UHGV virus genome: UHGV-1451962
Strand: one strand, 5' to 3'
Source of the DNA: a virus
DNA: 64,000 nucleotides
In this document: positions 1 through 64,000 of the stretch, one piece after another
Layout: each line of letters begins with the position of its first letter
How positions within the stretch are numbered: position 1 is the first letter of the stretch
Translations under genes and position numbers: made by a program
The notes under the pieces: model-generated
The model's database searches: none
Told to the model about the DNA's origin: nothing
What the model saw: only the letters and a program-made list of their open reading frames with translations

Positions 1-131
1 TTGATAAACCAAATTTAAGTTTAAATATTTTATTACCTAAAAATGAACAAACTTTATTTGCTTTTGATAGATATTCAGAATTTTTATTTGCTGGAAAATG
101 CTGGCAAGTACAAGCCCCAGATTCGATTTCA

Positions 132-482
132 ATGAAGAATATTATTGAAGTTAATGCCGAAGAATATTATATTAATAAGGAAACAGATGATAAAATAGAA
201 GAAATTAAAAATGGTTTAGTTATAGAGCCTGTTGATCCTTCTCCTGATACAACTATAAAGGGAGAAACTTTTATTAAGCCTAATATTGCTGAAATATATG
301 AAGCCCCAGATGTGGGAGGAAAATGGAAAGTTGTTGAAAATTATCCAGTTTGTTTAATTCCTATTGATGATTTGCGGGTTAAAGTGATTTGGCAAAAATC
401 GGTTAGTGGACAATTTACTTTAGAATGGTATAAAGACCATATTGTAGAAACAAAAACAATAGTGGTAGAATCATTATTCTAA
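132..482 (+). CDS. hypothetical protein (virion module)
   Basis: 116-aa ORF in track; co-oriented and tightly packed with downstream structural genes; no recognisable motif. Confidence 0.35.
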   Translation: MKNIIEVNAEEYYINKETDDKIEEIKNGLVIEPVDPSPDTTIKGETFIKPNIAEIYEAPDVGGKWKVVENYPVCLIPIDDLRVKVIWQKSVSGQFTLEWYKDHIVETKTIVVESLF

Positions 483-501
483 AGTTAAAGGAGAAAAAGG
501 A

Positions 502-1038
502 ATGAAAAAAAATTTATATGAATTTCCAAAGTCTAGTTTTTTGGGTATGGCCAAAGATACAGCTTTGATTATAAATAAAATTTTAACCAATAAAAATATT
601 TTAAAATTAATTTATTATACTTCTAAAGATTGGAAAGATAAACCTGATTTAAATAGTCAACAAATAAAAGAATTATTTGAAAATAAACAAATATCTAATA
701 TACCTAAGATTACTGTTTTTCCAGATAAAGCTACTTATCTGAGAATTAGTTATGATGATTTTGTTCCGAATGATACTAATCCTTATTATAGAAATCATAT
801 GATAGATATTAAAATTATTTGCCATTATGATTCATGGGATTTAGGAGATTTTGAGTTAAGACCTTATCGCATAGCTGGGGAGTTAGATTCTATTTTAGAT
901 GGACAACATTTAACTGGAATTGGAGAATTACAGTTTCTTAGTGCAGAACAAATTCTCATAGATAATGAATTTGCAGGAATTAATTTAAGATATTGGGCCG
1001 TTAGAGGTAATGAAGATAAGGTTAATCCTTTGAATTAA
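502..1038 (+). CDS. hypothetical protein (virion module)
   Basis: 178-aa ORF; RBS-like aaaggag 7-9 nt upstream of ATG; no recognisable motif. Confidence 0.4.
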   Translation: MKKNLYEFPKSSFLGMAKDTALIINKILTNKNILKLIYYTSKDWKDKPDLNSQQIKELFENKQISNIPKITVFPDKATYLRISYDDFVPNDTNPYYRNHMIDIKIICHYDSWDLGDFELRPYRIAGELDSILDGQHLTGIGELQFLSAEQILIDNEFAGINLRYWAVRGNEDKVNPLN

Positions 1039-1039
1039 T

Positions 1040-1774
1040 ATGGATATTAAATTAGCATTAATGGCAGGTGTAGATATTCCTATACCTGAGTTACAAGCAA
1101 TTATTCATCAACCGCAATTAAAAGAAATTGCGAGGATGGGTGAACAAAATTTTTTTATGGCAATTCATTATTTATGTTTAAATAAAGAAGCTTTGTTAGA
1201 GGACGAAAGTCTTTTACAGAGTTTAACAAATTTTCAAGTATTGATGAAAGTTATTGAACAATCAGAAGATGCTGAGAAGAAAATAGCTTTAATAACTTTA
1301 CTTTCTCTTTTGTTTCCAGGATTTAAACCAATAATTACTCCAAAGAGCATTATTCTTAATAATTTGCAAACAAAACAAAGCATTTTGATAGATGATAATA
1401 ATTATGTTTTTTTACAAGAAATATTAAAACAAATGTTTTGTATAAGTAGTATTTTTCAGGGAGATAATGTTGTTTATAATCCTGCGAATGAAGCTGCAAA
1501 AAAAATTGCCGATAAATTAATGAAAGGCAGAAAAAGAGTTGCAGAATTAAAGGGAAAAAATCAAGAAAGCGTGTTAAGCAGATATGTTTCTATTTTAACG
1601 ATAGGGATTTCCTCTATGTCTTTAGAAAATTGTCTGGCTTTAACAATATATCAACTATTTGATTTAGTTGAAAGATATAATCTGTTTATTGAATGGGATT
1701 TAAATTTGCGGGTTAAACTTGCAGGTGGAGACCCCAAGCAAGATGCGGAAAATTGGATGAAAAACATTCATTAA
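1040..1774 (+). CDS. hypothetical protein (virion module)
   Basis: 244-aa ORF starting 2 nt after the previous stop (translationally coupled layout). Confidence 0.4.
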   Translation: MDIKLALMAGVDIPIPELQAIIHQPQLKEIARMGEQNFFMAIHYLCLNKEALLEDESLLQSLTNFQVLMKVIEQSEDAEKKIALITLLSLLFPGFKPIITPKSIILNNLQTKQSILIDDNNYVFLQEILKQMFCISSIFQGDNVVYNPANEAAKKIADKLMKGRKRVAELKGKNQESVLSRYVSILTIGISSMSLENCLALTIYQLFDLVERYNLFIEWDLNLRVKLAGGDPKQDAENWMKNIH

Positions 1775-1795
1775 TTTATAAGGAGGAAATTAAAC

Positions 1796-2737
1796 ATGAG
1801 ATTTGGTGTACGCGAAATCTGTGATGTTGTGTTGCGTGCTAAAGCAAGACAAACTCTAGGTACTCGTACTTTTTATAAGAATGAGCCTGTTCTTTATTTT
1901 GATACTTTAAAGACTTCTAGCCTAGAAGGTCAAGCTACCACAGTTTATGCTCAAGGCGGACGTGGTAACTCTAGATTAATTGCCTGGGAAGGCGAGAAGA
2001 CTCTTACATTTACAATGGAAGATGCACTGCTTTCTCCTGAAAGTTTTGCAATTCTTTCCGGTGCTGGTTTGATGGATGCTTCTGCGGAAGCCCCTATTTA
2101 TGTTCATACTACTTCTCAAGTGCAGGTTGATGCTCAAGGCAAGTTTACTGTGGATGGTAAAATTTGTTGGAATGGCGGTCGTGCACAAGAAGGAAATAAA
2201 GAAGGAACAAATTATGACTACCATAAAGAAGCAGATGTTTTCTGCATGGCTCTTGATGATGCTGGAGAGGTTAAAGTCGAGCCTTGTGTTCCTGCTTCCA
2301 TGACTTATGATGATACTAAGAAGAAAACTACTATTGTTTGTTATGCTGATGCTGAAGGTGTTGAGAAATTAGCTGAAGGTTCTGTTGTTCTTGTTGATTA
2401 TTATGTTAAGAAGATCGGCAATGCTAAGATGATTGAGATTACTCCTGATGAATTTGCTGGTAGTTATTACCTAGAAGGTTCTACTTTATTCCGTAGAGAG
2501 TCCGATGGTGTTGACATGCCTGCTGAGTTCATCATTCCTAATGGTAAGATTCAGTCTAACTTTACTTTCTCTATGGCAAGTTCTGGCGATCCTTCTACCT
2601 TTACCTTTACTATGGATGCTTTCCCTGGATATACTAAGTTTGATCCTACTAAAAAGGTTCTTGCTGCTATTCAGGTAATTGAAGATAGCACTGGTGAAGA
2701 TACCGCTTACCGCGAGAATTGTAAGGCGACTTTTTAA
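1796..2737 (+). CDS. putative major virion structural protein (capsid or tail-tube class), highly expressed
   Basis: 313-aa ORF with strong RBS (aaggagg) and by-eye GC-richer, biased codon usage (cgt/ggt/ctg) relative to neighbours; position upstream of tail genes. Confidence 0.4.
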   Translation: MRFGVREICDVVLRAKARQTLGTRTFYKNEPVLYFDTLKTSSLEGQATTVYAQGGRGNSRLIAWEGEKTLTFTMEDALLSPESFAILSGAGLMDASAEAPIYVHTTSQVQVDAQGKFTVDGKICWNGGRAQEGNKEGTNYDYHKEADVFCMALDDAGEVKVEPCVPASMTYDDTKKKTTIVCYADAEGVEKLAEGSVVLVDYYVKKIGNAKMIEITPDEFAGSYYLEGSTLFRRESDGVDMPAEFIIPNGKIQSNFTFSMASSGDPSTFTFTMDAFPGYTKFDPTKKVLAAIQVIEDSTGEDTAYRENCKATF

Positions 2738-2877
2738 TTACCCCAAATAGTAACGTTAAAATTAGTCAGCTAGGGAATACCTATTCTTTAGTTGGCACTG
2801 TAGATAAAACTGATATTCCCGTAGAATATCAAGGGCTATTTGGGGATATAGCAACAGAAGATACTTTAAATAAGTAT

Positions 2878-3126
2878 GTGCTTGTTAGATTAAATAATAT
2901 TATTCCTAAAAATGGTGCTACTATTATTCAAAAGAATGAAGCTTTAAAATATTATTATAATAAAGGTGATGTTAATATCACTGAAGTTGGTGGCATTTAT
3001 ACCAAGACTAAGGAATATGATGGAACTGATTCTGATTATGCTTTGTTAATTAAGATTGGTTCTACTGCGGAAGTTACTATTAATGATACTAAATATATTA
3101 TTGATGGTTCTAAATTAACTAATTAA
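2878..3126 (+). CDS. hypothetical small protein
   Basis: 82-aa ORF followed directly by a rho-independent terminator. Confidence 0.3.
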   Translation: MLVRLNNIIPKNGATIIQKNEALKYYYNKGDVNITEVGGIYTKTKEYDGTDSDYALLIKIGSTAEVTINDTKYIIDGSKLTN

Positions 3127-3133
3127 TAAAAAT

Positions 3134-3168
3134 AGGGAAGAGTTTTACTCTTCCCTATTTTTTGTTTT
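3134..3168 (+). terminator. rho-independent terminator
   Basis: 10-bp stem agggaagagt / actcttccct with 3-nt loop followed by attttttgtttt. Confidence 0.6.
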
Positions 3169-3179
3169 AAGGAGAAAAT

Positions 3180-4586
3180 ATGAGTAGTGATTTTGTTTTT
3201 GAATATGATGGAACTAGTTATCCTAATATTCATAGTAAACCTGAACATTATATAGGAGGAACTTTAATTCCTTATGCTCAAACAACAAATAAAATGGCAG
3301 CTATCAAAACAAGATACTTAAATATGATGAAAGCGCAACTCGCCAGCCAACAAACAGATGCTAAAAAGAAAGCTTTTATAGAAGGTATGGAATTAGCAAA
3401 ATTTGAAAAAATGGAAAAACAAATAGAAAATAAAATTGTTGAAGAATATAATAAAGCTGCGAGCAAATTAGGAGGAAATATTGGTGGATATAATATGGGA
3501 GTTGATGGATATGTTGCAGCTTTAAAATCAGGAGATAAAGATGGAGCAATAAAATCATTAGCTCAAATAATAGCTGTTTTTCACCAAAATAAAGATGCTG
3601 TTGCTTTATATGAAATGTTAAAAGATAATCCTCAACAAATTTATTCTGATATTTCTATAAACGAATTAATTAATGTTCAAGCTTTTATGAAAGTTATTGA
3701 AGCTGCTATGAATGGAGAAAATTATCGGAATACTCTAAATTCAATTTTAACTAAACCTTCAGAAGCTTTAGCAGCTTTAATAGGAACATATGCTGAAGCA
3801 AAAAGTGATACAGAAGTAAAAGATTTATTACTTGGTACTCAATCACAAAATATTAGAGTAAGTTTTAGTGGAGAATTTAAAGAAATTCAATCTAAATCCG
3901 CGGATATTAGTTTAGGAAATTCATATTTTTCTTATAATATGGGTGGTTCACAAGGCAGTCAAGGTATTGAGCTTTATGACACTTTTGATGTAGAAACTTT
4001 TGCTACTGTAAAGACTTATAGAACCGCGGGAGGTTTGTCTTTAACAAGTTATTCTGGAAAAAATTCTTTCTTAATTCCAGCTTTACATCAATTGTATGGT
4101 GGTGGAAACTCAATTGATTATCAAATATATAATACTTTAGCTTTTAGTGCAGGGCAAGAATCAGGAGCATTGGATACTAACTTTAGAATTATTCGGCAGG
4201 ATTTAATTGCTAAATTTGCGGAAAACTTTTTAATTGGTTTTAATACGGCTGAAGCACAAAGAGTATTAGTATATAATTTTAGAGCATATCCAGTATTAAC
4301 TATATTAGCTGATATAGTTAATGATGCTAAAAATGCGGTTAGAGAAGGAAATTTATATGGTTCTTTAAGTAGTGGTGATTTATTTAGTATTTCTTTGACT
4401 AAAAGTGCTGTTGATAATAGTTGGGTTGGTCAAAAAGATATAACAAATAAAGCAAATAAAGCTGTTCGTGTAAAAAGAGCTTATAATCAAATTAATAGTA
4501 TTGCAATGCAAGGTCATATTAGTGGTAGATATGTTAGTTCTAATTTAAGAAAATATTTAACAGCGGCGAATGGAATACCTATTTAA
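3180..4586 (+). CDS. virion structural protein (possible major tail or sheath-class protein)
   Basis: 468-aa ORF with strong RBS (aaggag), located between the putative major structural gene and the chaperone-like and tape-measure genes. Confidence 0.4.
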   Translation: MSSDFVFEYDGTSYPNIHSKPEHYIGGTLIPYAQTTNKMAAIKTRYLNMMKAQLASQQTDAKKKAFIEGMELAKFEKMEKQIENKIVEEYNKAASKLGGNIGGYNMGVDGYVAALKSGDKDGAIKSLAQIIAVFHQNKDAVALYEMLKDNPQQIYSDISINELINVQAFMKVIEAAMNGENYRNTLNSILTKPSEALAALIGTYAEAKSDTEVKDLLLGTQSQNIRVSFSGEFKEIQSKSADISLGNSYFSYNMGGSQGSQGIELYDTFDVETFATVKTYRTAGGLSLTSYSGKNSFLIPALHQLYGGGNSIDYQIYNTLAFSAGQESGALDTNFRIIRQDLIAKFAENFLIGFNTAEAQRVLVYNFRAYPVLTILADIVNDAKNAVREGNLYGSLSSGDLFSISLTKSAVDNSWVGQKDITNKANKAVRVKRAYNQINSIAMQGHISGRYVSSNLRKYLTAANGIPI

Positions 4587-4650
4587 AATTTGCTTTTTTG
4601 TTAAATAAGTAGTATAATAAAAATAGAAATGATAAAAAGGAGATTTAAAA

Positions 4651-5199
4651 ATGTCTAAAGTTACTTTTAGTAAAATAAATATGAAAATGAAGATGAAAGA
4701 TGAATATGCGACTATTTATCTTAATCCAGAACTTGATGAGGAATTTAAAGTAGAAGTGCGTCAATATTTACCAATTGAGCAAAAGGCAGCTTTAATTACT
4801 TTTATTGCAGAAAACGCGATTGATGAAAAGACTGGTTGCTTTAGTGAAATTAGAATTGAGACTTATTTTGCTCTTGCTATTGCTAAGTATTATGCAGGAA
4901 TTGCTTTTACTGACAAGCAAATTGAAAATGCTGCTAAAATTTATGATGTATTAGAGAGTAATGGAGTTTTTACTAGAATTATGAGTGCTATTCCTGAATC
5001 TGAGTTTAACTTTTTAACTAATGCCGTTAGTAAAACTATTGCCGATATTGCAAGATTTAATAATTCTTTTGCCGGAATGTTGAATATGATCTCTGATAAT
5101 GCGGGCGGCATGGATGAACAGTTTACTGAAATTTTAGAGAAGATTAAGAATGGTGAAGGTTTAGAGACTCTTTCTGAAATTAAGAATATTGTTGGCTAA
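4651..5199 (+). CDS. putative tail assembly chaperone
   Basis: 182-aa acidic protein immediately upstream of the tape-measure-like gene; assignment is by synteny only. Confidence 0.3.
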   Translation: MSKVTFSKINMKMKMKDEYATIYLNPELDEEFKVEVRQYLPIEQKAALITFIAENAIDEKTGCFSEIRIETYFALAIAKYYAGIAFTDKQIENAAKIYDVLESNGVFTRIMSAIPESEFNFLTNAVSKTIADIARFNNSFAGMLNMISDNAGGMDEQFTEILEKIKNGEGLETLSEIKNIVG

Positions 5200-5250
5200 A
5201 TTAAGATAATATATTTCTAATAAATATTAAAATTTTATAGAGAATTTTTT

Positions 5251-5288
5251 AAAGCTCTGAGAAATTTCTCAGAGCTTTAATTTTTTAT
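5251..5288 (+). terminator. rho-independent terminator
   Basis: Perfect palindrome aaagctctgagaaa/tttctcagagcttt followed by aattttttt. Confidence 0.55.
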
Positions 5289-5316
5289 ATGCACAAAGAG
5301 TGAAAGGAGATTAATT

Positions 5317-8300
5317 ATGGCTAAAAGACTTAATTATGAAGTAGGCTTTACTGGCGATACTTCACAATTAAAAGCGTCTTTAAATGATGCTGTAAAAGCT
5401 TTACAAAAATTAGGTACTTCTTCAACTACTCAAATGACTCAGGGTATGCGGGAAGCATCTAAATCTGCATTAGAATTAGCTAATAATTTAAAAACTGCTA
5501 CTAATCAAGAAACAGGAAAATTAGATTTAGTAACTTTTAATAGAAATTTAGCTAATAGTAAGATGACCATTAGTGATTATGCTAAGCAATTATCTCAATT
5601 AGGCCCTACTGGTCAGCAAGCTTTTATGAAAGTTGCGCAAGCAGTTACTTCTGCGGAATTACCAATGAGACGTACTAATAAAGTATTGGATGAATTGTGG
5701 ACAACAATGAAAAATACTGCTCGTTGGCAATTAACCTCAAGTGCGTTGCATGGATTTATGGGAGCTTTAAATACTTGTGTTGGATATTCTAAAGCTTTAG
5801 ATAAATCTTTAAATTCTATCAGAATTGTTACTGAACAATCAGCTGAACAAATGGCTGATTTTGCAGTTCAAGCTAATAGTGCTGCAAAAAATTTAAGTAC
5901 AACAACAACAGATTATACGGATGCAGCATTGATATATTATCAACAAGGTTTAAATGACAAAGAAGTTCTTGATAGAACTGATATTACTATTAAAATGGCC
6001 AATGCCGCAAATGAAAGTGCTCAAGTAGTTTCTGACCAATTAACTGCGGTTTGGAATAACTTTTATGATGGTTCACAATCATTAGAGCATTATGCTGATG
6101 CGATGGTGGCGTTAGGTGCTGCTACTGCTTCTAGTTCAGATGAAATTGCTGGCGGCTTAGAGAAGTTTGCATCAATCGCAGACATGATTGGGTTAAGCTT
6201 TGATTATGCTGCTTCTGCTTTAGCAACAATTACTGCTACAACTCGTCAAAGCGAAGATGTTGTTGGTACTGCTTTGAAAACTATTTTTGCTCGTATTCAA
6301 GGTTTGAATTTAGGAGAGACCCTTGAAGATGGCACTGATTTAAATAAATATTCAGAAGCTTTGAGCAAAGTTGGTGTTTCAATTAAAGATTCTAATGGCG
6401 ATTTGCGTAATATGGATGCTATCTTAGATGATATAGGCGCAAAATGGGGTACTTTAACAAAAGACCAACAAGTAGCATTAGCGCAAACAGTAGCCGGCGT
6501 TCGTCAATACAACCAGTTAGTTTCTTTAATGGATAATTGGGATTTCTTTGAAGATAATTTAAAGATTGCCCAAAATTCTGAAGGTGAATTAAATAAGCAG
6601 GCTGATATTTATGCAGAATCTTGGGAGGCCGCGAGAAAAAGAGTTAAAGCTGCGGCAGAAGATATTTATGATAGCATTTTGAATCCTGAGAGCATTGTTG
6701 CTATTGATGATGTTTTAACTCCATTTTTAAGTGGAATAGCGCAAGTTGTTAATGCTTTAGGTGGATTAAAAGGTATTGCTTTAGTTGTTGGTTCTGTCCT
6801 TACTTCTGTTTATAGTGGTAAATTGGTAAATGGTTTACAAAATTTTGCTACTAATATTCAGATTATGACTGGACTTCAAGGAAAATTAACAAGAAGCTTA
6901 CAAGAACAAACCGTAACTGAAGCAGAAAATCTTGATATTATAATTGGTGGTAATCGTGCTTTAGAAACTGAAATTTCTTTGATGCGAGAAAAAGTTCAGT
7001 TACAAGGTATGATTAATAAATATACCAAGAATTATGACCAAAGTCAAATGTTACAAGTCAATCAGCGAGTAGGCGTTATTGATGCTTTGCGTCAACAAAT
7101 TATGGCTTCTGCTCAAAAACAAACTGCTTTGTTGGGTGAAGCTGAAGAATTTAAAACAACTATATTGTTAGATATAGAGCCAAAACCTGGTTGGGAAGAA
7201 AGATTTAGACAGAAAATTTTACAATTTAATACTAATATGGTTAATGGGCCATTAAAAAATCTTAATTCTGTCTTTTTATTTGATGAAAAAGATGATATAA
7301 CAAGAACTACTGAAAAAGTTACAGCAAGTATGCAAAAGTTAGCTTCTCAAGCTAGTTCTATAGAAGCAGTAAGACGAGCTTATAGCAATTTAAATATAGA
7401 TCAAAAAGAAAGTGCCGTTGTTTTACAAGAATTAATTCAAAAGACTGGTTTATGGAAAGCAGAAATGCAAAATTGGTCTACTCCTAAATTACAAGAATTT
7501 TTGAATAACTTAGGTACTCAATCAATAGAAGCTTCTAAAGGGATGCAACTTTTAAAACAAGCTTTAATGGAATTAAGTTATTCTCCTGAAGCTATTGATC
7601 AATTTATTAATTCGATAAGAAGATTAGCCGCTGAAGAACATAGTGCCGCAGAATATACAAGATTAATTAATGAAGAAATAAAAAAATTTACGAACAGTTT
7701 GCAAACTGGTAGTATTCAAAGTGAATCGGGTTGGGCAAAAACTGTTGTAAGCATGTCTAATCATCTTATGAATTTCGGAATGACTCTTTCCGCAGTTAGT
7801 AATATGGGTAAAGTTTTCAAAGAATCTATGGAAGGAAATATTACTGCGGGAGAAGCTTTCATTCAAATTATGACTAATTTGGGTATGATTTTGATGAGTG
7901 GCAGTAGCCTTTTCATGGCTTTGTCAAAATCAATGGGTGCTCTTGTTTCAGTTTATACTGGTGTAAATACTTCAGTAGCAGCTCTTACTTTTGTTACAAA
8001 ATTAAATACTGCGGCTGAAGAAGGAAATATAGCTGCAAAAATAGCTAATGTTGCAATTACAAAATTGCTTACTGTTTCAGAAGGTAGTTTAGCTGCTGCT
8101 ATGGGTATAACTATTGGCGTTTTAGCTCTTTTTGCGGCTGGAATTGTGTTTGCTGTAAAAATAATTGATGGTTTAATTGTAACTCAAAAAGAAGCCAGTC
8201 AAGCTATTGCGGATGCTACTCAAAATTATACTGATCAAAAGAGCAAATTAGATGAGTTAAATAGTTCTTTAGAGCAAACTAGACAAAAGATAGAAGAATT

Positions 8301-11300
8301 AGAATCTAAAGATTCTTTATCTCTTGTTGAACAAGATGAGCTAGCTAATTTAAAACAGCAAGAAGCTTCTTTAGAGAGACAAGCTGATCTAAGAGAGCGT
8401 ATAGTTAAAGCTAAACAAGCAGAAATGGCTTATGCTATTGCAGATAATTTTGACAAAAAATATGACAAGACTTATAAGGTAGAGCCAAAAGGTAGAACTG
8501 GTGCTGACACTTCTAATTTTAAAACACAAGAAGATTTAGATAAATGGTATAATAGTTTAAATTCTGACCAACAGGCAAAAGCATTAGACCAATATCAGAA
8601 TTGGACGCAACAGATAGCAGAAGCTACTGCTCAAATGACTTCTGAAGTAGGAGAAGATTTAGCTGAATTAGAACAAGACTATGCTAATTATTTAGGTGCT
8701 GTTGATTCTGGAGCAATTGTGGCCGATCCGTCTAAGATTGCAGATATGCAGGATAAATTAGCAGAATTAAGAAAATTAATATATCCTACTGATAATCAGT
8801 ATTATGAAATGGTTATCCGTCCGGTATTAGATGATGAATCTTTTGATGAAGTAAGAGATAAGATTTTTAGAGCTTTATCTTCTGGAGATATTAAAGGTGC
8901 TGGATTAGCCTTAACAGATGAAATGCGTTCTGCCATTGAAGCTGCTGGAATTTCTGTTGATGATTTATTTAATCAAATTGCAGAAAGAATGTCTCAGGCC
9001 AGAGAGACCATTAAATCTGAAATGGGCGGTACCGAAGAGCAATTAAATAAATTAACTGCCGAAGATTGGGATATTATTCTTACCTTGGATTTAGAAAACA
9101 TTGGTTCTTTTAGAGAATTAATGAAAGCTATTGAAAATGCTAAAAATACAGACCTTAAAGTTAAAGTAGATACTTCTGAGTTAGATGCAGCAAAAGATAA
9201 AATAGAAAGTTTAAATACTAATGAAGAGCCATTGGAAAAAGCCTTGATGTCTTATAAAGAACAAGGTTATCTTACTATGGATCAGACTTATGAATTAATT
9301 AAAGCTAACGAAGAATATGCTCAATATATTAAAAAAGTTGGAGATGAGTATGTTTTAACTACTCAATCTTTAACTGACTTTACTGAAATGGAAAAAGCTG
9401 AGAAATTGGCTTTAGACCAAGCTATTGAAGCTATGCAAAACAAAGGTAAAGTTGATAGAGATTATGCTCAGCAGTATGTTGATCTTTATAGTAGTTTAAT
9501 TGAAAGTAGTAAAAATTGGTCTGACCAAGAACGTGCAGATAGCGGAGAAAATTTTGATAAAAATACTGAAGCACTTAGAAGACAAGCTCAAGCGTTCCAA
9601 GAAGGAAAGATTAGCGCAAGTGAATATTTTGATGCAATAAATCAAAGAGTTAGTGAAACTGGGGATAATTTTGCAAAATTAAGTGATGGTATAGATGGTC
9701 TTAAAGAATCTGATTATGCAAAAACTATGATTTCCTCTACTACTGCTTTGGCTGATGGTTTTAAAGATTTAATCAGTGAAGTTGAAGCTGGCGGTACTAA
9801 TATGCAAGAGTATTATGCTGGTGCAGTTAAAGGTACTAAAGCTTTAATGAATATCACTGCTAAATCTAATAAATATATCACCAAAACAGCAGATGGTTAT
9901 AAAGTTGTTACTGATAATATTGATGATGCAACTAAAGCTACACAAGACTACAAAGATGCTCAGAAAAAAGTTCAAAATTTAAATACTTGGGAAAAACAAG
10001 TTGATCAAGCTGAAGGATTTAAAAAAGCAATAGATGATATTACTTCTTATTATGATTATTTAAAAAATTATTTAAATGATAATAATTGGCTTGAGTTACC
10101 TGATAATTTTGATACAACAACAACCAAATTTAAAAATATGTGCGATACTATGGCTGCTGATATTTGGTCTTTAAAAGATACAAATGCTGAAGCTTTTAGT
10201 GCGATTATGGCTCACATGGAAACTGAAAATGCTGGTTTTGATTCTAGTTTAATTACTTCTCAAAGTCAATTAGCTAGTGCTATGCAAGGAAATGCAACAA
10301 TAGCTTCTTCTGCTATTAATGGTCTAGCTGCTCAAAGTCAGATTAGTATTGGTACTTTATGTCAAATTGGTGGACAGTTATTACAATCTTTGGCAAGTGC
10401 TATTAGCAGTTTTAGTTATACTATTCAGGCGACTGGTGTTGTTGATAATCCTGGTGGTATTGGTTTAGGCGGAGGATTAGTCGATAAAATTGGTGCTTTA
10501 CTTACAACAGGAGGGAAAATTCCTTTTGAATGGGATATGCCTTCTGCCCATATTGATTTAACAGGTTCTGGTTCTGGTGGTTCACCTATGTTTAGCACTA
10601 CTGGTTCTGCAAGAGCGCAAAAAGTTAATGGCTCTGGTAAATCAAATTATATTCGTTCAAAAGACACTGGTGCTGCTAGCAAAGGTGAGTCATCAGGACT
10701 TTTAGAAAATATTTCTAAATTTGGTACTGCATTAGAAGAATATGGTAAACAATCTGTATTGTCTCAAGGTTTAAAAGCATTTGCCCCTTCAGGAGGAGGA
10801 ACTGGTGGTAGAACTCTTAACCCTAGTGGTATTTCTACTGATAACAATCGTCCTTCTGGTGGAGGAGGAGGAAAAGGCAAAGGTGGTAAAGGAAAAGGCG
10901 GAGGTGGTAAAGGAAAGGGAGGAAAAGGAAAAGGCGGAGGTGGTGGCTCCGGCTCAGATGATTCTCCTGAAATCGAAGATGAAGAAATTTTTGATGATAG
11001 ATACCACGATATTAATAATAGACTAGAAGAACAAAGTCAGCTACTAGATAAGATTGATACTGCTAAAGATAGAGCTTTTGGTGTTAAGAAATTAGAAAAA
11101 TATAAAGAAAAAATTGAAGCAATTAATAAAGAACAAGAATTATATAAAGAAAAATTAAAAAAGACTGAGGAATATTTAAAAGAAGATTTAACTGATTTAC
11201 AAAAGAACTTTTCTGGTGTTAAATTAAATATAGACTCTGATAGTAAAGCTTTATTAAATTATGAAGATTTAGAAAAATGGGCAATAGAAGAATATAATAA

Positions 11301-13932
11301 AGTAGTAAGAAAATATAATGCTTTAGGTTCTAAGACCGCGCAGGAATCTTTTAAAGATACTCTTGATGCTGCAAAGAAAACACTTGATTTAAGAAAAGAA
11401 ATTCTAGAGCAGTATGAAAATGATCAAAAGCAAAGAGTTGAACTTTTAGAAAATATTGCTGAAGAGGCTAGAAAGAAATTTAATGAAAAATTAAGTAGTA
11501 TTAATGCTGTTATAGAAGTTAAATTAAAGATTAAAGATTTTAAAGATACTAATAGAGAAATAGGTAAAAATGTTGTTGAAGCTTTTGGCGATGCTGTTAA
11601 TTGGGGCAAAAAACCTGGACAAATTGATTTCTTTGGTATGCAAGATAACTTAGCTAAAGCTAAAGACTTAGAAGAACATATGAATCAAATATTTAATCTT
11701 ATGTCTGAGTCTGAAGATAGTGCTGATTTTGAAAGTGTTATAGATTCTTTAGAAGATTTACATGGTAATATTGCTGATACTGTTTCTGATTTAAAAGATT
11801 GGTTAGAAAATCTTAGAGAGTATTTAACTGATGTTATTGATGCAGCAGCTGACAGATTTGCACAATTTACTGATCAATTAGACCATAATGGTACTGTATT
11901 AGATTCAGTAAAAGAATTATTAGATTTACAAGGAATAACTTATAAAACTGGTAAGAATTTTGAACTTTTACAGAAAACTATTCAAGGAAGATTGGAAACA
12001 GCTACTTCTACTGCCAAATTACAAAAGCAATGGATGGAAAAAGCTGCGGAACAATTAGCGGAAGCAGAAAAAGCTTTGGCAGGAGTTACTGAAGAAGATG
12101 CAGCTTATGATACTCTTAAAAATAATCGTGATGCTTTATTAAAACAATTTAATGAATCTCAAGAAGCTATGTTAGATGCAGCTAAAGAAGCTATGGAAAC
12201 GGCAAGAGAGTATTATACTAATGCTATTGAGAAAGCTGCTTATGATTTTGAGCAAGCTATTAGTGGCGGAATGGGTTTAGAATTATTGCAGCAAAAATAT
12301 GATAATTTAATTAGTAAAGAAGAAAGATATTTAGATAAAGTTAATGAAACATATGAAGTAAGTAAATGGAATAGACAACTTCAAAAAGCAATAGATGAAG
12401 AAACTAATGAAGCTTCTAAGAATAGATTAAAAACATTACAAAAAGAAATTGAAGTAAGACGTGAAGGTAATAAATTATCTAAATATGATTTGGATATTTT
12501 AGAAGCAAAATATCAAATGACTCTTGCTCAAAATGCTTTGGATGAAGCTCAAAATGCTAAAAATTCAGTGCGGTTAGTCCGCAATGAATCCGGCAACTGG
12601 GATTATCAATTTACAGCTGATCAGTCTAAAATTGATGAAGCTACACAAAAGTATGAAGATGCGGCAAATAACTATTACAATATAGCAAAAGACCAAGTTA
12701 AAAATATGATGGATGAAATTCTGCGATTAAAACAAGATACTTTAGACCAAATTAAAGATGTTTATGAAGATGAAAGTTTAACTGAGGAAGAACGTGGAGA
12801 AAAGATTGCAGAAATTCGTAGAAATGCAAATGATAAAATCCTTTATATTCAGCAAGAATATCAAGTATCTTTAGAAGATATGACAGATGCAGGTGGAGAG
12901 ATAATTACAGAATATGGAAATACTTATAATGATGTAATGAAAATTATGGAAATGGGTACTTCTGACTTTACTGCATATTTTGAAACTGCTCTTGATGAAA
13001 TGGAAAATGCTGCTGATAATTACAATAGCACTATGGAAGAAGTCACTGGGACTACTGGTTCAAATGTAGATGCTTTAAAACAAATTATTGATGATACTAC
13101 CAAATCTACTCAAGATTTAACTACTGCGGGTACTCAAGCCGCAGATGCTGTTTGGAAGAAAATTGAAGAAGTTCGCCAAGCTTCAGAGCAATGGTCTAAT
13201 TATGCAGCGTGTGTACGTCAAGCATTAGATACTTTGTATGAAATGTCTAACTTTGTAACTACTAGAACAGTTGCCGCTTCTGTTGGTGATATGAAAGGGT
13301 ATAATTCTAATATTGACTATTCTTCTGTTATGAATGATTATTTAAGCCAAGGTGGACAAGTTGGAGATGAAATATTTAAGAGTTTAGAATATCAAAGATA
13401 TTTGAAAATTCTTGGAGAAAATTTTGAACAAGGTAAACAGTATATTTATTCTAATGAAGATTATTATAATAAGCAAAATGATCCAGAGTTTCAGAAATGG
13501 CTAAAAGATAATGGCGGAACTGGCAAATATGAGGATTTTGTTAAGAGTCATACAATAGGTTACGCAACAGGAGGCTATACTGGTTCTTTTGATAATGAAG
13601 ATGGTAAATTAGCATTTTTACATGAGAAAGAATTAGTTTTAAATCAAGAGGATACTGAAAATATTCTTTCTGCGGTTTCCGCGGTTAGAACATTAGGGCC
13701 TAATTTGTTTAAACAAATAGAAAGAATTTTGGATAATAATATAATGGCAGGGCAAAATTTATTAAATGCTCGTATGGCTAGTTCTACTACTGTTTCTAGT
13801 GATGGGCAAATAGTTGAACAGATAGTGCATATTCAAGCTGATTTCCCTGGTGTATCCAGTGCAGCAGAAATCGAAGCAGCTCTTAATAATATTGTTAATG
13901 ATGCGGCTCAATATGCTAGTATTAGAAAATAA
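5317..13932 (+). CDS. tail tape measure protein (giant, 2871 aa)
   Basis: Very long ORF with strong RBS; long coiled-coil-like Ala/Gln/Lys/Glu-rich stretches, internal hydrophobic membrane-like segments, and a Gly-Lys low-complexity repeat; lies between the chaperone-like ORF and the large tail or baseplate genes. Confidence 0.55.
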   Translation: MAKRLNYEVGFTGDTSQLKASLNDAVKALQKLGTSSTTQMTQGMREASKSALELANNLKTATNQETGKLDLVTFNRNLANSKMTISDYAKQLSQLGPTGQQAFMKVAQAVTSAELPMRRTNKVLDELWTTMKNTARWQLTSSALHGFMGALNTCVGYSKALDKSLNSIRIVTEQSAEQMADFAVQANSAAKNLSTTTTDYTDAALIYYQQGLNDKEVLDRTDITIKMANAANESAQVVSDQLTAVWNNFYDGSQSLEHYADAMVALGAATASSSDEIAGGLEKFASIADMIGLSFDYAASALATITATTRQSEDVVGTALKTIFARIQGLNLGETLEDGTDLNKYSEALSKVGVSIKDSNGDLRNMDAILDDIGAKWGTLTKDQQVALAQTVAGVRQYNQLVSLMDNWDFFEDNLKIAQNSEGELNKQADIYAESWEAARKRVKAAAEDIYDSILNPESIVAIDDVLTPFLSGIAQVVNALGGLKGIALVVGSVLTSVYSGKLVNGLQNFATNIQIMTGLQGKLTRSLQEQTVTEAENLDIIIGGNRALETEISLMREKVQLQGMINKYTKNYDQSQMLQVNQRVGVIDALRQQIMASAQKQTALLGEAEEFKTTILLDIEPKPGWEERFRQKILQFNTNMVNGPLKNLNSVFLFDEKDDITRTTEKVTASMQKLASQASSIEAVRRAYSNLNIDQKESAVVLQELIQKTGLWKAEMQNWSTPKLQEFLNNLGTQSIEASKGMQLLKQALMELSYSPEAIDQFINSIRRLAAEEHSAAEYTRLINEEIKKFTNSLQTGSIQSESGWAKTVVSMSNHLMNFGMTLSAVSNMGKVFKESMEGNITAGEAFIQIMTNLGMILMSGSSLFMALSKSMGALVSVYTGVNTSVAALTFVTKLNTAAEEGNIAAKIANVAITKLLTVSEGSLAAAMGITIGVLALFAAGIVFAVKIIDGLIVTQKEASQAIADATQNYTDQKSKLDELNSSLEQTRQKIEELESKDSLSLVEQDELANLKQQEASLERQADLRERIVKAKQAEMAYAIADNFDKKYDKTYKVEPKGRTGADTSNFKTQEDLDKWYNSLNSDQQAKALDQYQNWTQQIAEATAQMTSEVGEDLAELEQDYANYLGAVDSGAIVADPSKIADMQDKLAELRKLIYPTDNQYYEMVIRPVLDDESFDEVRDKIFRALSSGDIKGAGLALTDEMRSAIEAAGISVDDLFNQIAERMSQARETIKSEMGGTEEQLNKLTAEDWDIILTLDLENIGSFRELMKAIENAKNTDLKVKVDTSELDAAKDKIESLNTNEEPLEKALMSYKEQGYLTMDQTYELIKANEEYAQYIKKVGDEYVLTTQSLTDFTEMEKAEKLALDQAIEAMQNKGKVDRDYAQQYVDLYSSLIESSKNWSDQERADSGENFDKNTEALRRQAQAFQEGKISASEYFDAINQRVSETGDNFAKLSDGIDGLKESDYAKTMISSTTALADGFKDLISEVEAGGTNMQEYYAGAVKGTKALMNITAKSNKYITKTADGYKVVTDNIDDATKATQDYKDAQKKVQNLNTWEKQVDQAEGFKKAIDDITSYYDYLKNYLNDNNWLELPDNFDTTTTKFKNMCDTMAADIWSLKDTNAEAFSAIMAHMETENAGFDSSLITSQSQLASAMQGNATIASSAINGLAAQSQISIGTLCQIGGQLLQSLASAISSFSYTIQATGVVDNPGGIGLGGGLVDKIGALLTTGGKIPFEWDMPSAHIDLTGSGSGGSPMFSTTGSARAQKVNGSGKSNYIRSKDTGAASKGESSGLLENISKFGTALEEYGKQSVLSQGLKAFAPSGGGTGGRTLNPSGISTDNNRPSGGGGGKGKGGKGKGGGGKGKGGKGKGGGGGSGSDDSPEIEDEEIFDDRYHDINNRLEEQSQLLDKIDTAKDRAFGVKKLEKYKEKIEAINKEQELYKEKLKKTEEYLKEDLTDLQKNFSGVKLNIDSDSKALLNYEDLEKWAIEEYNKVVRKYNALGSKTAQESFKDTLDAAKKTLDLRKEILEQYENDQKQRVELLENIAEEARKKFNEKLSSINAVIEVKLKIKDFKDTNREIGKNVVEAFGDAVNWGKKPGQIDFFGMQDNLAKAKDLEEHMNQIFNLMSESEDSADFESVIDSLEDLHGNIADTVSDLKDWLENLREYLTDVIDAAADRFAQFTDQLDHNGTVLDSVKELLDLQGITYKTGKNFELLQKTIQGRLETATSTAKLQKQWMEKAAEQLAEAEKALAGVTEEDAAYDTLKNNRDALLKQFNESQEAMLDAAKEAMETAREYYTNAIEKAAYDFEQAISGGMGLELLQQKYDNLISKEERYLDKVNETYEVSKWNRQLQKAIDEETNEASKNRLKTLQKEIEVRREGNKLSKYDLDILEAKYQMTLAQNALDEAQNAKNSVRLVRNESGNWDYQFTADQSKIDEATQKYEDAANNYYNIAKDQVKNMMDEILRLKQDTLDQIKDVYEDESLTEEERGEKIAEIRRNANDKILYIQQEYQVSLEDMTDAGGEIITEYGNTYNDVMKIMEMGTSDFTAYFETALDEMENAADNYNSTMEEVTGTTGSNVDALKQIIDDTTKSTQDLTTAGTQAADAVWKKIEEVRQASEQWSNYAACVRQALDTLYEMSNFVTTRTVAASVGDMKGYNSNIDYSSVMNDYLSQGGQVGDEIFKSLEYQRYLKILGENFEQGKQYIYSNEDYYNKQNDPEFQKWLKDNGGTGKYEDFVKSHTIGYATGGYTGSFDNEDGKLAFLHEKELVLNQEDTENILSAVSAVRTLGPNLFKQIERILDNNIMAGQNLLNARMASSTTVSSDGQIVEQIVHIQADFPGVSSAAEIEAALNNIVNDAAQYASIRK
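10858..10950 (+). repeat. Gly-Lys low-complexity coding repeat inside the tape-measure gene
   Basis: Encodes GGGGGKGKGGKGKGGGGKGKGGKGKGGGGGSGS; DNA shows near-tandem copies of aaaggaaaaggcggaggtggt. Confidence 0.7.
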
Positions 13933-13935
13933 TTT

Positions 13936-13968
13936 AAAGGGGAGAATTTTTCTCCCCTTTATTTTTTT
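13936..13968 (+). terminator. rho-independent terminator
   Basis: Stem aaaggggagaa / ttctccccttt followed by atttttttg, immediately after the tape-measure stop codon. Confidence 0.6.
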
Positions 13969-13986
13969 GAGAGAAAGGAGTTTATA

Positions 13987-16900
13987 ATGAATAATATATC
14001 AGAGCAAATTCTTCAAGCAGCTGATATTTTAGCGCAAAAAAGATTATCCGAATTAAAATATGATATAACAGTTCAAGGCACTGTTGAGTCTTTAGTTAAT
14101 TTAAATACTGGTGAATATAAAGTTAAATATAATGGTAATATATTTTCTGCTTTTAGTAATGATTTAAAAACTACTTATAGAATTGGAGATAATATTTATA
14201 TAAAAATTCCAGAAGGAGATTTTTCTAATAAAAAATTAATTGAAAATAAAGTTACTGATAAGTCTTTAACTGAAAATAATTTAAATGAGCTAGAAAATTC
14301 TGTTTCTCCTGTTGGGCCTACTTTTGATGTTTTTTATAATTATGACAAAATAAAAGAATATGGGGTAGTTGCAGGAGCACCCAAAGATGATAAATTGTCT
14401 ATTACAGAGATTTTCAACAGAGAAACTGTAAGTAATTTTTCCGATATTCCTTTTTTACAATATGCTAATAAATATGAATATATTAAAATTCAGGCCGATT
14501 TTTTAACACTCTTTAGTGATATTCATTCTGAGGGAAATTATGGCTTAGAATTGGCATTTTCATCTAATGGAGAAGATGTTTTTTATAGACTTGATGTTTC
14601 AAATTTTAATGGTAGTCCTTATTCTTTTAATACTTATAGCACGCAATCAGTTACTGTAAAAATACAAACAAAATTTTTAACTGGTTTAAAAAGTATTAAG
14701 TTATTTGAAGAAGGATTTCAATACGATAAATATTTATCTAATGGTGAATATATTTATTTAGATAAAGCAACAGGCAAAGAATTAATACATGATAATGAAA
14801 CCAATGAATATTATTATTTAAATGATAATAATGAAAAAATAATTGTAAATCAAGAGAATAGAATAGAAAAAATAAATGATAAATCACCGAATATTTTTGT
14901 TAAAAATATTCAAGTACAGTATGTAGAAGTAAAAAATTTAATAGACAATCTATATTATTTAAGAATTAAAACACCTAATGGTCAAATGTTTACAGACCAA
15001 ATAGATGAAATTACTTTACAAGGACAATTAATTTACAATGGCAATTCAGTTTTAACAGAAAAGAATAGTACCTGTTATTGGTATGAAAGAGATTATTCTG
15101 TGATGATAGGTGATGAGGCCTATGATAAAAATGTTGGTTTTGGATGGCGACCAATTTCCGCAAATTTTGATACTCTTGTTTTAAAAGATGAAGATGTGGT
15201 ATATAAAAAAGTATTAAAATTAATGGTAGTTTATTCTGATAATGTTGTAATGTCTGAAGAGATAGTTATTAGTAATTATAATACTGATTATAATTGTTGG
15301 CTAGAGCAATTAACTGTTGGAGATACTATTGATTTACATATTAAAAATAATAGAGATGAAGATGAATTAGTCGGTGATTGGTATTTATCTTTACCTGATG
15401 GAAGTTATCAAGAGGTACCTAATGGTAAACAAAAATCTGAAATAGAAGTTAAGCAATATCTTTTATATTCTGCTGTAACTTTTTATTGTAGTATTTATGA
15501 TAAAGATAGAAAAAATATTATTGCCACTGAAGAATATACAATCACTAATACTGAATCACAAGAAGATTTAAGTATAAAGTATATTGGAGAAGATTCTTTT
15601 AGATATGATTCTAATGGTGATATTACTATTGAGGATTCTGAAAAAGAACGTACTATTGAATGTCAATTTGCCTGGAAAGATGGAGTCGGCACTTCTTATG
15701 ATATGACATGGTATAGTCCAGATGGGAGTTTATTAACAACAGGTGAAAGAGTTAATCCTGTTGATTCAATGATAGAAAATCTCTGGGTTGACAAATATAA
15801 TATTTTGCATTATACTATTAAACAGAAGTATAAAATAAATTTTAACAATAATACTATTCAAATTAAAGTTACTACTTTAGACCAAAAGGAATATATTTTT
15901 AATAAAGAAATTCTTTTTGTTAAAGATGGTGATCAAGGTACTAATGGTACTACTTATATCGCAGCTATTCGTCCTTGTGATGATAATGGTATTAAATTAA
16001 GTGGTTTACAGCCTTTGGTTTTTAATCCTTTAACCAAAGAGCTTTTAGATGAACAAGAAAGGATTAGAAATGATAATACTCTTTCTAATGAAGAAAAAAT
16101 AAAACAAATTTTAGAAGTTAGAAAAAGAGGATGGAATACTTTAAAGTTAAGAGTGTATGTTTATAAAGATGGAGAATTAATCAATAATTTAAATGGTAAT
16201 AAATATACTATTAAATATGAATGGTCTGGGACAAATATAAAATTACCTGAAGCAGAAACTGATGATGAATATATTAGCATTTCCGGCAATAGTGATCCAG
16301 TTATAAACTTTTATTCTACTTCTGATAAATATGAATTTTATATAAAAATTAAAATAACTGTTAGAGAAAAAGCAGGAGATTCTACTGTTTATCTTTATTC
16401 TATTTATCCTATTGATGTTGCAGTTAATGGTTTTGAATATAATAGAGTTGACATAAATGAAATTCCTTCTTATATTAAATATAATTCTTCTGGTTTAAAT
16501 CCTTCTTTTTATAGTAATGCTTTAAAATATACTTTTGATGAAATAGATCAAACTAAATTAGTAGAATCATTAAATAAAGATATTTTAGTAATTGAAGATA
16601 AACAACAAAAGGAATCTGAAATTATAGATAGATATTTAGTACCTTCTTCTAATTTTATTTTTGAAAGAGATTCAGATAAAAATAATAGTAGTATTGGTAT
16701 TTTAAAATGCCCCGACCCGCAATATAATACTAGATATTTATTACACTCTATTGTTATGTATCTTGATACATATGGCAATGAAGCTATTAATGGCTGGGAT
16801 GGAACACAGTTAGATATAGATAACAAAGGCCAATATGTTTTTGCCCCGCAGGTTGGTGCAGGTACTAAAAATGAACAAAATCAATTTACCGGCGTTGTTA

Positions 16901-18306
16901 TGGGTAAAGATAGCGGGCAGAAAAAAATTGGTTTATATGGTTATCAAAATGGTATTACTACTTTTGGTTTAATGCAAGATGGTTCTGCATTTTTTGGTGC
17001 TTCTACTAGCGGAAGAATTAATATTGATGGAACAAAAGCAAATATTTATGGCGGTTTAACAGAAAATGGCGCAAATAGTATGAAATTAACTTTATCTGAT
17101 ATGCGGATGACTGGTAGTACAAAAGCTATTAATATTAATGATTCAAAAGGTGAATCTGCTTTTTATGTAACTTATAATGGTTATATGTATGCTAATAATG
17201 TTAAAATAAAAGGTAATGTTGAAGCAACCACTTTAACAGCAACTAAAAGCGGCAAGATAGCTGATTTTACTATTGATTCAACTGGATTAAGAGGAGGTTC
17301 AATTACTTGTAGAAATTTAGTTGCTAACACTGATGGAGAAATTGCTGGTTGGAAAATTACTGGGCAAAGTTTAAAAAGTCCTAACGCTTCAGTAAATCAG
17401 CCTTCTGAGGCGGGAGGAGTGCCAACTTGGACAGGCACTACTTTAAATAGTAGTGGACAAATTTATACTCAGAAATTATATGCAAGTGGTGGAGATATTG
17501 GTGGCTGGCAGATTAATTCTACTAATTTATACGGAAGTGCTGAAGGAAAATTTCAAAGTATTACTTATGATGATGAAGGTAATATGAGTGTATCTGAAAT
17601 AACAGGTATTAAATTTACTGAATTACAAAAAGGCGGCCAGATTAAAACCAATACAGTACAAATTTTTAGTGATCCACAAGCTGAAGGACAAATAGGGAAT
17701 TATATTGGATATATGGGTCTTGTCTACGGAAGCACTACCAGTAAAGATACTACATATAACATAGGTATATATAGTCTTACTGGTGCTCGTCTTGAAGCTA
17801 AAGGAGATATAGCAATAGCCGCAGGAAAAGGTAGTATTTGGATGCATGGTAATATAATGGCGAGAAAAGGTTTTTATTGTGGAAATAGTTCTAATATTGA
17901 TAATTTAGATAAAAAATTTCTTGTTGAAAATAGAATTATTAGACTGGGTGCAGAGACAGATGCTGACCAATTGTATATTAGAAGTTCTTGGTTAGTTTTA
18001 AAAGATGATGGAATGTCTATTAAAAAGCCTACAACAATTACAAAAGATGTAACAATTTCTGCTAATCAAAAATTAAGTTTGTCTGGAAATGGTTATATTT
18101 CAACTCCAACTATACAGACTGATAAAATTCAACCAGTGGGTAAAGAGACTGGTACAATAACAGTGAGTGGAACTATGAGCGGTAGTTTTAAGGGTAGTCT
18201 TTCTACATCAAGTGGTTATTATTATAATAGTAGTGGAGCTTACACAAAACTTTTAGCAGGTAGTATAATAGATGATAGTATTAAAGTTTTTGCTAAATTT
18301 TCGTGA
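13987..18306 (+). CDS. large tail or baseplate structural protein (1439 aa)
   Basis: Long ORF with RBS (aaaggag) directly downstream of the tape-measure gene; Gly/Thr/Ser-rich beta-like C-terminal region typical of tail tip or fibre proteins. Confidence 0.45.
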   Translation: MNNISEQILQAADILAQKRLSELKYDITVQGTVESLVNLNTGEYKVKYNGNIFSAFSNDLKTTYRIGDNIYIKIPEGDFSNKKLIENKVTDKSLTENNLNELENSVSPVGPTFDVFYNYDKIKEYGVVAGAPKDDKLSITEIFNRETVSNFSDIPFLQYANKYEYIKIQADFLTLFSDIHSEGNYGLELAFSSNGEDVFYRLDVSNFNGSPYSFNTYSTQSVTVKIQTKFLTGLKSIKLFEEGFQYDKYLSNGEYIYLDKATGKELIHDNETNEYYYLNDNNEKIIVNQENRIEKINDKSPNIFVKNIQVQYVEVKNLIDNLYYLRIKTPNGQMFTDQIDEITLQGQLIYNGNSVLTEKNSTCYWYERDYSVMIGDEAYDKNVGFGWRPISANFDTLVLKDEDVVYKKVLKLMVVYSDNVVMSEEIVISNYNTDYNCWLEQLTVGDTIDLHIKNNRDEDELVGDWYLSLPDGSYQEVPNGKQKSEIEVKQYLLYSAVTFYCSIYDKDRKNIIATEEYTITNTESQEDLSIKYIGEDSFRYDSNGDITIEDSEKERTIECQFAWKDGVGTSYDMTWYSPDGSLLTTGERVNPVDSMIENLWVDKYNILHYTIKQKYKINFNNNTIQIKVTTLDQKEYIFNKEILFVKDGDQGTNGTTYIAAIRPCDDNGIKLSGLQPLVFNPLTKELLDEQERIRNDNTLSNEEKIKQILEVRKRGWNTLKLRVYVYKDGELINNLNGNKYTIKYEWSGTNIKLPEAETDDEYISISGNSDPVINFYSTSDKYEFYIKIKITVREKAGDSTVYLYSIYPIDVAVNGFEYNRVDINEIPSYIKYNSSGLNPSFYSNALKYTFDEIDQTKLVESLNKDILVIEDKQQKESEIIDRYLVPSSNFIFERDSDKNNSSIGILKCPDPQYNTRYLLHSIVMYLDTYGNEAINGWDGTQLDIDNKGQYVFAPQVGAGTKNEQNQFTGVVMGKDSGQKKIGLYGYQNGITTFGLMQDGSAFFGASTSGRINIDGTKANIYGGLTENGANSMKLTLSDMRMTGSTKAININDSKGESAFYVTYNGYMYANNVKIKGNVEATTLTATKSGKIADFTIDSTGLRGGSITCRNLVANTDGEIAGWKITGQSLKSPNASVNQPSEAGGVPTWTGTTLNSSGQIYTQKLYASGGDIGGWQINSTNLYGSAEGKFQSITYDDEGNMSVSEITGIKFTELQKGGQIKTNTVQIFSDPQAEGQIGNYIGYMGLVYGSTTSKDTTYNIGIYSLTGARLEAKGDIAIAAGKGSIWMHGNIMARKGFYCGNSSNIDNLDKKFLVENRIIRLGAETDADQLYIRSSWLVLKDDGMSIKKPTTITKDVTISANQKLSLSGNGYISTPTIQTDKIQPVGKETGTITVSGTMSGSFKGSLSTSSGYYYNSSGAYTKLLAGSIIDDSIKVFAKFS

Positions 18307-18324
18307 GAAAAAGGAGATAATAAA

Positions 18325-18684
18325 ATGACATTATTAAATGATGAAATTTATGGTTTATATGAAGCATTATATGAATTAAAAGAAAAAAATGAAATTTCTT
18401 TACCAGTTACTTTAGCTTATCAATTAGTTAGAAATATGCAAAAGTTAGAACCTTTGTATATGGCTATTGAAGAAGCTAGAAGAAATTTATTTAAAGTTTA
18501 TGTAGATGAAAATGATATTATACCAACTAATAAAATGAATGAAGTAAATCAAAAGCTTAGAGAATTAGGAATGATAAAAGAAGAGCTTGATTTATATATG
18601 GTTAGATTAAAGGATATATCATATATTAATTTACCTATTGATATTGTAAGAAAATTAATGCCAATTATTAAAGAGGACGATTAA
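18325..18684 (+). CDS. hypothetical protein
   Basis: 119-aa ORF with RBS (aaaaggag); stop codon sits inside a terminator hairpin. Confidence 0.4.
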   Translation: MTLLNDEIYGLYEALYELKEKNEISLPVTLAYQLVRNMQKLEPLYMAIEEARRNLFKVYVDENDIIPTNKMNEVNQKLRELGMIKEELDLYMVRLKDISYINLPIDIVRKLMPIIKEDD

Positions 18685-18704
18685 TCGTCCTCTTTTTCTT
18701 TTTA
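18671..18704 (+). terminator. rho-independent terminator
   Basis: Perfect palindrome aagaggacgatt/aatcgtcctctt followed by tttctttttatt. Confidence 0.6.
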
Positions 18705-18779
18705 TTGGACAAGGATAGTTCATATTTTAAATTAAAAAATTAAAATAAATAGATAAATGAGATAAAGGAGTGTGATTTT

Positions 18780-21506
18780 TTGGCAACTGGTATTTTTCCT
18801 CCATTGATAAATAGTTCGCAGCCTGCTTTTACTTATGATGTTTCTGACTATATTATTTATTTTACATTACCTGATTTGATGTCTTTAAGTAGTATAAAAC
18901 ATATTCAAATTAGATTAGTAAAACAAACTAATAACAGAACAATAGTAAATACTTCTATTTATCCAGATGGAATTATTTATAAATCGAAAGATGAAATTGG
19001 TCAAAAAGGCTCACAATATACTATTTCTATAAATTTACAAGATTTAGAATCTGGGTGGAGTGCTGGAGAATTATATAAGGTACAATTACGTTTTGGAATA
19101 AATACACTTTATAATTCAATATCAGATTTTGCTAATTGGAAAAAACAGCAAATAGAAAAAAGTGCATTTTCTGAATGGTCAACAGTTATGGCAATAAAGG
19201 CTATTAATGAACCAGTAATTGAAATAAAAAATGCTACTTCTGTGAAAGAAAGCGTTCAATCAGCAAAAAATCTTGAAACTTCTTTAACGCCACTGATTAT
19301 AGGAGCTTGCAATTTTGTTACAAGTAATAGAGAATCAGTAGATAAATATAAATTTATTTTATATAATTCACATGGTAATAAAATTGAAGATAGTGGTTGG
19401 TTACAACATAATGCTTCCGCAGATAATACAGATTCACATCGTTTTTCTACTGTTTTAGAAAATGGACAAGATTATAGTGTTATTTATCAAATTGTTTCAA
19501 TAAATGGCTATGAAATTAGTTCTGCACGATATAATTTTCAGGTAAGAGAGACATATTTAAGTCAATTAGTTGGAGTAACCCTTAATGTTGATGATTCAGA
19601 TATTTCATGTATAGAAAATGCTTGTTTAAAGATATATATAAATTCTGATTCTCCTTTAAGTGGTAACTATGTATTAATTAGAACTTCTGAAAAAAGTAAT
19701 TATACAATATGGGAAGATTTAAGTTATTTCTTATATTCTAACCATACTTTTGTTAATGAATTAATTTATACTGATTATACTATTGAAAATGGCATTAAAT
19801 ATAAATATGCTTTTCAACAAGAAAATAGTGCAAGATTGCGGACTTCTCCTTTATTTGAAATTGATAAGCCTGCCAGAGGAATTAATTTTGAACATAGTTA
19901 TTTATATAAAGATGGAGTTCAATTAAAATTAGAATATAACTTTGAGTTATCTAGTTTTAAACATAGTGTCTTAGAGTCAAAGAGTGATACATTGGGTTCT
20001 AAATATCCTACTATTTTCCGCAATGGTCATGCTTATTATGCAGAATTTCCTGTTTCAGGATTAATTTCTTTTCACATGGATGATGATAATACTTTTTTTG
20101 AACTTAAAAGAGATGGGTATTATTATAAAAATAAGTTGATTATTCCTTTTGATAATATTGAAGATACAAAAATAGATACTAATCTAACACATAGTAATAT
20201 TTTTATTGAAAAAATTTTTAGAGATAAAGTAGAAGAATTTTTAAATGATGGAAGTAGTAAATTATATAAATCTGCGACAGAAGGAAATATTATTATAAAT
20301 TTAATGAATATTTCTTTAAGTCCTGAAAAAACATTAAGTAGAATGATTTACAAATTTTCTGCTACTGCTTATGAAGTTGCGGATTTTAATTTAAGTAATT
20401 TAAATAATTTAAATATTATTGATATAGGTAATTTTGAAGAATTTTCTGCTGAAGAAACTGTAGATTTATTTGGTCAATTAAGTGGAATGTATATTGGCAC
20501 TTTAAGTTTAAATAATAACTTAAATACTGATAGACCCACAAGTATTATAAATAACAATACTAAAGAAAATCTTTTAGAAAAAATAAAAGAACAAGTTGAA
20601 TATAATGTTGGCGGTGGTTATAGATATAAATTTAATAATTTAACTTCAATTTGGGTAGAACAATATCCTGTATTAACTTTTGAAGCTGAATTAAGAGAAT
20701 TAAATGCGGAACGCGCAGATTTGGCGCATCAAGGATTATCAACAAAAGAAGTTGATGAAAAAATCGCTGAATATAATAAGTTAATTAATTTTATAACTAC
20801 TGAACAAACTTATCCTTTAATTACATTAGTTATTAATGGTAAAGATTTTTCTTTAGGCAAGAATAAAGTTTTTGTTTTACAAGATGTTTTTGATAATTTA
20901 TCTAATATCTATTTAAAATACAGTGGCCCTATTATTATAAATTATACTTGTAAAGTTACACAAGTGGAAGATATTTCTAAAACAGTTCAAGCTATTGAAA
21001 CTTCTTTAGTATGGGGTCAATTAGCTGGAATTTTTACTTCTACTGATAAAACTTTATTGAGTTATAACTTTAGATATAATGATATAAAGCAATATCAAAT
21101 TCCTGATATAAATGGGGATTATGATAATATTAATTTTGATTTATTTAAATCTGAGAATATTTTTGATATTGTTAAAGAAAAAAGTAGATTCCAAATAGAA
21201 GAAATTTATGATATAGAAAATGGTTTTTCTAATTATGATAAAGATACTGATACTTGGGATAATGGAACTATTTTTTATAATTTTACTGATATATTATCTA
21301 TGGAAATTGAAGCAGACCAAGGTAGTGTATTATTACTTGATAATAATGATGGTTCAACTACTCAAATTACGATTGGTACAACTGAAAAATATGTTTTGAA
21401 CCCTTCTGATACTTTAATAAAAGGTATTCGCTTTGAAAAACCTACTTATGCAATTATAAATTATAAATGTGCTACAATGCAAACTACTAAAAATGTTGGT
21501 GGATAA
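18780..21506 (+). CDS. tail or baseplate structural protein (908 aa)
   Basis: Long ORF with TTG start 8 nt after aaaggag; lies in the tail morphogenesis block. Confidence 0.4.
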   Translation: MATGIFPPLINSSQPAFTYDVSDYIIYFTLPDLMSLSSIKHIQIRLVKQTNNRTIVNTSIYPDGIIYKSKDEIGQKGSQYTISINLQDLESGWSAGELYKVQLRFGINTLYNSISDFANWKKQQIEKSAFSEWSTVMAIKAINEPVIEIKNATSVKESVQSAKNLETSLTPLIIGACNFVTSNRESVDKYKFILYNSHGNKIEDSGWLQHNASADNTDSHRFSTVLENGQDYSVIYQIVSINGYEISSARYNFQVRETYLSQLVGVTLNVDDSDISCIENACLKIYINSDSPLSGNYVLIRTSEKSNYTIWEDLSYFLYSNHTFVNELIYTDYTIENGIKYKYAFQQENSARLRTSPLFEIDKPARGINFEHSYLYKDGVQLKLEYNFELSSFKHSVLESKSDTLGSKYPTIFRNGHAYYAEFPVSGLISFHMDDDNTFFELKRDGYYYKNKLIIPFDNIEDTKIDTNLTHSNIFIEKIFRDKVEEFLNDGSSKLYKSATEGNIIINLMNISLSPEKTLSRMIYKFSATAYEVADFNLSNLNNLNIIDIGNFEEFSAEETVDLFGQLSGMYIGTLSLNNNLNTDRPTSIINNNTKENLLEKIKEQVEYNVGGGYRYKFNNLTSIWVEQYPVLTFEAELRELNAERADLAHQGLSTKEVDEKIAEYNKLINFITTEQTYPLITLVINGKDFSLGKNKVFVLQDVFDNLSNIYLKYSGPIIINYTCKVTQVEDISKTVQAIETSLVWGQLAGIFTSTDKTLLSYNFRYNDIKQYQIPDINGDYDNINFDLFKSENIFDIVKEKSRFQIEEIYDIENGFSNYDKDTDTWDNGTIFYNFTDILSMEIEADQGSVLLLDNNDGSTTQITIGTTEKYVLNPSDTLIKGIRFEKPTYAIINYKCATMQTTKNVGG

Positions 21507-21520
21507 AGAGGAGGAAGAAT

Positions 21521-23416
21521 ATGTTTGAATATCTTAAAGACTATGATTTTTTAAACAAGTTAGATAAATTGCGAGTTCGCGTTCAATATGCGAAACTTAT
21601 TCTTCTTTCTTTTGATGAAAAACCTATTAAAGAAATTCAAGGTAATATTACTGCCGGTTCATTGTCAATTAATGGTTCTTCCGCAATTAGAAGAACTATT
21701 AGCTTAACTATGTTAGCTAATTTAAATAATAATGATTTAACAAATTTAGATAATGATATTTCTTTAAATAAAAAAATTAAAATTTTAATTGGATATAATA
21801 ATCCTTTAAGAGAATATCAAAAATATGGAGAAATTATTTGGTTTCCTTGCGGGGTTTTTTTGGTTTCTACTGCTAGTATTACTAGAGCAACTGGTGGTTG
21901 GACTATCAGTATTTCTGGTAAAGATAAAATGGTAATGTTAGATGGCAGTGTAGGTGGAATGCTACCTGCTTCTGTTACTTTCCATGAATCATATGTGTAT
22001 AATAAGGATAAAACAGAAGCAGTAGTTAATTATCCTACTATTTACCAAATTATTCAAGAAACAGTTAATCATTGGGGAGAAGAGCCAATAAATAATATTT
22101 TTATTACAGATTTAGAGGAAACCGCAAAACTTTTAGTAAAATATATTGGAGAGCAACCTATATATCTAAGTAATAATTATTCTAGTTTAAGTTATACTCC
22201 TGGAGATACTTATCCTTATATGTTTATAAATGGGCAAGATATTGGATATAAAGAAACAGATTTTACTTATCCTGGAGAATTGATTTTAAAAGCTGGCGAT
22301 AGTGTAGTTACTTTATTAAATAAGATTTGCGATACTTTAGGTAATTTTGAATTTTTTTATGATATAGATGGACGTTTTATTTTTCAAGAAAAGAAAAATT
22401 ATTTAAATACTGGAAGTCCGCTATTAGATTTAAATATTGAAGATTATGTACAGAATTATTCAAATACAAAATATGCTTATAGTTTAACTGATTTAGATAA
22501 TATTACTTCTCTTGCTATTGCTCCAAAATATGATGAAATTAAAAATGATTTTATTGTATGGGGAAAAAGAAAAACAACAGATGGTGCAGAAATAGATATT
22601 CGTTATCATTTAGCTATTGATGCTAAACCAATTCTTAATTATTGTTTACAATATATGTGGGCTATTTATGAAAATGAAGTTTTATTAAGATACGAATTTA
22701 CTTATATAAATAATCCTCCTGTTAATGGTAAATTAATAGCTAGTCCTTGTAAAGAATGGCGAGAAGAATTATATAGACAAGCTTTAATTGCTTCCTTAAA
22801 TAATTTAACAAATAGTAATTATGATATGGAACTATTAGCTGAATGGCGTAATTTATATGACCCTGAAAATGCAGATTGGAAAGTAACAGATAATTGGAAT
22901 CCAAAAGTTTATTCTGACCCTAGAAATTTAAATTATTGGCTAGATTTTATAGATACTGGTACAGCAATTGGTAAATACTCAGTCAATATGATTGGACGTC
23001 GCACAAAAGTTATTAATAGTTCTGAAGTAACTTGTATATATAATACAGAAGTTCCTGATGTTATTTTTATGACCCAAGAACAATGGGAAAATGTAGAAAA
23101 AAGAAAATATTATGATTCTATTGGTCAAAAATATTTTAGAATTACTGATAATTATAAATCTATTTTTGCTAGTAGTTCTACTGGTTCTAGTGCTTTTGAT
23201 CAAATTCGAGAATTATTATATCAAAATTTAAGTTATAATACTCAAGTCACTATACAAGGAGTACCCAAGTATTATTTAGAACCAAATAATATTATTTATA
23301 TAGAAGATATGGAAAGTAATATTATAGGAAATTATGCGATTTCTCAAATTACTTTACCTTTAACTTATTCAGGCACAATGTCAATTACAGCTACAGAAGT
23401 GCTAACTAGAGTATAA
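21521..23416 (+). CDS. tail or baseplate structural protein (631 aa)
   Basis: ORF with strong RBS (agaggagg); co-oriented within the tail block. Confidence 0.4.
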   Translation: MFEYLKDYDFLNKLDKLRVRVQYAKLILLSFDEKPIKEIQGNITAGSLSINGSSAIRRTISLTMLANLNNNDLTNLDNDISLNKKIKILIGYNNPLREYQKYGEIIWFPCGVFLVSTASITRATGGWTISISGKDKMVMLDGSVGGMLPASVTFHESYVYNKDKTEAVVNYPTIYQIIQETVNHWGEEPINNIFITDLEETAKLLVKYIGEQPIYLSNNYSSLSYTPGDTYPYMFINGQDIGYKETDFTYPGELILKAGDSVVTLLNKICDTLGNFEFFYDIDGRFIFQEKKNYLNTGSPLLDLNIEDYVQNYSNTKYAYSLTDLDNITSLAIAPKYDEIKNDFIVWGKRKTTDGAEIDIRYHLAIDAKPILNYCLQYMWAIYENEVLLRYEFTYINNPPVNGKLIASPCKEWREELYRQALIASLNNLTNSNYDMELLAEWRNLYDPENADWKVTDNWNPKVYSDPRNLNYWLDFIDTGTAIGKYSVNMIGRRTKVINSSEVTCIYNTEVPDVIFMTQEQWENVEKRKYYDSIGQKYFRITDNYKSIFASSSTGSSAFDQIRELLYQNLSYNTQVTIQGVPKYYLEPNNIIYIEDMESNIIGNYAISQITLPLTYSGTMSITATEVLTRV

Positions 23417-23431
23417 GGAGGAATAAATTAA

Positions 23432-24040
23432 ATGGCGAATGTTGGTCAGATAATTTATAATTTAGAAGATTATAATTCTAGTGGCGGATATATTTCTACA
23501 GCTAATGGCAATACTACTCAAACTATTACTTCTGCTACTGATCCAGATTATGAAACTAATAAAATAGATATTTTTACTCGTAATCTAGTAGAAATTTATG
23601 CAAGTAAACAATTTTCTAAAGTAGGAATACAGGCTCCTCCTGGTACTAAATTAGTAATGAATACTAATAAAAATATTATGATAGGCCGCACAGGAGTTTA
23701 TGAGTTGGATGAAGATATTGCTATTACTGGATTATATTTTCTTCGCCCTAAAAATTACATATTAGATACTGAAACAACAGAAAAAAATCTTTCAGATGGT
23801 AAGAAAAAATTAGAAGCTGCGGAAACAGCTCGAAAAGTTTCTATGGCAGAGCTTGAAAAAAAATATCCTGAACATAATAATGCTTATTGGGCTGAATATA
23901 ATCAGATTCAGGCTGTGTATGATGAAGCTTACCGAGTGGCATTAGCGCAATATAATACTGGTATTAATGGTGTGTATAAACTTGACGCAGAAAATCCATA
24001 TAAAGATTTATATAATGTAATTATAGATTTTATTTATTAA
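23432..24040 (+). CDS. hypothetical tail-associated protein
   Basis: 202-aa ORF with strong RBS (aaggagg). Confidence 0.4.
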   Translation: MANVGQIIYNLEDYNSSGGYISTANGNTTQTITSATDPDYETNKIDIFTRNLVEIYASKQFSKVGIQAPPGTKLVMNTNKNIMIGRTGVYELDEDIAITGLYFLRPKNYILDTETTEKNLSDGKKKLEAAETARKVSMAELEKKYPEHNNAYWAEYNQIQAVYDEAYRVALAQYNTGINGVYKLDAENPYKDLYNVIIDFIY

Positions 24041-24053
24041 GGAGGTGCTATAA

Positions 24054-26243
24054 TTGTTTAGTTTTTATGGTGGACAGCAAGGAAAAAACTTTGAGATAAA
24101 ACAAATATTTAAAAATAAAGTTGCTATGGTAGCCGATTTAGACAAAAGATGGCAATCTCCTATTGGAGTTGGAGAAATTGTAATGATTTCTTATGGCCTA
24201 CCTGGTGGAACTCCTGAACAACGAGCAATTTATGATGCTAATAAAAATGTAGATACCGCAAAATATAAAAGAGCTTATAACTCTACTCTTTGGCAAAAAA
24301 TTTTTACTGAAGAAGAACATGCGGGAGAAGAACCAATTAGAGGGATAGAAATTTTATATTTGTCAGACAAAAATTATGGTCTTGGTTATAAATTAATTAC
24401 TTCTTTAACTGGTGAAACTCCTAGAATTAAAATTATTTTGCCATCTACTGTTCTTAATGCAGACCAAGAACCAACAGTAGATGTAGATAATAACGATACA
24501 GATTTCCCTTCGGTTTTATTCAGTTTGCCACAAAGTCAAGTAATGGTTATGGCAGATTTAATTACCAAAAAACCTGGCGAAACTGTTATTCCTACATTAA
24601 ATTATAATGAAGATGATATTAATCATCCTATTATTACTTTTACTTTACCAGAGATGTGGGAATTTGAAATTGGAAATATTGAATATATTTCTGCGGATTC
24701 TGAGCCAAGGGCAACGATTACTTTGGACGAAGATAAACAAACAAAAAAATTGAATATGTGGTTGCCTAAAGGTTATGATTTTGCTCCTATTGATTTTAGC
24801 ACTTTAGAACCAGGTCAAACACCTGAATGTTCTTTGACCTATGATAATGACCACATAGTAACAATTCATTTAAAGATTCCACGCTCACAAAAATTCCGCA
24901 CTGATGTTATTACTAATCATTTAGCTCCTGCGGAATTACCAACAGTTGAAATCTCTGCTGATCCCGATAATCCGCAGTTTACTTTTAATTTGCCAGAATC
25001 AGCAGAATTTTTTTATGGAGATTTATTAGGACAATCAAAAGATATAACTTATTCTTTAGGTACTATTGTTCCTAACGCGAAGGTAGGAGATTATTATATA
25101 AATAAAGATACTGGTTTTATTTATTATATTAGTCAGATTACTGAAACTTCTACTACTTTTGTTTATTGTGCTTGTTTGGCTGGTAAAACTCCTGAAGTAC
25201 AAACTGATATAAAAGATCCGTTTACTGAATCAGGAGAAAGAGTAGACGTTAGTGTTGAGTCTAGTTATAAAGACCCTATTGAAAAAACTGGCCCTATTCA
25301 TAAATTTATTTTTCCAACAATTCCAAATATTACTTCTACTTATGAAGATGTTGGTTCCGCGGATCAAGGAACAGTAGAAAAAAGTATTGTTGGTACTGAT
25401 ACTATTAATTTTAAATTTATACTACCTAGCGGCGCACGTTGGTTTGTCGGCGATGAAGTGAATGATAATAAATTAAATACTGTTATTGAAGGCGCTCAAA
25501 ATGGAGACTATTACCTTTATTCTGTTGATGATATGACAGATGATTTTAGAGGTAATATATATTTATTTAATGGTACAGCTTGGACTAAAACCGATAAAAA
25601 CATAGAAGGCCCAGTTGGTAAAGCTCTTAATATTAAAAATTCATATACTTTCACTGAAGCAGATGGTGTTGATACACTTGAAAATATTGGAAATAAATTA
25701 AAAGCTTATTATCCTAATGGTATAAGTTCAGATGAAATTTTACAAGTGACTTATTCTTCTGTTGAAAATGGTGATACTGCATATTGGTATTATTATACAA
25801 ATAATACTTGGGGAAGAGCGCAATTAACTGGTGGTGTAGCCAGCTTATTACAAGATAAGTATGATATAGATAATAGCACTAATAAAACATATACAGCTAA
25901 TTATATTAATAATTTAATTGTTAATGAAATTTTAGCCGCGGATTTAGAGCGAAAAACCTATACCGCAAAAGCTATTAATGAGAAAAATGAAGCATTACAA
26001 ACAAAAATAAATGAAGTTGCAGCTTTAATCAGTGATGAACCTGCTGATAAAACAAAAGGTACTTACACTGCTAAAGTAATAGATAATTTAATTACTACTG
26101 TCGGCAATAGAATTAATTCCAATCCAGTAGATAAAGATAAAGAAACATATAATGCTAAAACTTTGGATACAAAAATAGAAGAAATTATTACCCAAATTAA
26201 TAGTATTAATACATGGGGTAGAATTTCAGATTTATTAAACTAA
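24054..26243 (+). CDS. tail fibre or tail spike-like protein (729 aa)
   Basis: TTG start after aaggagg; C-terminal region has repeated KTYTAKxI-type segments and a coiled-coil-like stretch; followed by a hairpin terminator. Confidence 0.4.
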   Translation: MFSFYGGQQGKNFEIKQIFKNKVAMVADLDKRWQSPIGVGEIVMISYGLPGGTPEQRAIYDANKNVDTAKYKRAYNSTLWQKIFTEEEHAGEEPIRGIEILYLSDKNYGLGYKLITSLTGETPRIKIILPSTVLNADQEPTVDVDNNDTDFPSVLFSLPQSQVMVMADLITKKPGETVIPTLNYNEDDINHPIITFTLPEMWEFEIGNIEYISADSEPRATITLDEDKQTKKLNMWLPKGYDFAPIDFSTLEPGQTPECSLTYDNDHIVTIHLKIPRSQKFRTDVITNHLAPAELPTVEISADPDNPQFTFNLPESAEFFYGDLLGQSKDITYSLGTIVPNAKVGDYYINKDTGFIYYISQITETSTTFVYCACLAGKTPEVQTDIKDPFTESGERVDVSVESSYKDPIEKTGPIHKFIFPTIPNITSTYEDVGSADQGTVEKSIVGTDTINFKFILPSGARWFVGDEVNDNKLNTVIEGAQNGDYYLYSVDDMTDDFRGNIYLFNGTAWTKTDKNIEGPVGKALNIKNSYTFTEADGVDTLENIGNKLKAYYPNGISSDEILQVTYSSVENGDTAYWYYYTNNTWGRAQLTGGVASLLQDKYDIDNSTNKTYTANYINNLIVNEILAADLERKTYTAKAINEKNEALQTKINEVAALISDEPADKTKGTYTAKVIDNLITTVGNRINSNPVDKDKETYNAKTLDTKIEEIITQINSINTWGRISDLLN

Positions 26244-26263
26244 AGAATAAGATATTCTTTTCT

Positions 26264-26297
26264 AAGGGGAAGATTTTATTCTTCCCCTTATGTTTTA
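26264..26297 (+). terminator. rho-independent terminator (weak T-run)
   Basis: Stem aaggggaaga / tcttcccctt with 6-nt loop followed by atgtttt. Confidence 0.4.
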
Positions 26298-26313
26298 TAT
26301 AAGGAGGAAAATT

Positions 26314-26916
26314 ATGGCTTTATTTAAAGTTTTTTATGGAACAGAAGCTGAGATGAATCAAGTCGCAGTAAAAGAGTCTTATGCTTATATCCTAGAAGAG
26401 AATGATTGTATGTATGTCGATTTTAATAATGCTAGACATAAATTAAATGCGGGATATGCAGAAAAACTTCGGAAATTTAATGCGGCTGGAGCAGTTGAAA
26501 TAGAAATTGATCCAGAAGAATTGGTTTTAAATTCTGATATTATTGATATAGAACATGGTGGCACTGGTGGCAAAACTGCGGCTGAAGCAAGAACTAATTT
26601 AGATGTTTATAGTAAAACAGAAGTAAGCGATAATATTAAAACTGCTACTGATAAGGTCACTTCTAAGGCTTATCCTGCTACATTGTCCGTAGGAGCTTGG
26701 ACATTAGATGGAGAAGTTTATAAAATGTCTTATTTAATTGAAACTTTGAAGTGTGGTGCTGATGGTACGGTTCCGCCAATTATTACTTACACCAACAATT
26801 TAGAAGAATATTCTAAAATTGAAAAGGCTACTGCTACTCCTGGTTTTGGAGTTACTTTCGAGATAAAAGAAAAACCTACTGATAGTATAGGTATTATTAT
26901 TGTAGATAATTGTTAA
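26314..26916 (+). CDS. tail fibre protein (N-terminal GGTG-type motif)
   Basis: Contains DIEHGGTGGKTAAEARTNLDVY, which matches the conserved N-terminal tail-fibre motif; start placed at the ATG 7 nt after aaggagg rather than the track start at 26290. Confidence 0.5.
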   Translation: MALFKVFYGTEAEMNQVAVKESYAYILEENDCMYVDFNNARHKLNAGYAEKLRKFNAAGAVEIEIDPEELVLNSDIIDIEHGGTGGKTAAEARTNLDVYSKTEVSDNIKTATDKVTSKAYPATLSVGAWTLDGEVYKMSYLIETLKCGADGTVPPIITYTNNLEEYSKIEKATATPGFGVTFEIKEKPTDSIGIIIVDNC

Positions 26917-26929
26917 TAAAAATAAAATG

Positions 26930-26962
26930 GGTAAGAGCTAAATGCTCTTACCCATTTTTTTG
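26930..26962. terminator. bidirectional rho-independent terminator at strand switch
   Basis: Stem gggtaagagc / gctcttaccc with 5-nt loop; T-run on plus strand and U-rich flank on the minus strand; lies between convergent genes. Confidence 0.6.
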
Positions 26963-26964
26963 TT

Positions 26965-27402
26965 TTATATAATATGATAATAAGGTTTTTCTTCATCAAA
27001 GATTTTCCATCTAAGAAAATCATCTAAAATAATTCCTATTAGACCTAGAATAAACCAAAGACAACTAAAAGATAAACATATTTGTCCTTTATAATTAAAA
27101 GGTAAATGTGAATAATCCCAAATATTAAGTTGTAATTGAATGTTTAAAATATATCCAAATAAAAATTCTAAACTTGTTATAATTGCGGTTCCAATTAATC
27201 CTTGAGCCAATAAAGACCAATTCCAAGGAATATTTTCATTTAAGCTACCTAAAATTAAAAAAGATAAACCGCCTAAGATAAACATTGACCAATGAGTATT
27301 TCCTGAATGTATATATGTTTTGTAAACAAATTCAATTAACCAGTAAATACTTCCGCCAATCAAAAATAATATAGAATTTCTAAAAAAAGAATTAATTTTC
27401 AT
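26965..27402 (-). CDS. integral membrane protein (function unknown)
   Basis: 145-aa ORF with several hydrophobic helix-length segments; overlaps the upstream minus-strand ORF by 11 nt. Confidence 0.4.
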   Translation of the reverse strand: MKINSFFRNSILFLIGGSIYWLIEFVYKTYIHSGNTHWSMFILGGLSFLILGSLNENIPWNWSLLAQGLIGTAIITSLEFLFGYILNIQLQLNIWDYSHLPFNYKGQICLSFSCLWFILGLIGIILDDFLRWKIFDEEKPYYHII

Positions 27403-28051
27403 ATTTTAATTCTATGGCTTTAATTTCCTTATAATTTTTAGCAGTATAAATTTGTGTTTTATATTGTTGCATTTTTTTATAATAAGGATAAACAAAATCA
27501 GAAATAGCTAAAGCTAAAGCAGTCAAATTTTCAACTGTCCAAGATGTACATTCTTCTTGGCGAGCATGCCATTCTAATCTAGGATTCTCTGCTCCAGCCT
27601 GAACTGCCATAGAATATTGATTCATATTTAGGCTAATTTCTGATTGATCTTCTTCTGTAACTCCATATTGCTTTCCATCAATCCAAGTCAAAGGATTATT
27701 AATGAGGAAATTAGCGAAAGCTTTTTTATTTTCTTCTTGTTTCATTTTTTGATATTCTTCTAAAGAATAGTAATATGTTAATTCATTTTTTTCATTATCA
27801 TATTTATAAAAATTAGGTTCATAATCTTCTGGAATATTACCATCAAAAGATAAGATTCTTACTGCATCAATAGAACCTGTCATATCTGAATTAGCCAAAA
27901 TGAAATGGCTATTGCAATCTGAGCCTATTACTCCTGTAGCTTCACCTTCCGAGCAAGCAATGACAATACTTGGGTTGGATTGTAATTTGATGTAGCGGAT
28001 TTCCGCAAGGATATCGACTACTATATTTTCTCTATTGATTAATAAATACAT
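27392..28051 (-). CDS. hypothetical protein, translationally coupled to the DGR reverse transcriptase
   Basis: 219-aa ORF whose start overlaps the RT stop by 1 nt; no recognisable motif. Confidence 0.4.
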   Translation of the reverse strand: MYLLINRENIVVDILAEIRYIKLQSNPSIVIACSEGEATGVIGSDCNSHFILANSDMTGSIDAVRILSFDGNIPEDYEPNFYKYDNEKNELTYYYSLEEYQKMKQEENKKAFANFLINNPLTWIDGKQYGVTEEDQSEISLNMNQYSMAVQAGAENPRLEWHARQEECTSWTVENLTALALAISDFVYPYYKKMQQYKTQIYTAKNYKEIKAIELKYEN

Positions 28052-29307
28052 TATAATATTTCAACTCCTTTAAATAATGAATGGAAATAATTATCAAGAT
28101 TTTGTATAATATAAAAAGTAGTACCTTTATTTATATGTTCTCTAAAACCTCGATATGATTCTTGAATTTCTATATCAGTTATTTTACCTTGTAGCCAAAG
28201 TTGGTGCATTTTTCTCATTTTTCTATATTGTCGCTTTATTTTCTTTTTAAATGGAGTTTGAATAATTTTATTCGTATTAGTTAAATAAAAATCCCATTTT
28301 AAATATTTAAATGGATTATGTTTATCCGAACGTCTTTTATGAGGATAATTATTTTTATCTAGTTTTATTGGACTAATTTTAATTATTTTAGTTTTTCTTT
28401 TGTTACATTTTAAATGTATTTTATTTAATTCATTTTCAATTTTATTAAGACATTCTTTTAAATAATCTTTGTCATTATGCAAAATATAAATATCGTCCAT
28501 ATAACGTCCATAATATTTTAAATGCAAATGCTCTTTTGCATAATGGTCAATTCCATTTAATGCCAATAAAGCTAATAATTGAGATGCTTGACTACCTAAA
28601 CCTAAACTTTTATGATTAAATTCATAATAAGTACAATTTTTATAAAATTGTTTAGGATAAATTATCTTATATTTTTGTTTTTTGATGATATAGTATTGTT
28701 TATTAGGAATAGGAACTGTATCTTTTGTGACTGAAAAACAAAAGGTATCAATAATATAATCAATTAATTTAAATACTCGTTTTTCTTTAATATAATGTTT
28801 TGCCATTTGCTTTAAAGAATTATGGTCTATTGAATCAAAAAATTTTTGAATATCAATTCTTAAACCATAAAAAGATTTTCCTAAACCATATGTTCTGTGC
28901 GCTGCTTGTAAATGTTTACGCACTTCTAGCAAAGCAAAATCAATTCCTTTTCCTTTTAATGTAGCACAATTATCATAAATAAATTTTGGAGTTAGTTCTG
29001 GAATAAGAACTTGCGAACATAATGTATTTTGTGCCAATCTGTCATAAATATGGCACGCTCTTATATCTCTGGGTTTGCCCCGCTCAATTATACTAAAACT
29101 GTTAAAAACTAATTGTTCATAACTGTCATTTTCTAATTGTTCTTTAAGCGTTAAGATGTTATTTAATCTATTTTCTTCAAAATTAACTGTACTATCTTTC
29201 CATCTTACGTTTCGGCAAATAGAATAAGAAGAATCATAAAAAGCGTCAAAATTACAAAAACGCTGGAAAAGATTTTCTTCTATAAAAAATTCTCCTTTTT
29301 TTATCAT
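28051..29307 (-). CDS. DGR-type reverse transcriptase
   Basis: 418 aa; RT motif 2 (GLRIDIQKFFDSIDH), DGR-type motif 4 (GLGSQASQ = GxxxSQ), catalytic YMDD (YGRYMDDIYIL); lies directly downstream of the TR in the canonical target-avd-TR-RT order. Confidence 0.85.
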   Translation of the reverse strand: MIKKGEFFIEENLFQRFCNFDAFYDSSYSICRNVRWKDSTVNFEENRLNNILTLKEQLENDSYEQLVFNSFSIIERGKPRDIRACHIYDRLAQNTLCSQVLIPELTPKFIYDNCATLKGKGIDFALLEVRKHLQAAHRTYGLGKSFYGLRIDIQKFFDSIDHNSLKQMAKHYIKEKRVFKLIDYIIDTFCFSVTKDTVPIPNKQYYIIKKQKYKIIYPKQFYKNCTYYEFNHKSLGLGSQASQLLALLALNGIDHYAKEHLHLKYYGRYMDDIYILHNDKDYLKECLNKIENELNKIHLKCNKRKTKIIKISPIKLDKNNYPHKRRSDKHNPFKYLKWDFYLTNTNKIIQTPFKKKIKRQYRKMRKMHQLWLQGKITDIEIQESYRGFREHINKGTTFYIIQNLDNYFHSLFKGVEIL

Positions 29308-29588
29308 GCGGTGCTAGATTGTGTGCTCTGACACGCACATCCGCAATCTTAATTAATTATCTGTATAGATAAAAGGTTAAATTCTCCTTAAATGAAAGCT
29401 ATCTATTATAATCTAAGTCTTTTATTTAATATTTCCTCTCCTTCTTGGTTTTAAAACCAATGCGTCCAGAAAATACCAAAATAGATGAGTTATAACATAG
29501 GTTATAATTTTCTGGGGTAACACTTAGTCGTCTCAGTCGATGTCGCCTGCGGCTCCATCACCAGAGACAGTTAGAGTTCTCATCTAAT

Positions 29589-29693
29589 CGGGCGCGAGGT
29601 AATTGTTGTTGTTGTAGTTGGTATTGTTCGCATTACCATCAGAGTTGACATTGCACACATTGTTCGTGTTGTTCGAGTTGTAGTAGCGAGACC
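29589..29693 (-). repeat. DGR template repeat (TR)
   Basis: About 105 nt, 84/105 identical to the VR; 20 of 21 differences lie at plus-strand T (adenine on the transcribed minus strand); non-coding, between the Avd-like ORF and the RT. Confidence 0.85.
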
Positions 29694-29726
29694 CGCGATA
29701 TTTTAGAATTTAACCAAATAAAAAAA

Positions 29727-30191
29727 TTATTTGTATCGCTGAGAATAAATTAGATTATCTCTATTTATTCTATCAAGAAGATTTTGTTTTAATTTGTAAG
29801 TAAGTTTAGCAACATATTTGAAAGATTTATTTTTCTTTTTATTATTTAACCCATATTCATAAATACATAAATCTAATTGCCTTAAAATTGAATCACAATA
29901 TCTTATTGATTTATTAAAGTAATCTGCTCTTTCAACTAAAGTTTTTTTATTTTTTAGATTGATTAAACTAGCAGAGAAAGCATATCCATGTGCGTTTTTG
30001 GCACATTTTAAAATATCTGCACCAAAAGCTGAATAATAGTATGGATTACCAAGAATACCTGGTTTAATATGAGAACCATCATCTAATTCTTGATATGGAC
30101 GAACTAAAATTAATACTTGATGGACTAACTTTCTTGCATCATTTAAATAATCATTTTTAGATTGATGCCTATCTTTTTTTCTTACTGACAA
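29727..30191 (-). CDS. avd: Avd-like accessory variability determinant (putative)
   Basis: 154-aa basic (Lys/Arg-rich) ORF with TTG start after aaaggagg, placed between VR and TR as Avd is in known DGRs; assignment by position and composition only. Confidence 0.5.
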   Translation of the reverse strand: MSVRKKDRHQSKNDYLNDARKLVHQVLILVRPYQELDDGSHIKPGILGNPYYYSAFGADILKCAKNAHGYAFSASLINLKNKKTLVERADYFNKSIRYCDSILRQLDLCIYEYGLNNKKKNKSFKYVAKLTYKLKQNLLDRINRDNLIYSQRYK

Positions 30192-30225
30192 ATTAAAAAC
30201 CTCCTTTAAATAACGTACAAGAAAT

Positions 30226-30254
30226 ATTATACCAGAAAATTTTTAAAAAGTCAA
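30226..30254 (-). promoter_or_regulatory. sigma70-like promoter for the avd-TR-RT transcript
   Basis: On minus strand: TTGACT, 17-nt spacer, TATAAT (exact consensus -10), preceded by an A/T-rich UP-like tract; about 35 nt upstream of the avd TTG start. Confidence 0.5.
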
Positions 30255-30315
30255 AGAAAAAAAATTTTTAGAAAAAATTTTTTTCCCAGAAAAGGTGAAA
30301 GCATTTTTATACTAT

Positions 30316-30341
30316 GGCATTGGCCCTTTTGGGCCAATGCC
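30316..30341 (-). promoter_or_regulatory. GC-rich hairpin 3' of the VR (candidate DGR target-recognition hairpin)
   Basis: Perfect 11-bp inverted repeat ggcattggccc / gggccaatgcc with 4-nt loop, about 30 nt downstream of the target-gene stop; no U-run on the minus strand, so it is not a canonical terminator. Confidence 0.5.
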
Positions 30342-30369
30342 AATATAACCTTACTGTATAACTTTACAG

Positions 30370-32154
30370 TTATCCAATAACGAAAGCGGGCGCGAGGTAA
30401 CGGTAGTTGGCGTAGTAGGTAAAGTCCGCACCACCATCAGAGTCGACACGGCACACATAGCCCGTGTAGTCCGAGTAGTAGTTGCGAGACCGCTCCCAAT
30501 ACCATTTGGAATCTCCTGAACTGTTACCATTAGCATCTTGAATGTTTTTTATACGGGAGCTGTCACTTGTGTAATAATCATAAGCAGCATTATATCCTTT
30601 AGTACATTCTGCATTGGAAACAGTAGAATTAGCAGTGCTGATTGGAGAATAACTATCTAATCCCATTTCTCTCTCAGAAGGAATCCAAACAGTTTCGTTA
30701 TTATAACTAACATTAGCACTTCTATTATCATCCCAATTATCGCAAGTACCTTTAGATACTGTTTTTATAGATGCTTTAGCAGCACAAGCATTATAAAAAT
30801 TTTGACAATAACTTCTAGCATTAGAACCAATCCATTGTGCGCTATTATCACCAAAAGTAGTCATATTCGGCAAGAGATAAACACTATGAAAAGCTAAAGT
30901 TTTATCTCCATCTTTGTCATAGCCAATACAACGCATTGTAACAGCATTTGCTCCTAAAACATTAGTAGATAAATTCATCTTTTTAGTTTTACCAACTAAA
31001 GCTTGACGTTCTGAAGCAGAAGAATTGTTAAGCCAAGACTTTAAGCCAGCCCACCAAGAAGCATCTCCCGCAGCACTCTCATTTCCCCAAGTCCAATATG
31101 TAGCAGTAGCAGTAATTTTTTTATTCGCGGGAGTTGTATAATTGGTACTGGCTGCTATTGATACAGTAATAGTAGCAGTTCCCGCGGTTGTACCATTGCC
31201 TTTAATGGTAATTGTTTTACCGCTTACTGTTGCTGAAGCCACATTAGAATTAGTAGAAGTTACAGAAATTGTACCAGTAGAATTAGTGGTCACAGTAACT
31301 TTTACACCAGTAGAATAATTAGATGCGTCAATAGAAACAGTAGAAGTGCTTAGACTTAATGTTCCTGTTGCTTTTTGAATAGACCAATCAACATTTTTCG
31401 CGGTTGTTGTCTTATCAGGCCATCTGTAATTATTTTTAGGAGTAAAAGTAGCTGTATATTTTCCTGCATTAATTCCCGATGTAGTTCCTCCAATAGTCAT
31501 GTAACTTGTATTATAATTTGACCAATTTGGACTTTGCGAATTGGCGTTATAAGTTAAAGTTCCAGTTTGAGAAGGAATAGGAACTGTTTTTCTTTCTACT
31601 GTTACAGAAAAAGTAGTAGTTTTAGTAATACTATTTTCTGTATAAGAAACAGTAATTGTTTGAGTACCAACTGTATTTAAAACAGAAGGTGAAGTTGTCC
31701 AACCAGAAACAGTAGCGGTTTTACCATCAGAATAAGTGGCAGTAACAGACATTCCGGCAGATTCAAATGTCTCGCCATATTCATAAATTGTCTTAGTTGG
31801 TTTTGTGCTTGTGATGCTGGTTAGTGCATGGATAACAGTAACTGCTTGCTCGGCGGTACAAGTAACTCCTCCTTCAGAGTAAGTAATAGTAACTTTAGTT
31901 ACTCCATCAGTTAAAGGAGAAGGTGTTACAGTATATCCAGTTACCGCAGTAGAAGAAACAACAATATTATCAATGGCATAATTGGCAGTTATAACCATTC
32001 CTGTTGTTTCAAATTCTTGTCCAGCAACGTAAGATGTACGGTTTGGTGGAGTAGTAACTTCAATAGAGTGGAGTGCTATTGAGCTTCCGCCACCTTTTCC
32101 GCCTTGTTCAGTTAAAATGCATTTAACAGGCAAGGTATAAGACCTCCTTATCAA
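30370..32154 (-). CDS. DGR target protein: Ig-like repeat protein with C-terminal lectin-fold-like variable domain
   Basis: 594-aa ORF; tandem Thr/Ser-rich Ig-like segments (e.g. GVTKVTITYSEGGVTCTAEQAVTVIH), then a C-terminal domain containing WIPSEREMGL and the VR; likely true start is the TTG at 32133 (9 nt after aaggagg) rather than 32154. Confidence 0.8.
   Translation of the reverse strand: MIRRSYTLPVKCILTEQGGKGGGSSIALHSIEVTTPPNRTSYVAGQEFETTGMVITANYAIDNIVVSSTAVTGYTVTPSPLTDGVTKVTITYSEGGVTCTAEQAVTVIHALTSITSTKPTKTIYEYGETFESAGMSVTATYSDGKTATVSGWTTSPSVLNTVGTQTITVSYTENSITKTTTFSVTVERKTVPIPSQTGTLTYNANSQSPNWSNYNTSYMTIGGTTSGINAGKYTATFTPKNNYRWPDKTTTAKNVDWSIQKATGTLSLSTSTVSIDASNYSTGVKVTVTTNSTGTISVTSTNSNVASATVSGKTITIKGNGTTAGTATITVSIAASTNYTTPANKKITATATYWTWGNESAAGDASWWAGLKSWLNNSSASERQALVGKTKKMNLSTNVLGANAVTMRCIGYDKDGDKTLAFHSVYLLPNMTTFGDNSAQWIGSNARSYCQNFYNACAAKASIKTVSKGTCDNWDDNRSANVSYNNETVWIPSEREMGLDSYSPISTANSTVSNAECTKGYNAAYDYYTSDSSRIKNIQDANGNSSGDSKWYWERSRNYYSDYTGYVCRVDSDGGADFTYYANYRYLAPAFVIG
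30387..30491 (-). repeat. DGR variable repeat (VR) at the 3' end of the target gene
   Basis: Matches the TR with substitutions almost exclusively at TR adenine positions; encodes the C-terminal ~35 residues (…YYSDYTGYVCRVDSDGGADFTYYANYRYLA…); shared GC-rich 3' boundary cgggcgcgagg. Confidence 0.85.
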
Positions 32155-32250
32155 GAATTATTATTAGAGTTTTAAAACTCCATCATTATTTATAGAATAA
32201 AGTACACCTTTTAGATTAATTGGGAACGTACTTTCCATAAAAAATGTAAA

Positions 32251-32286
32251 ATTGGGAAAAGGATATAAAAATATCCTTTTCCCAAT
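32251..32286. repeat. perfect 16-bp-arm palindrome in the divergent intergenic region
   Basis: attgggaaaaggatat-aaaa-atatccttttcccaat; flanked at 32199-32210 and 32383-32394 by a 12-bp inverted repeat (aaagtacacctt / aaggtgtacttt). Confidence 0.6.
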
Positions 32287-32424
32287 ATAAAAATATATTC
32301 TAAAAGTTTGGATATCTTATCCTTTTCATCTATACTTAAAGATTATTTTAATTAATTTTCCTTAGATTGACCAATGTTTCATAAGGTGTACTTTTTAAAC
32401 TTATATTTTGAAAGGAGTTTTTAA

Positions 32425-34170
32425 ATGGCTGTTCAATGTGTACTTGTCGGAAAAGGCAAGGATGATGTATTTACTGCTGTTTATGGCGAAACTACATTTG
32501 ATAAAGTGTTAAAAGCTTATAATGAAAATAAAGTAGTTCAAGTGATTTATCAAAATCGTATTTATTATTTAGATAATACTACTGTTGTAGATTCTCCTGA
32601 AGCATTTTCTTTTATTTCTGCTTTTAGTAATCAAAATGATGAAGCTGGTGAAATAAAGCATTATGTAATAAGTTTAATGACAGGAGATAGTTGGTCTGGG
32701 CCTTTCTTACAGAAATCTACTCCAGCAACTCACGCGAATACTCATAGTAAAAATGGTGATGATCCACTTACCCCCGCAGATATTGGAGCTATGGAATTAT
32801 CAGAAAATGTTCTTAAACAATCAAATGAAGATATTACTTCTCAAGTAGCGCAAGCTTTATTTGGGGATTTAGTTCCTTTTAGCGGTGGAACCATGACTGG
32901 TTTGTTAAATGTTCTTACTCCTGTTAGAGATAGTAATGCTACTACTAAAAAGTATGTAGATGATGCTTTGAGTGAGAAAATTGGAATGGATGGCATTGGC
33001 GATTTGCATGTATGGAAGAAGACTATAATAACAAAACAGGAGATTCCAGCAAGTTTTACTTTAGGTGATGTACACTCTGGTTCGTTTCGTTTTGTTAGTG
33101 GTGAAACTAATGTGTTGTTAGTAGGTACTCCTAAAGTTAATGAGAGTGGTGTCGTTACCTTAACAAACTCTGCGCAGTATAATTTTAATTATAATTCTTC
33201 ATCTCCTAGTATATCTGATCTGCGAGGACAGTATTGCATGTTTACCATGATAGCCGATCAATTTTCTAGTTTTACTGCCAATAAAGTTTTTTATATACCC
33301 ACTGATGCAAACTATATTTCTTTATCAAGTTCTAAAAATATTACTAAATATCAAGATGTTAATGGTACACCTAAAATTCCTGCCGAAGTAACTACTACCT
33401 ATCCCGCATCTACTAATCCCAATGCGTATCAAGAGGGGAGCGATGCAAAACCAGCAGGATATGTACTTGGTAATGTGATAACAGGTTCATTTTGTATTGG
33501 TAATACAACAGCACCTACGAGAGCTGCTTATTATGTCGCATCTGATATTTCTGTATCTGATAATGGTGTTTTATCTATTTCAACACAAACAAATATAACT
33601 ATTGGTGGTAATTTTTTTGTATCTAGCCGTGATTTAATTGCTGGTAAATTTATACAAATTTATAATAAAGGGTCTATGTCTTCTGTTTTATCTGAACCAT
33701 TCACAACAGTACCAGGCCCAATTATTTATATTCCGAATGATGTAAACTTAACGTCTGGCGGTGATGGAAATTTAAATTTATATATTGATCGCTACCAACC
33801 TATTACTGGCTACGCTGCTATCCCCGCAGGCACCACTATTGAATATCTGGGGAAGTTGGGAGATAAGACTAGGGTAATAATTGGCTCGTATATTGGGACA
33901 GGGGTCTGCGGGGCAGAGAATCCGACCAAAATAAAAACGAGTTTTTTACCGAAACTTGTAGCAATAAATGGAGTAGGAAATACCGGCAGTACGGGCATTA
34001 TTCTGTTTTTTCGAGATATGAACTATGCGTTCTCAGAAATCGGCTCAAGTACCAACTTTAACTTTACTAATATAACCTGGTTATCAGACGGAGTACATTG
34101 GTATTCTAGCAAAGTCCTTATGCAGGGGAATAAGCAGGGGGCAATTTATAAATACATTGTTATCGGTTAA
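32425..34170 (+). CDS. tail fibre protein
   Basis: 581-aa ORF with RBS (aaaggag); contains the tail-fibre motif FSGGTMTGLLNV and an HANTHSKNGDDPLTPADIGA segment; last ~110 codons are visibly GC-richer. Confidence 0.6.
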   Translation: MAVQCVLVGKGKDDVFTAVYGETTFDKVLKAYNENKVVQVIYQNRIYYLDNTTVVDSPEAFSFISAFSNQNDEAGEIKHYVISLMTGDSWSGPFLQKSTPATHANTHSKNGDDPLTPADIGAMELSENVLKQSNEDITSQVAQALFGDLVPFSGGTMTGLLNVLTPVRDSNATTKKYVDDALSEKIGMDGIGDLHVWKKTIITKQEIPASFTLGDVHSGSFRFVSGETNVLLVGTPKVNESGVVTLTNSAQYNFNYNSSSPSISDLRGQYCMFTMIADQFSSFTANKVFYIPTDANYISLSSSKNITKYQDVNGTPKIPAEVTTTYPASTNPNAYQEGSDAKPAGYVLGNVITGSFCIGNTTAPTRAAYYVASDISVSDNGVLSISTQTNITIGGNFFVSSRDLIAGKFIQIYNKGSMSSVLSEPFTTVPGPIIYIPNDVNLTSGGDGNLNLYIDRYQPITGYAAIPAGTTIEYLGKLGDKTRVIIGSYIGTGVCGAENPTKIKTSFLPKLVAINGVGNTGSTGIILFFRDMNYAFSEIGSSTNFNFTNITWLSDGVHWYSSKVLMQGNKQGAIYKYIVIG

Positions 34171-34222
34171 AAAAAGAATTTTAATGTACTACATCAACAA
34201 CCAAAAGGAGGAAATAAATTAA

Positions 34223-34534
34223 ATGTTTTATATTAATTCAATAAAACAAAATAATAATTATGGTAATCCTATGGGTCAATATTTTAAAGACTCAATACAA
34301 TTACCAGATGAATTATTAAACAATTATCTTGAAACAAAAGGATTTTGTAATTTTGAAATTCAAGATAATATTATTACAAAAATAATTGTAAATCAAAATG
34401 ATTTAGATGATTATAATAATAACCATCTAGAGGTTAAACCAGAACCATCAGCAGAGCAAGATATAAATGCAATGTTAGTAGACCAAGAATATAGAATAAC
34501 ATTACTAGAATTAGGTATGAAAGGAGATTCCTAA
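34223..34534 (+). CDS. hypothetical protein (XkdW-like position downstream of tail fibre)
   Basis: 103-aa ORF with strong RBS (aaaaggagg); positional inference only. Confidence 0.35.
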   Translation: MFYINSIKQNNNYGNPMGQYFKDSIQLPDELLNNYLETKGFCNFEIQDNIITKIIVNQNDLDDYNNNHLEVKPEPSAEQDINAMLVDQEYRITLLELGMKGDS

Positions 34535-34668
34535 TGTTATATAGAGTTTTAAAAAGAATGATTGAAGCAGGTCAAACAGAAGGCCTGCAAGAAAAAATAG
34601 ATATTTTCTTTGCGGCTGGCCGCATTACCGCAGACCAATACACTGAACTCACTAAATTATTATCATAA
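34534..34668 (+). CDS. small XkdX-like protein (44 aa), absent from the ORF track
   Basis: ATG overlapping the previous stop (taATG); encodes MLYRVLKRMIEAGQTEGLQEKIDIFFAAGRITADQYTELTKLLS, resembling the small XkdX-family proteins found after tail-fibre genes. Confidence 0.3.
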   Translation: MLYRVLKRMIEAGQTEGLQEKIDIFFAAGRITADQYTELTKLLS

Positions 34669-34689
34669 TTCCCAAAATTTTTGGGAATT
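34667..34689. repeat. near-perfect palindrome immediately upstream of the serine recombinase gene
   Basis: aattcccaaaa-t-ttttgggaatt, overlapping the stop of the 44-aa ORF and 42 nt upstream of the recombinase GTG start. Confidence 0.5.
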
Positions 34690-34730
34690 TTAGATTAATC
34701 GTCTACTAATAATTTTCTTATATAGTAGAG

Positions 34731-35357
34731 GTGAAAAAGGTGTTATATGGTTATGCAAGAGTTTCTTCCCGCGACCAAAATATAGATAGACAAATAATTG
34801 CATTAAAAGAGGTCGGCGTAGAAGAAGAAAATATCTTCATAGATAAACAATCAGGTAAAGATTTTAATAGACCTTCTTATCAAGAATTATTAGAAACAAT
34901 TAAAACAGGAGATATGGTAATTATAAAATCCATAGATAGATTAGGTCGAAATTATTCAGAAATTTTAGAACAGTGGAGAATTATTACTAAAGTTCTGAAT
35001 GTAGATATTAAAGTTATTGATATGCCGTTACTCGATACCTCCTACGGGGATGGTACATTAAATAACTTTATAGCTGATTTAGTTTTACAAATTCTCTCTT
35101 TTCAGGCAGAACAAGAGAGAATTTGTATTAAACAGCGACAAGCAGAAGGAATAGCTGCTGCAAAACAAAAAGGAGTTAAATTTGGCCGACCCCGCAAACA
35201 GCTTCCTTCTAATTTTGAAGATTTATATTATAGATATTTAAATAATGAACCAGTGGATAGATTATCAAAAGATTGTAAAGGATTATCTAAATCTACTTTG
35301 CGGTTGCGACTACAAGAACGTCATTCTAAAGATAAAGCATTGGGTGTAATTATTTAA
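34731..35357 (+). CDS. small serine recombinase (resolvase/invertase family)
   Basis: 208 aa, GTG start after agaggtg; N-terminal catalytic motif YGYARVSSRDQ, then DRLGRN; C-terminal HTH region with GRPRK. Confidence 0.8.
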   Translation: MKKVLYGYARVSSRDQNIDRQIIALKEVGVEEENIFIDKQSGKDFNRPSYQELLETIKTGDMVIIKSIDRLGRNYSEILEQWRIITKVLNVDIKVIDMPLLDTSYGDGTLNNFIADLVLQILSFQAEQERICIKQRQAEGIAAAKQKGVKFGRPRKQLPSNFEDLYYRYLNNEPVDRLSKDCKGLSKSTLRLRLQERHSKDKALGVII

Positions 35358-35414
35358 TCTTTCTATTGTTTATTTTAATTATAATGAAACTAATATAGAA
35401 AGTAGGTCTATAAT

Positions 35415-35819
35415 ATGAATTATTATGAATTATGGACACAAATTTGGCAGATTTGTTTAGTCCCCTTATTTGCGGCTTTAACTGCTTTTGTTGTTAAATA
35501 TTTAAATGCTAAAAGTCAAGAAGTTTCTAAAAATATAAATAATGCAACTGCTGAAAAATATATAGAAATGATTAATAATACTGTTACAAAATGTGTTATT
35601 GCTACAAATCAAACTTATGTTAATAGTCTTAAAGAGCAAGGTAAGTTTGATGTAGAAGCTCAAAAGAAAGCTTTTAAACAAACTTATGAAGCAGTTATAA
35701 GTATTTTAAGTGAAGATGCAAAACAATATATTAAAGAAACAACCAATGATTTAAATACGTATTTAACACAGTTAATAGAAGCAGAGGTAAATAAACGTAG
35801 ATTAGAACCAGAAAAATAA
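35415..35819 (+). CDS. membrane-anchored protein (function unknown)
   Basis: 134-aa ORF with N-terminal hydrophobic segment (ICLVPLFAALTAFVV) and charged helical remainder. Confidence 0.4.
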   Translation: MNYYELWTQIWQICLVPLFAALTAFVVKYLNAKSQEVSKNINNATAEKYIEMINNTVTKCVIATNQTYVNSLKEQGKFDVEAQKKAFKQTYEAVISILSEDAKQYIKETTNDLNTYLTQLIEAEVNKRRLEPEK

Positions 35820-35824
35820 TTAAA

Positions 35825-35862
35825 GGCTCCCTTAGTTTTTCGCTAAGGGAGCCTTTTTTTTT
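35825..35862 (+). terminator. rho-independent terminator
   Basis: Stem ggctcccttag / ctaagggagcc with 7-nt loop followed by ttttttttt. Confidence 0.65.
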
Positions 35863-35972
35863 GTCAAAATTTTTTCCAAATTTTTTGACAAAATTGGGAA
35901 ATCGTATGGGAATAAAATTTATATATGTATGGAAGGTAAAGGAAATAAAAAAATTTTTAGAAAGGAAAAATT

Positions 35973-36410
35973 ATGTATCCATACAATAACAATAATTATT
36001 ACCCACAGCAAACAATGCGTCAGCCGCAAACATATATCAATCCAACTCCGCAGATAATGGCGCCTCCGGGGTTGAAAGGACGTATGGTTTCTTCATTAGA
36101 AGAAGCAAGGGCAACAAGTATTGATTTTGATGGCTCTGTTTTTTATTTTCCAGATTTAGCGAATAAGAAAATTTATACAAAGCAAATTAATATGGATGGT
36201 ACTGCTACATTAAATATGTATGAGTTAAAAGAAGGCCCAACTTCTAATAATTCTACTTATGTAACAAGAGAAGAATTTAATAATGCTTTGAATAAAATTC
36301 AAATGAACTTTAATTTGTTAAATAATCAGCAAGAACCACCTGTGGCGCAAGTTCCTCCTCCTGAACCTGCTCCAGAAGAAACGCAAAATGCGCCTACATA
36401 TAAATTTTAA
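35973..36410 (+). CDS. hypothetical Pro/Gln-rich protein
   Basis: 145-aa ORF with proline-rich N- and C-termini. Confidence 0.4.
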   Translation: MYPYNNNNYYPQQTMRQPQTYINPTPQIMAPPGLKGRMVSSLEEARATSIDFDGSVFYFPDLANKKIYTKQINMDGTATLNMYELKEGPTSNNSTYVTREEFNNALNKIQMNFNLLNNQQEPPVAQVPPPEPAPEETQNAPTYKF

Positions 36411-36421
36411 GGAGGAAAATA

Positions 36422-36664
36422 ATGCAAGCAAATCCAATGCAAATTTTATCAATGATTAAAGGAGGTAAAAATCCTCAACAATTAGTGATGAATATTTTAG
36501 AGCAGCAAGCACAAAATAATCCTATGGGTGCTAACTTATTACAGCTAGTTAAAGATAATAAGACTGCGGATATTGAACAAATTGTTAGAAATTATGCCAA
36601 AGGTCAAGGCATAGATTTCGACAAAGAATTTAATGCTTTTAAACAAATGTTAGGCATTAAATAA
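36422..36664 (+). CDS. hypothetical small protein
   Basis: 80-aa ORF with strong RBS (aaggagg). Confidence 0.4.
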   Translation: MQANPMQILSMIKGGKNPQQLVMNILEQQAQNNPMGANLLQLVKDNKTADIEQIVRNYAKGQGIDFDKEFNAFKQMLGIK

Positions 36665-36692
36665 TTTTATAAAACAAAAGGAGAATAAAAAA

Positions 36693-37529
36693 ATGTTTAA
36701 TACTGCAAATTCTAGCTATTCTTTAGCTGATATCGCCGCAGCTACCGGCGGTAATCGTTGTAATGATGATGGTTTTGGTGGAGGCAATGGCTGGTGGGTC
36801 ATCCTTCTGTTCTTATTCATGATGAATGGATGGGGCTGGGGTGAAAACGGCTATGGTCGTAGCGTGTCACCAATGGGAGGTACAACTACCCGTGAAGAAA
36901 TTGCATATGGCTTTGATATGAATGGCTTGGAGAACTCTGTTCGTGGTATTCAAAATGGCCTATGTGATGGTTTTTATGCTCTTAACAATAGTCTTTTAAC
37001 CGGTTTTGGCAATCAAGCTTTGAATACTCAGCAAGGTTTTGCTAGTACCGATAATGCTATTTGTACTCTTGGTTATCAGACTGCTCAGTTGGCTAATGGT
37101 ATCACTTCTGATATGAACCAGAATACTAATACTATTACTCTTGGTATGAATAATGGTTTTAATGGTGTTACTGCTGGTTTAACTGCTTTGGGTACACAGT
37201 TACAGTCTTGTTGCTGTGAAACCGGGCGTGCTATTGAGCGTGGTTTTAGTGACTTAAACTATAACTTAGCTACTCAGTCTTGCGACACTCGTAGAGCTGT
37301 TCAAGATAGCACTCGTGAAATCTTAGATTTCTTAACTCAGGATAAGATTGCTTCCTTACAGTCCGAGAATCAGACTTTGAAATTTGCGGCTTCTCAGCAA
37401 GCCCAAAATGCTTATCTGGTTAGCGAACTTGGTCAGAAAGCTCCTATCCCCGCTTATGTAGTGGCTAATCCTTATTGCAACTGCGGTTCCGCAAATTCTT
37501 GCAATAGCTGCTGCTCTAGCATTTATTAA
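36693..37529 (+). CDS. hypothetical Gly/Trp-rich, Cys-rich protein with atypical codon usage
   Basis: 278 aa; N-terminal GNGWWVILLFLFMMNGWGWG hydrophobic segment, C-terminal Cys cluster (CNCGSANSCNSCCSS); by-eye GC-richer codons than neighbours. Confidence 0.4.
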   Translation: MFNTANSSYSLADIAAATGGNRCNDDGFGGGNGWWVILLFLFMMNGWGWGENGYGRSVSPMGGTTTREEIAYGFDMNGLENSVRGIQNGLCDGFYALNNSLLTGFGNQALNTQQGFASTDNAICTLGYQTAQLANGITSDMNQNTNTITLGMNNGFNGVTAGLTALGTQLQSCCCETGRAIERGFSDLNYNLATQSCDTRRAVQDSTREILDFLTQDKIASLQSENQTLKFAASQQAQNAYLVSELGQKAPIPAYVVANPYCNCGSANSCNSCCSSIY

Positions 37530-37553
37530 TTAAATTTGGAGGATAACTAATTT

Positions 37554-37976
37554 ATGGAAATTACAGCCAATGCTGCTCAATCAGTTGCAGCCAATCAAAA
37601 TGTTCTTATGACTGATACAGTAGTTGGTGGAAGTTGTTCAATGGTTCATCGTAATGGTAGTGGATTAGTTACTTTGCGCGGCCTGGCTAGCACCCAGTGC
37701 CGCGCTCGTTTTAGAGTAACTTTTGGCGCTAATATAGCTGTTCCTACTGGTGGAACCGCAGGTGCTATTTCTTTAGCTATTGCTATTAACGGCGAACCTG
37801 TTGCTACAACAACCATGACAACTACTCCAGCCGCAGTCGATCAGTACAATAACGTGTTTAGTAGTATCTTTTTAGATGTTCCTAAAGGTTGTTGTTCTCA
37901 GATTAGTATAAAAAATATTAGCACTCAAACAGTTAGCGTTCAAAATGCTAATCTAATTGTTGAACGTGTTGCTTAA
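37554..37976 (+). CDS. hypothetical Thr/Ala/Gly-rich beta-type protein
   Basis: 140-aa ORF with RBS (ggagga); GC-richer codon usage like the preceding gene. Confidence 0.4.
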   Translation: MEITANAAQSVAANQNVLMTDTVVGGSCSMVHRNGSGLVTLRGLASTQCRARFRVTFGANIAVPTGGTAGAISLAIAINGEPVATTTMTTTPAAVDQYNNVFSSIFLDVPKGCCSQISIKNISTQTVSVQNANLIVERVA

Positions 37977-37990
37977 TTTGGAGGTACAGT

Positions 37991-38545
37991 ATGGAAAGAC
38001 TAAAAAATATGAGAAATTGTTTAATGGCTTGTGTTGAAGGGGAATTGGCCCATCTTGATACTGTTGATGCTCATGAATTAGGTGAAGCAGTAGATATGAT
38101 AAAAGATTGTGAAGAAGCGATGTATTATCATACTATTAGAAAAGCTATGGAAGAGTCTGATTATAATATTAATAATAGAGATATGGATAAACATCATGGT
38201 AGAATGTATTATCCTACTCCTAGAATGTATTATACGATTGATCCTAAAATGAAGAAACATATAAAAGATGAGGATGATTATGTATATTATGATGATATGT
38301 ACATGATGCCTTATAAGCCTTTAGAAAAAATGCGGGATAAGCGTGAAGGTCGTAGTCCTATAAGCCGCAAAACTTATATGGAATCAAAAGAAATGCACAA
38401 AGATAAGCCCACTCAGCTAAAAGAGTTAGAACACTATATGCAGGAATTAGCTAGTGATATAGTGGAAATGATAGAAGGTGCATCTCCCGAAGAAAAACAA
38501 ATGATACAACAACGCATTAATTCTATTTCCGCTAAAATACAATAA
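37991..38545 (+). CDS. hypothetical protein
   Basis: 184-aa ORF with RBS (ggaggt); Met/Tyr/Asp-rich charged protein. Confidence 0.4.
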   Translation: MERLKNMRNCLMACVEGELAHLDTVDAHELGEAVDMIKDCEEAMYYHTIRKAMEESDYNINNRDMDKHHGRMYYPTPRMYYTIDPKMKKHIKDEDDYVYYDDMYMMPYKPLEKMRDKREGRSPISRKTYMESKEMHKDKPTQLKELEHYMQELASDIVEMIEGASPEEKQMIQQRINSISAKIQ

Positions 38546-38877
38546 TGTATACAGTAAATGTAAATGGTGAAACATGGACAATAGAATTTGTTTCTTCTTC
38601 TAATTATAATTTAATGAGAAGTGATGGAACTTATACTATTGGAGTTTGTGATGATGAAACTAAAACCATTTATATAGATAAAAATTTAAATAATAGTTAT
38701 TTGCAAAAAGTTTTGTGCCATGAGATAACCCATGCTGCAATGTTTAGCTATGATATAAATTTATCCCTTGAACAAGAAGAATTATTAGCTGATTTATTAG
38801 CAACATATGGAGAAGAAGTAGTACAAAAAGCAAATATATTATTTAAACGTATAAAAGAAAATAGGGGAAGCTATTAA
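38545..38877 (+). CDS. small HExxH-motif protein (putative zinc metallopeptidase-like)
   Basis: 110-aa ORF; contains VLCHEITHAAMF (HExxH); start overlaps the upstream stop. Confidence 0.4.
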   Translation: MYTVNVNGETWTIEFVSSSNYNLMRSDGTYTIGVCDDETKTIYIDKNLNNSYLQKVLCHEITHAAMFSYDINLSLEQEELLADLLATYGEEVVQKANILFKRIKENRGSY

Positions 38878-38897
38878 ATTAGCTTCCCCTATTTTTT
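38861..38897. terminator. bidirectional rho-independent terminator at strand switch
   Basis: Stem ataggggaagct / agcttcccctat with 8-nt loop, T-runs on both flanks; lies between convergent genes. Confidence 0.6.
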
Positions 38898-39395
38898 ACT
38901 TTCTATATCACGAATCGGCAATTCACAAACTCGTTCATAAAAATCCTGTCCTCGACCATTGCCTTTTAATCCTTCATGGTAAGTTTTCCACATAGCAGTA
39001 AGTGCAGAAAATTCATCAGACGTCAAATAACCTCTTTCTAAGTATTCTCGACAAAGATTTATTAGTCTTTCACTATAATCTTCTTTTAACGCTTCAAATT
39101 TCTTATTCTCTATATCAATCTGTTCTTGAAGAGGATTCAATTTTTCTTCTATTGTTTCATCTAATTTATTTTCATTTAATTTTTCAAATGCTTCTTTATA
39201 CTGCTGAAATTTTTTATCTAAATTTCTAAAATAAGCTAATAAACCAGCAGAAATCAAACCAAAAATAATTTCAAACCAATGTTCGACAAAGAAGGCGCCT
39301 GTTATCATAAGATTTTTCAACCTCCTTAAATTGTTCATTACATTTAAAAATAGTTTGAAATTAATTAATATATTTTGTCCTTTAAGACCAATCAA
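38889..39395 (-). CDS. hypothetical protein with N-terminal membrane segment
   Basis: 168-aa ORF; hydrophobic segment AFFVEHWFEIIFGLISAGLLAYF followed by coiled-coil-like region. Confidence 0.35.
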   Translation of the reverse strand: MIGLKGQNILINFKLFLNVMNNLRRLKNLMITGAFFVEHWFEIIFGLISAGLLAYFRNLDKKFQQYKEAFEKLNENKLDETIEEKLNPLQEQIDIENKKFEALKEDYSERLINLCREYLERGYLTSDEFSALTAMWKTYHEGLKGNGRGQDFYERVCELPIRDIESKK

Positions 39396-39891
39396 ATCCT
39401 CTATTTAAAGCATGATAACCAATACAAATTGCATCAGCTTCATCTTGCGTAGGTTTTATTTTGTATTTATTAATTACAAAAGCCTGCGCGTTTTTTTTCT
39501 GCTCATTTCTAATTTTCCCAGTTACACCGCAAGTTTTTTTCCAAGCAGAAGAAGAAACAACATCATATTTAATGTTTTCTTTTTCCAATAAACTTAATAA
39601 TGCTCCTTGTACATGGGCAAGTTTTTTATAAGTAACTACTCCAAAATCTTTCGCTTTTATCTTTTTGCCATTTGGTTCATATTCTTGTAGTTGTATATCT
39701 TCAATAATAACTTCTACATCCCCATTTAGAGTATCAATTATATTCTCTAACCAATCTCTTAATTTAGAAATTCTTAGCATATATTCTCCTTCTGGATGAA
39801 TATGACCATAAGTAATTAACTCTTGGCCTTTAAATACAGCATATCCAGTAATGGCTGTACTTTGATCTAAGGCCAAGAGAAATTTAGACAT
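39382..39891 (-). CDS. RuvC-like Holliday junction resolvase
   Basis: 169 aa; N-terminal LALDQSTAITGYAVF resembles the RuvC start, and C-terminal DEADAICIGYHAL resembles the RuvC catalytic acidic motif. Confidence 0.65.
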   Translation of the reverse strand: MSKFLLALDQSTAITGYAVFKGQELITYGHIHPEGEYMLRISKLRDWLENIIDTLNGDVEVIIEDIQLQEYEPNGKKIKAKDFGVVTYKKLAHVQGALLSLLEKENIKYDVVSSSAWKKTCGVTGKIRNEQKKNAQAFVINKYKIKPTQDEADAICIGYHALNRGFDWS

Positions 39892-40433
39892 TATCTACCA
39901 GTTGAACCGTATCCACCAATGCGTTCATTTTCACTTTTATCATCATCTGTTACAGAATAATTATGAATTACACCTTGGCCAATACGATCACCTTTTTTTA
40001 ATTCAATAGCAAAAGGACTTAAATTAATCATTTGAAAGAAAATTTCTCCATCATTTTCAGGATTACCTGCGTAGTCAGCATCTACAATACCCGGCGCATT
40101 GCCTTGAATCAACCAGTATTTAAGAGGAGTTGAGCTACGAACCGCCAACTGCAAATACTGATTAGGTTCCATATAACATTTTACACCAGTAGAAACAAGA
40201 GTAGGTTTAGCTTTCGTGGCTTTTGTAATCTTTTCCATCTGTTCTAAAGTAATAATATTATCATCAGAAACTTGAACAGAATTCTTCAAAAGATTCATTG
40301 TATGAGTTTCAAGTGGTGGAATTATAATATTTTCCGCAACATACATATCATAACCTGCGGAATACTTGGTACCTCTCTTCGGCATTTGAATATCTACATT
40401 TTCAAAACGCTTTACTTTTTCAAACTTAATCAA
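39891..40433 (-). CDS. dut: dUTPase / dCTP deaminase family protein
   Basis: 180 aa; contains GIVDADYAGNPENDGE (dUTPase GxxDxDYRG-type motif). Confidence 0.6.
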   Translation of the reverse strand: MIKFEKVKRFENVDIQMPKRGTKYSAGYDMYVAENIIIPPLETHTMNLLKNSVQVSDDNIITLEQMEKITKATKAKPTLVSTGVKCYMEPNQYLQLAVRSSTPLKYWLIQGNAPGIVDADYAGNPENDGEIFFQMINLSPFAIELKKGDRIGQGVIHNYSVTDDDKSENERIGGYGSTGR

Positions 40434-40683
40434 TATCTACATCCTCCTTATAGCCATAAAAAGCATCAACATTACTTTCAGGATTCTTTTCATCATTAAA
40501 ACTTATTGTAGCTTTAACAACTTGATATTCTTCATCTGTTGCTTTAACGTATTTAGTAGTATAGCTAAAGCTAGTTAATTCACCATAATTATTTTTAGAA
40601 AGCTCCTCACGCAAAGCAAGAGCATCATAAACAGTAGGAACTCTATAAACATTAGTGACTTTAATTAAATTTTTATTAATCAT
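40426..40683 (-). CDS. hypothetical protein
   Basis: 85-aa ORF in tightly packed minus-strand block. Confidence 0.35.
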   Translation of the reverse strand: MINKNLIKVTNVYRVPTVYDALALREELSKNNYGELTSFSYTTKYVKATDEEYQVVKATISFNDEKNPESNVDAFYGYKEDVDID

Positions 40684-40685
40684 TT

Positions 40686-40946
40686 TTAAACATCCTCAAT
40701 CACAATATTTTTATTCATATATTCATTATTTGAATTAATATAATTTTTTACCTCTGAAGCAATAGCGTAAGGAGCATGAATTTTAACATTATAAATCTGC
40801 TCTGCTTCAACAATGCTCATAATTTGATCTGCCATATCTTTAGGGTTAGAACTCACTCTAAATTTTTTGCTAGTATTAGTAATAAAAACTTCAGAATTAA
40901 TTACGCCAGGATCATAAACAACAAAAATATCTTTTTTAATACTCAA
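40686..40946 (-). CDS. hypothetical protein
   Basis: 86-aa ORF in tightly packed minus-strand block. Confidence 0.35.
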   Translation of the reverse strand: MSIKKDIFVVYDPGVINSEVFITNTSKKFRVSSNPKDMADQIMSIVEAEQIYNVKIHAPYAIASEVKNYINSNNEYMNKNIVIEDV

Positions 40947-41293
40947 ATTTCAACTACTCCTTTCGCATAATCAAAGAAATAAAAAACTTTAATACCATTA
41001 TAATCAATCCAAAATTCTAGTGCATTTCCATCTTCTGCTGTTTCAATAGATTTAACTGGGCCTAAAGCCTTTACAATATCAATAATTTCATCTGTCATTG
41101 TCTTAAACAAATAACTATCTGTAAAAGTATACAAAGTATAGTATCGAGATTCATTATTTAACATCATATAATAAGAAGAAGGATGGGTTTTTAAAAAATT
41201 ACAAATAAACTTTTTAGAGTTTTCAAGCTCTTCATCTGTCATATTAGGAAGAGAGTTATATCCCATTTTTTCAAAATCATATTTATCAATCAT
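40943..41293 (-). CDS. hypothetical protein
   Basis: 116-aa ORF, 4-nt overlap with downstream gene. Confidence 0.35.
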   Translation of the reverse strand: MIDKYDFEKMGYNSLPNMTDEELENSKKFICNFLKTHPSSYYMMLNNESRYYTLYTFTDSYLFKTMTDEIIDIVKALGPVKSIETAEDGNALEFWIDYNGIKVFYFFDYAKGVVEI

Positions 41294-41341
41294 TTAAGAA
41301 CTCCTTAATTTATTTCTTTAAATAATTATAACATATATTAT

Positions 41342-41815
41342 TTATTTTTTCAAGTAAATAATATTTTGATTGCGGGAACCTCGCCATTTTAAAGTAATAT
41401 CTCTTTGCGAATTAATGTAAGGCCCATCCACCAATATATCTAAATAAGGAAAAATTTCTTCTTTTATTTCCTTATTTTTAACTAATTCATCATAATAATA
41501 ACCAGACCATAAATAAATTTTAGTTTCTGGATATTTTTCTTTTACTTGTTGAATAATATATTTAGTAATAGGAATATTTTCTGGACAGAGCGGTTCTCCG
41601 CCCAGAATACTTAAATTTCTATTTATTCCATTTGCTTTTAATGCTTTAAAAAGATTATTTAATGTATCTTTTGTAAATTCTTTACCGCCAGTAAATGACC
41701 AAGTTTCAGGATTTTGACAATCTTTACAATGATTTTTACAACCTTGTACCCAAAAAGAAACATTTACTCCTGGGCCATTTGCAATGTCATTTTCTTTTAT
41801 AGCTGCATATCTCAT
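41342..41815 (-). CDS. nrdG: anaerobic ribonucleotide reductase activating protein (radical SAM)
   Basis: Contains GPGVNVSFWVQGCKNHCKDC (CxxxCxxC radical-SAM cluster in NrdG-like context); start placed at the internal ATG (MRYAAIK), giving a 4-nt overlap with the upstream ORF. Confidence 0.7.
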   Translation of the reverse strand: MRYAAIKENDIANGPGVNVSFWVQGCKNHCKDCQNPETWSFTGGKEFTKDTLNNLFKALKANGINRNLSILGGEPLCPENIPITKYIIQQVKEKYPETKIYLWSGYYYDELVKNKEIKEEIFPYLDILVDGPYINSQRDITLKWRGSRNQNIIYLKK

Positions 41816-42159
41816 TTCATTATCTCCCAAGAACAACAATAATTAGCACAGCAAGGAAGTATTATTATTTTTAAAACTTCATAATTGTTATAGTTTTTAG
41901 ATATTTTAACTTTATAAAATCTATAACCTCTAAAACCTTCTGACATTGGATGCCATATCCAATGTTCATTATTTTCTTGCCATTCTATAAAATTTTTTTG
42001 CATTTTAGCAATAGAAAGATTATTTTTATTTAAATAATTAATTACTTCTTGCTTATCTTCTGTAATATATACACATGTAACAATTTGGTTACTAACTGGA
42101 TATCTTCGGCCTTCTTGTTTATTAAAATAACAAGCATATTTTTTTAATAAATTGTTCAT
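41812..42159 (-). CDS. hypothetical protein
   Basis: 115-aa ORF with C-terminal CCANYCC cluster. Confidence 0.35.
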   Translation of the reverse strand: MNNLLKKYACYFNKQEGRRYPVSNQIVTCVYITEDKQEVINYLNKNNLSIAKMQKNFIEWQENNEHWIWHPMSEGFRGYRFYKVKISKNYNNYEVLKIIILPCCANYCCSWEIMK

Positions 42160-42172
42160 ACTCTTCTAACCT

Positions 42173-42553
42173 TTATACTGTGATTGTATGCTCATTGAAC
42201 TCAAGTATAATATTTTTAGAAAAATAGTCTTGTAAATGTTCCATCTCATTTTCTTTCACAATGATACAATCAGCATTATCAGATGCATGTCCCCAAATAT
42301 AGTTACAATTTTTTCCATGTATAGTATAGTAAGCAGAACTAATATTATCTAATTTAACTAAGTAATTGAAAGCATCACTACTTTCTTTATTAGAATCACT
42401 GCCTTCTTTAGTAAGAGCGTAGCCACCCCTTGCTCTTACTTTACCAACAACAGTACCGCATGCCCTATCTACAACATATGTATTTGAAATGCGAACTCTG
42501 TCTCCATAATAAAACTTAGACATATATTTTCTCCTTTTGCTACTGATTATCAA
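42173..42553 (-). CDS. hypothetical protein
   Basis: 126-aa ORF. Confidence 0.35.
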   Translation of the reverse strand: MIISSKRRKYMSKFYYGDRVRISNTYVVDRACGTVVGKVRARGGYALTKEGSDSNKESSDAFNYLVKLDNISSAYYTIHGKNCNYIWGHASDNADCIIVKENEMEHLQDYFSKNIILEFNEHTITV

Positions 42554-42717
42554 ATATTTTTGTCTTATTTGCCATTTTAGAAATCTATTCTTCTCCAGTA
42601 CAAACTTTTGCCTCAGCAGTTAAGCGCTTTGTGCTCGCATCAACTAAAATTTGCTTAAATCTTTTAATCAAAAAAACATACCACACATTTTCCACATAAA
42701 TGTTTGCCTTATATAGT

Positions 42718-44973
42718 TTATAAATGTTTTACTCTCATAGAGACTTCTTGCTGTTTACCTAGATTAAATGCAGTTTTATAATCTCCTGTTAAATAACCGG
42801 TTACTCTTCTTAATTGTTGAATATGACTACTGCCACATTCAGGACAATTATCATTAAATTCATCACAATATCCGCACTCTAAACAAGTATCATTAGGTAC
42901 ATTAATTGCAAAATAAGGGATATCTTTATCCATAGCATAATTTACTATAATTTCTAATGCTTCTAAATTATTTTTTACTGTTGAATCTAATTCAATATAT
43001 GTAATACAACCAGCACTTGAATATCCTGTTAATTGAGATTCTATATCAATTTTTTCAAAAGGAGACATTTCCTTCCAAACAGGAACATGTATGCTATTTG
43101 TAAAGAAATCTTTATCTGAAACATTAGGAATAATACCATATTTTTCTTTAAATTTTTCCATTGCTGTATAAGCTAAATTTTCTGCGGGAGTGTAGTAAAC
43201 ACCAAAATTTAACTTATAATATTCTTTAAATTCTGCACAACGCTTTTTAAATAAAGATTCAATTTTTTTTGCTAATTCCATTCCTTCTGGAGTGGTGTGA
43301 TCCTGCCCAATTAGAATTTGAAGAGTTTCAGCAAGACCAATTTGACCCAAAGCTAAAGTCCCATGCTTCAGAGCACTACGGATACCTTCTTCTGGAATAT
43401 ATCCTGCCATAACATTATTTTCATACATGAATTTAGCTGACTCAGGAGATTGAGAACAAATCCATTCAAAGCGTTCAATTAACATATCTTTTGCTTCATT
43501 AATTTTTTGATCTAATTTATAAATAAATCTATCAATTAAAATTTGATTGCTATCGAAAGAATGATGATTTCTTACATCTTCCTCAAAATTAATTTTACAT
43601 TCCATCGCCAAAGTAGGCATAATAATAGTTACAGGACAAATATTTCCACGTCCATCTTTACGTTGTCCTAGGCCATTAATGTCCCATCCATTAGCCGTTC
43701 TACACCCCATCGTCGAGAAATATGTACACGGATCGTCTGGATTATAACCTTCATTTCCACTCCAATCAACATTTGCGTAATTAGGATATAATCTTTGAGC
43801 GGTTGATTTCAATGCTAATTGATATAAATCATAATTTGGATCTCCAGGTTTACGATTTATATTTTTCATCATTTGGAAAATTCCGCAAGGGAAAATACTT
43901 GTTTTATGTAATTTTCCAATTCCTTTTATTGAAACATCAAGAAGAGCTTTAGTTACTAAACGTCCTTCTGGCAGTACACAAGTGCCATAGTTAATTGATG
44001 TAAAAGGTAATTGATTCCCAGAGCGTGATTGTAGTGTATTAAGATTGTGGTACATTCCTTCAACAGCTTGATAGATTTCTTTTATTGTCATATCCATAGC
44101 ATATTTATATGGTCTATTTCCAATTCCTATCTGTGTTAAAAATTCAATATTATTTATAGAACAATTTTCTTTTAAAAGATTTATTTTCATTTCTGCGCAG
44201 CTACTATCAGACCAATCGCAAAAATATTTTAATCCATCACAATAATGTTTATAAAAACTTTTTCTTACATAAGGTACCATTGTCCAATCTAAGTGAGTTG
44301 CGCTCACGCCGCCAAACTGCTGCAAAGATTGTAGCTGAAAAATAACTGCGACAAGTTGAAAGGCGGTATTAACACTTTGAGCTGGTCTTACATCTGTTTG
44401 GCGTGTATTAAAACCATTAGCAAGCAAATCGTCAAAAGGAATAGATAAACAATTATGACTACCTACATAATAACTACCCAAATCATGAATATAAATTTCA
44501 TTATTTAAATGATTTTTTCTTGCCATAGGCGAAACAATATAATCCAAAGCTAATTGTTTTGTAACTATATCACTTGCTTCTCCAGTTCTTCCACCAAAAG
44601 AAGATTCATCAACATTTGCATTTTGATTTTGAATATTGGAAGCATCAAGTTTTTCTCTAATAGCATTAATAAAATCATTTTTCTTTTCTCTTGCTACTTC
44701 TTTTTTATATCTAAAACGAATATAAGCTCTAGCTACATCTCTTCGATAAGATTGCATTAAAAAATCTTCAACCCAATCTTGAATATCTTCAACGCCAATA
44801 CTACCATCAGGATAATGCTGCATTTTTTTTTCAATTTCATTTGCTATATCTTTTGCGGTATCATCCTCATATAATTGTCCATCTACTTCAATGAAAGCTT
44901 TATTAATTGCATTAATAATTTTATTTTTATTAAAAACCGCGATTGAACCATCGCGTTTAATTAAGTCAAACAT
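42718..44973 (-). CDS. nrdD: anaerobic ribonucleoside-triphosphate reductase (class III)
   Basis: 751 aa; C-terminal Zn-ribbon CLECGYC…CPECGS and glycyl-radical motif RRVTGYLTG. Confidence 0.8.
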   Translation of the reverse strand: MFDLIKRDGSIAVFNKNKIINAINKAFIEVDGQLYEDDTAKDIANEIEKKMQHYPDGSIGVEDIQDWVEDFLMQSYRRDVARAYIRFRYKKEVAREKKNDFINAIREKLDASNIQNQNANVDESSFGGRTGEASDIVTKQLALDYIVSPMARKNHLNNEIYIHDLGSYYVGSHNCLSIPFDDLLANGFNTRQTDVRPAQSVNTAFQLVAVIFQLQSLQQFGGVSATHLDWTMVPYVRKSFYKHYCDGLKYFCDWSDSSCAEMKINLLKENCSINNIEFLTQIGIGNRPYKYAMDMTIKEIYQAVEGMYHNLNTLQSRSGNQLPFTSINYGTCVLPEGRLVTKALLDVSIKGIGKLHKTSIFPCGIFQMMKNINRKPGDPNYDLYQLALKSTAQRLYPNYANVDWSGNEGYNPDDPCTYFSTMGCRTANGWDINGLGQRKDGRGNICPVTIIMPTLAMECKINFEEDVRNHHSFDSNQILIDRFIYKLDQKINEAKDMLIERFEWICSQSPESAKFMYENNVMAGYIPEEGIRSALKHGTLALGQIGLAETLQILIGQDHTTPEGMELAKKIESLFKKRCAEFKEYYKLNFGVYYTPAENLAYTAMEKFKEKYGIIPNVSDKDFFTNSIHVPVWKEMSPFEKIDIESQLTGYSSAGCITYIELDSTVKNNLEALEIIVNYAMDKDIPYFAINVPNDTCLECGYCDEFNDNCPECGSSHIQQLRRVTGYLTGDYKTAFNLGKQQEVSMRVKHL

Positions 44974-45035
44974 TATTACACCTCTATATATATTTTATTG
45001 ATACATATTATATATACAAATTGTAGTATTTTTAT

Positions 45036-45596
45036 TTAAAAGATTTGTCCAGCAATACGTTGCACGCTAGTTGTAAAATCTTTTCTAGTTAAATTTTTTA
45101 AAACTTCACAATTAAATTCTGAAACAAAACTTCTAAAATCTTTTTCATCTGTCTCATATCTACGGATAATTTCTTCAATATTAGGTTCTTTTTCTCTATT
45201 GAGTTGTCTTATCAATCTCTCCTTATTTGATACATCTATATAAAAAATCTTTAAAATAATATTTGGATTATCTTTCAAAATTTCTAAACCTTCTGGATTA
45301 AAAACCCCAATATTAATTTTATCTGTATCAAGAGTAGAATAAGAAGTTCCATAACACCACCCGTTAAATGAAGTAGCTTCTAGCATGTCTCCATTTAAAA
45401 GTTTAACCGCAAATTCTTCATTGGTAAGATAATGATAATCTTTTCCTTCTGTTTCATTATCTCTTTTAGGTCTAGTAGTACAAGAAATAATTGGATTTAA
45501 TTGCGGATTAAGCTTAATGGCGGAGGAAAGAATAGAATCTTTCCCCGCACCACTTTTTCCTGCAATTGCAATAATTTTAATCTTCTTCATCTTCAA
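45036..45596 (-). CDS. gmk: guanylate kinase
   Basis: 186 aa; P-loop GKSGAGKDS and signature SCTTRPKRDNETEGKDYHYLT. Confidence 0.7.
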   Translation of the reverse strand: MKMKKIKIIAIAGKSGAGKDSILSSAIKLNPQLNPIISCTTRPKRDNETEGKDYHYLTNEEFAVKLLNGDMLEATSFNGWCYGTSYSTLDTDKINIGVFNPEGLEILKDNPNIILKIFYIDVSNKERLIRQLNREKEPNIEEIIRRYETDEKDFRSFVSEFNCEVLKNLTRKDFTTSVQRIAGQIF

Positions 45597-48500
45597 TATC
45601 TCCCTGAAGTCTTGTATGTCTTAAAATTAAATCTCCATGTTCATCAATATTATCAATATGATATAATCGATGAGAAATACTAGAAGCATATTTTTTACTA
45701 ACAAATTCGTCCCCCCGACGAATACCCTGAATTAAAATCATATTACCTCTATTAAACCAACTCTTTTCAATCACTTTCTTAGTTCCATCTGATTGACGTT
45801 CAGAAATTTGTTTATCAAAAACAGCGAAATGTTCCTTTCTTAACTTTACTGGTACTACTCCAGTAGTAGTTAAAAGATAAACAATTCCTTTTGGTTTATT
45901 TTTTGCAATACAAGTTCCGCAAATTTTATGCAGTTTATAAATAGGAATTTGAATAGCACCTTTTTTGAAAAACTTTTCTACTTCTGGTTCAGCAGGTAAT
46001 TGCTCAAAATCAACAATACCATATTTGTTCTTATTAACATTAATCAATTCATGCGGATGATAATAAAAACATAAAGCTTCCATTTCCCAAGAAGATAAAT
46101 TACCAGAAGCATATTTTTCCCAATCTTTCATAAAAATACTTGTATTTAACTTATTTAAAATATTTTGTTTATCTTGATTAATCCAATTTCTAAAAACATC
46201 CATCCAAGTTTGATAAATGTTTTTATCCCAAATTTTCTTATTTAAGAAATAATTATTTTCAATCCAATGTCCATAATCCATTTCATAAATAAAATTTAAA
46301 GCTCTTTCATCAAGTTTATAATATTCATTGTCATATTTACATTCATTTTTTAAATATCTGTTAAATTCATAAATTTTTCTTGCGGTTATTTGTTCTTCTG
46401 TTTCTTCTGGCAAAATTTTATGTCTAATTAATCCTGGAAGATTCTGTAAAGTTAATCTTGATTTTTTATCACAAGTAAGCCACAAATAAGTAATCATTGT
46501 GTCATATCTAGGAGACAAATTATCAAAAGCACCGCCTTTAATCAAAGTAATCATTGCTTGTTTATTAGGTCTAACTCGATTGTAAAAATCTATCATAGAA
46601 TTATAAGGACGTTTAGCAATAATATCTTTAATTAAATCATCTCCGACATTAAGCAAACTTTTTAAACCCATCCAAATTAAATTCTGTTTTTCATCAGGAA
46701 CAAAATTATATTGTGAATTATTAATATCTACAAGAGAAATTTTAATATTTGCTTTTTGCATTTTTCCTAAAGCAGTAGCAATTTTGTTATAATCAGTGCT
46801 TCCATCTTCTCCACCTGCATCATTAATAAGACAAGCGCAATTCCAATAAACAATAGGAAATTTAAAAGCTAAATTCATTTCTTGAACAGCAATGATAGAA
46901 TAGGCAAGCGTATGAGATAGATTAAATCCATATCCTCGACTAGTTGCAATTAACACATTCCAAACATAATTACAAAGATTTTGACTTAAACTTTTTTCTT
47001 TTACTTCTGTAAAATACTTTTTAGTAAGTTCATCATATGCAGCAGGATTTTTCTTTGCAATAGCTTTTCGCAAACTATCAGCAAAAGTCAAATCAAAACC
47101 ACCGCACTCTGGAATTTGAACTAATTGCATAAATCCTTCCTGACTCTCACATATACCATAACTACCAGAAAGATATGGTTTAAGTAATTCTTGCTCTTGT
47201 TGAGTTAATCCATAGTTTTCCATTTCTTGATACCACAAATTAATATTTGCTTTAAAGCGAGCATATTTATTTAAAGGTTGTTCTCCACCTTTTTCCTGAG
47301 CCATTAATCGAATAATTGAATTTAAGTGGGCTAAATCTTCAACTGATTTAGGGTGAGTTAATGCAATGCCTTGTATTCCACTTTGTTTTTCCATTTGGAA
47401 TAAAGATTGAATTTCATGGTTATTAACCATTTTCCACATTTCAGAATCATTGCGTTCAATATTATATACACCTAAAATTTCTTCATAAGTTTCTCTTAAA
47501 GAACCTTTATCTTGAATTTTATTTGCTGCAAGTAAAAGATCGAGACAATTATGCATTTTATCCATAGCTTCAACGGATAATAGATCATACTTGATAAGAC
47601 TTACATCTTCAGCCCGATGTAGATCATAACCTGTTACTATTGTTCCATCAGGAGCACGCATTAAAGAAGCGGACTCAGTAAAAGGTTCATCCACAAAAAT
47701 AACTCCGCCTGCATGAATACCAGAACGACAAATCAAACCTTCAATTTTATGAGCTACATCCCACAATTCAGGATATTCTTTCATTTTATCAACAAAAGGT
47801 CTAATGATAGGATAACCATTTTCTTTATCACCATAATAACATTGAGATAAAGTGCGAATTAATCCTCTATCTGCGGGAATAAGAGACGCAATATATTGAG
47901 CTTCATCTACATCAATACCTAAACCTCTACAAGCTGTTAAAATAGCACTTTTAGAAGTTTCTTTACCAAAAGTGATAACATTTGCAACTCTATCTTCACC
48001 ATAAACTTCTCTTAGGTGAGAAAGAACTTGCGCTCTTTTAGATCCTTCAATATCTACATCTACATCCAAAACAGAAACTCGACTAGGGTTAAGAAATCTC
48101 CAACTAAAAGTTTGAACAGTTTCTCGCAAAGGATTAATTTGCGTTATATCTAAAAGATATAACAAAATAAAACCAACACCTGAACCACGACCTGGGCCAA
48201 CTAAACTGCCAGCCTCCCAACAGCAATCAATAATTTTTTGAAGATTTAAATAATAAGCACTCCAATGAGTTTTATTTACTATTGATGATTCCCAAGTTTT
48301 ATCCAAACAATCATTAATTGCTTCATAAGTCTTTTGATTTCTTAAAGTTTCATCTTTTTCTAATCGTTCAATAATAGCTTTAGCCAATTCTACATCACCA
48401 ATATAATCAGATTCAATAAATTCCTTCAAAAGAGGAATATCATTTACCCAATCATATAAATTACTTTTTGGATTAAAAATTTTCCAAGGCAATTGTGGAA

Positions 48501-49416
48501 TTTTTAGAGATTTCCGCAAATCATAATCTTCACATTGCGAAGCAATATAATTAATATTTTTATATGCTTCATCAAGAGAAAAATCAAAATGAGATTCAAG
48601 TTCTTCAGTAGTCATCATATAAGTTGTAGCATAAAAAGCATCAACTTCTCTCTCACCATCTTGAGAATTAAGATATGCTTTATGAATTGGTCGATCTTCT
48701 AATCGAGCATAATGTGAATCTGTAGTTACAATCCAAGGAATATTTAATTCTTTTGCAATTTTTAATAGCTGTTGATTAGCTAAGTATTGTTCATTATCTT
48801 TTTTCTCAGGTGGCTGCAATTCAATATAAAAATTACCTTCTCCAAATAATTTTACCATTGATTTACACCATTTAATAAGATGATTTTTTCTTTCTTCATC
48901 TGGATTTTCAACTAACTTTAAACATTCTGAGGACAAAAAACCACCCAAACAAGCGCTTGATGCAATAAGATGACCTTTATTATTATCAATAATATCAATT
49001 AAATCTTGATAATAAGTGGGGACTCTTCGCATTTTACCTGTTTTATAACTTCTTAACCATGCGCGAGTAGAAATTTCTCTAAGTTGTTTATGACCTTCTT
49101 TATCTTTTGCTAATAAGATAAAATGATAATAACTATCTTCTCCTGAAATAAAATTATCTTGATTTAATCCATTTCGACAAAGATAAATCTCATTACCTAA
49201 AATTAGTTTAAAATCAGGATTATCTTTTTTAATCTTTTCATAATAAGATAAGGCAGATAAATGTCCTGATAAACAATCATGGTCAGTAATAGCTAATACT
49301 TTATGCCCCAAAGAAACAGCTGTATCAATTAAATTTTCTACTTTTATGATACAATCGCGTAGACGAATATTACTGAACTCCGAGTGATTATGTACACTAC
49401 CTGGAAATTTCAACAA
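45577..49416 (-). CDS. DNA polymerase III alpha-type (DnaE-like) replicative polymerase
   Basis: 1279 aa; N-terminal PHP-domain signature (VHNHSEFS…ITDHD), size and layout typical of the DnaE family. Confidence 0.75.
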   Translation of the reverse strand: MLKFPGSVHNHSEFSNIRLRDCIIKVENLIDTAVSLGHKVLAITDHDCLSGHLSALSYYEKIKKDNPDFKLILGNEIYLCRNGLNQDNFISGEDSYYHFILLAKDKEGHKQLREISTRAWLRSYKTGKMRRVPTYYQDLIDIIDNNKGHLIASSACLGGFLSSECLKLVENPDEERKNHLIKWCKSMVKLFGEGNFYIELQPPEKKDNEQYLANQQLLKIAKELNIPWIVTTDSHYARLEDRPIHKAYLNSQDGEREVDAFYATTYMMTTEELESHFDFSLDEAYKNINYIASQCEDYDLRKSLKIPQLPWKIFNPKSNLYDWVNDIPLLKEFIESDYIGDVELAKAIIERLEKDETLRNQKTYEAINDCLDKTWESSIVNKTHWSAYYLNLQKIIDCCWEAGSLVGPGRGSGVGFILLYLLDITQINPLRETVQTFSWRFLNPSRVSVLDVDVDIEGSKRAQVLSHLREVYGEDRVANVITFGKETSKSAILTACRGLGIDVDEAQYIASLIPADRGLIRTLSQCYYGDKENGYPIIRPFVDKMKEYPELWDVAHKIEGLICRSGIHAGGVIFVDEPFTESASLMRAPDGTIVTGYDLHRAEDVSLIKYDLLSVEAMDKMHNCLDLLLAANKIQDKGSLRETYEEILGVYNIERNDSEMWKMVNNHEIQSLFQMEKQSGIQGIALTHPKSVEDLAHLNSIIRLMAQEKGGEQPLNKYARFKANINLWYQEMENYGLTQQEQELLKPYLSGSYGICESQEGFMQLVQIPECGGFDLTFADSLRKAIAKKNPAAYDELTKKYFTEVKEKSLSQNLCNYVWNVLIATSRGYGFNLSHTLAYSIIAVQEMNLAFKFPIVYWNCACLINDAGGEDGSTDYNKIATALGKMQKANIKISLVDINNSQYNFVPDEKQNLIWMGLKSLLNVGDDLIKDIIAKRPYNSMIDFYNRVRPNKQAMITLIKGGAFDNLSPRYDTMITYLWLTCDKKSRLTLQNLPGLIRHKILPEETEEQITARKIYEFNRYLKNECKYDNEYYKLDERALNFIYEMDYGHWIENNYFLNKKIWDKNIYQTWMDVFRNWINQDKQNILNKLNTSIFMKDWEKYASGNLSSWEMEALCFYYHPHELINVNKNKYGIVDFEQLPAEPEVEKFFKKGAIQIPIYKLHKICGTCIAKNKPKGIVYLLTTTGVVPVKLRKEHFAVFDKQISERQSDGTKKVIEKSWFNRGNMILIQGIRRGDEFVSKKYASSISHRLYHIDNIDEHGDLILRHTRLQGDIEDEED

Positions 49417-49454
49417 ATTATCACACCTTTCTTATTATATTATATCATATTTTT

Positions 49455-50624
49455 TTAATTTTTTAAAACAAGAGTAAGTTTTTCAGATGCACGAGTCACT
49501 AAAGTATATAAATATCTTTTATGTTCTTCTTGTTTAAAAGGAAAGTTTTCTTCAATACCTAATACCTTTTGATATTCGCTGCCTTGTGCTTTCCAACAAG
49601 TAATTGCATAACCATAGTCAAAACTTTGAAGTTTGTAATTTTTAGGTAAAAGATAATAATTATCTTGAGTAACACTTGGCGTATGATTTACTAATTGATT
49701 ATAATCTACATTATTCATAGAAAATAATCCTAAAAGATTTTCATCATCGTATTCTTCTGGCATAAAATCTAATTTAAGAATATTATCTTTTAAATTTTTA
49801 TCATATAAAACCTTATAATTTTTGATAGTTCCAATTGCACCATTAATAAGTGGGTCTTCCAAAGAATTTAATTTTTTCCAATCATTATGCAGACAAATAA
49901 TTTTATCTCCAACAACAGGAAGAGCACCTGAATCAACGCCCCAGAATAATTTGCGGCAAACATCATTTAAGTAATATCTAGTATCATTTTTAGCACAGAT
50001 AATCTGATCTGCCCAAGCTAGCATACCTTGATTTAAATCAGAAGCACAAACTACATTTACCTCTTTTCCTTTAAAAGGTTTAATAAGTTTGCCATTTCTA
50101 ATATCCATGCTTAACCTAATAATTTCACTTTCTTGCGCTTGTCGCATAATTTCATCAAGAAAAACATGTGGATTATTTAGAATATCTGTTCCTTCTGTTA
50201 AAGCAGGTAACTGACCAGGGTCACCAGTTGCTAGAACAGGAATGTGATGGGAGAGAAGAAGTTCCCACATTTTTTTAGGTAACATGGAAATTTCATCTAC
50301 CACAATAAGTTTATAATCATCAATAGTCAATTTAGGATAAAATCTATATGTTCCATTAGGATTTTTTACAGCTTTATAAAGTAACTTATGAGCAGTCATT
50401 GCATTTTTATTACCTTTTGATTTTAAAACTTTAGCGGCTTTACCTGTATAAGCAATAAAAGCTACATCATTTTCTTTATCTAAATTTAAAGCATCAATAA
50501 TAAAACCTACTAATGTGCTTTTGCCAGCTCCAGCGTATCCCGAAATTACAGTATATGGTTCTTTAGATCTATATCTTTGTACTGCAATCTGCAATCCTTG
50601 GTATTGTTTATCAGTTAGAGTCAT
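49455..50624 (-). CDS. SF1 DNA helicase (RecD/Dda/Pif1-like)
   Basis: Walker A GYAGAGKST, Walker B VVDEISML, C-terminal motif CWKAQGSE; start placed at the internal ATG with upstream ggagga. Confidence 0.65.
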   Translation of the reverse strand: MTLTDKQYQGLQIAVQRYRSKEPYTVISGYAGAGKSTLVGFIIDALNLDKENDVAFIAYTGKAAKVLKSKGNKNAMTAHKLLYKAVKNPNGTYRFYPKLTIDDYKLIVVDEISMLPKKMWELLLSHHIPVLATGDPGQLPALTEGTDILNNPHVFLDEIMRQAQESEIIRLSMDIRNGKLIKPFKGKEVNVVCASDLNQGMLAWADQIICAKNDTRYYLNDVCRKLFWGVDSGALPVVGDKIICLHNDWKKLNSLEDPLINGAIGTIKNYKVLYDKNLKDNILKLDFMPEEYDDENLLGLFSMNNVDYNQLVNHTPSVTQDNYYLLPKNYKLQSFDYGYAITCWKAQGSEYQKVLGIEENFPFKQEEHKRYLYTLVTRASEKLTLVLKN

Positions 50625-50847
50625 TTTTATCCTCCAAAAGGTTTTCTCTAAGAATATCAAAGAAACGTAAACAATCTCTTCTCGCTAAATTCATTCGTGT
50701 TTCAAATTCTTGGCCATTTTTAACTTCATAAATAGCTAACATCATTCTTGCGTATTTATATCTTAAACACAAACTGTCAAAAACATATTCTTTAATTTTC
50801 ATATCTTTTTCTTCAAAAACTTCTTGCAACTTATAAATATCATCCAT
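50611..50847 (-). CDS. hypothetical protein
   Basis: 78-aa ORF overlapping the helicase start region. Confidence 0.3.
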   Translation of the reverse strand: MDDIYKLQEVFEEKDMKIKEYVFDSLCLRYKYARMMLAIYEVKNGQEFETRMNLARRDCLRFFDILRENLLEDKNDSN

Positions 50848-50941
50848 TTTAATTTTTCTCCTATTTACTTTAAAAATTACTAAACTCCATTTTAATTCAT
50901 CGTCTCCGCGCCGATGAGCTTCCAGCTAAAACTTTCAAAAA

Positions 50942-52678
50942 TCAAAAGAAATAATCTTGATGAGATACAATTTCATAATCTTGAATAATTAATTGCGGAT
51001 TAATGTTCCCGCAATATTCATTTATCTCACACTTACAAAGAATATCTATAATTACACAACCTTGTTCAGTATATAAGTTATTATATTCTTCTTCTCCTGA
51101 TTTAAACTTAATTGCTTTTATATTATCTTTTAAATCAATTTTTAATGTAGGATTTCTATCTTTTGCCATAAGGTGAAGATTATTTGCAGTTACTCGAATT
51201 CCTTTTATAACTATCAAAGCTTCTTCTACGTCTTTTCCCCAAAGATGTTTTAAATTACCAATATCTAAAATGTTTTTAGCCAAAATATCAGAATATTGCC
51301 ATATAAAATCTACTCTATAATCAGGAGTAAATTCCACATTTTTTAATTCTTGATTGCAATAATCTATAAATTTCGATAAATTTTCATCTGAAATAGATAA
51401 ACCATGAGCATTAGCATGTCCTTGCGCCCAATTAATTAAATTAGATTTTTGTTCAAAGGTTTGTAAATCTTTTAATTGAGATTTTTCATACCCTCTTGCT
51501 GAACCTTCCCAAATTATTTTATTGTCTATATTATATTCATTTAAAATAATAACAGGACGCTGGTACTCTGAAACCAGTCGATTTGCAATTAATCCAGAAA
51601 TAGATCTATTAATTGGCTCTTCTGGAGTTGATTGAATTATTAAAATTTTATTTTTTAATAAATCTTTTTCTTCAATTTGATTACTAATAATCTCAATGTT
51701 TTCATCTCTAATTTTATTTTGATGATTTTTAATATTATTACTCATTCTAACCGCTTGAGTAACAATTGCTTCCATTTGTCCTTTGCATCCTCGTTTAGTA
51801 GAAGGAATTTGATTTAAAGCTTTCCAATTAAGCATTGCTTCAAATAATATTTTCTTTTCTTCTTTTGTCCCCAATCTAGCAACTGCATTAATATAAGGTA
51901 CAATATAAAAAGCAACTCCTATGGATGTAATATTGGTACCTAATTGATAACTATTTTTTTCTACCATTTCTCGCATAAAAGGATTTTGAATATTTTCTAA
52001 TCCTTTTCTAGTTAAATAAGATGTTTCTAAATCTCTTAAACTCATAACGTCTCCTGTTAAACCAAGAGACACTAAATCAAGAAAATTATCTGCGTAATCG
52101 AAGTTAAGTAAATTATCAATATACTTACAAAATTTATATACCATACCTGCACCGGATAATGATTTAGTTGGATAATCACAGAGTTGATTGTTTATCACAC
52201 AGGCGAAAGGACTAACTTTATCTGCTTTATGATGGTCAATTACTAAAACATCAATTCCTTTATTGGATAATTGTTCATGTATATCATACTCATTACTACT
52301 AGAGTCTAAAGCTATAACCAATTTAGTTTCTTGCGGAATTTGGTCTAACCAAATACCATGAGCTTTATGCGGGTGAAAATCATAAATAATATTTGCTTCT
52401 ACTATTGATGGAACAATTTTATATAAATAATTTAAAAAAATAGCAGCAGAAGTAAATCCATCATCATCATCATCTACAATTAAATAAATTAAATCTTTTC
52501 CTAAGTGACGAAAAAGCATTTCTACTCCTTGCTGCATATTATTTATTAAATTTGGATTATAAATAACAGAATCATTTGGATTCAAATAAGTTTGTATATC
52601 TTGAATCCCTCTGTTATTTAAAATTTGTTCCACTATTGATTTATTTGAATCAATAGGATTAATTAATTTATAGTTCAT
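50942..52678 (-). CDS. DHH-family phosphoesterase (RecJ-like nuclease)
   Basis: 578 aa; IVDDDDDGF (motif I) and VIDHHKAD (DHH motif). Confidence 0.55.
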   Translation of the reverse strand: MNYKLINPIDSNKSIVEQILNNRGIQDIQTYLNPNDSVIYNPNLINNMQQGVEMLFRHLGKDLIYLIVDDDDDGFTSAAIFLNYLYKIVPSIVEANIIYDFHPHKAHGIWLDQIPQETKLVIALDSSSNEYDIHEQLSNKGIDVLVIDHHKADKVSPFACVINNQLCDYPTKSLSGAGMVYKFCKYIDNLLNFDYADNFLDLVSLGLTGDVMSLRDLETSYLTRKGLENIQNPFMREMVEKNSYQLGTNITSIGVAFYIVPYINAVARLGTKEEKKILFEAMLNWKALNQIPSTKRGCKGQMEAIVTQAVRMSNNIKNHQNKIRDENIEIISNQIEEKDLLKNKILIIQSTPEEPINRSISGLIANRLVSEYQRPVIILNEYNIDNKIIWEGSARGYEKSQLKDLQTFEQKSNLINWAQGHANAHGLSISDENLSKFIDYCNQELKNVEFTPDYRVDFIWQYSDILAKNILDIGNLKHLWGKDVEEALIVIKGIRVTANNLHLMAKDRNPTLKIDLKDNIKAIKFKSGEEEYNNLYTEQGCVIIDILCKCEINEYCGNINPQLIIQDYEIVSHQDYFF

Positions 52679-52715
52679 AGTGTTAATCTCCTTTCATGCG
52701 GAGATCACCACTACT

Positions 52716-53813
52716 TTATTTTGGAATAATTCTTTCAGATAATAATTTTTCAAATATGTCCCTCCCCATATCACTTGGACTAGATTTATAAGGAGTAATC
52801 ATATTTTTATCAAAAATTGCTGTTATCTGAATTAAATTTCCATATTTTCTATTTAAATTAATTAATTTATTCTTTAATCTTTGAAATTCATTATCACCTA
52901 TTTCTTTAAACTGCCTATCAAAAGCAATGATAATTTCCTTTACCCCTAATTTTTCTAATAAATATATTTGGTAGCTTGAAATATTACTACCACAACACGC
53001 TACTGAAATATTATTTTCAAAGCCATAAAAAGTTTGTAATTGAAGAGTGCTTTTTTCAGATTCAAAAATAATTGCGGTCTTACTAGCTTTAATATTTTCT
53101 TTACTATTGTTTAAATTATATAAATTCATACTTAAAGGATGACTATATATAATATTATTAATTTGCAGAGGTCTGTATTTGCCAAATCTCTCTGCATTTT
53201 CTTGAATTAAAGCTCTACCTCTAATTCCAATTAATCTATTGTTTATATCGAAATGCGGAATTGTTATTTGTTCTCCTGCTGGAAAATAACCAATTAAATT
53301 TTTTAAATTAATTTGATGTGAAATTCCTTCTTGCTCCCAATCAAAAATTCTTGGATAAGAAAAATTCTCTAAAATTTTTGGATTATATTCTTTTAAAATT
53401 GGATTTTGTTTTAAAGAAGGTAATGAAAAATCATGTCTCTTAAAAACTACCCATTGTTCAGAATTGTTATTTTGGTTTGGGCGTTCCGCTTCTCCCAAAC
53501 CAAAATAACTAGCAATATAAACCATTGCATCATATAATTCCCATTCATAACCTTTTTGAATTTTCATAGCTTTAATTACTAATTCAAAAACATCAAAAGT
53601 AGAATCACAATCTGTGAAACATTTAAACAAATGAGAATTTTGATAATAGTATAATTTTCTGGAACCTTCACCTGGATAATTATGACAAATAGTCTGCGAA
53701 ATAAGTCCAGTCTCTACATATTCTGGTTCTCCTCCTAGTTCTGCGACTAAATCATAAATATTTTCTAAATCTAGCTGTTCTTTTAGAGAATCTTTATTGT
53801 AATAACCGGCCAT
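52716..53813 (-). CDS. DNA primase (DnaG-like zinc finger)
   Basis: 365 aa; CHC2-type zinc-binding pattern CHNYPGEG…HLFKCFTDC near the N-terminus. Confidence 0.55.
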   Translation of the reverse strand: MAGYYNKDSLKEQLDLENIYDLVAELGGEPEYVETGLISQTICHNYPGEGSRKLYYYQNSHLFKCFTDCDSTFDVFELVIKAMKIQKGYEWELYDAMVYIASYFGLGEAERPNQNNNSEQWVVFKRHDFSLPSLKQNPILKEYNPKILENFSYPRIFDWEQEGISHQINLKNLIGYFPAGEQITIPHFDINNRLIGIRGRALIQENAERFGKYRPLQINNIIYSHPLSMNLYNLNNSKENIKASKTAIIFESEKSTLQLQTFYGFENNISVACCGSNISSYQIYLLEKLGVKEIIIAFDRQFKEIGDNEFQRLKNKLINLNRKYGNLIQITAIFDKNMITPYKSSPSDMGRDIFEKLLSERIIPK

Positions 53814-53815
53814 AA

Positions 53816-54022
53816 TTAATATGTAATTACATTAACAACTTTACCTCTCAGACCAAATTCATTATTAACAATTTTAGTAACATATTCATAAGGATTCATT
53901 CGCTTCTCTTCCTTATTGCGAGTCTTCAATAAACCCTCAAACATAGAGATAGGCATCTTATAATCAATTTTCTTTTCATTCTTCACCGCGGGCATATGAG
54001 AGTTAGCATAATAAATAGTCAT
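53816..54022 (-). CDS. hypothetical protein
   Basis: 68-aa ORF between primase and helicase. Confidence 0.3.
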   Translation of the reverse strand: MTIYYANSHMPAVKNEKKIDYKMPISMFEGLLKTRNKEEKRMNPYEYVTKIVNNEFGLRGKVVNVITY

Positions 54023-54036
54023 TAATATTCTCCTTT

Positions 54037-55566
54037 TTAAAATGCGGAAGGTTCATCTTCCATAATAATTTTTATATCTTCAATAGGAACTAAATCGTAG
54101 TTCCATTTTGTAACAAATTGTGGTTGAATTCTACAAATACCTAAATCAGAAGCACACCATAAATAAACCCCTTTATAAGAACCTCTTCTGTTTTTATAAA
54201 CTGAAATCTTTTTATCAGGAATTTGAAAATTATTTGTAGACAAAATTGGCTTTAATGTTTCTAAATCCTCTTCTGTTACATCCAAAATAATTTCACCTAT
54301 ATCCACCTTATCTGCTAAGCTTTTTGCACCTCTTAGCAAACTTTGGTCAGGAGTATCAGTATTGCGGAAATCACCTGAAAGCTGTGTTGCAGTAATAAGA
54401 AAAATGCCATACTCATTACAAATATCTTTAAGTCTAACGCTTAACATAAAAAGAATATTGTCTTCTCTTAATCTTACTCCACCACTTCGTCTTGTAACTT
54501 CCTCAAGAATCTTCATTGTACTTTGAATGTAGTCGAAACAAACATAAGCTATATCATGTTCTCTGATATTTCTTTTAACAGTATTCTCTACATCCATTAA
54601 AGAATAATCAGGCAATAATTCTACCCAAATAGGTGATTCAGATAAAATCTTTCCTGCTTCAATAACTCGTTCTTCTTCTCCTGCTTTGTATTCACCTCTA
54701 AGAATATGGTCTTCATTTACCGCAGAAAGAAAAGCCAGCATCATAGTTTGAATTTCTTCTTTATCTTGTTCAGTACCAATAAATAAAGTTGGTAAAGAAG
54801 CTCCATTTTTAATCCACATACCAAAATTAGTATCATAAATTTTATTACAAGCAAAATTACAAGCATCTGCAATTAAAGCTCTAGTTTTACCTGCACCAGT
54901 AGCAGCGGATCTAAGATATAATTTTCTAAGTCTTGCACCTCTAGTAACGGTATTAACCAGTCTCCCATAAAGTGGAGCACCAACTTCAGGATTCTTTTTA
55001 AAATTTTCAATTAATTCTAAAATTCCTTCTCCTGCTTGATATCCTCCAATAACATTATTATCAATATATTTGACTTTAATATCATCAATTCGTTTGTCAA
55101 TAATATCAGCTATTTCAATAAGAGAAGTAGAATCCAGCCAGTCTTCTTGCTTTTGTTTCTTTTTTAAATCTAAAATATTATTAGTATCATATAGAAAAGA
55201 AACATCTACTCCAAATTTATCATAAGCTCTTAATAAAGTAAATTTTTTTAATCGACTATAATAATATTTAAAAGTATCTCTAGTGGCTAATTCTGCGGCT
55301 TTAGTTACATACTCTAAACCACCATTTGCTTTAAACACAGCTTCATATTTGGGTCTAACTGCCAAATAATCAACAATAGTATCTAAAGTAATTGCTGATT
55401 TTGCTTCATGTATATTGTACATAGACCCAAAAATAATTTTGTGAACTTCTTCTGTAAAATCTTCTTCAAAAATAGGAAATTCATCAGGTGCATCTAAAAT
55501 TGAATTATCATTAAAAACACAACCAATAACTTGGGCTACTGCCGTTAAATCTATATATTTACTCAT
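54037..55566 (-). CDS. DnaB-like replicative helicase
   Basis: 509 aa; Walker A AATGAGKT and DnaB-like CFDYIQS motif. Confidence 0.6.
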   Translation of the reverse strand: MSKYIDLTAVAQVIGCVFNDNSILDAPDEFPIFEEDFTEEVHKIIFGSMYNIHEAKSAITLDTIVDYLAVRPKYEAVFKANGGLEYVTKAAELATRDTFKYYYSRLKKFTLLRAYDKFGVDVSFLYDTNNILDLKKKQKQEDWLDSTSLIEIADIIDKRIDDIKVKYIDNNVIGGYQAGEGILELIENFKKNPEVGAPLYGRLVNTVTRGARLRKLYLRSAATGAGKTRALIADACNFACNKIYDTNFGMWIKNGASLPTLFIGTEQDKEEIQTMMLAFLSAVNEDHILRGEYKAGEEERVIEAGKILSESPIWVELLPDYSLMDVENTVKRNIREHDIAYVCFDYIQSTMKILEEVTRRSGGVRLREDNILFMLSVRLKDICNEYGIFLITATQLSGDFRNTDTPDQSLLRGAKSLADKVDIGEIILDVTEEDLETLKPILSTNNFQIPDKKISVYKNRRGSYKGVYLWCASDLGICRIQPQFVTKWNYDLVPIEDIKIIMEDEPSAF

Positions 55567-56140
55567 TCATATCTTCCTCCAAAAAAGTAAAAAATCTTTT
55601 CCTTTTTCTCATTGGCTCTCTTGTTTTAGGGGGAGTGATATGAATTTCTTCTGTAGGCAGAATAAAATTTTCTATTTCTTTATTTTCATTTCTTTGCTGA
55701 TTTTCCCAAATTGTATAATAATAATTTCTAGCATTTTCATACTGATAAGGGACAATTCCAATTCTGCCTTGAGCCTTTCCTAAATCTCCACCTTTTACTT
55801 CAAAATGATATTTTAAAGTTTTTAAAATACCAGAATAAGTATAATGATTTTCATTTACATAGTCTTTAATTTGTTTATAAACTACTTTAGGAATTATATC
55901 ATAATTAAAAAGTTGTTTAATATATTCTTCTAAAGCAATCCGGTTTTTTTCTTCTTCTGCAATATTTTGACTATATCTTTCATAACATAACTTATGTGCA
56001 TATCTTCTTTTATTAGGAATTGGTATACATTCTTCTTTGTCTCGGTCAAATGTACTTCCGCACACAAAACATTTTACTTTATGTGCAATTTTTATCACTT
56101 CCTTTTTTAATATTATAACATATATTTGAACAAAAGTCAA
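55559..56140 (-). CDS. hypothetical zinc-finger-like protein
   Basis: 193 aa; CFVCGS…HKLC cysteine pattern; track start overlaps a terminator hairpin, so the true start may be internal. Confidence 0.3.
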   Translation of the reverse strand: MTFVQIYVIILKKEVIKIAHKVKCFVCGSTFDRDKEECIPIPNKRRYAHKLCYERYSQNIAEEEKNRIALEEYIKQLFNYDIIPKVVYKQIKDYVNENHYTYSGILKTLKYHFEVKGGDLGKAQGRIGIVPYQYENARNYYYTIWENQQRNENKEIENFILPTEEIHITPPKTREPMRKRKRFFTFLEEDMNE

Positions 56141-56162
56141 GAGGATTATCCTCTTGACTTTT
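56132..56162. terminator. hairpin terminator (bidirectional)
   Basis: Perfect 14-bp stem aaaagtcaagagga / tcctcttgactttt with 3-nt loop, downstream of the ATPase gene. Confidence 0.5.
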
Positions 56163-56178
56163 GTTATTATTGCTATAA

Positions 56179-57150
56179 TTAATTCATTAAATCTTTCAAA
56201 TCATGTACAATCAAATCCAACTGTTCAGACTGATCAGGAGTACATTCACCGACTTTCTTACCCTTACCCAAATACTTATCAGTAATTGCGGTAATCTTAA
56301 CTGCATTTGTTTGATTGCTAGACATCAACTGTCCAACCAAATCCTGAAACTCATTCATCAAACCATCAAAATCATATTCAGTATCCTTAGAAACAACCTG
56401 TGTAGGTTTATCTGTAATATATTGACCATTTGTTTGCTGAGACTGCTTATCAATAGCTTCAGCAATAGCATTTACTAGATTATCATAACTGAAATTAATA
56501 TAATCAGGAATATAAGCAAATCGACTACCTGCAACAAATCTAGGAGTACCTCTCATATACAAACGAGTTTTAACTCCATCTTCTGTATTCACAGCAGTAG
56601 AATAACCAATAATATCACAAGTTCTTTCACAAATCAAGCGGCCTCTCTTATCAAGAGTAGGAACAATCTGATTAAATTCTGCTCCCGATTCATCCTTAAA
56701 GACTTTATCTGTGGCATGAGAAATAAGGACAAGACCATAATTTAGCTGTAAAATCTTTCTAATAGACTCATCAAATTCATTGCCAACCATTGCATATCCC
56801 TTGCCGTATGCAAGATCAGCAATTGTATCTACACCTTCACGACTACAGATATAACGCTCACAATAACTATAAGCAATATCCGCTGTATCAATTACAATAG
56901 TTGAAAACTTTTCCTGCACTTCAGAATTTTTTAATTCCTGCAAAGTTTTCTTAAACTCACCCCAAGAATTAATGGGCTGGGCGTAAACACCAGGCAATGC
57001 ATTATAACCTTTCTCGAAAGCTAACAAAAGTGAACCTGGGAATCTAGAAGCGACAGTCGTTTTACCACTCTTAGGTGCTCCGTAGAAAAGAACTGAATAT
57101 CCCCGCAGATCTCTCGAAACTTCATGCGGCTTAATATCAAGCAAACCCAT
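56179..57150 (-). CDS. P-loop NTPase (RecA-like / AAA-type)
   Basis: 323 aa; Walker A YGAPKSGKTT and Walker B-like IVIDTAD. Confidence 0.45.
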   Translation of the reverse strand: MGLLDIKPHEVSRDLRGYSVLFYGAPKSGKTTVASRFPGSLLLAFEKGYNALPGVYAQPINSWGEFKKTLQELKNSEVQEKFSTIVIDTADIAYSYCERYICSREGVDTIADLAYGKGYAMVGNEFDESIRKILQLNYGLVLISHATDKVFKDESGAEFNQIVPTLDKRGRLICERTCDIIGYSTAVNTEDGVKTRLYMRGTPRFVAGSRFAYIPDYINFSYDNLVNAIAEAIDKQSQQTNGQYITDKPTQVVSKDTEYDFDGLMNEFQDLVGQLMSSNQTNAVKITAITDKYLGKGKKVGECTPDQSEQLDLIVHDLKDLMN

Positions 57151-57190
57151 AAAACAATCTCCTTTTTAAATAAAATAATTTTAAAGAAAA

Positions 57191-57222
57191 ATATGAATGA
57201 GCTTTTTAAAGCTCATTCATAT
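57191..57222 (-). terminator. hairpin terminator
   Basis: Inverted repeat atatgaatgagcttt / aaagctcattcatat downstream of the 318-aa gene; U-rich flank on the minus strand. Confidence 0.45.
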
Positions 57223-57232
57223 AAAATTTTAA

Positions 57233-58189
57233 TTAAAAATCATAATCATTCTTACTAGAATTAACTGTAACTCCAGTTCCGCCACTAATAGCATTATTAT
57301 TTGCTTTATTCTGATAATCAAGCTGATTCTTCTTAATAGTTGCAAGAGCAATCTCTCGTGCTGCAACATAATCCTGAAGCTCAGAAGCAAGAATAGTATC
57401 TTCACTATCCCATTCATAAGGAGTTTGCTGCGCCCAATTAACTACATAATCCTTATAAGACTGAGGGGTTTCTCTTACAATTGCTTCGCCAAAAGCAGAC
57501 TCTTCCTCAATCTTCTTTACCACAGTCTGAGAAATAATCTTACCCTGAATACGAGTAAAAACTGGATTCTTAGGACTTGCTTCCAGTCCCTCAAAATAAT
57601 CCATCGCCGCAGGATTTACAGCAGTAAATTCAACAGGAAGCAATGCCTTACGGAAATCAAAAACTGCGCCCTTAATAACAACACGCTCAGGCTTACCTCT
57701 CTCATCATCTGCCTCATAATGCACACAATTATTAATCACAATATCTTCATTGAAGGTTGCACTCTTAGATTCATCAATTCCCTCTTCGGGACAAACCTCA
57801 AGATGAATAAAACCACCTTCAAGACGTCGATTACTTACCAGCTTTTCCATATCATTCTTATCATAAAATTCATTCAAAGCAATAGCAGTATCAATTCTTA
57901 CATACGCTGCATTGTCCTTGCCATTATCCATGACATTACCCAGATCATTATTCAAAATTCGCTCAAGAATATTATAAGTATCATTAGTACCACGAGCAGT
58001 AACCGCAGTCACATATCTAAAATGAACAGTAACAACATTCAAACACTTATTATCTGTTGCAATATTAACGTCACCGCGAATATACTCAGTACCAGGATTC
58101 TTAGAAGCACTGCCAGAAACCTTCTTTTCAAGCTTGTGACTATGAACAAAACCATTCAAATGTACTGCATTAATAAACTTCTTACTCAT
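57233..58189 (-). CDS. putative single-stranded DNA-binding protein
   Basis: 318 aa; acidic aromatic C-terminal tail (…NDYDF) reminiscent of SSB tails; GC-richer codons; weak assignment. Confidence 0.3.
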   Translation of the reverse strand: MSKKFINAVHLNGFVHSHKLEKKVSGSASKNPGTEYIRGDVNIATDNKCLNVVTVHFRYVTAVTARGTNDTYNILERILNNDLGNVMDNGKDNAAYVRIDTAIALNEFYDKNDMEKLVSNRRLEGGFIHLEVCPEEGIDESKSATFNEDIVINNCVHYEADDERGKPERVVIKGAVFDFRKALLPVEFTAVNPAAMDYFEGLEASPKNPVFTRIQGKIISQTVVKKIEEESAFGEAIVRETPQSYKDYVVNWAQQTPYEWDSEDTILASELQDYVAAREIALATIKKNQLDYQNKANNNAISGGTGVTVNSSKNDYDF

Positions 58190-58281
58190 TATTTTCTCCT
58201 TTTGATTTAATTATTTTTTATTGCCACTTCTGAAAAGAGGCTTTTCTTTTTATTTTCTATAAATATTGTATAATATTTTTT

Positions 58282-58941
58282 TTAATTTTTCAATTTACCG
58301 CAAGAATGCTTCTCGGTACATTTGCCGAAATATTGACATTTAGGAATAAATAAGTGATCTACCAAATATTTCCATTCTTCTGAGTAAATAGCAAGTGCTT
58401 TTTTTATATCCTGCATAACATTTTGATATTCCCAATAAGCACGTTTACACATTCTTTGATGGGACATATCAACTAAATTCCGCAAATTAGTTCTTACTAC
58501 TACTTTTGTTTCCATACCAAGAGGAAGTAAAAGACTAGCATCTTCAATTGGCATCCCCATATCAACTAATACTTTATAATTCTGAGCAATCGACTGCATA
58601 CTTTCTTCATATTTTTGTTTCATTTCTTTAGAAGTAAAAGAAGGAGAAACAAAAGAAAAAGAATCATAGTTGATATAGCGAGTTGATGCCTGTAGTCGTG
58701 TGGGGCCACCTGAAATATGAGTATAAAATTCTCTTAAAGTTTTTGCGCTATATCCTTCAAGGATCATATAAACTTGTGGAAATTCCATAACTCTTCCATG
58801 CCCAGATTCAATACATTCTTTAGCTCTTTTGATATTATTATATTTATTTGTGATTTTTGCGTTCCAACATACTCCAGCTTCAACGCCGATAAGATGAAGA
58901 GGATTCTTAGTAGTTGCAGATTGGATAATAACTTTGCCCAA
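58282..58941 (-). CDS. ThyX-like (flavin-dependent thymidylate synthase family) protein, tentative
   Basis: 219 aa; segment EFYTHISGGPTRLQASTRY partially resembles the ThyX RHR…S.RY signature. Confidence 0.35.
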   Translation of the reverse strand: MGKVIIQSATTKNPLHLIGVEAGVCWNAKITNKYNNIKRAKECIESGHGRVMEFPQVYMILEGYSAKTLREFYTHISGGPTRLQASTRYINYDSFSFVSPSFTSKEMKQKYEESMQSIAQNYKVLVDMGMPIEDASLLLPLGMETKVVVRTNLRNLVDMSHQRMCKRAYWEYQNVMQDIKKALAIYSEEWKYLVDHLFIPKCQYFGKCTEKHSCGKLKN

Positions 58942-59003
58942 TTTTATTACACCTCTTTAAGAGAAATAAAAGGAGGACAAAAGCCCTCCTTTTACATTAA
59001 TTA

Positions 59004-59270
59004 TCAATCATCAATATCGTCAGGGGTAAAGTTCATACCTTCCTCGGTCAACTGAAGCAGTTTAATAGCCTTATGAGTACCATCAGGTAGCTCAACCTCA
59101 GCGGGAACACGAATGCCATAACCCTTACGCTGAATAGCGGAAGTAAAAATACCATCGACCTGACGCTTCTCCAAACCTAGTGCGCCAGCCACATCAGCAC
59201 TTGTCATATCAGTACCAGCGTTATTCTTCAAATACTCAAAAACCTTCTTAGAATTGTCGGACATTGCCAT
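59004..59270 (-). CDS. hypothetical small protein
   Basis: 88-aa ORF with GC-richer codons. Confidence 0.35.
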   Translation of the reverse strand: MAMSDNSKKVFEYLKNNAGTDMTSADVAGALGLEKRQVDGIFTSAIQRKGYGIRVPAEVELPDGTHKAIKLLQLTEEGMNFTPDDIDD

Positions 59271-59384
59271 AATTAATTATCTCCTTTTATTTAAATATTT
59301 TTTTTAATTTATATAATAATCTATGAGTATTATTTCTTTCATAGTTATTAACTTAATTTATGTATATATTATATCAAAAAAATT

Positions 59385-59594
59385 TTAATTTTTCAAATTC
59401 TTTTGAATAATTTCATCAATTTCTGCCATAACTTCAAAGCCTTGACCATGCGGCAACCGCATAATCATTTCTGTTAATTGCATAATACGCTTTTCAGCCT
59501 TAGCAATTTGATCTTGACTACTGTCTCCATCATTATGGATTTTTTCTAATGCAGTCATTTCAGATGCAATTTTTTTAATTTGTTTTTTTGTCAT
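59385..59594 (-). CDS. hypothetical small protein
   Basis: 69-aa ORF. Confidence 0.3.
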   Translation of the reverse strand: MTKKQIKKIASEMTALEKIHNDGDSSQDQIAKAEKRIMQLTEMIMRLPHGQGFEVMAEIDEIIQKNLKN

Positions 59595-59649
59595 TATTTT
59601 TTCCTTAACCTTTATTGTATTTATATTATATTATATTTTTTTAAAAAAA

Positions 59650-60747
59650 TCAAGAAAAAATTTCTTCTATTAAACAATCTTTTGCTGGTTTATCTTCTCT
59701 GATTTTAATAAAATGAGGATGCCGCAGAGTGTGTTCATTTTTATCAATTTGCATACAATCAATACTGACAACATGATTTAAAAATTCTTCTGGATTTTTA
59801 AGAATTAGATTTTTATCTTCATCTGTTAAGCCAGAAGAAACTGTTCCAATTTTAACTAATTTTCCTGTATTGTCATAGGCTCCTACCTCTAGTGCAGTTT
59901 TCCAACCAAAAAAATAAGGTTTAGTAATAGGAGTATAGTTGTCTTTATCTTTAATCCAGTTTATATAATAACGTCCTTCTTGCAAACCATCAGGAGTTTC
60001 CCAATACTCCCATGTCTCTAAATCTTTTCCTGTATATTTTTTGGTAGCAGGACAAAAACCAATACAGACTAAATCCACACTATCTGTACGTTTAATTTTA
60101 ATAGTAGACCAAGCAGGACGTTTATCAGGATAATACGGCAAATTTTTCTTTTTTAAAACAAGTCCTTCTCCGCCCACTTTTAAAATAATATCAAGACGTT
60201 CTTGAATTTTTGTATCAAAAGCAAAAGCCAATTTAAGAAAATTAAACTGACCTAAATAATGTTTATCCCAAATTGCTTTTAAAATTTTATACCTATCCCA
60301 AGCAGGACAATTAACTAAATTACATCCATCATATTGAATAATATCATGGATATAATAATGAATAAGGTTATTCTTTTGTCTTTTGATTGCGGTAGCTGGT
60401 AAACACCCCATAATAGTTGTTACTTCTTTTGAAGTTTTTCCTGGATAAAAAATTTCTCCAATTAAAGTAGTGTTAGGAGGAAGACAACTATCTAAAGCCT
60501 TCATAATATGAGGTACATTTTCACCCTTTTCAGAATAATATCCAGTTGTTTTAGAAATATTTCTACTAAAAAGATAGGAATAATGTTCTGTTTTTTCATA
60601 CTGATACCAATAACCATCAATTTTTTCTTCAGCAAAATACTCTTTAGAATTTAAAATTTCTGGAAGTTTATATGCTTCCATATCAGAAGGAATTTTCCAG
60701 ATTTTCATTGGCGGAATCATTTTAGCTTCTGGATACAATAATATCAC
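59650..60747 (-). CDS. ATP-dependent DNA (or RNA) ligase-like nucleotidyltransferase
   Basis: 365 aa; motif I KIDG (AEEKIDGYWY), motif IV-like EGLVLKKK; 4-nt overlap with the upstream topoisomerase gene. Confidence 0.5.
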   Translation of the reverse strand: MILLYPEAKMIPPMKIWKIPSDMEAYKLPEILNSKEYFAEEKIDGYWYQYEKTEHYSYLFSRNISKTTGYYSEKGENVPHIMKALDSCLPPNTTLIGEIFYPGKTSKEVTTIMGCLPATAIKRQKNNLIHYYIHDIIQYDGCNLVNCPAWDRYKILKAIWDKHYLGQFNFLKLAFAFDTKIQERLDIILKVGGEGLVLKKKNLPYYPDKRPAWSTIKIKRTDSVDLVCIGFCPATKKYTGKDLETWEYWETPDGLQEGRYYINWIKDKDNYTPITKPYFFGWKTALEVGAYDNTGKLVKIGTVSSGLTDEDKNLILKNPEEFLNHVVSIDCMQIDKNEHTLRHPHFIKIREDKPAKDCLIEEIFS

Positions 60748-63119
60748 TCCTCAATTTTAGATACCGAATTTATTTTATTATTATTCTTAATAATTTTTAC
60801 CCCTTGTGCAACTTTACTTCCTAATGTCAATTCTTTTGCTGAAATTTTAATAGTAGATTTATCTCCCACAATCAATAAATTATTACTATTATTAATTAAA
60901 CAACAGCCCGCAATAATTCCTCGATAGCCATAAGTACCTCTTCCACCTCTTTTTTGCAATACAAATTCTTTTAATAAAACTTGTTTGCCATTGCCATCTT
61001 CGCTAATAAAAGCTAGATTATTTTTATTATTTGTAACTGGTAAACAGGTAAATACACTATCTCCTTCGCGCAAATTAATTCCTTTTACTCCTTGCGCAAT
61101 CCGAGAAGAAATTGGCATATCTTTTGAATCAAAATGTAAAACAGTACCATTCTTGGTAATTAATAGCATTGTCTCTTCTTCAATAAAAGTTACAGCTCTA
61201 AGTGCATCATTTTCTTTTAAAGAGATTGCTACAACGCCCGTATTTCTTTTAGTATTATTAAATTCCTCTAAAGCAACCTTTTTAATAATACCATTCTTAG
61301 TTACAAAAAAAACATACTTTGCATTTGTTCCTTGATGTAAAGAAGCAAAAGCCATAGGAAATTCATTTTTATCAAACTTAATTAAAGTATTTAAATTACT
61401 TCCTTTGGAAGAGTTAGTCCCTTCTGGGATATTGTTCACCAGCAAACGATACATTTTCCCCTTAGAAGAAAAAACCATTAAAGTATCAATAGTATTAGTA
61501 TCACAAATATAAGAAATAATATCATCATTATTTTTAATACCTACACCATTGCGCTTTTGTGTTTTATAATTTTTGTTAGGAATGCGTTTAATATTACCAG
61601 ATTTAGTAATAGATACAACGCAATTTTCAGGAACAATATCAGGAACTATTGCTTCAATATTATTATCTTCTAAATTTAATAGTTTAGTTCTTCTCTTATC
61701 TCCATATTTATCTTTTAATTCAGTAATAATATTAATTAAAGTATTATCGCGAATTTCTTTATTGGTTAAAATACCAATACAATATTCAATAAACTTCTTT
61801 TTATCTTCCAATTCTTGAATTAATTCATTTTTGTTAATTTTACTTAATTTGCCGAGTTTCATGTCTAAAACTGCATTTGCCTGAACTTCATCAATAGAAA
61901 GAAAAGCCATCAAACTTTCTTTTGCCATTTGATTATTTTCAGATTGCTTAATAATTTTAATTACTTCATCAATTTTATCTACCGCGGTAATAAGACCTTC
62001 CAAAATATGAACTCTAGCTTCTGCTTTCTCTTTGTCAAAAGTAGTAGAATTAATTAACATGTTTTCTTGATGTAAAACATAATTCTTAATTAAATCTAAC
62101 ATAGAACAAAGTTTAGGAGTACCATTAACAATAAAGTTCATATTATAAGAAAGGGTAGTCTGCAAATCAGTTAATTTAAATAATCTATTTAAAGCAATTT
62201 GTGGATTTACATTTTTCTTAACGTAAAAGATTAACTTATTTTGTCCAACATTGGATTCATCATCAAAATCCTCAATTACTTCTGCCAAAACATCTACATT
62301 TTTTTCAATCTGTTCTTTAATTTTATTTCGATAGGTTCTATAAGGAATGGTCGTAAAGATAATTTTATTATCTTTAATCTCATAATCTCCTTGAATCTTT
62401 AAAGAAACAGAGGAATGACCAGTATTAAAAGCAGTATAAATATCTTTGATATTAATAATAGTACCGCCTAATGGAAAATCTGGCCCAGGTAAATATTTAA
62501 GCAGATCGTTAGTATTGGAAATTTTTTTCTGAATAAACGCGATTACAGTTTCACATACTTCTGTTAGATTATGTGGGCTACTATTATGGCTCATAGATAC
62601 ACCAATAGCCTGTCTACCATTGCAAATTGCGTTAGGAAAAAGTGAAGGAAGAATAACTGGTTCCATAAATTCACCATTATATGTCTCTTTTGTTGGGACA
62701 ATATTCTTTTTAAAATCCTTCATCATCAAATCTGCATAAATACTAGGTTTAGCTTCTGTATATCTAGCAGAAGCCACCATATCATTATTCTCTTGCGTAC
62801 CCAATGAACCCTGTCCCGCAATTAGAGGATACCGCATAAGATAATCCTGAGACATTTTACATAAAACTCCATAGCAACTAACATCACCATGAAAATAGCT
62901 AGTTGCTAATGTACTTCCCACAATAGCGTTACACTTTTTTGTTTTACTTTTGTTATTCATTTTAAGATAATCTTCCATAGTCCAAAGAATTTTTCTTTGT
63001 GCGGAAAGAAGACCATCTTCAATTGAAGGAATAGCTCTATCTGTCAAAACTTCCGAACTGTAAGTTAAAAAGTTTTCTTTGGCTTCATCAAGAATATCAA
63101 CTTCTGTAATTAAACTCAT
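60744..63119 (-). CDS. type IIA DNA topoisomerase, A subunit (GyrA/ParC-like)
   Basis: 791 aa; N-terminal DGLLSAQRKILW (GyrA DGLKPVHRR-like) and ARYTEAK motif with active-site Tyr region. Confidence 0.75.
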   Translation of the reverse strand: MSLITEVDILDEAKENFLTYSSEVLTDRAIPSIEDGLLSAQRKILWTMEDYLKMNNKSKTKKCNAIVGSTLATSYFHGDVSCYGVLCKMSQDYLMRYPLIAGQGSLGTQENNDMVASARYTEAKPSIYADLMMKDFKKNIVPTKETYNGEFMEPVILPSLFPNAICNGRQAIGVSMSHNSSPHNLTEVCETVIAFIQKKISNTNDLLKYLPGPDFPLGGTIINIKDIYTAFNTGHSSVSLKIQGDYEIKDNKIIFTTIPYRTYRNKIKEQIEKNVDVLAEVIEDFDDESNVGQNKLIFYVKKNVNPQIALNRLFKLTDLQTTLSYNMNFIVNGTPKLCSMLDLIKNYVLHQENMLINSTTFDKEKAEARVHILEGLITAVDKIDEVIKIIKQSENNQMAKESLMAFLSIDEVQANAVLDMKLGKLSKINKNELIQELEDKKKFIEYCIGILTNKEIRDNTLINIITELKDKYGDKRRTKLLNLEDNNIEAIVPDIVPENCVVSITKSGNIKRIPNKNYKTQKRNGVGIKNNDDIISYICDTNTIDTLMVFSSKGKMYRLLVNNIPEGTNSSKGSNLNTLIKFDKNEFPMAFASLHQGTNAKYVFFVTKNGIIKKVALEEFNNTKRNTGVVAISLKENDALRAVTFIEEETMLLITKNGTVLHFDSKDMPISSRIAQGVKGINLREGDSVFTCLPVTNNKNNLAFISEDGNGKQVLLKEFVLQKRGGRGTYGYRGIIAGCCLINNSNNLLIVGDKSTIKISAKELTLGSKVAQGVKIIKNNNKINSVSKIEE

Positions 63120-63131
63120 TCTTTTCCTCCT

Positions 63132-64000
63132 TTAATCAAAAGTAAAACCAAGCTCGGTAGCATTTTCATAAATATATTGTTTGCGGGGTTCTACTTTAAC
63201 TCCCATTAAAATTTCAAGTAATTCATCTGCTTTTTCTGCATCACTAATAGTAATTCTTTTATAGCGTTCTTGCTCAAAACAAACTTTCTGAAGATCACGT
63301 GCGTTTAACTCGCCCAAACCTTTCGCTCTCACTAGCTCATAAGTGCCTTGATGCTGAGTTTTCCACTCTTCAAGTTCTTCATCAGTATAAGCATAGTATT
63401 CATTATTCTTCTGACGAATAATGTACAAAGGAGTAACTGCTCTATAAAGTTTTCCTGCTTCGACTAAAGGCCGCATATAAGTAAAAAAGAATGTAGTTAA
63501 AAGTAATTCAATACTAGCTCCATCAGAATCTGCATCCGAAGTAATTACGATTTTATCAAATTGCATTTTATCTACATCAAAAGTTTTATCAAAACCTCCA
63601 CCAATTACTTTAATAATATCAGAAATTTCTTGATTAGCAAGAATTTTTTCAACAGATTGTTTTCTAGGGCTAATAGTTTTACCTTTTAACATATAAATAC
63701 AATCTGTTTTGGGATTCCGTGCTTCAACGGCAGATGATCCTGCGCTTAAACCCTCGACTAGCAGTAGATTACGCTGGCTTGGATTCTTATTTGTGCAATC
63801 AATAAATTTATTACTTAGGGCGATTTTGGCTTTAAGACCAGTTTCTTTTTTACCCTTATCCCTAACAGCTTCTCTAGCTTTTCGAGCTGCTTCTCTAGCT
63901 TTTCGAGCATTGATCGCCTTATCTGCGATTTTCTTTATTTCTTTTTCATTTGCTTCAAACCAATATTGTAATTCTTGTGCAATGATTCCTGCAAAAGGGT
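63132..64000 (-). CDS. type IIA DNA topoisomerase, B subunit (GyrB-like), 5'-truncated by window end
   Basis: C-terminal GyrB-like region: TSDADSDGASIELLLTTFF (Toprim DxD region) and KGLGELN motif; reading frame appears to continue upstream of the track start at 63692 to the window edge. Confidence 0.7.
   Translation of the reverse strand, partial: PFAGIIAQELQYWFEANEKEIKKIADKAINARKAREAARKAREAVRDKGKKETGLKAKIALSNKFIDCTNKNPSQRNLLLVEGLSAGSSAVEARNPKTDCIYMLKGKTISPRKQSVEKILANQEISDIIKVIGGGFDKTFDVDKMQFDKIVITSDADSDGASIELLLTTFFFTYMRPLVEAGKLYRAVTPLYIIRQKNNEYYAYTDEELEEWKTQHQGTYELVRAKGLGELNARDLQKVCFEQERYKRITISDAEKADELLEILMGVKVEPRKQYIYENATELGFTFD

Follow-up and report, generated by a model that had tools for sequence, protein, structure and literature searches.

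To our knowledge, the native promoters of DGR accessory operons have rarely been mapped. In Bordetella phage BPP-1 the functional DGR RNA takes in the TR together with the 3′ portion of avd before it and the spacer after it (PMC7826257, PMC12875486). The components of that system have been expressed from heterologous promoters, namely Pfha and an arabinose-inducible promoter, and no mapping of the native BPP-1 promoter was found in this expression literature (PMC5703328, PMC12875486). In E. coli, where the TR-RNA is limiting for the BPP-1 DGR, raising its expression led to 35-fold more retrohoming (PMC12875486), and in Bacteroides the levels of the avd/TR/rt transcripts track DGR activity (bioRxiv 10.1101/2024.11.15.621889). 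The level of template RNA and reverse transcriptase (RT) appears to set the rate of diversification (PMC12875486; bioRxiv 10.1101/2024.11.15.621889). A different arrangement is seen in Trichodesmium erythraeum, where the TR RNA is a highly expressed non-coding RNA of 265 nt with its own mapped promoter (PMC4143802).

Here we describe a DGR in a window of 64,000 nucleotides (the whole stretch of DNA that was analysed, from UHGV virus genome UHGV-1451962), which belongs to a phage genome of about 135-140 kb. We consider it very probable that a site immediately upstream of the avd-like gene is a functional housekeeping-type promoter with an extended -10, which would initiate near 30219 and feed avd-TR-RT. 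The features of the locus are collected in Table 1.

Table 1. Features of the DGR locus, of the candidate promoter and of comparable sites, in window coordinates
Feature	Coordinates	Strand	Remarks
DGR target gene, Big_3 domain	32133-30370	minus	C-terminal VR
VR	30491-30384	minus	C-terminal part of target gene
GC-rich hairpin	30348-30307	minus	core stem 30341-30316, loop 30330-30327
A/T-rich tract, UP-element-like (gggAAAAAAATTTTTTCTAAAAATTTTTTTTCT)	30284-30255	minus	upstream of -35
-35 hexamer TTGACT	30254-30249	minus	5/6 match to TTGACA
Spacer, 17 nt (TTTTAAAAATTTTCTGG)	30248-30232	minus	carries extended -10 TG
Extended -10 TG (TGgTATAAT)	30234-30233	minus	flagged by consensus scan
-10 hexamer TATAAT	30231-30226	minus	6/6 match
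Predicted transcription start zone	30220-30216	minus	from usual -10 distance
SD AAAGGAGG of avd	30207-30200	minus	in 5′ UTR of ~28 nt
avd-like gene, 154 aa, TTG start	30191-29727	minus	ORF and predicted fold
TR	29693-29586	minus	80% identical to VR
Non-coding region, TR to RT, 278 nt	29585-29308	minus	expected part of DGR RNA
Reverse transcriptase gene	29307-28051	minus	RVT_1 match, E 7e-15
DUF4376-domain gene	28051-27392	minus	abuts RT gene, co-oriented
CmpB-like small membrane protein gene	27402-26965	minus	PF06541, E 2.7e-14
Intrinsic terminator, bidirectional	26958-26924	minus	15-bp stem then T-run
Other strong sigma-A-type sites	56140-56112, 41353-41325, 59396-59368, 58293-58265, 49447-49439	minus	replication module

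The DGR island and its probable host

The DGR forms a minus-strand island (32133-26965) set between plus-strand structural genes. Read from its sequence, it is to be regarded as a genuine and active element. All but one of the 22 mismatches between TR and VR fall at TR adenines, and among 11 strains (the window and ten same-species assemblies) the VR varies at 35 of the 37 TR-adenine positions, its 3′ end sequence being constant in all of them. The 5′ ends of both repeats (about 29680-29700 for TR and 30480-30500 for VR) are not the same in all strains, L027 and L031 having an indel or replacement there, so that the TR is not strictly invariant within the species.

The avd-like protein gave no sequence match in Pfam or the PDB. 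Its AlphaFold2 model (pLDDT 91) has 2rld and 2gsc as its top PDB matches (TM 0.85 on the target, with a weak E of ~0.05), both of them four-helix-bundle proteins of the 23S rRNA intervening-sequence family, to which Avd also belongs. With this predicted fold, "Avd-like" is a reasonable name for the 154-aa ORF, and in all relatives such an ORF is present between VR and TR. The DUF4376 gene is likewise kept downstream of RT in relatives, and the CmpB-like gene is also conserved. By analogy with the BPP-1 spacer RNA (PMC7826257), the non-coding region between TR and RT is expected to belong to the DGR RNA. When 26900-32500 was searched against Rfam, there were two sub-threshold matches only, which were taken as chance.

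The start of the RT gene is unusual. The annotated ATG (29307) is followed by a run of five, seven, eight or nine A, depending on the strain, and is in frame in 3 of 11. An SD (AAGGAG) lies inside the annotated RT N-terminus, and 8 nt after it there is a conserved in-frame ATA (29283-29281), at the place where relatives have ATG. From this layout, the near-cognate AUA is the probable initiation codon of RT, and translation would then be low; alternatively, slippage may occur on the A-run. In-frame TAG codons, through which the gene calls run, were seen in the RT genes of L036 and L039 and in the avd of L038, where the TAG occupies the position of a CAG (Gln) in the sister locus L037. Such codons point to recoding of TAG to Gln in some members of this phage group. 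The window itself showed no sign of such recoding, TAG ending 1 of its 48 ORFs.

The longest ORF of the target gene opens at a TTG at 32154, but an AAGGAGG SD lies inside this ORF, and the TTG at 32133, which AAGGAGG precedes, is the likely start; from there the product is 587 aa long, matching the calls in same-species loci. In the divergent region upstream of the target gene, and downstream of its best promoter-like site (32373), there is a terminator-like hairpin followed by a T-run (32251-32286, minus strand). A perfect 12-nt inverted repeat, AAAGTACACCTT, flanks that hairpin (32199-32210 on the plus strand, 32383-32394 on the minus strand); it is not enriched elsewhere in the window, with 7 matches at up to two mismatches versus 9 expected. 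This upstream region may serve as a leader through which the target gene is controlled in an attenuation-type manner.

Phage relatives and translation signals indicate that the host is likely a member of the Bacillota. The window encodes a tape-measure protein of 2871 aa, its PolIII alpha shares 38% identity with Bacillus SPbeta YorL and 37% with the enzyme of Enterococcus phages, and the proteins most similar to one of its tail proteins come from Enterococcus, Lactococcus, Bacillus and Clostridium phages. The related phages that have been isolated all infect Bacillota, one relative was found in a MAG labelled Eubacteriales, and GGAG-type SD sequences precede at least 29 of the 48 ORFs. A crAss-like phage with a Bacteroidota host, for which the sigma-70 reading of the site would not hold, was also considered and rejected: the tape-measure protein and the SPbeta-like PolIII alpha speak against it, as do the capsid and tail relatives infecting Bacillota and the heavy use of SD sequences. 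The primary sigma factor of Bacillota, sigma-A, uses the TTGACA/TATAAT consensus, often with a TG extension, and with a Bacillota host the factor involved would thus be sigma-A rather than E. coli sigma-70. Recognition of the site by sigma-A is plausible from its match to this consensus; the phage may also modify or replace the host polymerase.

A candidate promoter upstream of avd

The candidate promoter is located in the 178-nt gap between the target-gene stop (30370) and the start of avd (30191), with which it is co-oriented. On the minus strand the order is gggAAAAAAATTTTTTCTAAAAATTTTTTTTCT-TTGACT-TTTTAAAAATTTTCTGG-TATAAT-atttcttgtacgttatttAAAGGAGGtttttaatTTG. The initial annotation had reported TTGACT and TATAAT separated by 17 nt on the minus strand, an A/T-rich tract upstream of them, and the SD and TTG start of the Avd-like ORF downstream. 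All of these were recovered: the hexamers at the right coordinates, both in the sequence and in a promoter scan, the tract correctly placed before the -35, and AAAGGAGG followed by the TTG at 30191. The extended -10 TG had gone unmentioned.

Taken together, the hexamers match TTGACA/TATAAT at 11 of 12 positions. Promoters of the sigma-70/sigma-A type have spacers of 16-18 nt, 17 being optimal, and an extended -10 TG (TGn, the "-16 region") is common in promoters of Gram-positive bacteria and their phages. UP elements are A/T-rich stretches lying roughly between -40 and -60 and agreeing with the consensus of the alpha-CTD subsites. In composition the tract found here is compatible with this, being A/T throughout, two C excepted; in the window the A-tract lies further upstream of the -35 than in the three other lineages described below, and tract lengths differ among strains. 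Transcription typically starts 6-8 nt downstream of the -10 hexamer; counting gives a predicted +1 at 30219, with purines at 30218 and 30216. In the window species and in L036 alike, 34 nt separate the end of the -10 from the start codon. On sequence grounds, then, this is a candidate promoter of an ordinary, textbook kind, which would not surprise a specialist.

A sigma-70-like match might simply arise by chance in A/T-rich intergenic DNA, and the composition of the window (~30% G+C) favors such matches. At low stringency the promoter scan showed no enrichment in the window (70 sites versus 65.5 expected), leaving only the high-scoring promoter class informative, and high log-odds scores were also obtained within coding regions, for example at 7047 and 15788. 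Two observations make a chance match extremely improbable all the same. The pattern TTGACW-N17-TATAAT occurs twice in the window versus 0.08 times expected from dinucleotide shuffles, both occurrences being intergenic and correctly oriented, and the site upstream of avd is invariant in four lineages whose flanks cannot be aligned. The pattern TTG-N17-TGNTATAAT has 4 matches in the window versus 0.24 expected, all on the minus strand, and 4 of 4 were read as intergenic or at a gene boundary. In the log-odds scan, which used approximate published-style frequencies and covered both strands of the 64-kb window (128 kb), the avd-upstream site has the joint top score of 16.3; it is the best of the 25 intergenic regions of at least 40 nt, tied with 56140-56112.

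The remaining intergenic regions with scores above 12 (41353, 59396 and 58293) all belong to the minus-strand replication module, which encodes DnaB, RecJ, a Dda-like helicase, PolIII alpha, NrdD and topoisomerase II. Most of the strong sites of this module carry TGnTATAAT, and in several cases an SD and start codon follow 20-30 nt downstream. Those at 56140, 41353 and 59396 precede genes of the module, in each case followed by an SD and start codon, and where a gene closely follows, the sites are as compact as the one upstream of avd, with a short leader, an SD and a start codon after the promoter. The avd-upstream site belongs to the class of these strong candidate promoters and has their architecture.

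No promoter of the avd-upstream class was found by the intergenic log-odds scan upstream of the plus-strand structural genes, and none lies upstream of the target gene. This absence from both the target gene and the structural genes suggests that the DGR machinery would be expressed independently of its target, and probably earlier. A late-promoter motif shared by the plus-strand genes and the target gene was sought in the DNA upstream of them and discarded, since the motif search gave only Shine-Dalgarno-like words.

Conservation among strains and lineages

The same-species set comprises 11 distinct intergenic variants (from the window, L026-L035 and L045), and in all of them the hexamers, their spacing and the TG are unchanged. 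When the window was aligned with L026-L035, 1 of the 29 core columns was variable, this being the n of TGnTATAAT (G or A), and 29 of 150 columns varied in the rest of the intergenic region. Because variation in avd is also low (synonymous changes in 20 of 465 columns of the same set), within-species conservation is weak evidence by itself. Among the same-species strains, homopolymer tracts upstream of the -35 vary in length (A5-7, T5-6, A5-9 and T7-8). The distance from GGG to TTGACT is 32-33 nt in 10 of the 11 variants, L027 having a 16-nt deletion. These differences in tract length may reflect slippage-driven tuning of promoter strength.

Homologues of Avd led to three further lineages, L036 (66% identical), L088 (57%) and L089 (54%), and in all three TTGACT, a 17-nt spacer, TGn and TATAAT are found upstream of avd. 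The four-way alignment leaves the invariant string TTTGACTTTTT.AAAA..TT.TG.TATAATA, in a setting where the hairpin, the 5′ UTR and other intergenic sequence are unalignable among the four lineages; across strains and lineages the n of TGn is G, A, T or C. In L036, L088 and L089, an A5-7 tract and then a T3-4 tract abut TTGACT. The proposal of the initial annotation that this site drives avd-TR-RT is thus supported as a prediction, the DGR context being genuine and the core invariant across four lineages.

The spacer segment TTTTTAAAA is also conserved across lineages. Its conservation goes beyond the needs of sigma-A, and an additional factor could be involved. Taken further, the segment might be mainly the binding site of some other factor, either a repressor or activator on the T5A5 palindrome of the spacer or a DGR target-recognition cis element, with the hexamers incidental. 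Both the palindromic nature of the spacer segment CTTTTTAAAA, conserved as it is beyond sigma-A needs, and the use of elements downstream of VR in DGR target recognition (PMC3240598) would agree with this. However, the segment is ~130 nt from the VR end, versus the 24-35 bp needed in BPP-1 (PMC3240598), and the invariant positions coincide exactly with the sigma-A consensus, the sole polymorphic core position being the degenerate n. Moreover, a regulator site overlapping a promoter leaves the site a promoter, and we regard the segment as very unlikely to be primarily anything other than one.

Compared across relatives, the consensus promoter appears as a trait of one subclade and not of the DGR family. 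In L090 (Avd 53% identical) a weaker TTGCCT-17-TATTAT comes after the hairpin, and the leader is long and structured. Most other relatives have a target-to-avd spacer of 81-102 nt, in which the best promoter scores are 4.6-11.4, versus 16.3 in the window; these short-spacer relatives comprise 24 IMG/VR loci, most of 43 metagenome loci, and L037-L044, with Avd at most 57% identical. Hairpins with T-runs and no clear promoter were found in L039 and L085/L086. Since most relatives are without the consensus promoter, this DGR family does not depend on a dedicated strong promoter, and the short-spacer arrangement suggests that avd is co-transcribed with the target gene there, or is served by a weak promoter. 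The earlier view that a separate transcript was "as expected for a DGR" accordingly does not hold as a general rule, most relatives of this DGR having no such promoter.

A second conserved element was noticed in many of these relatives. The sequence GGRCAGTwnRGATTAAAwT is present exactly once per locus in 69 loci (from L001-L024, L037-L044 and L046-L087), directly after VR and between VR and avd, just after the target stop codon; it was not found elsewhere in the flanks of these 69 loci. The window has a weak counterpart at about 30357-30340. This element may act as a DGR cis element or else as a promoter that is weak or regulated; a role as a general phage promoter was rejected, given its single copy per locus, always after VR. 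Megablast of the DGR cassette against GenBank phages gave no match, and neither did a scan of IMG/VR for the exact promoter pattern, from which the window species would be absent from the IMG/VR collection.

The upstream hairpin, the predicted transcript and known systems

Between the target gene and the promoter there is a GC-rich hairpin (-26.7 kcal/mol, z -4.8) with a stem of 11-12 bp and a 4-nt loop. In each of the four lineages a stable GC-rich hairpin lies 55-65 nt ahead of the -35 (z -3.3 to -5.0), those of L036, L088 and L089 occupying the same relative place with unrelated sequences. An intrinsic terminator consists of a GC-rich hairpin directly followed by a U-run. Here the hairpin is followed by AUAGUAUAAAAAUGC, with no U-tract, and was not called by the terminator scan; it is therefore not a canonical terminator, and read-through from the target gene can add transcript. 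The earlier claim that avd, TR and RT have a transcript separate from that of the target gene is thus secured only in part, the hairpin that follows the target gene being without a U-tract.

It could be argued from the same hairpin that avd-TR-RT is transcribed mainly by read-through from the (late) promoter of the target gene, the consensus site being minor or silent. The short spacer of most relatives, without a strong promoter, also points this way, co-transcription seeming to be ancestral. We nevertheless think this unlikely. Strict retention of hexamers, spacing and TG in four lineages with divergent flanks is hard to reconcile with a silent site, and the promoter is always paired with a stable GC-rich upstream hairpin, an arrangement that would be consistent with an insulator after which transcription restarts. 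In addition, the best site upstream of the target gene scores only 10.1 and itself sits upstream of the terminator-like hairpin described above.

The hairpin is a candidate insulator, RNA 3′-end stabiliser or DGR element. The loop of this perfect palindrome reads AAAA in the window and in six further loci of the species, but TTTT in L029, L032, L034 and L035. Template switching or cruciform processing at the palindrome would fit such an inversion, and its occurrence between strains argues against a strand-specific function of the loop sequence. The criteria described for DGR cruciforms are a GC-rich stem of 7-10 bp and a 4-nt loop of 5′-GRNA, located 4-34 bp downstream of VR (PMC3240598). Like the cruciform of Guo et al. 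2011, the present structure is a GC-rich inverted repeat with a 4-nt loop placed between VR and avd, and in related lineages it is the structure, not the sequence, that is kept. Unlike that cruciform, it has AAAA in its loop in the window (TTTT in some strains) and not GRNA, its stem of 11-12 bp slightly exceeds 7-10 bp, and its stem starts at 30341, 42 nt past the end of TR/VR homology at 30384.

Initiation at the consensus site is the favored explanation. The analysis shows the motif with its statistics and conservation, the layout of the operon and an active DGR; where transcription begins, when it occurs, how far it extends and whether the host polymerase recognises the site are inferred as follows. 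Host polymerase carrying the primary sigma factor (sigma-A, equivalent to sigma-70) would bind the site and start near 30219 on the minus strand. The terminator scan found no canonical terminator from the promoter to 26958-26924, which makes the predicted unit avd-TR-RT plus two downstream genes. The transcript of ~3.3 kb would hence carry avd, the TR and downstream non-coding RNA, RT, the DUF4376 gene and the CmpB-like gene, and would stop at the intrinsic terminator 26958-26924. No promoter-like site was detected between avd and the RT gene by the log-odds scan, in which 29585-29308 scores at most 7.3. A single transcript would in this way provide the template RNA together with the proteins needed for mutagenic retrohoming, whose destination is the VR of the upstream target gene. 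The DGR machinery would probably be expressed by unmodified host RNA polymerase, apart from the target gene and probably earlier.

A more speculative extension, which we put forward only tentatively and consider rather doubtful as a whole, is that the hairpin, the A/T tract and an early-class promoter were acquired as a module between VR and avd in one subclade of these gut phages of roughly 140 kb. Such an acquisition would have uncoupled the DGR machinery from its late target, with template RNA and RT being made by the host polymerase from the start of infection. Relatives with a short, promoterless spacer would then probably co-transcribe avd with the target gene, and the slippage-prone A/T tracts, together with the poor AUA start of RT, would tune mutagenesis.

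As a candidate promoter the site is clean and conserved, it lies in a common phage of the human gut whose DGR is demonstrably active, and it gives a handle for studying expression of a Bacillota-phage DGR and for building constructs. Comparing relatives with and without the promoter could reveal whether DGR activity is tuned by transcriptional rewiring. A strong promoter at this position makes functional sense, given that TR-RNA is limiting for DGR activity in BPP-1 and that activity in Bacteroides follows the avd/TR/rt transcript levels.

With its TTGACT, 17-nt spacer, TGnTATAAT, A/T tract, short leader and strong SD, the site resembles known extended -10 promoters of the sigma-A/sigma-70 type, from which it shows no structural difference, the conserved spacer part TTTTTAAAA being its only unusual feature. 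The order of target gene with VR, avd, TR and RT is that of Bordetella phage BPP-1. As in that phage, one RNA is predicted here to serve as template and to encode the proteins, and the predicted RNA has the layout of the BPP-1 DGR RNA (PMC7826257). In contrast to BPP-1, the predicted unit continues after RT into the DUF4376 and CmpB-like genes, and the host phylum differs. Compared with the DGR of Trichodesmium erythraeum, the transcript predicted here would be a polycistronic mRNA beginning upstream of avd, with a start placed by reading the promoter sequence; it would nonetheless share with that system a template RNA made from a promoter independent of the target genes.

Follow-up and report, generated by a model that had tools for sequence, protein, structure and literature searches.

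A GC-rich, perfectly palindromic hairpin lies just downstream of the VR in an active DGR of a gut phage. By analogy with known DGRs, our leading explanation, held tentatively and at slightly below an even chance, is that the palindrome is the target-side hairpin or cruciform of this DGR and acts by its structure as a retrohoming enhancer. The palindrome itself (30315-30342) is real and far from chance, and the DGR that surrounds it is genuine and active. The window, by which we mean the whole 64-kb stretch of DNA analysed here, is part of a ~137-kb gut Caudoviricetes genome in which the DGR adjoins tail-like genes.

Geometry, folding and setting of the palindrome

On the minus strand the cassette runs in the order target gene with VR, hairpin, promoter, a 154-aa ORF in the position of Avd, TR and RT. 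The features, in that direction, are as follows.

30370-32154, minus strand: DGR target gene, 594 aa from a TTG start, tail-fibre-like with a Big_3 domain, in a tail-gene neighbourhood
30387-30491, minus strand: VR, whose 3' end is the GC block CCTCGCGCCCG (30397-30387)
30365-30386, minus strand: IMH-like segment, the ~22 nt past the GC block, differing from the TR flank (VR CTTTCGTTATTGGATAACTGT, TR ATTAGATGAGAACTCTAACTGT)
30351-30380, minus strand: weak, imperfect, AT-rich hairpin with a GUAA loop, including the stop codon and the end of the IMH-like segment
30315-30342, minus strand: hairpin core, a perfect 12-bp palindromic stem (TGGCATTGGCCC / GGGCCAATGCCA) with a 4-nt loop
30307-30348, minus strand: extended hairpin, in which a 2-nt bulge separates the 12-bp core from 6 more A:T pairs, folding as DNA (-16.8 kcal/mol) and as RNA
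30226-30254, minus strand: predicted avd promoter, near-consensus sigma-70 (TTGACT, 17 nt, TG-extended TATAAT; 11/12 matches)
29727-30191, minus strand: Avd-position accessory ORF, 154 aa, its position kept in all relatives
29589-29693, minus strand: TR, with no comparable inverted repeat after it
28051-29307, minus strand: DGR RT (RVT_1, E = 7e-15)

The plus strand of the core reads tGGCATTGGCCC-TTTT-GGGCCAATGCCa, i.e., TGGCATTGGCCC-TTTT-GGGCCAATGCCA, with a loop of exactly 4 nt that is TTTT on this strand and AAAA on the minus strand, the sense strand of the target gene. Eight of the 12 stem pairs are G:C in a genome of 30% GC (30.3% in the window), and the flanks are AT-rich. Past the 2-nt bulge, an imperfect extension (TTATAT/GTATAA) brings the structure in 30307-30348 to ~18 pairs. 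As single-stranded DNA, the 26-mer hairpin folds at -14.1 kcal/mol and 46-mers fold at -16.2 to -16.8 kcal/mol; z-scores range from -5.4 to -6.7, and not one shuffle in 200 matches these energies. Folded as RNA, the hairpin is very stable. With up to 3 mismatches allowed, the sequence is single-copy in the window, where the chance expectation is 0; a second full hairpin site is absent from the 64 kb, and half-site matches are marginal only. The exact hairpin pattern has no occurrence across 185,579 species genomes, and its sole match in IMG/VR, inside a collagen-like coding region, was dismissed as chance.

The stem begins 27 nt downstream of the target stop codon (TAA, 30372-30370) and 44 nt past the end of perfect TR/VR identity (30387), or ~22 nt past the end of the IMH-like segment. 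Because BPP-1 counts the imperfect IMH-like segment as part of the VR, the distance from the VR is 44 nt or ~22 nt according to the definition used. We note that a population SNP (T/C, alignment column 38) falls in the internal loop of the weak 30351-30380 hairpin.

The structure is one of the 18 perfect hairpins in the window whose stems reach 10 bp or more. No other stem of the set is as rich in G:C (0.67; the rest lie at 29-50%, none above 0.50), and none has so few T residues in the 11 nt at or after the stem, with 3 in the minus-strand tail (CCATAGTATAA) and 2 in the plus-strand tail (CCAATATAACC). The intergenic terminator-type hairpins of the window carry 6-10 T of 11 on at least one strand and show an A-run/stem/T-run arrangement with lower GC. 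The U-rich tract that an intrinsic terminator has directly after its stem is absent here on both strands, a terminator scan gives no call at 30315-30342, and this is the sole strong hairpin of the window that lacks a T-run. Upstream of the target start, in a divergent intergenic region, a 16-bp-stem hairpin (32251-32286) has a minus-strand T-run and no minus-strand gene to terminate.

These measurements bear out what the original prediction described in the sequence. The inverted repeat it placed at 30316-30341 is indeed perfect, although the stem is 12 bp at 30315-30342 and not 11 bp. The 4-nt loop was recovered, and the distances it gave, about 30 nt from the stop and about 45 nt from the VR end, agree with the measured 27 and 44 nt. 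Its descriptions of the repeat as strikingly GC-rich for an AT-rich genome and as no typical terminator for want of a U-run both held in the 18-hairpin comparison, and the folding-energy calculation it proposed gave the stable fold described above.

The remainder of the cassette has the expected parts of a DGR. Over 108 nt, TR and VR share 80% identity, and every mismatch except one is at a TR adenine; the exception lies at ~30480 in the VR and ~29682 in the TR (TR GCTACTAC, VR GCAACTAC), and most other genomes lack it. Both repeats terminate in the GC block TTACCTCGCGCCCG, which occurs twice in the window. Past this block the VR goes on as CTTTCGTTATTGGATAA, the coding end with the stop at 30372-30370, and the TR goes on as ATTAGATGAGAAC. 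This IMH/IMH*-like divergence is kept in all related cassettes, with a VR-side motif (GCTTTCGTYATTGG) and a TR-side motif (GATTAGAT) kept across clades. The stretch from the TR (29589) to the RT start, scanned for perfect hairpins with stems of 8 bp or more, contains a single one, an A/T hairpin at the RT start itself. Gene callers give lengths of 585-587 aa for the target in relatives.

The predicted avd promoter, one of only two such promoters in the window, lies 60 nt downstream of the hairpin and would drive avd-TR-RT. Directly upstream of its -35 element is a pure A/T palindrome (A7T5-TCT-A5T7, 30258-30284) that is length-polymorphic, is partly deleted in one genome (L059) and is probably a UP-element-like tract. 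Just upstream of the RT start, a structured segment (29308-29360, minus strand) contains GCGG...CCGC in the window and ACAG..GCGG...CCGC..CTGT in one sister locus (L006), with equivalents in two others (L029, L081). It appears to keep its pairing through the sequence changes between clades and is probably part of the DGR RNA 3' of the TR.

Database searches added little. The 154-aa ORF has no Pfam or PHROG match, a search of 28900-30700 against Rfam gave nothing near significance, and blastn of the 4.4-kb cassette against annotated phage records gave no match. The target protein has no match in IMG/VR, its C-terminus has none in a PDB sequence search, and no second VR or second target was found within the window.

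DGR activity and loop inversion in near-identical genomes

The species-level set comprises 14 metagenomic genomes, namely, the window and 13 contigs whose Avd-position protein is identical and whose RT is at least 97% identical; one member (L058/L071) seems to be either the contig of the window itself or a copy identical to it. The source metagenomes include ERZ28662716, ERZ28663801 and SRR17335712. The VRs differ in nearly all of the 14, and the TR is almost invariant. Two genomes (L061 and L066) have unrelated VRs even though only 10 substitutions separate them over 5.4 kb. In a third (L026), one G-to-A change within the IMH GC block (CCTCGCACCCG) is present in both repeats (~1805-1817 and ~2598-2610), and TR-VR information transfer thus covers that base. 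Taken together, the varied VR beside a near-constant TR, the closely related pair and the shared base change indicate that the DGR is active in nature.

All 24 stem positions are identical in 14 of 14 genomes, while the surrounding spacer has 7 SNP columns and A/T-run indels. This invariance was rejected as proof of selection, as 16% of the 24-nt windows in the 5.5-kb alignment are equally invariant. The check for compensatory changes that the original prediction had suggested found none: the stem is constant, and RT identities among the relatives drop straight from 97% to 66%.

The loop does vary. In 4 of the 14 genomes (L062, L065, L067, L078) it reads TTTT instead of AAAA on the sense strand, and, with a perfect palindrome, this change is an inversion of the loop. 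In a neighbour-joining tree of the flanking 5.4 kb the TTTT carriers are not monophyletic and occupy at least 3 separate branches; the flip is thus recurrent or has been moved by recombination. As a control, other perfect hairpins were compared in 11 genomes over 20 kb.

38858-38895: loop of the main type in 9, inverted in 1, point variant (AATTAA) in 1
26924-26958: loop in one orientation in 9, in the opposite orientation in 2
35822-35856: the two loop orientations in a ratio of about 7 to 3
32251-32286: loop never flipped
26263-26290: loop never flipped
34667-34689: loop never flipped

Three ordinary terminator hairpins flip as well and three others do not, and the loop flip was rejected as a DGR-specific cruciform footprint. 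The comparison shows that in this phage perfect palindromes are inverted at the DNA level, through the hairpin or its arms. Small, recurrent flip-flop inversion of hairpin loops is thus seen in a wild phage population (loci L071-L080), and the flips imply that neither orientation of the loop is strongly selected against here.

Gene calls give a truncated RT (328-361 aa) in the TTTT genomes. We rejected this truncation, since the A5/A7/A8/A9 tract behind it lies upstream of the likely true start; A5-allele genomes still diversify, and no significant association with loop state was obtained (Fisher ~0.18). The tract itself (29292-29307, minus strand) sits between the annotated ATG and a GGAG Shine-Dalgarno sequence, varies as A5, A7, A8 or A9 among L026, L060, L061, L069 and L071-L080, and makes gene callers report RTs of 328-436 aa. 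In sister clades this site contains the in-frame stops TGA TAA, and the real RT start is 7-9 nt past the Shine-Dalgarno sequence. In the window's clade only an in-frame ATA lies past it, an arrangement that suggests a non-canonical start or slippage for the RT of this clade. The A7 allele of the window fuses the upstream ATG in frame.

A further variable locus was noted on the plus strand, where a serine recombinase gene (Pfam Resolvase, 34731-35357) adjoins a gene of variable length (32425-34170) that encodes 581-625 aa among the near-identical genomes. In one genome (L075) neither gene is called, and in another (L080) the variable-length gene alone is missing. The locus may encode a tail-fibre end that can be inverted or exchanged; a brief look for inverted repeats that might serve as invertase sites around the recombinase gene gave nothing convincing.

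Sister cassettes and known target hairpins

The sister set consists of ~60 loci with RT identities of 57-66%, matching architecture and the IMH-like motif; the RT relatives number 1,639, and none falls between 97% and 66%. What follows the VR differs by clade.

L006, L001, L002: spacer of ~100 nt in which the one feature is a tiny AT palindrome (ACTTTCAAAAGT)
L081: nothing convincing
L107, L109: AT stems of 7 bp close to the stop codon
L003-5, L041: nothing convincing
L029: a hairpin of 14-15 bp, unrelated to that of the window, with AATCTCTTTTT (T-run) after it and called terminator-like in the scan

The GC-rich hairpin is thus absent from all sister clades examined, and the VRs of these clades are also diversified, which means that the hairpin is not required by this RT family. 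The original prediction had named lack of conservation of the stem in homologous cassettes as evidence against a target-site role, and to this extent the sister clades count partly against it. Strong hairpins occur in only two clades, the window's and that of L029, both among those whose VR-avd spacer is long, and the L029 hairpin, the only other strong one at the post-VR position, looks like a terminator. The L109 clade has its own promoter-like sequence upstream of avd and no such hairpin. In the most abundant sister clade (L006, L012; ~5960-6000, upstream of the RT match), the RT frame reads TTG AGT TAG TAG TAG ACA TCT TTC GAG after a good Shine-Dalgarno sequence; the three in-frame TAG codons at the RT start suggest amber-codon reassignment in those phages.

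Known DGR target hairpins have GC-rich stems of 7-10 bp and 4-nt GRNA loops on the sense strand, lie 4-34 bp after the VR, are missing after the TR and have a role in structure-dependent target recognition (Guo et al. 2011, PMC3240598). MyDGR applies exactly these rules for stem, loop and distance. In BPP-1, changing the loop from GAAA to CTTT abolishes homing, and of the stem insertions tested (StI2, StI4, StI8) the shorter ones had little effect and the longer ones lowered function (PMC3240598). In a survey of 372 DGRs, high-confidence GC-rich repeats were found in only 34%, with terminator features in a minority (Wu et al. 2018).

The analogy with the Bordetella phage DGR, on which the original prediction relied, stands in several respects and fails in others. 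As in BPP-1 and other phage and Legionella DGRs, the hairpin belongs to an active DGR of the order target-VR/avd/TR/RT, occurs on the VR side only, beyond the IMH end and between the target stop and the avd-like gene, and combines a GC-rich perfect stem and a loop of exactly 4 nt with the lack of a poly-T run. It departs from that type in its longer stem (12 bp, or 18 with the extension, versus 7-10 bp), in its sense-strand loop, which is AAAA, or TTTT in 4 of 14 genomes, and not GRNA, and in its absence from sister cassettes, where the one other strong hairpin (L029 clade) is terminator-like. Like the stem length, its distance is borderline: the 44 nt past TR/VR identity exceed the 4-34 bp of BPP-1-type elements, and the ~22 nt past the IMH-like segment fall within them. 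Given that loop sequence is critical in BPP-1, the flip speaks against a strictly BPP-1-like reading of the loop and not against a role of structure only.

Two other kinds of element invite comparison. Like intrinsic terminators, the hairpin is a stable stem-loop with a 4-nt loop shortly past a stop codon, and its loop inverts in the population as those of the phage's terminators do; unlike the phage's own terminators, it has no U-tract and no A-run/T-run symmetry, and its stem is 67% G:C versus 29-50%. The targets of group IIC introns include terminator stem-loops that are recognized as single-stranded DNA (discussed in PMC3240598). There, too, an RT system uses a DNA stem-loop beside the integration point, the structure is recognized and the loop sequence has little weight, and recognition of this sort would fit the tolerated loop flip. 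The DGR differs in not being an intron, and in that copying takes place upstream of the hairpin with no insertion downstream.

Candidate roles for the hairpin

A DGR target-site role for the hairpin is plausible. By analogy with BPP-1 and the Legionella DGRs, the palindrome would extrude, as a hairpin or a cruciform, where the DNA is negatively supercoiled or briefly single-stranded, the extruded structure would mark the VR and not the TR as the recipient, and it may make 3' cDNA integration at the GC block more efficient. The hairpin probably works through its structure and not through the sequence of the loop, and, since sister cassettes work without it, it would be an enhancer and not a requirement. 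A more specific proposal starts from the strand-specific loop reading of BPP-1 and would make loop orientation a reversible phase-variable switch, in which AAAA/TTTT inversion by hairpin-mediated template switching toggles the target between homing-permissive and non-permissive states and so controls the rewriting of a receptor-binding protein; of all the ideas considered here we give this one the least credence.

The hairpin may serve in addition as an RNA 3' stem-loop, given that the target mRNA carries it in its 3' UTR and that the avd promoter follows 60 nt later. In the main rival explanation this is its only role and retrohoming is left out: the hairpin would be an atypical RNA-level element, i.e., a partial or factor-assisted terminator lacking a U-tract, or a stem-loop that protects the 3' end, and would insulate the late target gene against the avd-TR-RT unit, which has a promoter of its own. 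The placement, 27 nt past the stop and shortly before a near-consensus promoter, is what such an element would have, and the very stable RNA fold fits as well. So does the restriction of strong hairpins to two long-spacer clades, one of which (L029) has a T-run behind its terminator-like hairpin, and the loop flips just as those of ordinary terminators do, as expected if loop sequence is irrelevant. With no U-tract on either strand (2-3 T of 11 versus 6-10), no call in the scan, a stem composition that is an outlier among the genome's terminators, and a clade (L109) that has promoter-like sequence before avd but no such hairpin, we nevertheless consider the RNA-only explanation rather unlikely.

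The palindrome could instead be functionless or weakly selected, a by-product of the ~100-nt insertion that brought the promoter into the VR-avd spacer, and kept as the clade is young. Stem invariance no better than background (16% of 24-nt windows), the missing hairpin in every sister clade and the lack of relatives at intermediate divergence (RT 97% to 66%) that could reveal selection would all agree with this. Long perfect palindromes are, however, generally unstable unless selected, chance would hardly yield a GC-rich palindrome with a perfect 12-bp stem where the genome has 30% GC (z about -6; 0 matches expected), and this one is placed exactly where a known functional class is expected, which together make such an origin improbable. 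We regard as highly improbable a site for protein recognition in duplex or extruded DNA, whether as an operator of the avd promoter, an N4-like hairpin promoter for a phage RNA polymerase or a recombinase site. A 28-bp perfect palindrome is atypical for operators, the sequence is single-copy in 64 kb with no second full site and marginal half-sites, and, in the 3' flank of a gene, it has nothing downstream in the right orientation that is without a promoter of its own. These points are set against the perfect dyad symmetry 60 nt upstream of a strong promoter, the serine recombinase gene 4.4 kb away and the supercoiling-extruded hairpin promoters described for phage N4.

If the hairpin were only a 3' stem-loop, it would be ordinary. 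As a target-side enhancer, it would be a variant-loop example of an element type that is already known, one that specialists would find unsurprising. If it works as a DGR target element, it would widen the rules for annotation, as the MyDGR criteria would miss this hairpin, and it would mean that an A4/T4 loop is tolerated in either orientation in an AT-rich gut phage. The natural polymorphism, in which one stem occurs with both loop orientations beside many independent VRs, offers a ready comparison for the question of whether the loop matters outside Bordetella.

Follow-up and report, generated by a model that had tools for sequence, protein, structure and literature searches.

A complete DGR in a gut siphovirus very probably diversifies an Ig-stalked protein with a C-terminal DUF6273 lectin-fold head

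Bordetella phage BPP-1 Mtd and Treponema denticola TvpA are the prototype DGR variable proteins with a C-type-lectin fold. The HMP stool variable protein SRS018351.18527 (Ye 2014, PMC4159848) and the targets of Wu et al. 2018 (PMC5758913) carry Ig domains upstream of a C-type-lectin domain that bears the variable repeat (VR), and these Ig domains are not themselves mutagenised (PMC4159848, PMC5758913). Tentaclins (Baykov et al. 2023) and the Hoc-like targets of FP_Mushu and FP_Brigit combine a DGR-diversified DUF6273 lectin head with three or four Ig-like stalk domains, and a role as receptor-binding tentacles of the virion has been proposed for them; in tentaclins, the head and VR are N-terminal and the protein is thought to be anchored by its C-terminal Ig-like domain (PMC10743442). 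In the targets of the Faecalibacterium phages FP_Taranis, Roos and Pioen, DUF6273 carries the VR at its C-terminal end (PMC11792537), and target, small ORF and reverse transcriptase (RT) follow in that order downstream of the tail-fibre genes. The target of the cultured phage FP_Taranis, gp68, is annotated as a DGR target with DUF6273 and stands directly after the baseplate and tail-fibre genes. A cellular, non-diversified DUF6273 domain is found at the N-terminus of the IgA protease of Thomasclavelia ramosa (PDB 9qa6), a cell-wall-anchored metallopeptidase, where it is dispensable for catalysis (PMC12402451).

We analysed a 64,000-nt stretch of the virus genome UHGV-1451962 (hereafter the window), in which an uninterrupted minus-strand ORF at 30370..32154 encodes 594 aa counted from its first TTG. 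Its product is very probably the variable protein targeted by an active phage DGR, a reprogrammable adhesin with an Ig stalk and a lectin head. The DGR is complete, with the target, an Avd-like ORF, the template repeat (TR) and the RT all on one strand:

28051..29307, minus strand: DGR reverse transcriptase, 418 aa (RVT_1, 55.7 bits; phrog_1423, E 3.4e-75)
29586..29693, minus strand: template repeat (TR), with 38 adenines and, when read in the frame of the VR, 15 AAY codons
29727..30191, minus strand: Avd-like accessory ORF, 154 aa, of canonical size and in the canonical position between target and TR
30370..32133, minus strand: CDS of the DGR target (variable protein), 587 aa with TTG 32133 as start and the stop codon TAA at 30370-30372
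30384..30491, minus strand: variable repeat (VR), codons 548-584, covering the four final beta-strands in the lectin-fold domain

The motifs LGLGSQASQ (GxxxSQ) and YMDD are read in the RT translation. The Avd-like ORF had no match in Pfam, NCBIfam or PDB, and its resemblance to FP_Taranis gp70 is confined to the N-terminal 19 aa; an ORF of 154-164 aa occupies the same position in the related loci L001, L003 and L007, and one of 150 aa in L008. The cassette as a whole had no megablast match among GenBank phages. It is located between genes of the tail module (tape measure, 5317-13932; tail protein, 21521-23416) and a fibre-like gene, and its carrier is a gut siphovirus of ~137 kb with a DNA polymerase resembling those of SPbeta-like phages. 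A crAss-like phage, suspected from a 2871-aa ORF and a GC content of ~30%, was rejected, because this ORF is the tape measure gene and the polymerase is YorL/SPbeta-like (38% identity).

The order of target, small ORF and RT and the C-terminal VR are thus as in the Faecalibacterium phages, whose genomes are ~52-54 kb, compared with ~137 kb and an SPbeta-type polymerase here. The targets of FP_Taranis (gp68), Roos and Pioen align with residues 185-593 (594-aa numbering) at 31-32% identity, a region spanning Ig domains 3-4 and DUF6273; the homology to gp68 begins at about residue 178 in 587-aa numbering. Unlike the window target, the three proteins lack two N-terminal Big_3 domains and a KCIL tag, in place of which the Pioen target has an A511 gp105-like N-terminal domain. 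The tentaclin order (N-terminal head, C-terminal Ig anchor) was not found in the window target, which has the domains in reverse, whereas the arrangement of the HMP stool protein and of the Wu et al. targets, compared by description, is the same as here. Since published DGR targets, in Faecalibacterium phages, tentaclins and HMP stool contigs, already include DUF6273 heads and Ig-plus-lectin proteins, the protein design is a documented one and the present finding, while correct, is ordinary. A metagenomic gut phage with a working DGR directed at an Ig-stalked, lectin-headed adhesin is confirmed by it, which is of little import as such; what it adds is a clear case, verified at the population level, from a far larger phage whose polymerase is of SPbeta type, and a form with a C-terminal head that is the mirror image of tentaclins.

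The TR and VR constitute a 108-nt repeat with 22 mismatches, and the VR forms the last 36 codons of the target. Substitutions affect 21 of the 38 TR adenines, compared with 1 of the 70 other bases (Fisher p = 4e-11); the sole non-adenine mismatch is a T to A change at VR codon 551. When the non-adenine skeleton of the TR was used as a pattern, it was found at the TR and VR only (0 expected), and this search revealed no second VR within the window. The same restriction was evident among 25 relatives (at least 86% identity), in which 15 alignment columns had at least six residue types, and these coincided exactly with the 15 AAY codons that the TR contains. Entropy in these relatives reached 1.87 bits at adenine codons but was only 0.06 bits at VR codons without adenine and 0.17 bits elsewhere in the protein, and each relative (86-94% identical overall) differed at 11-20 VR codons, all of them adenine-templated. 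In L001, the TR was identical to that of the window, whereas the VRs differed at adenine positions.

By the established DGR mechanism, as in BPP-1 Mtd and TvpA, the TR transcript would be reverse-transcribed with adenine-specific errors and the cDNA would then replace the VR; the variable positions would form part of an exposed surface, with the remainder of the lectin scaffold kept invariant. The invariant scaffold residues are W546, E547, R548, S549, V560, C561, V563, G567 and L580-F584. The 15 Asn-templated positions alone could give ~4e17 variants, a number that rises to at most ~3e22 when every adenine-containing codon is counted.

Two in-frame TTG codons could open the target gene, and the N-terminal region contains the following features:

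32143..32149, minus strand: Shine-Dalgarno AAGGAGG, preceding the in-frame TTG 32133 by 9 nt
32080..32133, minus strand: N-terminal tag MPVKCILTEQ and Gly-rich linker GGKGGGSS, residues 1-18 (pLDDT 43-52)

If 32154 were the start, AAGGAGG at 32143-32149 would fall within the ORF. The sequence GAAGGAGG/AAGGAGG is kept at equal spacing in relatives, and the arrangement of Shine-Dalgarno, 8-9-nt spacer and TTG-CCT is kept in relatives of as little as 54% identity. From these sequence comparisons, and because the Shine-Dalgarno-spacer-TTG arrangement is conserved in all seven related loci (L001-L004 and L006-L008), TTG 32133 is taken as the true start. A preliminary description of the locus had judged TTG 32133 likelier than 32154, and its conservation in relatives bears this out, as does the choice of the gene callers, which picked the 587-aa form; the closest homologues are likewise 587 aa and begin MPVKCILTEQ.

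The AlphaFold2 model of the full-length target (pLDDT 87.5) consists of a disordered N-terminal peptide, four all-beta domains and a C-terminal alpha/beta domain, the folded domains being as follows:

31831..32076, minus strand: Ig-like domain 1 (Big_3-like), residues 20-101; all-beta in the AlphaFold2 model, pLDDT ~90
31594..31824, minus strand: Ig-like domain 2 (Pfam Big_3), residues 104-180; AlphaFold2 pLDDT ~94
31372..31587, minus strand: Ig-like domain 3 (beta-sandwich), residues 183-254; all-beta in the AlphaFold2 model, pLDDT 91-96
31099..31368, minus strand: Ig-like domain 4 (beta-sandwich), residues 256-345; all-beta in the AlphaFold2 model, pLDDT 86-96
30373..31098, minus strand: DUF6273 domain with C-type-lectin fold, residues 346-587, holding WIPSEREMGL at 30658-30687

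Pfam Big_3 matched the whole protein in two stretches with 43.8 bits (gathering threshold 21.2 bits). Scanned alone, domain 2 matched Big_3 over profile positions 1-68 of 68 (42 bits, E 1.2e-10), and domain 1, which is the other Big_3 stretch when the full protein is scanned, scored 18.2 bits, below the cut-off. Domain 3 matched no Pfam family above threshold (the best was a weak He_PIG match, E 0.017), and domain 4 gave no Pfam match below E 0.04 and a weak phmmer match to the phage cementing protein 3j4u_H (E 0.47). Domains 3 and 4 are therefore identified from the AlphaFold2 model only, as predicted Ig-like folds. Thr and Ser make up 36% of residues 20-345 compared with 19% of the C-terminal domain (587-aa numbering). 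The tandem Thr/Ser-rich Ig-like repeats noted earlier thus correspond to two Big_3 matches and four consecutive beta domains in the model.

The C-terminal domain matched DUF6273 (PF19789) over profile positions 28-170 of 172 (35.3 bits, E 1.4e-8; gathering cut-off 23.5) when the C-terminal 250 aa, residues 345-594 in 594-aa numbering, were scanned in isolation. Full-length Pfam and NCBIfam scans of the target returned no lectin-type family and missed DUF6273, indicating that in Thr/Ser-rich proteins such a head can escape routine full-length Pfam scanning. PF19789 is carried by most homologues of the target, and the confident model of the domain is structurally similar to CTLDs (C-type lectin fold). 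PDB sequence searches, whether started from the protein or from a profile, yielded weak Big_3-type matches only and none to the head domain; the DUF6273 domain of the T. ramosa IgA protease (9qa6) was not among the matches to the target. The C-terminal domain gave no Pfam match to DUF1566 or FGE-sulfatase up to E = 10. The C-terminal domain of Legionella Lcl, the DUF1566 prototype (PDB 8q4e), is roughly half the size of the ~240-aa domain here, which has additional helices and loops. For this part of the protein, the lectin fold, WIPSEREMGL and the VR of the preliminary description stand, and its assignment to DUF1566 or FGE-sulfatase gives way to DUF6273. The EPN/QPD and WND Ca2+/sugar-binding motifs are generally missing from prokaryotic DGR lectin-fold targets.

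Residues 1-18 are modelled with a pLDDT of 43-52 and therefore do not fold on their own. KCIL(T/A)EQ is invariant across the homologues whose sequence includes the N-terminus, and a similar peptide begins the divergently oriented neighbour:

32425..34170, plus strand: fibre-like virion protein, 581 aa, with the N-terminus MAVQCVLVGKG resembling the tag of the target

The product of this gene had no PDB match. Its homologues include collagen-repeat proteins matching tail-fibre PHROGs, together with chimeras that have a DUF6273 domain, so that DUF6273 is found directly on a fibre scaffold in relatives of the neighbour. In five lineages, a (K/Q)C(I/V)L peptide begins both the target and the divergent neighbour; the conservation concerns the amino acids and not the codons, and the neighbour proteins are otherwise unrelated among lineages. 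The tag is ~7-10 residues long, was noticed post hoc and is missing from the neighbour gene in L008. These sequence comparisons suggest that the peptide may be a docking tag common to both proteins. More tentatively, it could be a portable tag through which the Ig-lectin adhesin and a swappable neighbour fibre plug into one tail-tip adaptor, a possibility that we regard as doubtful. In that case, the phage would bear a fixed binder next to a self-reprogramming one. A shared tag, if real, would be of greater interest than the adhesin design itself, as it would give access to the way in which virions are fitted with accessory binders and could aid host-range engineering. The absence of an obvious tail-anchoring N-terminus, proposed earlier, is doubtful given the conserved MPVKCILTEQ shared with the adjacent fibre-like gene in the five lineages; of the four claims of that description, three were borne out, namely the repeats, the lectin fold (with the family revised) and the start. 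The matching N-termini and a small serine recombinase gene (34731-35357) also raised the idea of an invertible promoter or tail-fibre shufflon, which was rejected: the inverted repeat in the DNA is merely ~72-78% complementary with an indel, the region has no good flanking inverted repeats, and what the N-termini share is protein sequence, encoded by differing codons.

From its architecture, the Ig-like array would form an extended stalk keeping the variable head away from the virion, and a protein holding its head in this way would act as a reprogrammable adhesin. Because the head and VR are C-terminal, any anchor would be N-terminal, and attachment to the particle is thus predicted to be via that end and not the C-terminus, the best anchor candidate being the conserved (K/Q)C(I/V)L peptide. 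As this peptide is common to the fibre-like neighbour, it points to the distal tail over the capsid; we consider the distal tail, on balance, the probable location and the capsid an unlikely one.

A Hoc-like capsid decoration, in which the Ig array would sit on the head and the variable lectin would bind mucus or gut glycans (bacteriophage-adherence-to-mucus) and not the bacterial host, appears rather unlikely. Tandem arrays such as the four Ig-like domains of the model are also typical of Hoc-type decoration proteins, the BFVD structural matches include, besides fibres, a Hoc protein and Ig-bearing major tail or capsid proteins, and the literature labels related targets of Faecalibacterium and Toutatis-like phages as Hoc-like (PMC10743442, PMC11792537, 10.1101/2024.10.15.618418). 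However, Hoc attaches by its C-terminal domain, which here is the variable head, and the model has no separate capsid-binding domain besides the Ig array and the lectin head. The gene also sits in the tail-fibre region and not in the head module, its N-terminal tag is shared with the fibre-like neighbour, and the Pioen homologue has an N-terminal domain like the A511 gp105 tail fibre (PMC11792537).

Similarly unlikely is that the protein is the primary, essential receptor-binding fibre, an Mtd-like tropism determinant rather than an accessory adhesin. The position of the cassette among distal tail genes and the DUF6273 domains carried on fibre scaffolds in relatives are in keeping with this role, as is the tropism-determining role of C-type-lectin-fold DGR targets such as BPP-1 Mtd, but the model is a beads-on-a-string Ig chain without a trimerising shaft or coiled-coil, a separate fibre-like gene adjoins, and some related phages retain target genes without a DGR (10.1101/2024.10.15.618418). 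A decayed relic, whose TR/VR likeness would be historical and whose protein would now be a fixed adhesin, is very improbable, since the mismatch at codon 551 and the lack of a family match for the Avd-like ORF are set against an intact RT, TR and Avd-like ORF, an unchanged TR beside differing VRs in L001, and close relatives that vary at adenine-templated VR sites only.

Both repeats are closed by CTCGCGCCCG, an IMH-like GC-rich 3' end, beyond which they diverge. A further element lies ~40 nt downstream of the VR:

30315..30342, minus strand: GC-rich hairpin with a 12-bp stem and an AAAA loop, without a T-run

Its predicted folding energy is -22.8 kcal/mol (z = -7.5), and we infer from the BPP-1 precedent that it is a putative DGR target-recognition hairpin; the spacing between VR and hairpin is smaller in BPP-1 than that seen here.

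The target ORF, which runs without interruption from 32154 to 30370 (594 aa counted from the first TTG), is the first member of a same-strand cassette with the following layout:

30370-32154 (-), target ORF
29727-30191 (-), 154-aa ORF
29586-29693 (-), 108-nt repeat
28051-29307 (-), reverse transcriptase (RT), 418 aa
(-), two more small ORFs closing the cassette, with a hairpin at 26909-26973, where convergent genes face each other, as its end

A second copy of the 108-nt repeat lies at 30384-30491, within the last 36 codons of the target. Of the 22 positions at which the two copies differ, 21 are among the 38 adenines, and one is among the 70 other bases, of the downstream copy (Fisher p = 4e-11). 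Because the mismatches are confined almost wholly to adenines, 29586-29693 is the template repeat (TR) and 30384-30491 the variable repeat (VR) of a DGR. When the non-adenine skeleton of the TR was used as a search pattern, only the TR and VR were matched within the window (0 matches expected). The RT matched RVT_1 (55.7 bits) and phrog_1423 (E 3.4e-75), and its translation contains LGLGSQASQ and YMDD. The 154-aa ORF, for which neither a family match nor a PDB match was found, would be Avd-like by position and size only. Downstream of the RT on the same strand are a 219-aa DUF4376 protein at 27392-28051 (-) and a 145-aa CmpB-like membrane protein at 26965-27402 (-). An ORF of 215-225 aa likewise follows the RT in the related loci L001, L002, L003, L006 and L008, and a membrane protein of 145-149 aa does so in L001, L002 and L006; the two proteins may be linked in function to this cassette, acting, for instance, as a fibre chaperone or holin-like protein.

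In the reading frame of the VR, 15 codons of the TR are AAY (Asn) and eight more carry adenine at position 1 or 2; the Asn codons alone allow ~4e17 sequences, and all adenine-containing codons together ~3e22. In an alignment of the window protein and 24 relatives from the database (86-100% identity), 15 columns have at least six residue types, and these coincide precisely with the 15 codons templated by AAY. Entropy averaged over columns was 1.87 bits for adenine-templated codons, 0.06 bits for the remaining VR codons and 0.17 bits in the target outside the VR. In addition, L001 carries a TR identical to that of the window and a VR that differs at adenine positions. This pattern across relatives marks mutagenic homing that is ongoing or very recent, and the population variability, together with the TR/VR pair and the RT, confirms the ORF as a DGR target. 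The sole non-adenine mismatch is at codon 551, at the VR's 5' edge (TR TAC at 29685, VR AAC at 30483). Relatives carry N, D or Y there, a set of residues that a TAC template cannot yield through adenine mutagenesis.

The preliminary description had proposed tandem Ig-like repeats followed by a head of the DUF1566/C-type-lectin-fold kind. In Pfam, the full-length target gave Big_3 only, in two stretches. The AlphaFold2 model (30-sequence alignment; mean pLDDT 87.5; 587-aa numbering) has a poorly modelled N-terminus (residues 1-16, pLDDT <50), four successive all-beta domains (residues 20-101, 104-180, 183-254 and 256-345), which agree with the proposed repeats, and an alpha/beta domain (residues 346-587). 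Scanned alone, the last 250 residues matched DUF6273 (PF19789; 35.3 bits, cut-off 23.5, profile positions 28-170 of 172) and no other family up to E = 10; PF19789 is also present in most target homologues. The sequence family of the head is DUF6273, not DUF1566 or FGE-sulfatase. Since the match was lost in the full-length scan of this Thr/Ser-rich protein (30373-32154), routine annotation of such targets can miss the head domain. The best match of the modelled head (scores in brackets) was the Thomasclavelia ramosa IgA protease's N-terminal domain (9qa6_A; 15.5), itself named DUF6273 (PMC12402451). It was followed by the C-terminal domain of Legionella Lcl, the DUF1566 prototype (8q4e; 8.3), the DGR variable protein TvpA (2y3c; 7.2), a Bdellovibrio fibre tip domain (7.2), and >40 classical C-type lectin domains and FGE-like sulfoxide synthases (5.4-6.8). 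These matches identify the predicted fold as that of a C-type lectin, as had been proposed. The VR spans the last four strands of the head, and the invariant residues interleaved with it (W546, E547, R548, S549, V560, C561, V563, G567 and L580-F584) form the scaffold.

This design is already known, and the target belongs with the published DUF6273/Ig-lectin DGR targets. DUF6273 is the C-type-lectin-like, DGR-diversified head of tentaclins (PMC10743442), is diversified with the VR at its C-terminal end in the Faecalibacterium phages Roos, Pioen, Lelie and CP11 (PMC11792537), and serves as a DGR-diversified head in Toutatis-like phages (10.1101/2024.10.15.618418); an arrangement with Ig domains placed upstream of a lectin domain that carries the VR was reported in 2018 (PMC5758913). 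However, the domain order of the target is opposite to that of tentaclins, and the target has two Big_3 domains and an N-terminal tag that the Faecalibacterium proteins lack.

The proposed start at TTG 32133 is supported. AAGGAGG at 32143-32149 lies 9 nt upstream of this in-frame TTG and would be inside the ORF if translation started at 32154, and the nearest proteins in the database have a length of 587 aa and begin MPVKCILTEQ. The SD, an 8-9-nt spacing and TTG-CCT-(NNN)-AAR-TGY-ATT-TTA are kept in seven related loci whose targets have identities as low as about 54-58%, and longer calls with an MKEV start come from ATG-AAG-GAG-GT, that is, the SD read as codons.

The N-terminus, previously described as having no obvious anchor, carries KCIL(T/A)EQ and a Gly-rich linker, invariant in all homologues whose call covers it; with this correction and that of the head family, the earlier interpretation is supported. 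The divergently transcribed neighbour, a fibre-like gene at 32425-34170 (+), starts MAVQCVLVGKG. Among the 70 SD-preceded starts in the window, C(I/V)L occurs within the first nine residues in only these two (six-frame background, 2.5e-4 per position). The neighbour proteins of other lineages are related neither to that of the window nor to one another, yet have a similar start peptide, except in L008, whose neighbour lacks C(I/V)L there. (K/Q)C(I/V)L opens both target and neighbour in five lineages:

window, paired sites 32104-32133 (-) and 32425-32457 (+)
L002, ~5680 (-); neighbour start MSLKCILQGQ
L003, neighbour start MECILTGQ
L006, ~3678 (-); neighbour start MSIKCILNEQ
L007, ~3681 (-); neighbour start MKCILEGK

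As the codons differ (TGT GTA CTT versus TGC ATT TTA), it is the protein sequence that is conserved. Viewed post hoc, the peptide may be a short docking tag common to exchangeable distal virion proteins, and it is the single lead worth pursuing here. The 290-bp intergenic region between the two genes contains a perfect palindrome with 15-bp arms at 32251-32284 (TTGGGAAAAGGATAT aaaa ATATCCTTTTCCCAA) and a perfect 12-nt inverted repeat, AAAGTACACCTT, upstream of each gene (32199-32210 and 32383-32394); these may serve as an operator or as promoter elements common to both genes.

The genome from which the window derives is large and of siphovirus type. Its tape measure protein (5317-13932, +), followed by tail proteins, is exceptionally long (2871 aa), implying a very long tail. 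The genome also encodes NrdD and a YorL-like DNA polymerase III alpha that shares 38% identity with its counterpart in SPbeta-group Bacillus phages, and its replication module resembles theirs. A protein identical to the neighbour was found on a 137,671-bp contig, and its family includes collagen-repeat proteins matching tail-fibre PHROGs. Three members of this family (P0311, P0312 and P0144) are chimeras: between the neighbour's N-terminal ~190 aa and its conserved C-terminal ~130 aa they have a DUF6273 domain whose end is the VR-like motif of the target, YWERSR...VC.V...LAPAFVIG. In L004, a chimera (2135-3847, +) lies head-to-head with an Ig-DUF6273 target (89-1843, -), and such phages have two head-to-head DUF6273 genes and possibly two DGR targets. 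In the cultured phage FP_Taranis, the homologue gp68, annotated as a DGR target, comes after baseplate and tail-fibre genes and before a small ORF and the RT. Genome context, neighbour family and this gene order favour placement of the target protein on the distal tail.

Two genes past the fibre-like gene is a small serine recombinase (34731-35357, +; Resolvase domain, 105.6 bits), near which no flanking inverted repeats marking an invertible segment were found; all related loci that extend far enough likewise have a resolvase-domain gene on that side.

TAG is apparently a sense codon in related phages (L002 and L003, with 'q' positions also in L006 and L007), probably read as Gln. In the target homologue of L003, seven TAGs are in frame. 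Four of them lie inside the alignment of the window protein with P0061, the database protein called on L003, and these four fall at columns with Q in one or the other. Long-ORF coverage rose from 2.7 kb to 11.3 kb once TAG was read through; the window phage uses the standard code.

Follow-up and report, generated by a model that had tools for sequence, protein, structure and literature searches.

What is the function of the short non-coding region that separates two large, divergently transcribed genes of this gut phage, and does it decide which of them is expressed? In the window, that is, the whole analyzed stretch of 64,000 nucleotides, this region contains a perfect hairpin bracketed by a short inverted repeat, and the initial annotation listed three possible roles for it: the operator of a dimeric regulator, a terminator insulating the minus strand, and an invertible switch. 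We propose, with a probability of about 0.6, that positions 32199-32394 form an inverton of an SPbeta-like human gut phage (~137 kb), a promoter/terminator cassette toggling between the target gene of a diversity-generating retroelement (DGR) on one side and a gene for a 581-aa protein on the other.

The minus-strand neighbor (30370-32133, 587 aa; the start codon is TTG at 32133, and the longest open reading frame extends to 32154) encodes a protein with a Big_3 domain and carries a variable repeat, VR (30384-30491), at its 3' end. The template repeat, TR (29586-29693), differs from VR at 22 positions, 21 of which are adenines in TR, and a reverse transcriptase is encoded at 28051-29307. The combination of a reverse transcriptase, an adenine-biased TR/VR pair, and a VR located at the 3' end of the target is characteristic of a DGR, and the mismatch pattern confirms the earlier assignment of this gene as the DGR target.

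The plus-strand neighbor (32425-34170), encoding the 581-aa protein, has no family match. Its homologs in relatives with genomes of 135-140 kb are 49-63% identical overall, with a conserved N-terminal part, and some of them contain collagen repeats or a C-terminal DUF6273 domain. Both divergent proteins begin with the motif M-x-V-(K/Q)-C-(I/V)-L, which persists in distant relatives. No relatives of the 581-aa protein were confirmed in IMG/VR. Among GenBank phages, tblastn with the protein produced no match, and blastn with the locus produced one weak, irrelevant match. The AlphaFold model has a mean pLDDT of 62, and a Foldseek search of the PDB with it found nothing at E < 0.001; the structural predictions being uninformative, the function of this protein is judged from its genomic context, which suggests a virion or receptor-binding role. 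The original label of a tail fiber was not confirmed, given the lack of a family match, of an informative fold, and of a match among GenBank phages. The DGR target and the 581-aa protein could be alternative receptor-binding proteins.

Between these genes, a perfect 12-bp inverted repeat (IR) is formed by the left arm IRL, AAAGTACACCTT (32199-32210), and the right arm IRR, AAGGTGTACTTT (32383-32394), with 172 nt between the arms, exactly as first reported. Taken alone, a 12-bp IR is not beyond chance within the window, where perfect IR pairs with arms of 12 bp or more and a spacing of 20-500 bp number 14, versus 12.4 expected from Markov simulations, in agreement with the caution voiced when the repeat was noticed. 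The IR motif itself occurs only twice in the window, and we accept it as real because of comparative evidence, not of within-window statistics. A partial third copy at 32435-32446 (codons 4-8 of the 581-aa gene) was dropped, since it varies between strains and is produced by the codons for Cys-Val-Leu.

The comparative evidence is that both orientations of the segment occur in nature, with the boundaries inside the IR. In two contigs, ERZ15610146 (L003) and ERZ27289073 (L101), the 196-bp unit, including its unique part (32211-32382, 172 bp), is reverse-complemented, while the flanks are identical to those of the window; the minus-strand blastn match covers exactly 196 bp, from IR to IR. The orientation of the window is found in about 17 related contigs, so that, as expected of an inverton, an IR-bounded segment lies both ways between unchanged flanks. 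One contig of the latter group (L100) shares 98% identity with L003 over the 4.9-kb right flank, yet its segment is oriented as in the window. Two further contigs look like products of mixed populations: L014 is a fold-back contig that could be assembled only if one sample contained right-junction k-mers of the two orientations, and the sequence of L102 starts with the first base of IRR. We rejected an exchange of coding segments as in Mu, since the DNA inverted here is a non-coding block of only 196 bp.

These observations bear on the simplest objection, namely that there is no active switch, the few opposite contigs reflecting either a rearrangement fixed long ago or an artifact of assembly, and the IR being accidental. 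Such an explanation would be consistent with the chance-level number of 12-bp IRs in the window and with the single orientation seen in most contigs, including all IMG/VR relatives. However, in each of two different strain backgrounds the inversion ends precisely within the IR, the strain that shares its right flank with L003 is oppositely oriented, and the fold-back contig requires both types of junction in a single sample. Assembly k-mers are all longer than the 12-bp repeat, and therefore reads across the inverted junctions must exist. Further, the site motif described below is conserved, dyad-symmetric, and linked to invertase homologs in unrelated genomes, in one of which the locus likewise occurs in both orientations. 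The objection is largely refuted, and we give it almost no credence. Thus the invertible switch, initially called speculative, has become the best-supported part of the original description.

More distant relatives retain the locus as well. Every relative, including about 30 IMG/VR contigs with only 63-70% DNA identity, has the invertase gene and the IR core in the same arrangement, the segment being 147-172 nt long. All these IMG/VR relatives (at least 30) are in the orientation of the window, so the inversion may be rare or limited to the close group; the inverted-orientation junction of the distant relatives had 0 matches in the IMG/VR scan.

The recombinase most likely responsible is encoded 2.3 kb downstream of the switch, at 34740-35357 on the plus strand, and is kept together with the switch in all relatives, also in those of 65-70% DNA identity; the locus thus has a dedicated recombinase nearby, as is typical of invertons. 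The initial annotation of this neighbor as a serine recombinase was correct: the 205-aa protein matches Pfam Resolvase (3e-30, residues 6-149 of 205) and phrog_125, "DNA invertase" (7.5e-51). Its length and N-terminal serine catalytic domain are those of Hin/Gin-type enzymes (~190-210 aa). The closest solved structure is Sin/Bin3 (2r0q, 4e-36, aligned over residues 1-184), with Gin at 1e-14, and the 2r0q alignment suggests a C-terminal DNA-binding domain. An exact-protein look-up of the invertase gave matches in three contigs only. We infer that this protein catalyzes the inversion. Two other possibilities were considered and rejected: that longer IRs around the invertase gene bound a larger segment, as only AT-rich matches of 70-87% were found, and that the enzyme is of the Mpi type, as it scored 54.7 bits against a cut-off of 272 for NCBIfam NF009949, and the repeat motif is different too.

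The repeat arms coincide with the centers of candidate crossover sites for such an enzyme. A scan for dyad symmetry over eight sites from four lineages revealed a sharp peak midway through the IR, at the 2-bp core AC (summed score 60 versus 19-35 elsewhere), which gives two inverted, dyad-symmetric sites of ~26 bp with a 2-bp core, as in Hin/Gin-type systems. The putative core is AC at 32204-32205 in the left hix-like site (~32192-32217) and GT at 32388-32389 in the right one (~32376-32401), and the DNA that physically inverts would be that between the two cores, 32206-32387 (~182 bp). Speaking against the proposed switch, the phage sites become degenerate beyond their central 12-15 bp; in the window, 6-7 of the 12 dyad positions match.

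The same core was found by a genome-wide scan in near-perfect 26-bp palindromes, for instance, CTGTCAAAAAGT-AC-ACCTTTTGACAG, flanking segments of 150-180 bp in 18 contigs. Homologs of the invertase (51-68% identity) are present in nine of these 18 site-bearing contigs within the stretch examined, and at seven bacterial loci the homolog lies 18-190 bp from the site motif. One bacterial locus was observed in both orientations (L113 versus L118). The architecture of the site is thus preserved, and it accompanies this clade of invertases. A further point against the proposed switch is the position of the phage invertase gene, 2.3 kb away, whereas the bacterial loci have it adjacent to the site.

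The most prominent element within the segment is the hairpin at 32251-32286, ATTGGGAAAAGGATAT-AAAA-ATATCCTTTTCCCAAT, which is perfect, as claimed before, with 16-bp arms and a 4-nt loop. It folds at about -22.4 kcal/mol on both strands (z = -4.8 and -6.4), far beyond chance, as 0 of 200 shuffled sequences were as good. A T-rich tract, TTTACATTTTTT (32250-32239), follows it on the minus strand only, and the hairpin was called by the terminator scan only on this strand. The resulting arrangement, a stable GC-containing hairpin (32286-32251) directly before a U-tract (UUUACAUUUUUU at 32250-32239), is that of an intrinsic terminator on the minus strand only, occupying 32239-32286. The window holds about 14 long perfect hairpins, nearly all others being located at gene ends, with T-runs in the direction of their genes.

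The exact palindrome had 0 matches in IMG/VR and 0 in JGI metagenome contigs; conservation of the palindrome in related phages, proposed earlier as a check, was found at the level of structure, with the hairpin and the U-tract on the terminator strand kept in all relatives and the arm sequences varying. In diverged lineages the arms change and the pairing is preserved, the minus-strand RNA always being the more stable one owing to G·U pairs; for instance, the L109 hairpin folds at -19.6 kcal/mol on the minus strand versus -10.0 on the other. The next 10 nt in the relatives contain 7-8 U on the terminator strand versus 0-3 on the opposite one, and a second hairpin of the same polarity is present in L022 and L109. 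Since the pairing is maintained via G·U pairs on one strand and the U-tract is confined to the same strand, we consider the hairpin likely to be a one-way terminator. By this comparison, its conservation together with the U-tract concerns one strand, and the predicted terminator is the best-supported functional element of the segment. The suggestion of a minus-strand terminator is therefore supported, as a part of the switch and not as an alternative to it.

The same alignments weigh on the suggestion that the palindrome is an operator, bound by a dimeric regulator of both divergent genes. It has perfect symmetry and lies between divergent genes, its arm core TTGGGAAAAGG is conserved in sequence beyond what pairing alone would demand, and TTGGGAA is also present in a palindrome upstream of the invertase gene. 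However, the inner parts of the arms differ between lineages while still pairing, the departures from Watson-Crick pairing are G·U pairs on one strand only, the loop varies from 4 to 6 nt, and the U-tract is always on the same strand. The second hairpin in L022 and L109 has the same polarity and is unrelated, and similar hairpins of this genome are situated at gene ends. We regard an operator as highly improbable.

Two smaller conserved elements were seen in the alignment of relatives. One is the block GGGAACGTACTTTCC at 32222-32236, which reads GGAAAAATACTTC in distant relatives. The other is a palindrome, GGATA-TCT-TATCC, followed by TTTTCA (32310-32328), the arms of which covary: GGATA/TATCC in the window, GGTA/TACC in L036, and GAGTA/TACTC in L026. 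The folding of 32310-32322 is no more stable than that of shuffled sequence. This element is possibly an accessory site, an enhancer, or an RNA stem.

An RNA stem at this place would suit a different role of the hairpin, as the terminator of a small RNA of ~95 nt that is encoded wholly inside the segment and produced in either orientation, the inversion serving some other purpose. A leftward promoter-like sequence, TGGTCA-17-TAAAAT (minus strand, 32373-32345), could drive its transcription, TAnnnT occurs 17 nt from TGGTCA in three lineages, and the covarying palindrome followed by the terminator stem has the layout typical of small RNAs. Against this, L022 and L109 have their second terminator hairpin where the putative -10 box would be, some members of the 69%-identity group have lost the -10 box (TAGCAC in L028, L044, L047, and L050), the small stem has no stability above that of shuffled sequence, and no Rfam family reaches threshold in the region, nothing coming near any gathering score. 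A small RNA thus appears improbable.

The promoter assumed by the proposed cassette is predicted at the end of the segment opposite to the terminator. The candidate, P1 (32367-32394, plus strand), consists of a -35 box, TTGACC (32367-32372), a 16-nt spacer, and a -10 box, TACTTT (32389-32394), the latter located inside IRR. Only two intergenic matches to TTGAC-N15-18-TAnnnT exist in the 64 kb, P1 being one of them. In the relatives TTGACC is conserved with a spacing of 15-16 nt; among 20 unique sequences, three have TTGCCC or TTGGCC instead. The segment of L103, which represents the family in bacteria, contains a perfect TTGACA-17-TATAAT. The -10 box TACTTT matches the consensus at three of six positions. 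Since TTGAC is the reverse complement of the recombinase half-site GTCAA, TTGACC could instead be an accessory binding site. The assignment is weak, and we describe TTGACC-16-TACTTT as probably an outward-facing promoter. As the -10 box is part of the repeat, inversion would recreate the promoter at the opposite end of the segment. SPbeta-type phages can transcribe late genes with their own RNA polymerase, whose promoters would be unlike sigma-70 promoters; the motif of a YonO-like RNA polymerase (DFDGD) was not found within the window.

If P1 is not a promoter, the segment could operate as a valve of the cwpV type, in which RNA polymerase arrives from outside promoters or by read-through, and only the orientation of the terminator decides the outcome. 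Both the size (196 versus 195 bp) and the logic fit the cwpV switch of C. difficile (PMC2784873). This explanation relies on the terminator, the best-supported element, and the locus lies between large blocks of plus- and minus-strand genes, with read-through possible from both sides; in addition, a promoter-like TTTAAA-16-TAGAAT on the plus strand abuts the left repeat. However, little fixed sequence flanks the unit (65 nt to its left, 30 nt to its right), the promoter-like site beside the left repeat is not preserved in distant relatives, no leftward promoter candidate is present to the right of IRR, and the conserved TTGACC at a fixed spacing from the IR would be left unexplained. A scan, which phage-specific promoters could escape, revealed no conserved promoter-like site within these flanks. 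We consider an external supply of polymerase unlikely. The valve and the promoter/terminator cassette predict the same gene to be on in each orientation.

In the favored promoter/terminator model, the two 12-bp repeats would be the centers of ~26-bp hix-like sites, each consisting of an A-tract arm, GT, the core AC, AC, and a T-tract arm. The phage's own invertase (34740-35357) would exchange strands at the AC/GT core and flip ~182 bp, carrying a strong one-strand terminator and, at the opposite end, a probable outward promoter. In the orientation of the window, the promoter would face the 581-aa gene and turn it on, and the terminator would halt leftward transcription before the DGR target gene. 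In the inverted orientation, the promoter would face the DGR target, turning that gene on, and the terminator would shield the 581-aa gene. Thus the orientation of the segment likely decides which candidate host-recognition gene is on; expression of the two divergent genes would be mutually exclusive, and the phage population would express one or the other.

Host-range inversion in phages is textbook knowledge (Mu, P1) and works through swaps of coding segments, whereas short invertible promoters are a phase-variation device of bacteria, often of their anti-phage defense. Here the phage appears to use the bacterial-style device, choosing which candidate receptor-binding gene is transcribed. 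In the literature searched, we found no description of a phage-encoded promoter/terminator inverton between receptor-binding genes, nor of a class of 150-180-bp invertons such as that outlined above; a 2026 paper merely suggests "potential viral invertons" elsewhere. More tentatively, and with somewhat less than even confidence, we suggest a joint reading in which two generators of diversity are stacked at one locus of a lytic-type or SPbeta-like gut phage and the inverton belongs to a widespread class. A self-encoded inverton, a natural "transcriptor", would pick between two complete receptor-binding genes; the DGR would hypermutate one of them, so that the population hedges between fixed and evolvable specificity; and the site (C)TGTCAAAAAGT-AC-ACYTTTTGACA(G), together with the invertase clade, would mark 150-180-bp invertons of Bacillota, Bacteroidota, and their phages. 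If the model is true, it adds a regulatory second layer above tropism switching by DGRs, provides a natural example of a one-way terminator flipped by a recombinase, and warns that metagenomic phage assemblies conceal orientation variants. The site motif is directly searchable and already finds invertons beside related invertases in many gut bacteria.

Among known systems, the cwpV switch (Cdi1) of C. difficile has a ~195-bp non-coding segment with short inverted repeats that is flipped by RecV, the promoter being outside the segment and the terminator forming only in the OFF transcript (PMC2784873). The phage locus resembles it in the segment size, the orientation-dependent intrinsic terminator, and the low-GC Gram-positive setting. 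However, RecV is a tyrosine recombinase, and here a serine invertase is combined with hix-like sites; further, cwpV is a single gene with an external promoter, whereas the phage-encoded segment lies between two divergent genes and probably contains the promoter.

Small serine invertases acting at ~26-bp sites are known from the Hin/hix system (the Salmonella H segment), Gin (the Mu G segment), and Cin (the P1 C segment). Hin inverts ~1 kb that includes its own gene, and in Mu and P1 the inverting DNA is coding, spans 3-4 kb, and exchanges the C-terminal portions of fiber genes, yielding alternative tail-fiber specificities. The sites considered here share with these systems the A-tract arms and an asymmetric 2-bp core (hix TTATCAAAAACC-xx versus (C)TGTCAAAAAGT-AC), but the enzyme of the window is nearer to Sin/Bin3 than to Gin (4e-36 versus 1e-14), ~182 bp of non-coding DNA would flip, and the proposed choice is transcriptional, between two complete genes. 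In Bacteroides, the serine recombinase Mpi flips promoter segments of ~170-230 bp at many chromosomal loci; the type of recombinase and the size of promoter segments are similar, whereas here a single phage locus with another repeat motif is involved, and the enzyme scores below the cut-off of the Mpi family model (54.7 versus 272 bits).

Tropism switching by a DGR is known from the Bordetella phage BPP-1, where the target is Mtd. In both phages a DGR varies the C-terminal region of a presumed receptor-binding protein, but here an inverton appears to control whether the DGR target is expressed at all; the literature searched contained no case of an inversion switch lying upstream of the DGR target. 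Finally, in the synthetic "transcriptor", an asymmetric terminator placed between inverted sites of large serine integrases gates the flow of RNA polymerase. The phage segment would work by the same principle, the orientation of a one-way terminator controlling the passage of RNA polymerase, but whereas the transcriptor is engineered and depends on large integrases, the device proposed here is natural and would be operated by a small invertase.

The intergenic region between the two divergent genes matches the description in the initial annotation: it carries a perfect hairpin, ATTGGGAAAAGGATAT-AAAA-ATATCCTTTTCCCAAT (32251-32286), and is bracketed by the 12-bp repeats IRL, AAAGTACACCTT (32199-32210), and IRR, AAGGTGTACTTT (32383-32394), which are perfectly inverted and 172 nt apart. 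The caution that such a repeat could arise by chance was justified, as the window holds 14 perfect inverted pairs of at least 12 bp at distances of 20-500 bp, against 12.4 expected, so that this pair alone is statistically unremarkable. The folding energy of the hairpin is -22.4 kcal/mol (z = -4.8 and -6.4 for the two strands), a value matched by none of 200 shuffles. About 14 long perfect hairpins are present in the window, nearly all the others at gene ends with T-runs in the gene direction. In two related contigs (L018:3777-3969 and L019:1357-1549), the hairpin loop is TTTT rather than AAAA and one arm lacks a G, with the remainder of the segment in the window's orientation; this is a local loop flip, which is frequent at long palindromes.

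Relatives were found by exact-protein look-ups of homologs of the 581-aa protein encoded by the right-hand gene (32425-34170, plus strand), and the contigs returned are members of this phage group that preserve its gene order and have a nearly identical 291-nt intergenic region. L003 (ERZ15610146) and L101 (ERZ27289073) have unaltered flanks on both sides of a reverse-complemented inter-repeat stretch; in an all-against-all blastn comparison the minus-strand match is exactly 196 bp, repeat to repeat, and these loci contain no further inversion. L100 has the window's orientation despite 98% identity to L003 across a 4.9-kb right flank. Two further contigs carry signatures of a mixture. The fold-back contig L014 reads reverse-complemented right flank, repeat, segment, repeat, right flank, an arrangement that requires k-mers of both right-junction types in that one sample. 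The first base of L102 coincides exactly with that of IRR, where a branch point of the assembly graph is to be expected. In total, about 17 contigs of the close group have the window's orientation, two are inverted, and two show mixture signatures. Since every assembly k-mer exceeds the 12 bp of the repeat, the inverted junctions must be present in the reads. We consider this comparison of assembled relatives the decisive evidence for inversion, and the earlier suggestion of an invertible switch is the best supported of the initial proposals.

The probable agent is encoded nearby: a small serine recombinase of 205 aa (34740-35357; Pfam Resolvase, phrog "DNA invertase"), whose closest solved relative is Sin/Bin3 (2r0q, 4e-36), nearer than Gin (1e-14); it is not a member of the Mpi family. 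In all its IMG/VR relatives (68-74% protein identity, 63-70% DNA identity across the syntenic block), a homologous unit precedes the invertase gene by 1.7-2.2 kb and lies between the DGR target and a plus-strand gene, with the repeats AAAAAGTACACTT(T) and its complement separated by 147-151 nt. A dyad-symmetry scan of eight sites from four lineages produced a sharp peak with a 2-bp core at the mid-repeat AC (60 vs 19-35 elsewhere), and thus each repeat is the center of a 12 bp + AC + 12 bp site. Scanning prokaryotes, one genome per species, for inverted pairs of the core at spacings of 147-177 nt yielded 18 contigs from many taxa, with near-perfect palindromic sites such as CTGTCAAAAAGT-AC-ACCTTTTGACAG or GTCTCAAAAAGT-AC-ACTTTTTGAGAC, which are built, like hix and gix sites, with A-tract arms. 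In 9 of the 18 contigs, the fetched stretch includes a homolog of the window's invertase (51-68% identity), in seven of them 18-190 bp from a site; two contigs with common flanks have opposite orientations (L113:1511-1691 vs L118:168-348), and the segment of L103 contains a perfect TTGACA-17-TATAAT. Together, the IMG/VR linkage, the dyad core, and the bacterial contigs tie the repeat to the window's invertase clade. Judging from these sequences, the site family linked to the clade is active, and the window's own enzyme is the putative catalyst.

The 150-180-bp segments flanked by the site core beside related serine invertases (L103-L120) come from metagenome-assembled genomes labeled Bacteroides, Lachnospiraceae, Oscillibacter, Selenomonadales, Erysipelotrichaceae, Phycisphaerales, and others, and appear to form an inverton family of wide distribution. 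Immediately before the window's invertase gene is a perfect palindrome, AATTCCCAAAA-T-TTTTGGGAATT (34667-34689), replaced in relatives by ATTGCCAAAATTTTGGGCAAT or TTACCAAAAAATTTGGCAA; it resembles the crossover site, lacks the GTACAC center, and may be an autoregulatory binding site. The adjacent 12-mer TTTTAGATTAAT (34688-34699) is repeated at 32209-32220, directly after the left crossover core.

The hairpin has a clear polarity. Its T-rich tail is on the minus strand only, where alone the terminator scan calls it, and on the plus strand of all lineages an A-run is followed by the hairpin without a T-run. In minus-strand RNA each variant forms a 9-16-bp stem followed by AAUUUUUU. Imperfect arms have G·U as their non-canonical pairs on minus-strand RNA, equivalent to A·C mismatches on the other strand, and for this reason the minus-strand fold is always the more stable (-19.6 vs -10.0 in L109, -12.0 vs -7.2 in L028, -16.9 vs -12.3 in L031, and -22.1 vs -18.3 in L100). 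L022 and L109 contain an extra, unrelated hairpin of identical polarity. Strand-specific pairing with a tail is the signature of a predicted one-way intrinsic terminator, in agreement with the minus-strand terminator proposed initially; the alternative proposal, a protein operator at the palindrome, is disfavored by the one-strand G·U stability and the second same-polarity hairpin. A small RNA gene within the segment, transcribed leftward from its own promoter, is also unlikely, because the second hairpin occupies the place of the -10 element of that promoter.

An alignment of 20 distinct units shows conservation of the crossover sites, a block GGGAA..TACTT (32222-32236), the main hairpin, a small palindrome with covarying arms and, after it, TTTTCA (32310-32328), and TTGACC (32367-32372) at a spacing of 15-16 nt from the TACTTT of IRR. 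Besides TTGACC-16-TACTTT, only one intergenic sequence of the window matches TTGAC-N15-18-TAnnnT, and we prefer to read TTGACC-16-TACTTT as a candidate promoter, although the half-site motif GTCAA is complementary to TTGAC, and the pattern scan is blind to phage-specific promoters. As the -10 element is inside the repeat, inversion would rebuild the same promoter facing the other gene. We suggest that the cassette consists of a terminator facing one way and a promoter facing the other. In the window's orientation, the promoter would face the 581-aa gene and the terminator would stop leftward transcription into the DGR target; in the opposite orientation these roles would be exchanged between the two genes. 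The locus is flanked by large gene blocks of opposite polarity, and therefore the terminator would also keep read-through from either block out of the "off" gene.

The left-hand gene (587 aa, minus strand) starts at TTG 32133 after an AAGGAGG ribosome-binding site, a start agreed by the gene callers of public assemblies, and its product has a Big_3 domain. The template repeat (29586-29693) and the variable repeat (30384-30491) differ at 22 positions, 21 of them template adenines; the gene is a true DGR target. The reverse transcriptase is at 28051-29307, and in the position of the accessory gene avd there is a 154-aa ORF (29727-30191) for which family searches gave no match. A strong, near-consensus sigma-70 promoter, TTGACT-17-TATAAT (30226-30254, minus strand), directly precedes this ORF. 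The switch that gates the target probably does not control transcription of the DGR machinery (the ORF, template repeat, and reverse transcriptase). Just 3' of the target stop codon is a GC-rich perfect hairpin, TGGCATTGGCCC-TTTT-GGGCCAATGCCA (30315-30342), with a T-run on neither strand, which resembles the hairpin downstream of the variable repeat in other DGRs.

For the 581-aa protein, family searches gave no assignment, GenBank phages no match, and a structure model was uninformative, but hundreds of metagenomic homologs exist, some with collagen repeats or a DUF6273 C-terminus. Among otherwise near-identical phages, the homologs (P0002-P0040) are 49-63% identical with a conserved N-terminal part, and the switch region upstream shows 96-100% identity. 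The C-terminal part is a hotspot of strain-level variation, as expected of a putative receptor-binding protein. Both products, like their distant counterparts, begin with the motif M-x-V-(K/Q)-C-(I/V)-L (MPVKCILTEQGGKGGG at 32092-32133, minus, vs MAVQCVLVGKGKDD at 32425-32466, plus), the 5' coding ends forming an imperfect inverted repeat in the DNA; distant versions read MSLKCILQGQ, MECILTG, and MIKAILQG. The motif may be a shared docking peptide, consistent with alternative proteins using one attachment point. An imperfect third copy of the right repeat, AATGTGTACTTG (32435-32446, codons 4-8 of the 581-aa gene), varies across strains (GTGTGCTT, GTATACTT) and probably represents just Cys-Val-Leu codons.

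The uncultured phage, known from human gut metagenomes, has a genome of about 137.5 kb. The nearest relative of its 1279-aa DNA polymerase (45577-49416, minus strand) is YorL of Bacillus SPbeta-type phages (38-39% identity over 99% of the length). This puts the phage close to that lineage, with Bacillota as the suggested host phylum; among its relatives, L115 had been binned with a Eubacterium genome. Code 11 gives a clean reading of the window phage. In distant relatives (L020-L051 and L109; for instance, L036:3900-4000 and L026:5953-6366), in-frame TAG codons break ORFs under the standard code, one of them aligning with a Gln of the window's target protein (KCILTEQGG), and these phages probably decode TAG as an amino acid.

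Literature searches produced no description of such a phage cassette with a DGR target as one of the genes. The serine invertases Hin, Gin, and Cin act on hix-like sites and invert kilobases of coding DNA, in contrast to a cassette of about 190 bp. Among the nearest known devices are the Bacteroides promoters flipped by Mpi. None of these systems, nor cwpV of C. difficile, joins a serine-invertase cassette of about 190 bp, with a terminator and a probable promoter, to divergent phage genes and a DGR target. The cwpV switch has a 195-bp inversion and a terminator of the OFF transcript (PMC2784873); it relies on a tyrosine recombinase and an external promoter, whereas the phage cassette has a serine invertase as its putative catalyst and a probable internal promoter.
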